The translations under genes were made by a program, and so were the position numbers. Under the pieces are notes generated by a model. The model was not told the origin of the DNA. It was given only the letters and a program-made list of their open reading frames with translations, and ran no database searches. A stretch of 18,977 bases of DNA. Source: an uncultured Fibrobacterales bacterium. GTDB lineage: Bacteria > Fibrobacterota > Fibrobacteria > Fibrobacterales > CAWVXU01. The DNA lies in assembly GCA_963934255.1 (NCBI GenBank), contig CAWVXU010000052.1, forward strand, positions 1-18,977, given 5' to 3'. Positions 1-18,977 of this stretch are shown here, piece by piece; the first letter of the stretch is position 1; each line of letters opens with the position of its first letter.

Positions 1-1074
1 TATTTCACAAATATATTCTTGCTCTTCTCTAGTCAAATGAGCACTCATCGGCAGACTCATGACTTCATTAGCCACCTTCTCTGCAACAGGGAAATCCCCT
101 AACTTGTAACCACAATACTTAAACGCTTCTTGTAAATGAAGAGGGCGAGGATAATGAACAGCAGTTGGGATTCCGTTATCTGCTAATTTCTTTTGAAGTT
201 CGTCTCTGTTTTGAACTCGGATAGTGTATTGAGCCCATACCGATGTTCTATCGCTTAATACCATTGGAGTCACAACAGAGTCCTTGAGTAATCTGGTGTA
301 ATTCTGAGCTAAGCTATCTCTTTCTTCGATTTCTTTGTCGTAATATTTTAACTTCACATTAAGTACTGCAGCTTGTAAAGTATCTAATCTTGAATTCACA
401 CCGATATGTTTATGGTGATATCTTTTTTCTTGTCCGTGATTTCTGATACTTCTAATCTTTTCAGCCAGTTCTTCATTTTGAGTAAAGATCGCACCACCAT
501 CACCATAACAACCGAGCGGTTTAGCAGGGAAAAAGCTTGTTGTCGCTAATTCAGATAAATTTCCGGCTCTTTTACCTTTATAAGTAGACCCAAAATTTTG
601 AGCCCCGTCTTCAATGACTTTAATACTGTGTTGGCTGGCTATCTTATTAATTGCATCCATATCTGAGGGCTGACCATATAAGCTTACTGATATTATTGCT
701 TTTGTTTTGGATGTGATTGCTGCTTCAATTTTCGTCACATCAATATTATAATCATCTTCATTAATATCCACAAATACAGGTATCGCCCCAACTGCGGCTA
801 TCATTTCTGCCGTGGCAATAAATGTAAATGGAGTAGTAATCACCTCATCACCTGGTTTAATATCAATTGCAAGCATGGCAATTTGCAATGCATCTGTCCC
901 ATTAGCACATGTTATCGCGTAGCTTCCCGTATACTCCGAAAGTTTCTTTTCTAACTCATGGACAGCTGGACCCATGATAAAGGCAGCCGAATCTAAAACT
1001 CCTTGAATTGCTTCATCAATCTCAGTTTTATGCTTTTGGTATTGTGCTTGTAAGTTTGCAAATTGAATTTTCAT
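1..1074 (-). CDS. wbpE: DegT/DnrJ/EryC1/StrS PLP-dependent sugar aminotransferase, WbpE/WlbC-like (3' end runs off the window)
   Basis: Not in ORF track. Manual translation from ATG at 1074: MKIQFANLQAQYQKHKTEIDEAIQGVLDSAAFIMGP...CANGTDALQIAMLAIDIKPGDEVITTPFTFIATAE...VIEDGAQNFG...TTSFFPAKPLGCYGDGGAIFT (PLP-lysine motif)...NSRLDTLQAA...TAVHYPRPLHLQEAF...MSLPMSAHL. Open to base 1; starts 2 nt after the upstream stop. Confidence 0.9.
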   Translation of the reverse strand, partial: MKIQFANLQAQYQKHKTEIDEAIQGVLDSAAFIMGPAVHELEKKLSEYTGSYAITCANGTDALQIAMLAIDIKPGDEVITTPFTFIATAEMIAAVGAIPVFVDINEDDYNIDVTKIEAAITSKTKAIISVSLYGQPSDMDAINKIASQHSIKVIEDGAQNFGSTYKGKRAGNLSELATTSFFPAKPLGCYGDGGAIFTQNEELAEKIRSIRNHGQEKRYHHKHIGVNSRLDTLQAAVLNVKLKYYDKEIEERDSLAQNYTRLLKDSVVTPMVLSDRTSVWAQYTIRVQNRDELQKKLADNGIPTAVHYPRPLHLQEAFKYCGYKLGDFPVAEKVANEVMSLPMSAHLTREEQEYICEI

Positions 1075-1076
1075 TT

Positions 1077-1652
1077 TTATCTCTTTAGTATAATTACGTC
1101 GTTGTTTATTAATTGATACTGACTTCCATCAGCGGTATCTGTCGCTTTATTTTGTCCATCAAAGTCTAATCTGTTGCCTGCAATACTGACCCAACCGATT
1201 TGTTTACCAGGTACTCCTACAACAAGTGCAAAAGGCTTCACTGGCTTGACTATCACTGTTCCAGAACCCACTAAGGCATATGTACCAATTTCATTTCCAC
1301 AAACTATTGTGGCATTGGCGCCTATTGAGCAGCCTTTTCTTAGGTTAGTTGGCTTGAATTCTTCTTTGCGCACAATAAAGCTTCTTGGGTTGATCACATT
1401 AGTGAAAACCATAGAGGGTCCAAGGAAAACATCATCTTCTACTTCAACACCTTCGTAGATAGAGACATTGTTTTGGACTTTAATGCCAGAACCCATTTTA
1501 ACATTGGGCCCGACAACACAGTTCTGTCCAAATGAACAATTTTCGCCTATGACACTACCTTGAAGTATGTGGCTAAAATGCCATACCTTGGTATTGTCAC
1601 CCAGTTGACAGTTGTCATCTACAATGGAAGTCTCATGCACAAAGAAAGACAT
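1077..1652 (-). CDS. wbpD: Hexapeptide-repeat N-acetyltransferase, WbpD/WlbB-like (191 aa)
   Basis: MSFFVHETSIVDDNCQLGDNTKVWHFSHI...CSFGQNC...KVQNNVSIYEGV...FLGPSMVFTNVINPRS...GANATIVCG. Start moved from 1748 to the ATG at 1652, which overlaps the upstream stop (TAATG). Confidence 0.9.
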   Translation of the reverse strand: MSFFVHETSIVDDNCQLGDNTKVWHFSHILQGSVIGENCSFGQNCVVGPNVKMGSGIKVQNNVSIYEGVEVEDDVFLGPSMVFTNVINPRSFIVRKEEFKPTNLRKGCSIGANATIVCGNEIGTYALVGSGTVIVKPVKPFALVVGVPGKQIGWVSIAGNRLDFDGQNKATDTADGSQYQLINNDVIILKR

Positions 1653-2686
1653 TAAAACTCCAACGGTAGAGGAACTCGTTTGTTTTCTCTTGATGACTTG
1701 TATAAAGCAAGAATCAATTCTAATGATTTTAATCCTTGCCTTCCACATACTGGAGGTCTATTACCTGTTTGAATTGCTTCGATCACGTTAGTATAATACC
1801 CTGTGTGGCCAAACCCATAGACACTTGCCGTATCATATGATGCTTCTTGAACTAATTTGTCATCATCATCATATGAATCAAAATTCCATTCTTCTACTTT
1901 ATTGACAGCTACGCCACCAATTCTAACAGTCCCCTTTTCACCTAGAATAGTAAATGAACCTTCTAAGTTTTTGGGGTAAGTTAACATGGTGACATTGAGT
2001 GTCCCAAGTGCGCCATTTCTAAATTTAAACGCAGCAACACCAGTATCTTCCCCTTCAATCTTACGCTCCATTGTCGAAGTATAACACATCACAGACTCGA
2101 CGTCTCCCACCAAATAATCAATCAGATCAACATAGTGAGATGCTTGGTTCATAAAACACCCACCGTCAAACTCCCAAGTGCCTCGCCATTTGGCTGCATC
2201 ATAATATTCTTGTGGTCTTGTCCAGAAGACATTTACTTGAACACTGTATATTTTACCAAAACGACCTTTGTCAACAGCTTTTTTTAAGGTATCAATTGTC
2301 GTGTTGAGTCTATTTTGATGTACGACATGTAATTGAACACCTTCACGATCACAAGTGTTAATGAGCTCTTTAGCCTCTTTATAATTGGTACCCATTGGTT
2401 TTTCTGTGAGTACGTGCTTACCGCTTTGAGCTACTTCAATACCATGCTTAGGGTGCATGCCACTTGGAGTACAAAGTGAAACGATTTCAATATTTTCTTG
2501 TTTAAGCATCTCTGTCAATGAAGTGAAGTAAGGTACATTGAGCTTCTCACCGTATTCTTTAGCACGATCTTCAACTACATCACAAACTGCAACAATTTCA
2601 GCTTTTTCACTATTGCCTTCAATCGCTTCCAAATGTTTAAATGCTATACGTCCACAACCTAAAATTGCAAATTTTGTTTTATTCAT
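1652..2686 (-). CDS. wbpB: Gfo/Idh/MocA NAD-dependent oxidoreductase, WbpB/WlbA-like UDP-HexNAcA 3-dehydrogenase
   Basis: GCGRIA Rossmann motif, LCTPSGMH, HVLTEKPM, VVHQNRLN, VFWTRPQEYYDAAKWRGTWEFDGGCFMNQASHYVD. ATG at 2686 has GGAG upstream and a TAATG overlap with the previous stop. Confidence 0.88.
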   Translation of the reverse strand: MNKTKFAILGCGRIAFKHLEAIEGNSEKAEIVAVCDVVEDRAKEYGEKLNVPYFTSLTEMLKQENIEIVSLCTPSGMHPKHGIEVAQSGKHVLTEKPMGTNYKEAKELINTCDREGVQLHVVHQNRLNTTIDTLKKAVDKGRFGKIYSVQVNVFWTRPQEYYDAAKWRGTWEFDGGCFMNQASHYVDLIDYLVGDVESVMCYTSTMERKIEGEDTGVAAFKFRNGALGTLNVTMLTYPKNLEGSFTILGEKGTVRIGGVAVNKVEEWNFDSYDDDDKLVQEASYDTASVYGFGHTGYYTNVIEAIQTGNRPPVCGRQGLKSLELILALYKSSRENKRVPLPLEF

Positions 2687-3957
2687 TATAATCTCCAAGT
2701 AGGGTTTTCTAAAACACCTTTTACGTCTATCAAGACTGATTGATCTTGTGTTGATATTTTATTAAAGTCTTCGCGTGATAATTCTAAAAATTGCTTGTGT
2801 GCAACTGCAACCACAAATGCGTCATATTTCTTATTTGATTCAAATGGATTTTCTTTTAATACACCGTGTGTATAATGCTTTTTGTGCTCTTCAGGATCTA
2901 CCCATGGATCATACACATCCACATTCGTACCAAACTCTTCTAATTCATTGATAACATCAACTACTTTAGTATTTCTCAAGTCAGGACAGTTTTCTTTAAA
3001 GGTGACTCCCATGACAAGGATATTGGCGTCTTTAATCTTTACGTCTGATCTAATCATGGCCTTTAAGGTGGCGTCTGCAATATATTTACCAACACCATTA
3101 TTGATTTCTCTAGCTGCGACAATCAGGTCTGGAGTATAACCAGACTCTTTGGCTTTTGATAATAAATAATAAGGATCCACTCCAATACAGTGCCCACCGA
3201 CTAATCCTGGCCTCATATTAATGAAATTCCATTTGGTGGCGGCTGCATCAATCACAGCATGAGTATCAATCCCTAGGTTTCCAAAAATGATCGCAAGTTC
3301 ATTCATCAGTGCAATATTGACATCTCTTTGTGTGTTTTCAATTACTTTCGCAGCTTCTGCAACTTTAATCGTAGGTGCTTTATGCGTACCCGCTACGATA
3401 ATGCTTTTGTACAATTCGTCCACAACTGTCGCTATCTCTGGAGTCGACCCTGCAGTGATTTTTAATATCTTGGTGAGAGTACGCTCCTTATCACCTGGAT
3501 TGATTCTTTCAGGTGAATATCCACAATAAAAACCTTCATTGAACTTCAATCCTGATACACGCTCTATTATCGGGACACACACTTCTTCAGTTACACCCGG
3601 GTAAACGGTCGATTCATAGATGACAATATCACCTTTTTGAACATACTGAGCTAAGGTCTCTGTTGACTTCTCAATAGGTGTAAGGTCAGGATGATTATTT
3701 TTATCAATGGGTGTCGGGACTGTCACAATATAAATATTTGCATCGCGTAACTCATTCAAATCACAAGTGAGCCTCAGTTGTTTGGCGCTTTGTAATTCTT
3801 CTTTATTTGTCTCTAGAGTTCGATCATATCCTGTTTTTAATTCATCAACACGCTCTGCATTAATGTCAAAACCAACAGTGTCAAACTTTTTGCCAAATTC
3901 AACAGCTAAAGGTAAACCAACGTATCCTAAACCTAAAATTGCAAGTTTCTTATCCAT
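2686..3957 (-). CDS. wbpO: UDP-N-acetylhexosamine 6-dehydrogenase, WbpO/TviB/Gna type
   Basis: GLGYVGLPLA, IVTVPTP, IYESTVYPG, GYSPERINPGDK, KVAEAAKVIENTQRDVNIA, PGLVGGHCIGVDPYYL (catalytic Cys), TFKENCPDLRNTKV. ATG at 3957 preceded by AGGGAG. Confidence 0.88.
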   Translation of the reverse strand: MDKKLAILGLGYVGLPLAVEFGKKFDTVGFDINAERVDELKTGYDRTLETNKEELQSAKQLRLTCDLNELRDANIYIVTVPTPIDKNNHPDLTPIEKSTETLAQYVQKGDIVIYESTVYPGVTEEVCVPIIERVSGLKFNEGFYCGYSPERINPGDKERTLTKILKITAGSTPEIATVVDELYKSIIVAGTHKAPTIKVAEAAKVIENTQRDVNIALMNELAIIFGNLGIDTHAVIDAAATKWNFINMRPGLVGGHCIGVDPYYLLSKAKESGYTPDLIVAAREINNGVGKYIADATLKAMIRSDVKIKDANILVMGVTFKENCPDLRNTKVVDVINELEEFGTNVDVYDPWVDPEEHKKHYTHGVLKENPFESNKKYDAFVVAVAHKQFLELSREDFNKISTQDQSVLIDVKGVLENPTWRL

Positions 3958-4801
3958 TTTTATTCTCCCTAAAGTTTCTAATTGAGTGCCTGAGAAAGAC
4001 AATTGCGATTCCTAAAAACAAGCCAAAGAATGACCCTACAATTGCCATAATTAATCTTTTGGGGCCTGATTTTTTTGTGGCAATTCTCGGCTTCTCTATC
4101 ACCTGTAATATTTTCTGACCAATTAAAATACCCTTTTTATATTCTTGTATAATAAGGTCATTTAAAGCCATTTTCAAGTCATTTGAAGCGGTTTCTTTTA
4201 ATTTTCTCGTATAATATTTTATGGCTTCTTGATTTTGTTTTATTTCGTTACTTAATATTCTTTCAACCACAGTCTGTTTAAACAAATTTAACCAGTTGTA
4301 AGAAACTTTAGGGTCATCCGTAACACAAGTAATGATAAATTCGTCTGATGTCTCATCTGAACCAAAGCTAATAGAAATATGATTGTCTTTTAATTTTCTG
4401 ACAGCATCAAATCCTGTAATAGCTTTGCCACCCAATAATAATTGATTGCTTGTTGTATCAAATTCTGCCTCAGGATATAGTTCTTGTAAAAAACCATCCT
4501 TCTCAATAAATTCATAATACAAATCAATGGATCCGATAATGGGCTTATGCCTTGCTACATCAGAAGATACTCCAGCACCGACTCCCAATAAAGAACCCAC
4601 TCCACCTAGGTTGAGCTTTGCTTTATTTGACATGATTTTATAAACAATCCTCGAAGTATATTCATCCGGTTTAATTTTGGCGTAGGTACAAGTGATTACA
4701 ACTACAACCAGCCAAACGCCAAAAACGATTAGTTTGCTCTTCCAAATGTGAGCTATTAACTCAAAAACATTGATCTCTTCGCTTTTTAATTCTTGTTTCA
4801 T
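3950..4801 (-). CDS. wzz: Wzz-type polysaccharide co-polymerase / chain-length determinant (no kinase domain)
   Basis: N-terminal EEINVFELIAHIWKSK plus TM helix; coiled-coil-like middle; C-terminal proline motif KKSGPKR plus Gly-rich TM (IVGSFFGLFLGIAIVF). 283 aa with no Walker motifs. Confidence 0.85.
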   Translation of the reverse strand: MKQELKSEEINVFELIAHIWKSKLIVFGVWLVVVVITCTYAKIKPDEYTSRIVYKIMSNKAKLNLGGVGSLLGVGAGVSSDVARHKPIIGSIDLYYEFIEKDGFLQELYPEAEFDTTSNQLLLGGKAITGFDAVRKLKDNHISISFGSDETSDEFIITCVTDDPKVSYNWLNLFKQTVVERILSNEIKQNQEAIKYYTRKLKETASNDLKMALNDLIIQEYKKGILIGQKILQVIEKPRIATKKSGPKRLIMAIVGSFFGLFLGIAIVFLRHSIRNFRENKNG

Positions 4802-7048
4802 CTAATTAACCTTATCATCGATAATGACAATTGTCAGAATTATTGAAGCGATAGCCCCCATAGTCGATAGTGTTCCTTGCATAATTTCAGACCAACTAAT
4901 TGGTTCATCTTCTGGTTTATAACTTACTATAATCTTTGATCCTGGGGTAATAGGTTGCTCCATGTCCTCAGCTTTTACTTTAGTTCCATTTGCCAAAACA
5001 ACTAGCACACGGTCTTCGTCTCCATATCTAGTATAGCCGCCCGTATGGATGATATAATCATCATATTCAAAGTTCGGCTTCCACAAAACATCTCCGGGTG
5101 AAACTATTTCACCTAAAATTTGTACCGTATGTTGTGTTTCCTCAAGTACGATACTATCTCCTTGTTTCAAAGCTATTTGAGACCCACTTCCTGATTGTAG
5201 CGCCTTCTCAAAATCAATATAGATGGGGTAGGATAAATTATCTCTTTTTCTAAACAAGCGCGCTGCAGACCATTGGATATTTTCGCTGTATTGTGCAACT
5301 CTATTTACAAACTCTAATAATTTTTCACCTTTATACTGCAATGGATAATCGGCAGGGTTTAATACTGCAGAACCTCGAAGCCTCACTAGCTCTGGCTTAT
5401 AATACCCAGGGTCCTGAACAAGATGAATACGATCAAAAGGTTTTAATTGAATGTTTGATACTGAGTCTAAAAAATTCTCCGGACTGATCTTGATATTAAT
5501 AATCTCAACATTTGTCGTTTTGGTCATCCTCTGTAATACTATGCTTCCATCTAACCACTCCTTCGAAGCTCCCCCTGCTTTAAAAAAAAGGGTCTTGACA
5601 CTCATACCTGGAATATAATTGACTACTGTATCATTTTTTACAGCACCACCGATACTTACAGTGAACTTGAGTGTAGTATCAGCTTGACTTGGAATAAATA
5701 TACTATCGAGTGGTTCCATTCGAATATCTAAGTCATTACCCTCTGATTTCAGCGTGTATGATGTGTCAATGTTGTATCGATATACTTGTATGCCGGCCTT
5801 ATTGGCACCCCTACGCAGCCCCCCGGCTTGATTTATAACGTCTATTAATTTTAGCTCAGGAGTATAAGATACTTGTGTTTCAAAATGAATTTCACCCGAG
5901 ATTTTCACTATCTTTTCTAACGTTTTTGGGTTTGATTTGATCAAGATTCCATCTCCATTCATTAATAGAAGAGTGTCTTGGTCAGATATAATCAGATCAA
6001 GTTGGTCATAATCTAATTGATTAAAGTTTGATAGACCTTCTCTTCTTTTTATTGAATAAAACTTACTTGCTTCAGGTTTGACCCCCTGAGCTAGCTTGAT
6101 TAGGTCGTTCAAGGTTTCAGCTTTTTTTAATTCATAAATTGCAGGAACCTGGATAGATCCCTCAATTGTCACTAACTTTTCTGCAGCCGGAATATGAATA
6201 ATATCCCCGTCTCGTAAAGTGTGGATCTTCGGCATCTTACCTTCAAACAGATAATCATATAAATCAATTGTATATTTCTTCCTGCCGCGTTTAAGTTGAA
6301 TATTTCTGACAGATCCAACCTCATTGGGGCCACCAGCAAAATACAAGGCATTAAGAATTGAACTATTTCCTTGGATTACATATGCCGAAGGTTGTGCAGC
6401 ATTTCCAAGAACATAAACTTTTATAGAGCTTAATTCTTTAACCTGTAAAGATATTTGAGTCATCCCAAACTTAATTCCAGGGTTTGATATGGATAGCTTT
6501 TTGGTGATTAGTTTCTGAGCTCGACTCAGAGTGAGACCATTTAAACTTACTCGCCCGACTTCACTGACTAAAACATTCCCGCTTCTATCAATGACTAAGG
6601 TTTCTTCAACTTCCGTCCCACCCCAAATATTTAGGACTAATTTATCTCCAAACTTCAACGGATAATTAGGATCTACTTGATTAGAGGTTGCAGCAAATAA
6701 CTCTGGGTTTGCCAATTTAAACAAGGATGAAGAATATCTTCTTATCTCCATCATCGAATCATTTTGTAGATAATTAAATGCAGAGTCGCTCTCTCTATTT
6801 GCTTGTACCGAATCCAATAATTCCAGCTCAACTTCATTCTCAGTTCCAGCTCCATCAATGTTTTTAGCACTTTTTTTGTTTTCATAGTGTTTTCTTAGTT
6901 TCACTAGTTTTTCTGGAGACATGTTCTTAATGTCTGACAAATTATTCAGCGCACCCAATCCCTTTAAATCAGAAGCTGTTACCTGTGAAAATATAGTCAT
7001 GCAAAGACTCATAGTAAGTACAGCTATAATCGTATAAATTCTTAACAT
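4802..7048 (-). CDS. Large polysaccharide export protein (Poly_export domain plus multiple SLBB repeats; Wza/KpsD/OtnA-like OPX family)
   Basis: Hydrophobic N-terminal signal; YPLKFGDKLVLNIWG...IDRSGNVLVSEVGRVSLNGLTL; repeated V-x-I-x-G-x-V / AGG / GD-x-I-x-I-P SLBB units; C-terminal amphipathic helix WSEIMQGTLSTMGAIASII. GGAGAG RBS. Confidence 0.88.
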   Translation of the reverse strand: MLRIYTIIAVLTMSLCMTIFSQVTASDLKGLGALNNLSDIKNMSPEKLVKLRKHYENKKSAKNIDGAGTENEVELELLDSVQANRESDSAFNYLQNDSMMEIRRYSSSLFKLANPELFAATSNQVDPNYPLKFGDKLVLNIWGGTEVEETLVIDRSGNVLVSEVGRVSLNGLTLSRAQKLITKKLSISNPGIKFGMTQISLQVKELSSIKVYVLGNAAQPSAYVIQGNSSILNALYFAGGPNEVGSVRNIQLKRGRKKYTIDLYDYLFEGKMPKIHTLRDGDIIHIPAAEKLVTIEGSIQVPAIYELKKAETLNDLIKLAQGVKPEASKFYSIKRREGLSNFNQLDYDQLDLIISDQDTLLLMNGDGILIKSNPKTLEKIVKISGEIHFETQVSYTPELKLIDVINQAGGLRRGANKAGIQVYRYNIDTSYTLKSEGNDLDIRMEPLDSIFIPSQADTTLKFTVSIGGAVKNDTVVNYIPGMSVKTLFFKAGGASKEWLDGSIVLQRMTKTTNVEIINIKISPENFLDSVSNIQLKPFDRIHLVQDPGYYKPELVRLRGSAVLNPADYPLQYKGEKLLEFVNRVAQYSENIQWSAARLFRKRDNLSYPIYIDFEKALQSGSGSQIALKQGDSIVLEETQHTVQILGEIVSPGDVLWKPNFEYDDYIIHTGGYTRYGDEDRVLVVLANGTKVKAEDMEQPITPGSKIIVSYKPEDEPISWSEIMQGTLSTMGAIASIILTIVIIDDKVN

Positions 7049-8175
7049 TTACTCTCCAGAAATTTAATTATTCTATTGGAACTTTTTCCATCGCCATAAG
7101 GGCTATGTACTTTTGACATTGAGTTATACCGATCTTTTTCGTCTATAAGAGCACTACACTCCAATACAATCTTATCAAAATCAGGACCTACTAATTTGAC
7201 AGTCCCCGCTTTAAGAGCTTCTGGTCTTTCAGTAATGTTTCTCATAACAATGACTGGTTTACCGAGTGCGGGTGCCTCTTCTTGAATGCCGCCACTATCA
7301 GTTAATACAAAATGTGATTGATTCATGAGATACACAAATTCTTCATAGCCTAAAGAATCAATTAAATAAACATTTGAAATTTTCTGGAGAATTTGATTCA
7401 CCGGTATTTTTACATTTGGATTTAAATGAACGGGATAAACAAAGTCTGCATCAGTATATTTTTCTGCTAAAACTTTCACGGCTTGGCAAATGTTATCAAA
7501 GCCATTACCAAAATTTTCTCTTCTATGACTCGTGATTAAAATAACCTTTCGATTTTTATTAATCTGATATCCTGCTGAGGCAATTGTTGATTGGACTTTA
7601 TTAGAATGAAGGGTATTAGTTTCTGTCTTATGCAGAACTGAATACAAAGCATCAATCACTGTATTGCCAGTCACTAAAATGTTTTCTAAAGGATGCCCCT
7701 CTTTAATAAGGTTATTCGCCGCTTCTTGGGTCGGAGCAAAATGATAATCTGCAATAACATCCGTTAATTGTCGATTAGCCTCTTCAGGCCATGGAGATTG
7801 CAGGTTATATGTACGAAGACCCGCTTCTACATGACCCACTTTGACTTTTTGATAAAAGGCAGATAAGCTCACCGCAAAAGAAGTAGCCGTATCTCCATGT
7901 ACAAGGACAAGGTCTGGTTTAAAAGATTGAAGAATGTCACGCATCCCCAAGAGGACTTTTGCAGTGATGTCAAACAAGTCTTGACTCTCTTGCATAATAT
8001 TCAAATCATAATCGGGTTTAATCTCAAATAAATCAAGCACTTGGTCCAACATCTCACGGTGTTGACCTGTTACTGCTACCTTTGATTCAATCGTTGTGCT
8101 TTTAGCCAACTCTTTCACCAATGGCGCCATTTTAATGGCTTCAGGACGAGTCCCGAATACAGTCAATACTCTCAT
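7042..8175 (-). CDS. wecB: UDP-N-acetylglucosamine 2-epimerase (non-hydrolysing)
   Basis: VFGTRPEAIKMAPLV, VTGQHREMLDQVL, VLVHGDT, GHVEAGLRT, PWPEEANR, TGNTVIDAL, TSHRREN, LTDSGGIQEEAP, TERPE, PYGDGKSS. ATG 8175 preferred over TTG 8184. Confidence 0.93.
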   Translation of the reverse strand: MRVLTVFGTRPEAIKMAPLVKELAKSTTIESKVAVTGQHREMLDQVLDLFEIKPDYDLNIMQESQDLFDITAKVLLGMRDILQSFKPDLVLVHGDTATSFAVSLSAFYQKVKVGHVEAGLRTYNLQSPWPEEANRQLTDVIADYHFAPTQEAANNLIKEGHPLENILVTGNTVIDALYSVLHKTETNTLHSNKVQSTIASAGYQINKNRKVILITSHRRENFGNGFDNICQAVKVLAEKYTDADFVYPVHLNPNVKIPVNQILQKISNVYLIDSLGYEEFVYLMNQSHFVLTDSGGIQEEAPALGKPVIVMRNITERPEALKAGTVKLVGPDFDKIVLECSALIDEKDRYNSMSKVHSPYGDGKSSNRIIKFLESKC

Positions 8176-8194
8176 TTTACCCAATCATTGTAAC

Positions 8195-8221
8195 AAGGAC
8201 AACCTTTGCAGGGTCCTTTTT
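8195..8221. terminator. Hairpin (possible intrinsic terminator or structured leader) between the GT remnant and wecB
   Basis: Minus strand reads AAGGAC-CCT-GCAA-AGG-TT-GTCCTT (bulged stem, GNRA tetraloop); on the plus strand the stem runs into a T tract. Confidence 0.4.
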
Positions 8222-8281
8222 CTAACAAGAAAAATAAAAAACTTCCCTGCATATAACAAAAATATTTGTCTTATATGGACT

Positions 8282-8584
8282 CTAATCGGGCTCTTTGTGT
8301 CCTATGTCACTCTTTGTACTTTCGACCAAGGCGCTATACCTCTCCACACACCAAGACGCATCCTCTTCTATTGTGTCAATTTTTGGTAGTTTTGCCTTCA
8401 TTTCTGATAATATCTGTGGATTTTGAGCGATTTTACTCAATTTTAACGCTAATTCAGTCGAATTATTGACTTCGAAAAGTTCTCCTCCCAATTCTTGATT
8501 CACTGTTTCAGGCAAAGCTCCTACATGAGAGGCTATTACCGGCACTCCTTGCATCATTGCTTGACGCTCCGCAATAAAACACAT
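8282..8584 (-). pseudogene. C-terminal fragment of a GT-B family 4 (Glycos_transf_1) glycosyltransferase
   Basis: AMMQGVPVIASHVGALPETV...GELFEVNNSTELALKL...IEEDASWCVERYSAL matches the GT4 tail (EAmaxGxPVIaSxvGalpE). Only 100 aa, with an in-frame TAA nine codons upstream of the ATG. The N-terminal domain and most of the ExxxxxxxE motif are missing. Confidence 0.75.
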
Positions 8585-8630
8585 CTGATCGATTGAATCG
8601 AGGGTGGTTTATTTGAATTCATTTAATTAA

Positions 8631-8661
8631 TAAGGAGCTATTTATGTCAAAAGCGCGTTAG
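8631..8661 (+). other. Strong Shine-Dalgarno plus 5-codon micro-ORF (MSKAR*)
   Basis: TAAGGAG 8631-8637, 6-nt spacer, ATG TCA AAA GCG CGT TAG 8644-8661. Confidence 0.3.
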
Positions 8662-8767
8662 TTTCCACTATTTCATTAAAAATAAGGAAAAACTCTAAGG
8701 AATTTGGCATAATAATCCGAATCTATAAAAAGTAGATCGAGTTTTAGGTTACGGGGAAGGTAGCAAT

Positions 8768-9808
8768 ATGATTCATGTTGAAGATTGGACAGACAAGAGG
8801 GTTCTCATTACTGGAGTCTGCGGGACTGTCGGCGGGGAATTATACCGCCAACTCAAAGCTGTAGGACCCAAAAGTATTATTGGGGTTGATAATAACGAGA
8901 GCGAACTCTTCTTTTTATCTGAAGATGCACGGGGTGACGAGAACGTACACTTCTTTTTGGGGGATGTTCGAGACTCAGATGCCATGAACCGCTATATGCG
9001 CGGAGTTGACATTGTTTTACATACTGCTGCCCTGAAACACGTTTTTTTATGCGAAGAAGCTCCACGAGAGTCTGTTCAGACTAATATCATGGGTGTTCAA
9101 AACATTGTAGATGCCGCCACTCTTAATGATGTTGAACGCGTTATTTTCACCTCTTCAGATAAGGCTGTGAACCCTACCAATGTCATGGGGACGTCAAAGC
9201 TCATGGGTGAAAGACTTATGACTGCAGCCAACTCTATGGGAAACAAAAAAGGACCGATTTTCTCTTCTACCCGATTTGGAAATGTTTTGGGTTCACGGGG
9301 CTCGGTAATTCCACTTTTCGTTAAGCAGATTCAAGAAAAAGGCCGTATCACTCTTACGCACGAGGAAATGACTCGTTTTATCATGTCATTAGAAGAAGCT
9401 GTCTCTCTTGTGATGGATTCGGTTTTTATGGCCAAAGGTGGCGAAGTCTTTGTTACCAAGATGCCTGTTCTGAGAATCCTTGACCTCGCTCATGCGATGA
9501 TTGATATTTTAGCGCCTCGCTTTGGACTCAATGTCGAGGATGTTAAAATTGACGTTGTCGGAGTGAAGCCTGGTGAAAAATTATACGAAGAACTGATGAA
9601 TCAAGAAGAGGTTCGAAGAACTATGGAGCTTGACCAATACTTTGTAGTGACTCCTGCTTTTCAGGCTCTTTATAGAAGTGTAGATTATTCTTATCCGGAA
9701 GAAAATGAATATCCTCCCATTCAAGAGCCTTATAATTCTTCCAATCACAAACTCATGACCCAAGAAGAAATCAAAAACTTTCTTCTTGAAAACAAACTTT
9801 TGGACTAG
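8768..9808 (+). CDS. Soluble UDP-N-acetylhexosamine 4,6-dehydratase family SDR (Polysacc_synt_2; CapD/PglF/FnlA-like, MxxxK type)
   Basis: ITGVCGTVG, GDVRD, HTAALKHV, FTSSDKAVNPTNVMGTSKL, TRFGNVLGSRGSVIPLF, MTRFIM, GVKPGEKLYEEL. No N-terminal TM region. GGGGAAGG RBS. Confidence 0.88.
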   Translation: MIHVEDWTDKRVLITGVCGTVGGELYRQLKAVGPKSIIGVDNNESELFFLSEDARGDENVHFFLGDVRDSDAMNRYMRGVDIVLHTAALKHVFLCEEAPRESVQTNIMGVQNIVDAATLNDVERVIFTSSDKAVNPTNVMGTSKLMGERLMTAANSMGNKKGPIFSSTRFGNVLGSRGSVIPLFVKQIQEKGRITLTHEEMTRFIMSLEEAVSLVMDSVFMAKGGEVFVTKMPVLRILDLAHAMIDILAPRFGLNVEDVKIDVVGVKPGEKLYEELMNQEEVRRTMELDQYFVVTPAFQALYRSVDYSYPEENEYPPIQEPYNSSNHKLMTQEEIKNFLLENKLLD

Positions 9809-9816
9809 GAGTCATT

Positions 9817-10971
9817 ATGAGAGTTTTAATTTTAGGCGGTGATGGCTATTTGGGTTGGCCAACTGCTATGCACATGGCAAAACTTGGCCACGATGTCATG
9901 GTGGTAGATAATTATCTGCGCCGAAATATTGCACGGGATACTTCTTCTGAAGCTCTGATGGCTACACCCAATTTAGATAAACGCGCTGAAATTTTCGCTG
10001 CCGAAATGGGTTACACTATCCAGGTAGAAATTGGTGATTGTTGCGACATGCGTTTTATGGAAAGAATCTTCAAAGACTTCCAGCCTGAATCATTGATTCA
10101 CTATGCAGAACAACCTTCAGCGCCTTATTCTATGATGGGATATAAGGAAGCTTCTCTTACTTTTGATAACAACCTTAAAGCTACTTTTAATGTTATCTGG
10201 GCTGTTACTGAATTTGCACCAAAATGTCATATTGTAAAACTTGGCACTATGGGTGAGTATGGTTGCCCTAATATTGATATTGAAGAAGGTTGGATCGACA
10301 TTGAACACAAAGGTCGTTCTCAAAAATTCCTTTACCCTCGCCAAGCTGGATCATTATATCACACTACCAAAGTTTTAGATACCGACCTGCTTTGGTTTTA
10401 TGTTCGCACTTATGGTCTTGCGGTGACAGATTTGATGCAAGGACCTGTCTATGGTTTTGTCACTCCCGAAACTCAAATCAACGACGCACTATTGCCCAAC
10501 TTTCACTACGATGATATCTTTGGTACATTAGTGAATCGTTTCTTGGTTCAAGCTGTTGCTGGTGTTCCTCTTACTGTTTATGGACAAGGAGGTCAAACTC
10601 GGGGGTACCTGAATTTGAATGATACACTTCAGTGTGTTCAACTTGCTGTTGAAAAACCAACAGTGGCGGGTGACCTACGTATACTCAATCAATTTACCGA
10701 AACATTCTCCGTCAATGACTTCGCAGATAGAGTTGTTTCTGTAGGGAATCAAATGGGCCTAGGTGTTGAGAAAAAGTCTATTATTAATCCAAGAAAAGAA
10801 CCCGAGGATCATTACTATAACCCAGCACATAGTGGGCTTGTAGATTTGGGTCTCAAACCAACTCTTCTCACAGATGACATCTTAGGTGAAATGTTGACTA
10901 AGGTTGTCGAGTACAAACACTTGATTCAAAAAGACATGATTTTGCCGCGTGTTCGTTGGGATGATAAATAA
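9817..10971 (+). CDS. sqdB: UDP-sulfoquinovose synthase (SqdB/SQD1/Agl3 family)
   Basis: VLILGGDGYLGWPTA, HYAEQPSAPYSM, HIVKLGTMGEYG, PNIDIEEG, GSLYHTTK, TDLMQGPVYG, YDDIFGTLVNRF, PLTVYGQGGQTRGY, NQFTETFSV, NPRKE..HYYN. AGGAG RBS 8 nt after the upstream gene. Confidence 0.9.
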   Translation: MRVLILGGDGYLGWPTAMHMAKLGHDVMVVDNYLRRNIARDTSSEALMATPNLDKRAEIFAAEMGYTIQVEIGDCCDMRFMERIFKDFQPESLIHYAEQPSAPYSMMGYKEASLTFDNNLKATFNVIWAVTEFAPKCHIVKLGTMGEYGCPNIDIEEGWIDIEHKGRSQKFLYPRQAGSLYHTTKVLDTDLLWFYVRTYGLAVTDLMQGPVYGFVTPETQINDALLPNFHYDDIFGTLVNRFLVQAVAGVPLTVYGQGGQTRGYLNLNDTLQCVQLAVEKPTVAGDLRILNQFTETFSVNDFADRVVSVGNQMGLGVEKKSIINPRKEPEDHYYNPAHSGLVDLGLKPTLLTDDILGEMLTKVVEYKHLIQKDMILPRVRWDDK

Positions 10972-10995
10972 TATTTTTCACTTTTGGGTGAAAAC

Positions 10996-11032
10996 AAAAA
11001 AGGCTGAGTTCAAGTTGAACTCAGCCTTTTTT
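10996..11032. terminator. Bidirectional rho-independent terminator
   Basis: Perfect 18-bp inverted repeat AAAAAAGGCTGAGTTCAA-G-TTGAACTCAGCCTTTTTT with A6/T6 ends, between the convergent sqdB and 1373-aa genes. Confidence 0.92.
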
Positions 11033-11070
11033 ATTTTCAAATTAAGATTTTTTATTGGCAAACTTATGAA

Positions 11071-14000
11071 CTAGCCCGCCGTAGAGGGTAACTTTTGAAA
11101 TTGAGGATTCAAACTTTCAAATCTACTTTTAATTTGTTCCATCAAATGAATCACATCTTGTCTAGAATTCTTAGGGGCACGTTGATAAATCGCCACAGCT
11201 TCAGAATCTAAATAGTCAGCAGGCAAATGACAGCCCGTACTTAAATCAAATACTTTTTCACGGGAAGTAACATCAAAATTCTTATACCACCAGGGGTGAA
11301 GATTGTAAAGATCTGTTTTGGAGCGACGATTATTTTCAGGTTTTAAACCCCAGCGGTTTTCTTTAATTCTATACATAAATTCAACTTCTGAGGTTACTAC
11401 ACCTTGCCAACCGCGCTCACCTGCTTTAATCCAAAACTCCCAATCTTCACGGGTAAACATTTCACTATAACCATTGATATCATCATACATGGACTTCCTG
11501 TAGATCGCTGAAACTGGAGCCAGACAGACTGTCAACATATTGATAAAATCTTGTTTGAAATTATATTGAAGTTGGTTGACTGTAGGCCCGAATTGTAAAG
11601 TGTATGGAGTTATCCAGCCCACATCAGGATTATCAGCAAAGGTTTTAACCGCTGTCTCCAAATAGGTACTAGCAATTTGATCATCTGAATCAAGTATGCA
11701 AATGTACTCACCACGACAGGATTCAACTCCACGATTTCTCGTGTACGTCTTGCCTTTATTTTCATGTGTCAAAAGGGTAATCTTGTGATTAGGATACTGA
11801 GCTATTAGCTTTTTAGTGACTTCATAGGAGTCATCTGTAGACCCATCATTAACAATGATTAATTCCCAATTACTATAGTTCTGATTGATCACACTTGTAA
11901 TGGTATCTTCCATGTAGATACCTTGGTTGTATAGGGGAACTATGATGCTGACTAGTGGCGTCTGTTGGAAATTATGACGAGGCGGGACTTTTTCTACAAG
12001 AAGTTTTCTATAAAGATGAGCGACATTTTTGGATTGGCCTACGAGCGAAAAGAAACTAAGACAAAGGCTTCTTGCCTCCATGACATTTCCTTGAATTAAC
12101 TTAAGCAATGCTAATGTATAAAAGTGATATTCAAATAAATTGAGATTGGCAACCTTTTGAGTTTGCTTGACTTCATTCATCAATTCAGATACTCGGCCTA
12201 AATGATGATCTAATTCCTTAGCCAATTCTACTGATGAAAAGGGGTTGGACTTCACAAAACGTTCAATGTATTTCCACTTTACTTCAGAACTTTCTAAGAA
12301 GGTTCCTTCTTGGTTTTGATGTTCTAAGTTATTGTCGTGAGTAAGATATAAGCCAAGCTCTTCAGCGACATGATAGAGAGGGTACTTCTCTGCAATTCTT
12401 AACCAAAAATCATAATCACCTACCACAGTGTATTTGTCACTATAATAACCAATATCATCGTGAATACTCGCACGCCACATTGGTTGAGGGCCCACTTCAC
12501 ATTTTCGAAGTAGATTCATGTAACTATAGGGTAACCACTCATGCTTACGCAAGATATTTGCATCTTCGAATTTGCAATCTACATTATCTGTAATGATAGA
12601 ATTTCCGTATGAAACGGCACATTCAGGATGGTTATCTAATGCAGTTGCAAGTACTTCAAGACAATCAAACCGATGACGATCATCAGTATTTGCATTGGTG
12701 ATGTATTGACCTTGTGCTAATTTAATCCCACGATTCCATGCTGTGTAGAGCTTTTCACGATGAGTGTGAATATAGGTGATATTGTCATATTTTTCTAAAA
12801 ATTCACGAACTATGGCATCTTCATTTTCTGGTGAACCTGAATTGATGACCATAATTTCAATGTCTTGAGCAATGGATTGAGCTTCTAAGTCTTCTAGGCA
12901 TCCTCTGATGAATTTTTCTGAGGCATAGGTGGAGACTAGAGCTGTGACTTTGTAGTTTTTGCGGATAGCACGTTGGATGAGGCCTTCGATGTCTTGATGT
13001 TCAATATCAGTATTCACGAAAGAAGGTTGAGAGTGAATCGTGTATTGGGATTCCAGTGTTTTTAATCGTTCTGCTATATCCTCAAATAAAGGATCTATTG
13101 TATAAATCTCTCTTAAGAATTCTATTTCATAGCTTGGTAATTGCAATTCTTTTGACAAATTAGACTTTCCCAATAATTCAAATATTTGACGTTTAGAATT
13201 TGGGCTAATAACCTCTATAGCTCCAGCTTTTATAGGCGAAACCTTTTCACCTTGTAACTGACTCAATAAGAGTTGAATATCCTGTCGATGTGGTGAAATG
13301 TCAAGAGCACCTTTCAATAAATCTATGCTGCTTTGAGATTTACCCAATTGATTAAAAACTTGAGCCAGTAAGACATAAGCATCAATATGATCCACCTCAG
13401 ATCGGACAACCTTCATTAATGCCTGGTGAGCTTCACCATATTGCCCCAAGTGATACATTCTCTCAATATCTGTCAGGTCGGCCACATTTCCATTTTCCAA
13501 TTGAATAGAAGTTGGAGAGTCATTTGTTTTAATAATAGACTTAGGATTTATTTGGATTTGATGTTTTTTGTTAACAACACTTCCTTGAATTTGCTTTCCT
13601 AATTCAATGGCTTGATGATATTTTGGGTGTAATTTAAGTGCATATTCAAGTAAACTTAATGCTTGGATTTTATTAGACTTTTCAAATTCAACTCTAGCCC
13701 TAAGGTAATAGACCTCTGCAAAATAAGGCCAGATTTGGTCTAATTTATCCAAAGCTTTAGAGACTCGCCCATAATCCATCAATTGAAGAAATACTTGTGC
13801 CTCCAATAATTTCAGTTCAATATGTTCAGGCCATTGCTTAAGATAATTTTCTAGTTGACTTTGGACTTGACCAGCATTACCATCTTTAACTAAAGTTTTT
13901 AGTTTAAATATTTCACTTCCCAATTCAACCAAATTCAATGTCATGGGTTCTATTGCTTTTGGCATGACGAGCTTCGTCAAATAACTTTGACACATTGCTT

Positions 14001-15192
14001 CTGAAACTGGAAATTTTAATTTTGTATTACAAGCCTTCTTCAGCAAGCTCTCCCTGTGCTCTGGACGAAAGAGTGCTTCCCAGAAATATACAATTCCATA
14101 TTGGTGACTATTTTGAGTGCTAGCAAATACAGCTTGTAAAAAATCGCTTACCAAAGGTTTTGGTAATTCAGAGATTCTTTGGTGTACTTCTAGTAACTGT
14201 GTTTGGTTTTCTTCCCAACTAAGTTGACTTGATTCAACAAAATCTTCATAGAACGGGCCTTGAATCTGTGAAACAATAAATGGAACTAGTTTTTCTAAGG
14301 TGTTATAGTCTCGTAAATTTACATCGAATTCAATTTTTTTACTTAAGAGTTCTGAAGCATAACTATAAAGCTCAACTAAATTGAGTGAATCCATCACACC
14401 ACTTGAGATAAAATCATCCCCTAATTGAGGAGTATAATTGACCCCCCTTTGAAGCGCTACTTTTGAAATAAAATTCCCCAGTGATTCAAAAAGCTCTTCT
14501 TTTTTATTTAAGCTACTTCTACTCAATAATTCTAAATCATTCAGCACAAGTGAAGCGTAAGCCTGACTTTCAACATTTGGATCAAAGTCAACATCATATA
14601 CTCTTGGTGTTGAACGTAAATTCAAATTTGTTAGCCGACCTAATGGCTCCAAAAACAGATTGCTATATGTTTCTTTGATATGTAATTCATCTTCTTCTAG
14701 GTATTGAGAGGGCAGTAACCCACCTTGATCATACAGGTTTAATAATGGATCTAAGGTTAAGATTCCATTTTCAAGACACCAAATTTTCATCTCAGAATAA
14801 AAATGCTGTGATATTTTAATAATATCTTTTGTTTGATAAGGGGGAATGTTTACATTAGTCGCCTGTTGTATACTTATAGCCCATATGAAATTTCCAAATT
14901 GATTGAGCTCAAGAAATAACTCTTTGTAACTTGCACACAATTCTTCGAACGCTTTTTCAAGTCCTAAATGTGAAGATTTTCTTAGCATATGATGAATATC
15001 ATGGTTACCCACAAAAAGCACTTTCCAGGATTGTTCTTTCTCAAATTCATCTTTAATAAGTTGTGCCCCAGGATGATTGACCTTAAACCAATCCACAATG
15101 AAAGCGCCTACCCATTTCACCTTTACTGGCTCTTGAGAACACTGAACTCCTTTTTGAAAAAGGGAAACATGACTATTACCTATGATAAGCAT
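11071..15192 (-). CDS. Multidomain protein: SGNH-like / acyl carrier (PP-binding) / unnamed domain / TPR / GT2 / GT2 (1373 aa)
   Basis: aa1-185 IIGNSHV...VGNHD...DELH; aa~230-310 DDFISSGVMDSLNLVEL...DYNTLEKLVPFI; TPR-like helices aa~430-650; GT2 from aa748 (KVTALVSTYASEKFIRGCLEDL...INSGSPENE...AWNRGI...NANTDDRH...DYDFWLR); GT2 from aa~1079 (PLVSIIVPLYNQG...IIVNDGSTDDS...RNRGV...ILDSDD...EDWEFWIK). Confidence 0.88.
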   Translation of the reverse strand: MLIIGNSHVSLFQKGVQCSQEPVKVKWVGAFIVDWFKVNHPGAQLIKDEFEKEQSWKVLFVGNHDIHHMLRKSSHLGLEKAFEELCASYKELFLELNQFGNFIWAISIQQATNVNIPPYQTKDIIKISQHFYSEMKIWCLENGILTLDPLLNLYDQGGLLPSQYLEEDELHIKETYSNLFLEPLGRLTNLNLRSTPRVYDVDFDPNVESQAYASLVLNDLELLSRSSLNKKEELFESLGNFISKVALQRGVNYTPQLGDDFISSGVMDSLNLVELYSYASELLSKKIEFDVNLRDYNTLEKLVPFIVSQIQGPFYEDFVESSQLSWEENQTQLLEVHQRISELPKPLVSDFLQAVFASTQNSHQYGIVYFWEALFRPEHRESLLKKACNTKLKFPVSEAMCQSYLTKLVMPKAIEPMTLNLVELGSEIFKLKTLVKDGNAGQVQSQLENYLKQWPEHIELKLLEAQVFLQLMDYGRVSKALDKLDQIWPYFAEVYYLRARVEFEKSNKIQALSLLEYALKLHPKYHQAIELGKQIQGSVVNKKHQIQINPKSIIKTNDSPTSIQLENGNVADLTDIERMYHLGQYGEAHQALMKVVRSEVDHIDAYVLLAQVFNQLGKSQSSIDLLKGALDISPHRQDIQLLLSQLQGEKVSPIKAGAIEVISPNSKRQIFELLGKSNLSKELQLPSYEIEFLREIYTIDPLFEDIAERLKTLESQYTIHSQPSFVNTDIEHQDIEGLIQRAIRKNYKVTALVSTYASEKFIRGCLEDLEAQSIAQDIEIMVINSGSPENEDAIVREFLEKYDNITYIHTHREKLYTAWNRGIKLAQGQYITNANTDDRHRFDCLEVLATALDNHPECAVSYGNSIITDNVDCKFEDANILRKHEWLPYSYMNLLRKCEVGPQPMWRASIHDDIGYYSDKYTVVGDYDFWLRIAEKYPLYHVAEELGLYLTHDNNLEHQNQEGTFLESSEVKWKYIERFVKSNPFSSVELAKELDHHLGRVSELMNEVKQTQKVANLNLFEYHFYTLALLKLIQGNVMEARSLCLSFFSLVGQSKNVAHLYRKLLVEKVPPRHNFQQTPLVSIIVPLYNQGIYMEDTITSVINQNYSNWELIIVNDGSTDDSYEVTKKLIAQYPNHKITLLTHENKGKTYTRNRGVESCRGEYICILDSDDQIASTYLETAVKTFADNPDVGWITPYTLQFGPTVNQLQYNFKQDFINMLTVCLAPVSAIYRKSMYDDINGYSEMFTREDWEFWIKAGERGWQGVVTSEVEFMYRIKENRWGLKPENNRRSKTDLYNLHPWWYKNFDVTSREKVFDLSTGCHLPADYLDSEAVAIYQRAPKNSRQDVIHLMEQIKSRFESLNPQFQKLPSTAG
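14263..14505 (-). other. Embedded acyl carrier (phosphopantetheine-binding) domain; predicted modified Ser269 at 14386-14388
   Basis: DD-F-xxx-G-V-M-D-S-L-xx-V-E-L motif followed about 25 aa later by DYNTLEKLVPFI, the typical helix-IV pattern. Confidence 0.8.
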
Positions 15193-18100
15193 TATGAAGC
15201 CCTTTCTTCAAATAGTTCTTTATTTCGAGCACGACTAATTTTTCCACTACTCGTTTTTACCAAGGACATATAAGGCACCACTTCTACTAATTTGGGTAAA
15301 AGTCCAATTTCCAATTCTATCGTTTGTTGTACTCGTAGTATTAATTGTGAATTGTTTGTACTTTCCTGTGGCTCCACCTGAACAATTAAATCTTGAGATC
15401 CACTGTCTTGATTCTCTACACCAAAGCATACAACTCGTCCAGGGTACACACCACTGACACTAGATGAAACATACTCCACATCCTGTGGGTAAATGTTTTT
15501 CCCATTGACAATGATTAGATCTTTTTTTCTACCGGTTATAAATAATTCATTTTCATGAATAAAACCTAAATCACCTGTTGGATAAAACCCATCTATCATT
15601 TTATCTTCATTATCTAAGAAACGATCAAAGATACAAGCACCTTGAATCAGGACTTCGCCAACACCCTGAGAGTCAGGTTCTAATATCTGCACTTTCGTGT
15701 TTTCCATTATCGTACCACAGGAAAGTAATTTGACCTTATTTAATACAACTTCCTTAGGGGCAAATCTGAGATCGGTTTGAGATACGGCATAAGTGTTTTC
15801 AGCTAGGGCATAACAAACAGATAAAGCCTGCGGTTTAACTGATCGAAAATGTTCTTTAAAAATTTGATGCGTTTCAGGTTTAGCTGGTTCCGAACAATTG
15901 ACAAACGCCCGCATAGAACTCAAATCTTTGTCGTAGCATTTCTTTGCCAAAACATGATATGCAAAATTGGGGAGGTAACACAATGTTCCTTTGTATTCAC
16001 TAATTGTGTCTATTAATATTTGAGGTTTGGCTAACCAATGAAATGCATCCATCATCATAAATGGAATACCTTTCATTAAAGGCATTAAATAGCAAGCTAT
16101 GAGTCCCATATCATGATATAATGGCAACCAACTAACCAGTCGATCATTTGGGTTTATCTCCAATAAATTTGCGTAATGATCCATATGTGAAATAATTCCA
16201 CTATGCTTGAGAAATACAGCTTTCTGCAAACCAGTAGAGCCTGAAGAAAATTGTGCTAGTGCAATATCTGAATATACTACTTTATGTACTAATTCTCCTT
16301 TAACACTTTCTTTAGTTAGCAATTTTACACCTGTATTTTGTAAGTACTCAAAAGAAGATTGATCGGTAAAAACGCAGGTTGCTTGTGTGACTTCCAAAAT
16401 ATGTGTAATTTTTCTGTGATATTCTGATTCAGATATTTTTGATGTAAAAGGGCTTAATTGTGCTGGTTGAAGCCCAGCCTTCATTGCGCCCACATATGCA
16501 CTTAATAAATCAATGTCTGTTGTTTTTACAAATAGAATCAAACTATTTAATTCACAATGAGAAGCAAATAGTTCACTATAATGCTCTACCTTAATCCAGA
16601 ATTCTTGGCGTGTATGCTTTTCCCAATTTGAATTATTCCACAATGAAACACATTCAGCTGTTGGGTCTTGAGTCACCCAATGCTCCATAACATCAGGTAC
16701 CGTTTTAAAAGTTTTATTGATTTGTTCTGAAGCCTGTTTTGTTTTTATGATATTTAACTTGGGGAATAAACTCTCGAATTCACAAAAAGGAAACATTTTG
16801 AACACTCCTGATTGAGAACAATTAAAAACCAAATGCTTGTGTATTTGACAATATTCTCGGATTTCGTGGAGTTGATTGAGTTGAACATATTTACAACGAT
16901 CTACCTCATCTTGATCTACTTTCTTTTGAAAAACAGAATTCAAATTGTTTTCATTTATGTTTTGCAATCCGACTTTTGGCACAGCTATTCCTGCATGTTC
17001 AAAGCCTAATAGGTAAATTTCTTTACATCCCAAATGAAAGGATAACATCAATGCCAGATTCATTACATTTTGACCCCAAAGCGGAGCCGGTGTAGATAAG
17101 TTGATTTTTGATTGAATTGAAAAGTTTGAATCATAACTAAAATATTTAATATTAAATTTTTTAAATTCCGTCGAGTCAACTGTTGATTTTGCATACGAAT
17201 AGGGAAATAAAAATTCTGTGTCTAAATTTTCAAATTTCTTTAGCGTCTGAAGTGTTTTTTGGTCTGCTAGAACGTTTGAGGAATCAAGAGATTTAGGATC
17301 TGCAATTATATGATAATCTGGCTGAATTAATTCTAATTCTTCTTGTTGTCCAAATTCCCCTACTGAAATAACAATCTCATCTTTTAATGCCTTTAGATTT
17401 TGCTCTGAGATCAATTCCTCTGCCCCAAGAATAAATATTCTTCTTGCTTGGTGTTTTTGAAAATCTTGCAAAATTGGAACCACAGCTTTTTGTGGTCTTG
17501 ATGATTTTGAAAAATCCTTAATTTGTTGGGTTTCCCATCTTAATGGATCAAGCTGGGTAGGGAACGGCAAAGTACCTTTCCAGATTTGACCTGCTAATGC
17601 CGGGAGGTGTTGATCTAATACTTGTGCCTTAGTCCAATACGATTGGGCTTCATTAAAATCATTAATAGATAAGTAATAATGTGCTAAGCCTATATAGAAC
17701 ACACTATGATTAGGCCATTGGTAAATCATCTGCTTACAATGGTTTTTTAATTTTTGTGGATTTGAGCGAATATACACAGCGCACAAAATTTGGCTAACCC
17801 ATAAAATATCTTTACTCTTTACCAAGTAGGGTTCTAAGAAGGTTATTTGTTCCATTTGATAATTAAATACTTGGTATTGAATTTGTTTAAAAAAAGATTT
17901 CCAATATTTGGTCCTATAATATTGGCTTTTAGAGTGTTCTTGATCTAGCGATTCTACAGTAAAATATATAGACTCATAATTCAATGGAAAAACAACATCT
18001 GTGCTTACTGAATCTAGGTACTTTTTCAAGGCCGCTTGTGGATCCTGCTTATGTAGGATTAATCCCATCCAAAAGTGAGTCAAACCACAATTAATATGCG

Positions 18101-18977
18101 GTAGAGCGATATTTTTAACTACATCTAAATATTTCTGTAAATTTAAAATTCCTTGATGAATAATTCTTAAATGTGCATCCATCTCACCCTGGTAAGATTT
18201 TAAAAAATCATCATTTAACTCTCTGCATATTGATTCACAAAAGTTTTCAACCTCATCCTGAGTTGGACTTCTATTAATGTCACTAGAGATATCGATTTGA
18301 GGGATTTTATTCGGCTCGAAATCTTCGTTCAAATTACGAGGTGCATATGGGAAAATTGGAATTTTACTTTCTTCATTACAGTTCCAAATAATTTGATTAT
18401 TTTCTGAAGCATATCTCTCAATGGCGTGAAGCTGCTGTAACAAAACGTACATAGCTCTTTGAAATTGCTGAGTTGTCATTTTATCGAGAATCTCACGCTC
18501 ATGACCAATAGGTTGGTAGAAATGACCCTCAAATGGGTCAGTAGTAATTCCACCATTATCAAAGCCCAATAAACGTATGTCTGAAGCTCCCAAATACAAC
18601 CCCCACATCAATGAGCATGCAAATACATTTTGCGCCCACCTTGGGGCATTATTCTTAATATCTAGTGGCTCCGATTGTTGAATATGGGAGCCTGCTAGCC
18701 ACATTGCGTAGGTAATACTTGGGCGGTTTTTTTCGAGAAATTCACTCGCATATTTTTCTGGGAACAAAAACTGTAAGCGCAAATCTTTAGATTTTTCAAT
18801 TGCTGTTTCTAATACATTTGAATCGCCACCATCTTCTTTTCCCTTAAAAGCACTTGGATGAGCAATTAAATAATAATTGATATCAAGCTCACGGAATTGT
18901 GGATGCAAATAAAATTGATTGACACAAAGGGTATTTTTATCTTTGAGAAAAGTTAAATCAATGTTTTTGAGTGATGG
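15192..18977 (-). CDS. Multidomain protein (5'-partial): DUF115/Maf-like glycosyltransferase-type domain x2 / unnamed domain / TPR / FAAL-like adenylation domain
   Basis: Frame is open to the window edge (PSLKNIDLTFLKDKNTLCVNQFY precedes the track's TTG). DUF115-like repeat 1 (...LYLGASDIRLLGFD...HFY...IWNCNEESKIPIFP) and repeat 2 (RRIFILG...PDYHIIADP...HLGCKEIYLLGFEH...VFNCSQSGVFKMFP). C-terminal ALAQFSSGSTGLQKAV, SWLPLYHDMGLI, YALAENT, TGDLGF, GRKKDLIIVNGKNIYPQDVE, KTSSGKISR. Stop overlaps the next ATG (TAATG). Confidence 0.88.
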   Translation of the reverse strand, partial: PSLKNIDLTFLKDKNTLCVNQFYLHPQFRELDINYYLIAHPSAFKGKEDGGDSNVLETAIEKSKDLRLQFLFPEKYASEFLEKNRPSITYAMWLAGSHIQQSEPLDIKNNAPRWAQNVFACSLMWGLYLGASDIRLLGFDNGGITTDPFEGHFYQPIGHEREILDKMTTQQFQRAMYVLLQQLHAIERYASENNQIIWNCNEESKIPIFPYAPRNLNEDFEPNKIPQIDISSDINRSPTQDEVENFCESICRELNDDFLKSYQGEMDAHLRIIHQGILNLQKYLDVVKNIALPHINCGLTHFWMGLILHKQDPQAALKKYLDSVSTDVVFPLNYESIYFTVESLDQEHSKSQYYRTKYWKSFFKQIQYQVFNYQMEQITFLEPYLVKSKDILWVSQILCAVYIRSNPQKLKNHCKQMIYQWPNHSVFYIGLAHYYLSINDFNEAQSYWTKAQVLDQHLPALAGQIWKGTLPFPTQLDPLRWETQQIKDFSKSSRPQKAVVPILQDFQKHQARRIFILGAEELISEQNLKALKDEIVISVGEFGQQEELELIQPDYHIIADPKSLDSSNVLADQKTLQTLKKFENLDTEFLFPYSYAKSTVDSTEFKKFNIKYFSYDSNFSIQSKINLSTPAPLWGQNVMNLALMLSFHLGCKEIYLLGFEHAGIAVPKVGLQNINENNLNSVFQKKVDQDEVDRCKYVQLNQLHEIREYCQIHKHLVFNCSQSGVFKMFPFCEFESLFPKLNIIKTKQASEQINKTFKTVPDVMEHWVTQDPTAECVSLWNNSNWEKHTRQEFWIKVEHYSELFASHCELNSLILFVKTTDIDLLSAYVGAMKAGLQPAQLSPFTSKISESEYHRKITHILEVTQATCVFTDQSSFEYLQNTGVKLLTKESVKGELVHKVVYSDIALAQFSSGSTGLQKAVFLKHSGIISHMDHYANLLEINPNDRLVSWLPLYHDMGLIACYLMPLMKGIPFMMMDAFHWLAKPQILIDTISEYKGTLCYLPNFAYHVLAKKCYDKDLSSMRAFVNCSEPAKPETHQIFKEHFRSVKPQALSVCYALAENTYAVSQTDLRFAPKEVVLNKVKLLSCGTIMENTKVQILEPDSQGVGEVLIQGACIFDRFLDNEDKMIDGFYPTGDLGFIHENELFITGRKKDLIIVNGKNIYPQDVEYVSSSVSGVYPGRVVCFGVENQDSGSQDLIVQVEPQESTNNSQLILRVQQTIELEIGLLPKLVEVVPYMSLVKTSSGKISRARNKELFEERAS

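Follow-up and report, generated by a model that had tools for sequence, protein, structure and literature searches.

Gene organization of the locus

Do two adjacent genes that join a ligase, a carrier and an SGNH-fold domain to glycosyltransferases encode a route for acylating a glycan? The genes, A and B (Table 1), lie in a window of 18,977 nucleotides that is the entire contig C52 of an uncultured Fibrobacterales bacterium. The contig end cuts off the first 27 residues of gene A, and no match for them was found on another contig of the genome. In another record gene A is full length at 1288 aa, identical at all but one of the 1261 residues. The TAATG coupling of the two genes reported in a preliminary description of this DNA is evident in the sequence, and the corresponding genes overlap in the same way in most related loci. 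Misassembly, raised there as a possible objection, was refuted: the A/B junction is spanned by contigs from two runs of two studies, and full-length A and B are each recorded on contigs 54,580 and 13,546 bases long. One RNA run (X6) gave only scattered short pieces over the locus and is no demonstration of expression.

The anatomy first described is real and was partly confirmed, with corrections. Its inventory of two DUF115-like domains, two GT2 domains, TPRs, SGNH, carrier and adenylation domains stood, except that both GT2 domains lie in gene B and none in gene A. Condensation, ketosynthase and MBOAT domains had been described as absent; domain search likewise reported none of these families in either product.

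Table 1. Features of genes A and B, in window positions.
Feature	Position	Strand	Remark
Gene A ORF	15192-18977	-	1261 aa, open at contig end
First Maf/DUF115-like domain, gene A	18333..18977	-	CMP-nonulosonate transferase fold
Helical spacer with one weak TPR, gene A	17538..18290	-	TPR_2 E 0.0085, below cut-off
Second Maf/DUF115-like domain, gene A	16758..17495	-	PF01973 E 6e-7
FAAL-like adenylation domain, no FAAL insertion	15195..16730	-	end of gene A
TAATG stop/start overlap, genes A and B	15190..15194	-	
Gene B ORF	11071-15192	-	1373 aa
SGNH-fold domain, gene B, from residue 1	14608..15192	-	
SGNH Ser7 codon	15172-15174	-	
Carrier domain with DSL motif, gene B	14260..14508	-	
Carrier Ser269 codon	14386-14388	-	
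Conserved helical segment after carrier, QYG...W motif, gene B	13948..14259	-	consensus of alignments A1 and A2
TPR region, gene B	13243..13920	-	
Strain-variable junction within TPR region, gene B	about 13482	-	
First GT2 domain, gene B	12313..12951	-	subtype common to many related loci
Second GT2 domain, gene B	11293..11958	-	

A FAAL-like ligase and its probable carrier

An AMP-binding domain was found at the end of gene A, where an adenylation domain had been proposed. The adenylate-forming core motifs are present (SSGST loop, TGD and C-terminal Lys), and the key residues are W950, P952, M957, F1005 and K1246 in window numbering. Alignment to E. coli FAAL (3PBK) placed its CoA-pocket blockers W224, M231 and F279 at W950, M957 and F1005, which are invariant in 16 aligned ligase rows. 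At the level of sequence alignment an equivalent of the FAAL-specific helix is also present, with P952 at the position of Pro226. YxxAE-to-TGD spacing was 77-79 residues in 14/14 ligase orthologues versus 106 in 3PBK, the latter counted by hand from the alignment, and the ligase is ~28 residues shorter than FAALs at the insertion site. As the FAAL insertion is missing, we filed the enzyme as FAAL-like and not as a canonical FAAL. FAALs were its best PDB and NCBIfam matches, with scores below every curated cut-off; the amino-acid adenylation model reached 76 against a cut-off of 317.

Ligase orthologues in different phyla share 45-54% identity. Protein-atlas search returned only generic AMP-binding clusters, plasmid search yielded one distant ligase in an unrelated context, and no orthologue was found in 401 sampled genomes of the phylum of G043 (best 211 bits, 3 candidates scored per genome). 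By ancestry the substrate would be a fatty acid; the substitution of two glycines close to the pocket (NCSEP, YALAE) suggests that it may be a short or polar one. An MBOAT-linked sister clade of ligases was considered and found unsupported: the genes around four of the closest ligases, where legible, were a lipid acyltransferase-like gene or housekeeping genes.

The DSL carrier with Ser269 was borne out. Lack of an ACP fold would have spoken against it, and the four-helix carrier fold is present: B229-311 matched PltL (Z 10.5, rmsd 1.9, 82 aligned), and a modelled helix begins at residue 269. Pfam scored the gene B carrier below cut-off (E 0.067), while three relatives pass the PP-binding cut-off. 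A phosphopantetheinyl transferase gene is found in this genome, on contig C5. The helical segment following the carrier also has matches in related loci.

Carrier and ligase were then compared over 32 non-redundant loci, 23 with an adjacent ligase and 9 without. The DSL motif was kept in 23/23 of the former and 0/9 of the latter, and on a tree built only from the SGNH domain this pattern needs 2 changes (at least two separate losses). The four ligase-less genome loci had no ligase orthologue anywhere in the genome (best 75 bits vs about 500), and the carrier fold remains under selection in ligase-less loci. Across the host phylum, the same 5/296 genomes hold both ligase and SGNH-carrier. The co-occurrence of ligase and DSL strongly supports loading of the gene B carrier by the gene A ligase, and very probably the acyl group goes to Ser269 rather than to CoA. 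Ligase and SGNH-carrier identities also correlate (rho 0.81, 13 loci); this was set aside because shared descent explains it.

The SGNH domain

An SGNH-like domain with Ser7 at the start of gene B, as originally suggested, was recovered by fold search with a model of B1-191 (Z 14.8, rmsd 2.7, 161 aligned). Pfam and NCBIfam alone made no SGNH call on gene B, B1-311 had no match in a PDB sequence search, and the A1 profile gave only TPR matches in the PDB. Protein-atlas search produced only weak viral SGNH-like leads (0.76-0.77). The motif residues are Ser7, Gly29, Asp168 and His171, with His64 replacing the block III Asn. S7 and H171 occur in 42/42 aligned relatives, D168 and the block II Gly each in 41/42, and block III His in 40/42. 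The domain thus has the fold of the SGNH superfamily together with its block I Ser, its block II Gly and its block V Asp-x-x-His; several families of this superfamily also lack the block III Asn (PMC9487903), so membership stands by fold. Block II Ser or Asn, found in PatB and one OatA (S. pneumoniae), is a proposed transferase mark (PMC12148441); the cassette SGNH does not carry it. Its top fold matches include esterases, such as sialate O-acetylesterases, within about 1-2 Z units of PatB.

The domain appears to act inside the cell. Setting aside one internal copy, the first SGNH strand opens the protein in each of the 41 remaining relatives, with no room for a signal peptide, and every 19-residue window has hydropathy <=1.46, with no membrane-length hydrophobic stretch. 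Two MBOAT queries found no match in 46 loci; two MBOAT genes lie elsewhere in this genome. PatB/OatA/DltD-type SGNH acyltransferases are exported and have an MBOAT or AT3 partner; here a leader, a hydrophobic stretch and, in the loci, an MBOAT gene were not seen, and the cytoplasmic location put forward earlier is well supported by start position and hydropathy.

In ligase-less loci the SGNH triad is intact (9/9), and SGNH dN/dS was 0.08-0.31 in 4/5 pairs, one pair being saturated. By these ratios the domain is under purifying selection after ligase loss, which indicates that it does not depend on a gene A-type ligase.

Maf-like domains of gene A

The two proposed DUF115/Maf-like domains, both in gene A, were upheld by domain search, fold and alignment. 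The full-length protein passes the PF01973 cut-off, and gene A carries the DUF115 GT-A-like fold. Most of the GNGPS motif of the first domain lies beyond the contig end, in the missing 27 residues; CstII sialyltransferase was the best PDB sequence match of its family profile (E 8e-5). A model of the second domain matched Maf 5MU5 (Z 13.0, rmsd 4.2, 201 aligned), MptE (Z 11.5) and CstI (Z 10.4). In this copy alignment shows the GNGPS and HFY motifs to be gone, and it is probably inactive. The transferase domains of gene A are thus of Maf/DUF115 type, one intact and one decayed. A reading of DUF115 as an MptE-type kinase was dropped on genomic context and on matches weaker than those to Maf.

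The Maf-like domain is the constant partner of the cassette; the preliminary description gave it no weight.

Proposed acyl relay

Carrier-fed acylation and SGNH transferases that form a Ser acyl-enzyme are both well documented (PMC12148441, PMC4278540). In the cassette, the FAAL-like domain would, from family knowledge and its motifs, convert a carboxylic acid to acyl-AMP and load the acyl group onto the phosphopantetheine arm at Ser269, not onto CoA. The carrier would pass it in cis to SGNH Ser7, in place of a Dlt-type MBOAT and tyrosine shuttle, a step that we consider reasonably probable. The SGNH domain would then acylate a hydroxyl or amine of a sugar. This sugar is most likely a nonulosonic acid that the adjacent Maf-like domain handles, and it would be part of an O-linked protein glycan, carried on flagellin in many hosts. 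For flagellin itself as the target the chances appear even, and lower in this genome. Fused TPR-glycosyltransferase and methyltransferase domains would be exchangeable cargo building the rest of the glycan; in ligase-less lineages the SGNH domain would draw on another donor, e.g. acyl-CoA. Judged from sequence, the cassette most likely acylates sugars inside the cell, often flagellum sugars. Taken whole, this three-domain cytoplasmic route from ligase through carrier and SGNH to sugar is somewhat probable.

A path from acid through carrier and SGNH to sugar had been suggested before. Co-occurrence and co-loss bear out its ligase-to-carrier loading; the course from carrier through Ser7 to sugar we infer. 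The latter is the weak step because of the hydrolase-type block II Gly and the selection on SGNH after ligase loss. The same two observations, together with the high-ranking fold matches to sialate O-acetylesterases, fit an alternative: the carrier is still loaded by the ligase, the SGNH domain is a hydrolase that deacetylates the glycan or nonulosonate or edits mis-loaded carrier, and another enzyme transfers the acyl group. Deacylase-mediated acyl exchange on flagellin pseudaminic acid has been proposed for Cj1295 (PMC3068675). We consider this alternative unlikely, however: no further acyltransferase recurs in the gene clusters of the loci, fusion of SGNH to the carrier is invariable, block III has His and not the usual hydrolase Asn, and PIG-L or DUF4910 genes, which could serve for deacylation, are already present in many loci.

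Genomic context

The order Maf-like, FAAL-like, SGNH-carrier-TPR-glycosyltransferase recurred in at least six phyla, in line with the co-occurrence that the preliminary description had set as a check. The cassette is thus rare but recurring across bacteria; its carriers include a named strain, Geomonas paludis Red736, and no relative was found on viral contigs. A Maf-like gene adjoins the cassette in 14/16 genome loci and persists after ligase loss. Genes of the nonulosonate pathway are a recurrent feature of the loci, as are, in many of them, PIG-L or DUF4910 genes. The former are also found on contig C56 of this genome, whose link to the locus was inferred from gene order in G001, with no joined contig.

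Flagellin genes follow the operon in 8/16 genome loci. Flagellin was found in 15/15 carrier genomes searched (one weak match in G699), which says little, since flagellins are common in the host phylum (140/296 genomes, 59/70 genera). The context points to nonulosonate-bearing flagellin glycans, and the window's own locus abuts a polysaccharide cluster. No flagellin gene occurs in this window, where the neighbours are wecB, Wza-like, Wzz-like and diamino-uronate-type sugar-nucleotide genes. With these neighbours, and with no flagellin in the stretch read for the other 8/16 genome loci, the same chemistry could instead serve a non-flagellar glycoconjugate, such as the repeat unit of a surface polysaccharide (capsule or O-antigen). 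This is improbable given that Maf fold and TPRs are marks of flagellin glycosyltransferases (10.1101/2023.12.03.569772), that two opposite-strand genes separate operon and polysaccharide genes, and that polysaccharide genes form no recurring clusters in other loci.

Exchangeable glycosyltransferase cargo

The C-terminal cargo of the SGNH-carrier varies freely among relatives. A sister strain has a TPR-GT2-GT2 protein, 99% identical, without the SGNH-carrier half. This protein speaks for a cassette that plugs in, and against an integral assembly line; together with the free variation of the cargo it weakens the earlier claim that the sugar is assembled by the same polypeptides. In a word-indexed search over 8000 candidates no SGNH-carrier record was found on the 199,858-base contig of the sister strain, which is no proof of absence. 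It is possible, if doubtful, that these proteins form a cytoplasmic class of SGNH acyltransferases, fed directly by the fused carrier without MBOAT or tyrosine shuttle and acting on flagellin nonulosonate. The cassette would be swapped between strains, plug into TPR-glycosyltransferases as long as about 4900 residues, and have lost its ligase twice while retaining SGNH, which would turn to another donor. The acyl group would then possibly be fatty and, in the boldest form, the glycan would be built on the carrier itself.

Such a thiotemplated line, in which a hydroxy acid on the carrier would prime sugar assembly by the fused glycosyltransferases and SGNH would release or transfer the whole acyl-glycan, would suit a single chain of up to 4877 aa that combines a carrier with as many as seven or more transferase domains, and a releasing hydrolase would fit the block II Gly. 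Yet the giant transferases are kept in ligase-less lineages, TPR-GT2-GT2 stands alone in the sister strain and several cassette proteins have no detectable transferase domain, making a primer role for the carrier distinctly improbable.

Relation to known systems

The logic of the cytoplasmic acylation route is already known from stand-alone systems; what differs is the arrangement as a fused cassette, similar to Dlt or AlmEFG without an MBOAT. Our literature search found no description of an SGNH-carrier/ligase cassette. Dlt (DltA, DltC, DltB, DltX, DltD), which D-alanylates teichoic acid, shares the ligase, phosphopantetheine carrier, SGNH Ser acyl-enzyme and acylation of a cell-surface polymer but needs an MBOAT and tyrosine shuttle, with SGNH outside the cell (PMC12148441). 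The cassette has one cytoplasmic SGNH-carrier didomain, no MBOAT found in its loci and a FAAL-like rather than an amino-acid ligase. Whereas known carrier-fed SGNH acylation is a membrane relay, the fused SGNH-carrier would cut it to three soluble domains.

AlmG is not known to be an SGNH protein. Vibrio cholerae AlmEFG offers a ligase-carrier-transferase relay without MBOAT onto an envelope glycolipid (lipid A glycylation), but with a glycine ligase, separate proteins and no glycosyltransferase fusion (PMC4278540). Flagellin glycosylation islands of Enterobacteriaceae and Aeromonas encode a carrier protein, AMP-dependent ligase, LuxE, LuxC and FabG beside Maf and nonulosonate pathways, and their authors suggested a liposugar; these are stand-alone genes with another enzyme set and, in the portions available, no SGNH is named (PMC4875605, PMC7874193). 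Where the islands offered only the liposugar guess, the cassette supplies a candidate transferase in a small soluble system, and its natural ligase-less variants provide a built-in comparison of donor use.

With these stand-alone precedents, and with neither condensation nor amino-acid adenylation domains in genes A and B, the label NRPS-like was overstated. A flagellin NRPS in Clostridioides difficile was looked for in the literature without a match and is not used as evidence.

Maf (5MU5) and GT42 sialyltransferases (CstII) share the DUF115 fold, the GNGPS of copy 1, TPR company and a nearby CMP-nonulosonate pathway with the cassette, whose Maf-like domain is short (about 240 aa), duplicated here and fused to or abutting the ligase. 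FAALs (E. coli FAAL 3PBK; MbtM-type acyl-ACP ligases; PMC8460268) share the W/M/F block and, in sequence alignment, have counterparts of the helix motif and of Pro226 in the cassette ligase, but have the longer insertion and PKS/NRPS partners in place of an SGNH-carrier. Although the missing insertion and the sub-threshold Pfam score of the carrier would suit an ordinary acyl-CoA ligase with a relic carrier and incidental fusions, the strict tie of ligase to DSL motif and the retained CoA-blocking residues make this scarcely credible. The insertion-less ligase also bears on whether the CoA-blocking residues are enough by themselves.

Gene models and domain architecture

The pairing of a FAAL-like adenylation enzyme (the ligase) with an SGNH-carrier didomain is a real, rare, multi-phylum cassette. 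Here it is split between genes A and B, whose coupling through a TAATG overlap was confirmed. The window is the entire contig C52 of a 2.67 Mb host genome (92% complete), and the 27 residues missing from gene A are supplied by a 1288-aa record. Misassembly, a concern raised beforehand, is unlikely, since contigs from runs X1 and X5 span the A/B junction and full-length records of A and of B each occur on contigs of 54,580 and 13,546 bases. The runs holding at least half of the window's words in a run-level search were three marine metagenomes from one study.

Features of the window and of related contigs and loci
Sequence	Position	Strand	Feature	Remark
Window	1-8184	-	wecB, Wza/SLBB, Wzz, nucleotide-sugar dehydrogenase, oxidoreductase, acetyltransferase, aminotransferase	
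Window	8282-8584	-	GT4 glycosyltransferase C-terminus	~100-aa remnant
Window	9817-10971	+	UDP-sulfoquinovose synthase-like gene, behind PseB-like dehydratase	428 bits vs cut-off 575
Window	10996-11032		A/T-tailed inverted repeat, nearly perfect	Between converging genes
Window	11071-15192	-	Gene B	Complete
Window	15192-18977	-	Gene A	Runs off contig end
Host contig C56 (L085)	446-18428		Sugar-modification cluster	
C56, first genes			PEP-utiliser, gamma-glutamyl-CDP-amidate hydrolase-like, nucleotidyltransferase, methyltransferase, APS-kinase-like	
C56, next genes			PseG-, cytidylyltransferase-, NeuB-like, DUF4910, carbamoyltransferase, two radical SAM	
Host contig C5 (L086)	1800-3557		Phosphopantetheinyl transferase match	Only one in host genome
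Locus L032	5454-7049		Second adenylation enzyme near cassette	Amino-acid type
Locus L067	9517-12773		Second adenylation enzyme, plus separate short frame bearing DSL	Weakly related
Locus L082 (G287:C210)	3-14633		Longest family member	Open frame, at least 4877 aa

Gene A comprises a Maf/DUF115 domain, a helical spacer, a second DUF115 domain and, as first described, a terminal adenylation domain. The two GT2 domains, first described like this DUF115 pair as carried between the two genes, lie entirely in gene B. With E 8e-5, the CstII sialyltransferase was a closer match to the DUF115 profile than MptE was (E 1.1). Copy 1 keeps the GNGPS motif; it is gone from copy 2, whose structure model best matched Maf (Z 13.0).

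The model of gene B residues 1-311 (pLDDT 89.6) supports both the SGNH fold and the DSL carrier fold predicted at its start; TPRs and then the GT2 domains follow. A family search of representative proteins returned 63 relatives at E ≤ 0.001 and 33 at 1e-30. Across 42 aligned didomains (the 40 of these 63 that span it, the query and record P0004), Ser7 and His171 were invariant, Asp168 and Gly29 occurred in 41 and His64 in 40; the carrier serine was present in 36 and DSL in 28. GT2 or GT4 ranked within the five best families in at least 14 of 31 relatives scanned, with TPRs, methyltransferases or WcbI in others. Besides its SGNH-carrier, the L082 frame has methyltransferase and TPR domains, three GT2 domains and four of GT4 type.

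Distribution, ligase loss and modularity

The anticipated co-occurrence in other genomes was found in several phyla. Sixteen genome loci (Nitrospirota, Desulfobacterota, Myxococcota, Cyanobacteriota, Sericytochromatia, Pseudomonadota) were joined by 27 metagenome loci and three more from the host phylum, probably Fibrobacterota to judge from one homologue's source name. Six metagenome loci too short to reach the carrier, nine near-copies and genome G001, whose cassette has the window's gene order and overlap and is divided between two contig ends, were excluded from the co-occurrence count. The ligase was directly upstream in 23 of 32 non-redundant loci; DSL was present in all 23 and in none of the nine lacking an upstream ligase. 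Because the tree from the SGNH domain alone requires two changes (bootstrap range 2-3), this association represents at least two events rather than 32. Where the ligase is missing from a genome locus (four cases), a search of the whole genome found no orthologue; in the five metagenome loci of this kind, absence refers to the locus. Carrier identity fell below SGNH identity only in ligase-less pairs (0.35 vs 0.44; with ligase, 0.42 vs 0.39). Within the host phylum, the same five of 296 genomes, a set including G257 (flagged unpublished), hold both ligase and SGNH-carrier.

A run X2 contig (14.9-fold) matches window 8000-13481 and diverges from there on; an 805-aa record, 99% identical to gene B 571-1373, begins at that point. 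In this co-occurring sister strain (X2 contig; P0089), the GT2 half and downstream genes match the window at 99% and other sequence replaces the SGNH-carrier half from 13482 upstream. At this position the strain thus has a TPR-GT2-GT2 protein that lacks the SGNH-carrier half, and the cassette is therefore modular, its steady partner being the Maf-like domain rather than GT2. This speaks for an exchangeable module rather than the single assembly line of the preliminary description.

The cassette works in like manner to Dlt and AlmEFG yet fails membership of either. It fails NRPS membership as well, and the earlier NRPS-like label overstates it. No publication on the fused SGNH-carrier or the cassette was found in mainly open literature, at the level of main texts; relatives may figure in the supplementary gene tables of PMC4875605 and PMC7874193.

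Proposed mechanism and alternatives

From the observed folds, motifs, gene order and co-loss we infer the reaction steps. The ligase would very probably convert an acid through acyl-AMP to a carrier thioester. Transfer to an SGNH acyl-enzyme and on to a sugar is somewhat favoured. Several results run against this simple reading: the SGNH block II Gly is of hydrolase type, fold neighbours of the model are mostly esterases (PatB close behind), the SGNH domain is conserved after ligase loss (triad intact, dN/dS low), and the sister strain has its own architecture. A deacylase or editing role for SGNH is unlikely.

For acyl transfer, the acceptor would most likely be a nonulosonate within a protein O-glycan, often on flagellin. 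Of the 16 genome loci, 14 have a Maf-like gene upstream of the cassette; in the window, G001, L035, L036 and ~18 other records the domain is fused to the ligase. Recurring neighbours are NeuB-, PseG-, LegB-, PtmA-like and what we take to be SpsF-like genes, PIG-L and WbqC. Flagellin genes lie downstream in 8/16 genome loci (L022, L023, L025, L026, L028, L031, L034, L037), four of them ligase-less, and the host genome has seven flagellin-family matches outside the window. No MBOAT match occurred across 46 loci. On C56 a nonulosonate pathway heads toward a contig end, and similar genes stand directly upstream of the G001 ligase, a gene order that suggests C56 precedes gene A in the host. A polysaccharide acceptor is improbable; the window does carry surface polysaccharide genes, in a cluster of the diamino-uronate type (1-8184). 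That the carrier primes a glycan is very doubtful.

The closest matches of the adenylation domain are FAALs, every one under curated cut-offs. By alignment it retains all three CoA-blocking residues named in PMC8460268 and is ~28 residues shorter across the insertion region; it is not a canonical FAAL, and an ordinary CoA ligase is highly implausible. P0086 is a tandem pair of FAAL-like domains, and P0087 resembles it in length and Pfam match.

Other features

The GT4 remnant is probably a gene fragment, and sulfoquinovose may be a glycan component. A terminator scan made no call at the inverted repeat. The first C56 genes presumably resemble a methyl-phosphoramidate set. The phosphopantetheinyl transferase match on C5 and a D-cysteine desulfhydrase-like domain lie together in a single 585-aa frame.

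Follow-up and report, generated by a model that had tools for sequence, protein, structure and literature searches.

Within a stretch of DNA of 18,977 nucleotides from an uncultured Fibrobacterales bacterium (hereafter "the window"), we identified a conserved unit of ~410 amino acids composed of an SGNH domain, a carrier domain, and a helical cap, which is real and unnamed in family libraries. Across the loci surveyed, the attachment motif of the carrier is present or absent together with an adjacent gene for an adenylating enzyme. Based on these features, we propose with moderate confidence that an acid is adenylated in the cytoplasm, loaded onto the carrier, handed to Ser7 of the SGNH domain, and transferred onto a nonulosonate-type glycan or its CMP-activated precursor.

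A conserved SGNH–carrier–cap unit with variable downstream domains

The window corresponds to an entire contig (C52) of a 2.67 Mb genome that is 92% complete. The sequencing runs containing this stretch are marine metagenomes, with no RNA runs among those listed, and the window had no match in plasmid and phage collections and 0 Rfam matches. A search for a 16S gene found none. The ORF of interest is P0001 (Table 1), for which neither a signal peptide nor a membrane helix was detected (19-residue hydropathy maximum of 1.11). The motifs highlighted in a preliminary description of this DNA were all recovered in P0001 where they had been placed, i.e., GNSH (aa 5–8), VGNHD (aa 61–65), DELH (aa 168–171), and GVMDSL (aa 265–270), with GVMDSL located 94 aa beyond His171. 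In 20,000 shuffles of aa 1–310, the three motifs never occurred together in their respective intervals, so this arrangement is not a product of chance. An AlphaFold2 model of aa 1–420 was obtained with a pLDDT of 93.6 and a pTM of 0.87, while the window's aa 1–310 alone pass no Pfam or NCBIfam family.

Table 1 Features of the window, with positions counted from its first nucleotide.
Feature	Position	Strand	Basis or remark
Whole ORF P0001, 1373 aa	11071..15192	(-)	SGNH - carrier - helical cap - TPR - TPR - GT2 - GT2
SGNH-fold domain, aa 1-190	14623..15192	(-)	AF2 model, structural matches, conservation
SGNH block I, Asn6-Ser7; block II, Gly29; block III, Gly62-x-His64-Asp65; block V, Asp168-x-x-His171			
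Ser7 codon, predicted nucleophile	15172..15174	(-)	Kept 47/48; end of strand 1 in model
Asp168-Glu-Leu-His171, predicted acid and base	14680..14691	(-)	Each kept 47/48
Carrier domain, aa 229-314	14251..14508	(-)	Structural match, ACP profile matches
Ser269 in D-S-L, predicted phosphopantetheine site	14386..14388	(-)	
Conserved helical cap, aa 315-410 (DF..A..RI..YG...W.AL..FP)	13963..14250	(-)	Conservation, model helices
First TPR block, about aa 431-529	13606..13902	(-)	Family match
Fusion point, aa 571	13480..13482	(-)	Sister-allele match ends; stand-alone 805-aa protein starts
Second TPR block, aa 579-646	13255..13458	(-)	Family match
GT2 domain 1, about aa 748-930	12403..12951	(-)	Family match
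GT2 domain 2, about aa 1082-1280	11353..11949	(-)	Family match
FAAL-like adenylating domain, C-terminal 511 aa of P0002	15192..16727	(-)	Family and profile matches
Maf/CstII-like domain, second copy in P0002	16760..17525	(-)	GAEEL in place of the GNGPS motif
Maf/CstII-like domain, first copy in P0002	18339..18977	(-)	Truncated by contig end

A HMMER scan of 1.8 billion representatives yielded 63 matches (33 at E ≤ 1e-30), most of which cover residues 1–307 and are N-terminal in proteins ranging from about 270 to 3400 aa; a word-based homologue search among shorter proteins matched only 2 of 2700 candidates. The SGNH–carrier–cap order is constant over about 45 clusters below 50% identity, while downstream parts are shuffled: in the 44 homologues scanned, the module is followed by TPRs, one to three GT2, GT4, methyltransferases, or nothing. 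Several homologues terminate just after the cap, and one locus (L035) encodes a complete stand-alone module of 449 aa. The unit had initially been outlined as aa 1–310, with the SGNH domain "directly" fused to the carrier; both domains and their fusion stand, but ~38 aa, comprising linker and helix, separate them, and the conserved cap belongs to the unit as well. Carrier-plus-cap pieces without an SGNH domain were also found (P0059 and P0060), although these may be truncated gene calls. In the ESM Atlas, aa 1–195 fell with unnamed, mostly viral clusters at 0.95–0.96, which we treat as leads only, and aa 1–410 gave no usable named cluster.

Within the window's phylum, 4 of 296 genomes contained a match to the module profile at E ≤ 1e-20, and the distribution is therefore patchy. 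By record title, other organisms carrying the module include Desulfobacterales, Geomonas, Syntrophorhabdus, Nitrospirota, Sericytochromatia, and Polyangiaceae; the full cassette was found in Geomonas paludis (L013) and the module in Citrifermentans bemidjiense (P0068).

The two GT2 domains that close P0001 are a recent passenger fusion, separable from the module. Two sister-allele contigs from two runs of one study, of 46.7 kb (covering window positions 1–13481) and 34.9 kb (4769–13481), are >99% identical to the window, and both leave it at exactly 13481 to continue into 26–29 kb of other DNA. The 90% cluster of P0001 includes an 805-aa protein with its own start that is 99% identical to aa 571–1373. 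The fused 1373-aa form was found in three sources and its frame is open across the join, although no listed contig extends across it by 31 letters in each direction (with 30 on one side), so that strain mixing may yet be involved. We thus rejected the double GT2 as a defining partner of the module, given the separate 805-aa allele and the variable GT fusions of the homologues, and the "double-GT2 protein" of the preliminary description does not define the module.

A predicted SGNH fold with histidine in block III

The N-terminal domain was predicted to adopt an SGNH fold, as the preliminary description had anticipated. In the VIA structure comparison, 49 of the 50 matches listed fall on this domain, and aa 1–190 aligned to SGNH structures with Z of 14.7–15.2 and an rmsd of 2.8–2.9 over 171–172 aa (for 3p94, Z 14.7 and rmsd 2.9 over 171 aa). 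Hallmarks of the SGNH superfamily were found throughout, namely a flavodoxin-like fold, a block I Ser after strand 1, a D-x-x-H motif, and a block II Gly. A search with the SGNH profile against PDB sequences returned nothing significant (best E 0.17). Matches at the top of the structural ranking were mostly esterases, and the matches include sialate O-acetylesterases and TesA; because of this composition, the modeled SGNH fold by itself cannot tell a transferase from a hydrolase.

To evaluate conservation, we aligned 48 sequences, i.e., the window and 47 of the 63 HMMER matches, leaving out short fragments. Despite a mean pairwise identity of 35%, the proposed triad residues Ser7, Asp168, and His171 are each kept in 47/48 sequences, consistent with the catalytic role originally assigned to them. 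Two outcomes that would have counted against the preliminary description, a fold other than SGNH and loss of the triad among homologues, were thus not seen. Gly29, whose block II role was assigned by position, is kept in all 47 sequences having a residue there. In block III, the conserved residues of VGNHD are G62, H64 (45/48), and D65 (46/48), and across a larger set of 66 sequences the counts are 63 for His64, 16 for Asn63, and 65 for Asn6. By G-x-N-D spacing, His would thus occupy the position of the canonical block III Asn: the location of the block proposed in the preliminary description was right, but the canonical Asn is missing. This His-for-Asn register is based on the motif spacing and on a weak global hhalign comparison (probability 1.5%) with canonical GDSL proteins encoded in the window's own genome.

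The module family differs from both canonical GDSL enzymes and SASA. It lacks the block III Asn of canonical GDSL/SGNH proteins (Lipase_GDSL_2), and PF13472 gave a weak match in 24/29 aligned members and rose above the cut-off in 1/44, with no Pfam match for the window's own domain. Likewise, the family has Asn-Ser and G-x-H-D in place of the Gln-Ser block I and HQGE block III of SASA/CE6, and the SASA family was matched by 0/29 aligned members. Some SGNH families are described as lacking the block III Asn, including SASA, which uses a Gln beside the Ser (PMC9487903, partial text). By analogy with this Gln, Asn6 may serve in the oxyanion hole next to Ser7.

A carrier domain and its probable loading enzyme

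The second domain (aa 229–314) aligned in the VIA comparison to PltL (2n5i) with Z of 10.7 and an rmsd of 2.0 over 85 aa, bearing out the carrier initially suspected around GVMDSL. It was modeled as a bundle of helices, with D-S-L marking the beginning of helix II (residue 269 onward), and its profile matches solved ACPs (best E 0.0011). PF00550 was above its cut-off in 2/11 homologous carrier segments and unmatched in the window's own segment. A PF01648 phosphopantetheinyl transferase (PPTase) is encoded in the window's genome.

The stop codon of the upstream gene, P0002, overlaps the ATG of the module (TAATG). No contig of the genome (G000) was found to continue the open 5′ end of P0002. Among solved relatives of its adenylating domain (the loader), FAALs are the closest, and the domain is more FAAL-like than DltA-like (248 vs 75 bits), although 248 bits is well under the cut-off of 600 for PRK09192 and the domain lies under every NCBIfam cut-off shown. 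When aligned to 3pbk, the loader keeps the CoA-blocking Trp, Met, and Phe along with the FAAL-specific helix, features that were defined in the E. coli FAAL as blocking the CoA pocket (PMC8460268, partial text). Because these are kept, the loader is probably carrier-directed.

Between two aligned blocks, the loader has 34 residues vs 58 in 3pbk, and the FAAL-specific insertion is absent. We take this ~24-residue shortening to be located where the FAAL insertion sits. Pocket motifs also differ: HDMGL[IV]A, NC[SA]EP, and [CS][YW]A[LM]AE across 23 loader orthologues vs HDMGLVG, GAEP, and YGLAE in solved FAALs. The absent insertion and the Ala or Cys at three pocket glycines hint at a narrower pocket and a probably small substrate, i.e., a short acid or an amino acid. 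The Cys of NCSEP resembles DltA Cys268 and may be equivalent to it in position. D-Ala was considered as a substrate from this likeness, and we tentatively claim only a "small acid". DltA Cys268 is taken for this comparison from PMC8972799 (partial text).

The carrier D-S-L motif co-occurs with the loader gene

Next, we surveyed 46 loci encoding the module (the window plus sets of 3, 14, and 28), from which 5 duplicates and 6 loci cut before the carrier were removed to leave 35; a distant, 5′-cut locus (L003, in G001) was also omitted. Because the locus pattern search started from a 15-sequence alignment, it was biased toward relatives of those sequences. Directly upstream of the module, an orthologous adenylating gene is encoded in 25/35 loci, with 47–55% identity to that of the window, and the carrier D-S-L is kept in all 25. 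This fits the thioester-bound acyl group assumed in the preliminary description, for which a dedicated loading enzyme is now apparent. Conversely, D-S is kept in none of the 10 loci without the adenylating gene (NTL, RSV, RSI, NSA, NSL, NSP, and SST occur instead), so that gene and motif are jointly present or absent in 35/35 loci. In 4/10 of these genomes, searched whole but of unstated completeness, no orthologue of the L014 loader was found, with a best score of 97 bits and 25–32% identity over long matches.

Importantly, the Fisher p of 5e-9 for this association ignores the kinship of the loci and carries no weight. In a tree rooted at its midpoint and computed from the columns outside the carrier, to which no formal clade test was applied, the losses fall into two separate groups, pointing to at least two losses, and the split of 25 vs 10 amounts to about two evolutionary events, not 35. 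This co-loss ties the carrier to the adenylating enzyme. In the loci lacking a loader, the position of Ser269 is still Ser in 8/10, and the carrier is hardly more diverged than the SGNH domain (42% vs 47%), for which reasons the carrier may also be structural.

The SGNH domain outlasts this loss. The triad and the full set of 12 tracked SGNH residues are kept in 10/10 loci without the adenylating gene, and the triad is kept in three carrier-deleted homologues (P0046, P0050, and P0062). Since the triad persists in both carrier-degenerate and carrier-deleted forms, conservation indicates that the SGNH domain is under selection without a cis donor and that its activity does not depend on a cis carrier. 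Such retention fits either a switch to an acyl-CoA donor or a hydrolase role. Hence, for the relay from carrier to Ser7 envisaged in the preliminary description, the fold, triad, carrier, and loader are all borne out, but a strict dependence on the cis carrier is not.

Genomic context suggests a link to nonulosonate glycosylation

A Maf/CstII-like gene upstream of the module is the most constant neighbor (31/35 loci). The L014 orthologue displays the catalytic fold and GNGPS-type motif of Maf, with a model that aligns to the Magnetospirillum Maf (5mu5) with Z of 14.3 over 205 aa and a PF01973 score of 48 bits, above the cut-off of 34.6; the window's second copy is without the motif. The family profile also matches the CstII sialyltransferase at E 0.014. 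NeuB and/or a cytidylyltransferase was found within the fetched flank of 16/35 loci; neither was found in the fetched DNA of the other 19, many of which are on short contigs. Flagellin or FlaF was detected in the flank of 8/35 loci, and WbqC in several.

In the window itself, neither NeuB nor flagellin adjoins the module, whose neighbors are polysaccharide export and sugar genes, including Wzz- and Wza-like export genes. The window's genome includes 7 flagellin-family matches and a NeuB/cytidylyltransferase island on a contig (C56) that is separate from C52 in the assembly. Neither a C domain nor a KS or TE was found among the 12 window proteins and 44 homologues scanned at E ≤ 1e-5, which leaves the SGNH domain as the only evident off-loader; no MBOAT was found among the 12 window proteins scanned. 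Acylated and aminoacylated Pse are described on flagellin, as are acylated Pse derivatives in Campylobacter, and in the accessible part of the same source the enzymes adding many nonulosonate acyl or aminoacyl groups are not identified (PMC3068675).

Proposed mechanism and alternative explanations

From the observed domains, folds, conservation, gene order, and co-loss, we infer all of the chemistry and the acceptor as follows. The FAAL-like enzyme would adenylate an acid and load the phosphopantetheine arm on Ser269, a step for which the genetic association is observed and the chemistry conjectural. Ser7, activated by His171 and Asp168, would then attack the thioester to form acyl-Ser7, as the fold and invariant residues suggest, with Gly29 and probably Asn6 and His64 forming a non-standard oxyanion hole. 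As the gene context suggests, the final acceptor would be a sugar hydroxyl, or less likely an amine, on the nonulosonate handled by the neighboring Maf/CstII-like transferase, the product being a protein glycan built in the cytoplasm, with flagellin as the likeliest target. A direct hand-over from the carrier, without the membrane relay of known systems, is likely. In lineages without the loader, the SGNH domain has probably moved to a diffusible thioester donor. Taken together, this might define a minimal line of adenylation, carrier, and SGNH domain with a His-for-Asn hole, which replaces an NRPS condensation domain, (amino)acylates a protein-glycan nonulosonic acid in the cytoplasm, spans multiple phyla, and includes carrier-dropping variants with a changed donor; we advance this broader picture tentatively, as somewhat short of an even chance.

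Alternatively, the SGNH domain could be a hydrolase, either a nonulosonate O-acyl esterase akin to the NeuA half or SASA, or a thioesterase with an editing role that frees the carrier of its load, with another enzyme of the island (WbqC-like or GNAT) passing on the acyl group. We regard this as the main rival, albeit an unlikely one. The presence of WbqC in several loci is in line with it, but no other transferase is constant over the loci, in contrast to the adenylating gene, which is immediately adjacent to the module in 25/35. A hydrolase combined with a dedicated, ATP-consuming loader would also run a futile cycle unless it served in editing only, and editing leaves unexplained why the triad is retained after loader loss (10/10 loci and three carrier-less homologues), a retention that otherwise speaks for a hydrolase, as do the sialate O-acetylesterases and TesA among the structural matches. 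NeuA does couple an esterase to CMP-sialic acid synthesis (PMC8319020, partial text), and the invariant Asn before Ser7 resembles the inverted Gln-Ser oxyanion hole of SASA (PMC9487903, partial text), although SASA itself was matched by none of the 29 members.

Two further readings keep a transferase but change its donor or its acceptor. That the SGNH domain is a sugar O-acyltransferase always using a diffusible donor (acetyl-CoA, as in CASD1), with carrier and loader devoted to some other modification and the fusion acting only as a scaffold, seems improbable: the constant order of the three domains amid shuffled downstream parts, and their modeling as one well-defined unit, argue against it, even though carrier-less and carrier-degenerate forms retain every catalytic residue, these islands fuse unrelated domains freely, and carrier-plus-cap pieces (possibly truncated gene calls) occur without SGNH. 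We rate lowest the reading in which the relay from carrier to Ser7 is real and the acceptor is not a nonulosonate, i.e., a neutral sugar of the GT2/GT4 chain, a repeat of a lipid-linked polysaccharide, or a side chain of a protein. Many homologues do carry fused GT2 or GT4 domains, but these fusions are variable or absent, as in the stand-alone L035, and in the window the GT2 pair was joined recently and is separable; similarly, the export genes of the window's cluster and the absence of NeuB from the fetched flank of L013 and several other loci have to be set against the constancy of the Maf/CstII-like neighbor.

Comparison with known systems

In a literature search on SGNH domains combined with carriers, adenylation, nonulosonates, or glycosyltransferases, with most subscription journals and supplements outside its scope, the module was undescribed, and we consider the cassette a variant of carrier-dependent glycan acylation for which no previous description was found. 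For the addition of nonulosonate acyl groups, the module family provides a candidate system of two soluble proteins in which putative catalytic residues can be named, and it occurs in cultured non-pathogens (Geomonas paludis and Citrifermentans bemidjiense). Its carrier-dead and carrier-less variants make the question of the donor directly testable. If the proposed relay is correct, the SGNH domain takes the acyl group straight from a tethered phosphopantetheine arm, which would bring carrier-based logic into the tailoring of glycans and may provide a tool for acylated sialic-acid analogues.

Several systems share individual elements of this scheme. The parallel drawn in the preliminary description with NRPS C domains and TEs is one of function only, as the SGNH domain has neither the fold of a C domain nor that of an alpha-beta-hydrolase TE. 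As in FAAL–ACP modules, the loader keeps the CoA-blocking residues and helix and is translationally coupled to the carrier; it differs in being ~24 residues shorter, with altered pocket glycines, and in feeding an SGNH domain within a glycosylation island, whereas typical bacterial FAALs are described as always in a PKS/NRPS context (PMC8460268, partial text). In flagellin islands, carrier and ligase genes have been suggested to acylate glycan, although the ACPs stand alone and the accessible part of that source identifies no transferase and describes no SGNH–carrier fusion (PMC4875605). In a detoxin-type pathway, O-acetylation involves a GSCFA/SGNH protein (bioRxiv 2025.06.17.660182, partial text).

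Among nonulosonate enzymes, the esterase domain of NeuA and SASA/NanS also belong to the pathway, and SASA likewise lacks the block III Asn and places an amide beside the Ser (PMC9487903, partial text). These are hydrolases without a carrier, and SASA has Gln-Ser and HQGE where the family has Asn-Ser and G-x-H-D. We take the NeuA esterase domain to be an SGNH domain as well. CASD1 acylates CMP-sialic acid from acetyl-CoA via an acyl-Ser and is similar to the scheme proposed here in its SGNH-type Ser-His-Asp, thioester donor, ping-pong acyl-Ser, and nonulosonate acceptor (PMC8319020, partial text), but it is eukaryotic, crosses the membrane multiple times, and relies on acetyl-CoA with neither a carrier nor an adenylating partner.

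The closest likeness proposed here is to the Dlt pathway (DltA-DltC-DltB/DltX-DltD), in which an adenylating enzyme loads a carrier, DltD receives D-Ala originating from this carrier, and an SGNH acyl-Ser acylates a glycopolymer (PMC12148441, partial text). In Dlt and other MBOAT–SGNH systems, the SGNH domain lies outside the membrane and is fed via an MBOAT and an acyl-Tyr shuttle. By contrast, the SGNH domain and carrier described here form one predicted cytoplasmic chain without membrane helices, served by a FAAL-like loader; strand 1 begins at Met1 with no hydrophobic segment, and neither an MBOAT partner among the 12 window proteins scanned nor an extracytoplasmic SGNH domain is apparent. 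Overall, by analogy, the module would work most like the Dlt pathway, but without its MBOAT step.

Module variants and a swap point at nt 13481

From its left end through nt 13481, the window was found by sequence comparison to share >99% identity with a sister strain, which carries different DNA past that position (window 13482–18977) and encodes the TPR-GT2-GT2 part as a separate, stand-alone gene. Judged from these sequence patterns, nt 13481 is a recent swap point within the glycosylation island. Variant architectures were also detected among homologues of the SGNH-carrier-cap module. Proteins P0059 and P0060 include the carrier and cap without the SGNH domain, joined in P0060 to a WcbI domain, and both may represent truncated gene calls. 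At the homologous locus in genome G283 (L010, 1–13487), the module stands at the head of an open frame of >4400 aa, and the upstream Maf-like and adenylating domains are fused, as in the window. In P0002, encoded upstream of the module gene, the motif changes of the second Maf-like copy suggest that this copy may be inactive or altered.

For aa 1–195, spanning the SGNH domain, ESM Atlas look-alikes (score 0.95–0.96) were unnamed clusters of ~200 aa, for the most part viral (Nucleocytoviricota, Uroviricota), one of which included Lipase_GDSL in 41% of members.

Features of the window and of contig C56 from the same genome
Feature	Position	Strand	Observation
WecB, Wza/SLBB, Wzz, nucleotide-sugar dehydrogenase, Gfo/Idh oxidoreductase, hexapeptide acetyltransferase, DegT aminotransferase	4–8184	-	family matches
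100-aa ORF	8282–8584	-	C-terminal piece of GT4 glycosyltransferase only
PseB-like dehydratase, UDP-sulfoquinovose synthase-like gene	8768–10971	+	convergent with module gene
Second Maf-like copy of P0002	16760–17525	-	GAEEL in place of GNGPS; HFY motif absent
Island of locus L054 (C56)	446–17765		NeuB, two cytidylyltransferases, DUF4910/M28, carbamoyltransferase

Sugar and export genes

The UDP-sulfoquinovose synthase-like gene scored 428 bits in the family profile scan, below the 575 cut-off, and the 100-aa ORF is possibly a remnant. The WecB-to-DegT gene set looks like a 2,3-diacetamido-uronic acid pathway. The C56 island also includes a PEP-utiliser/GATase/NTP-transferase/methyltransferase/APS-kinase set, reminiscent of the O-methyl phosphoramidate pathway, and its DUF4910 gene is reminiscent of Cj1295.
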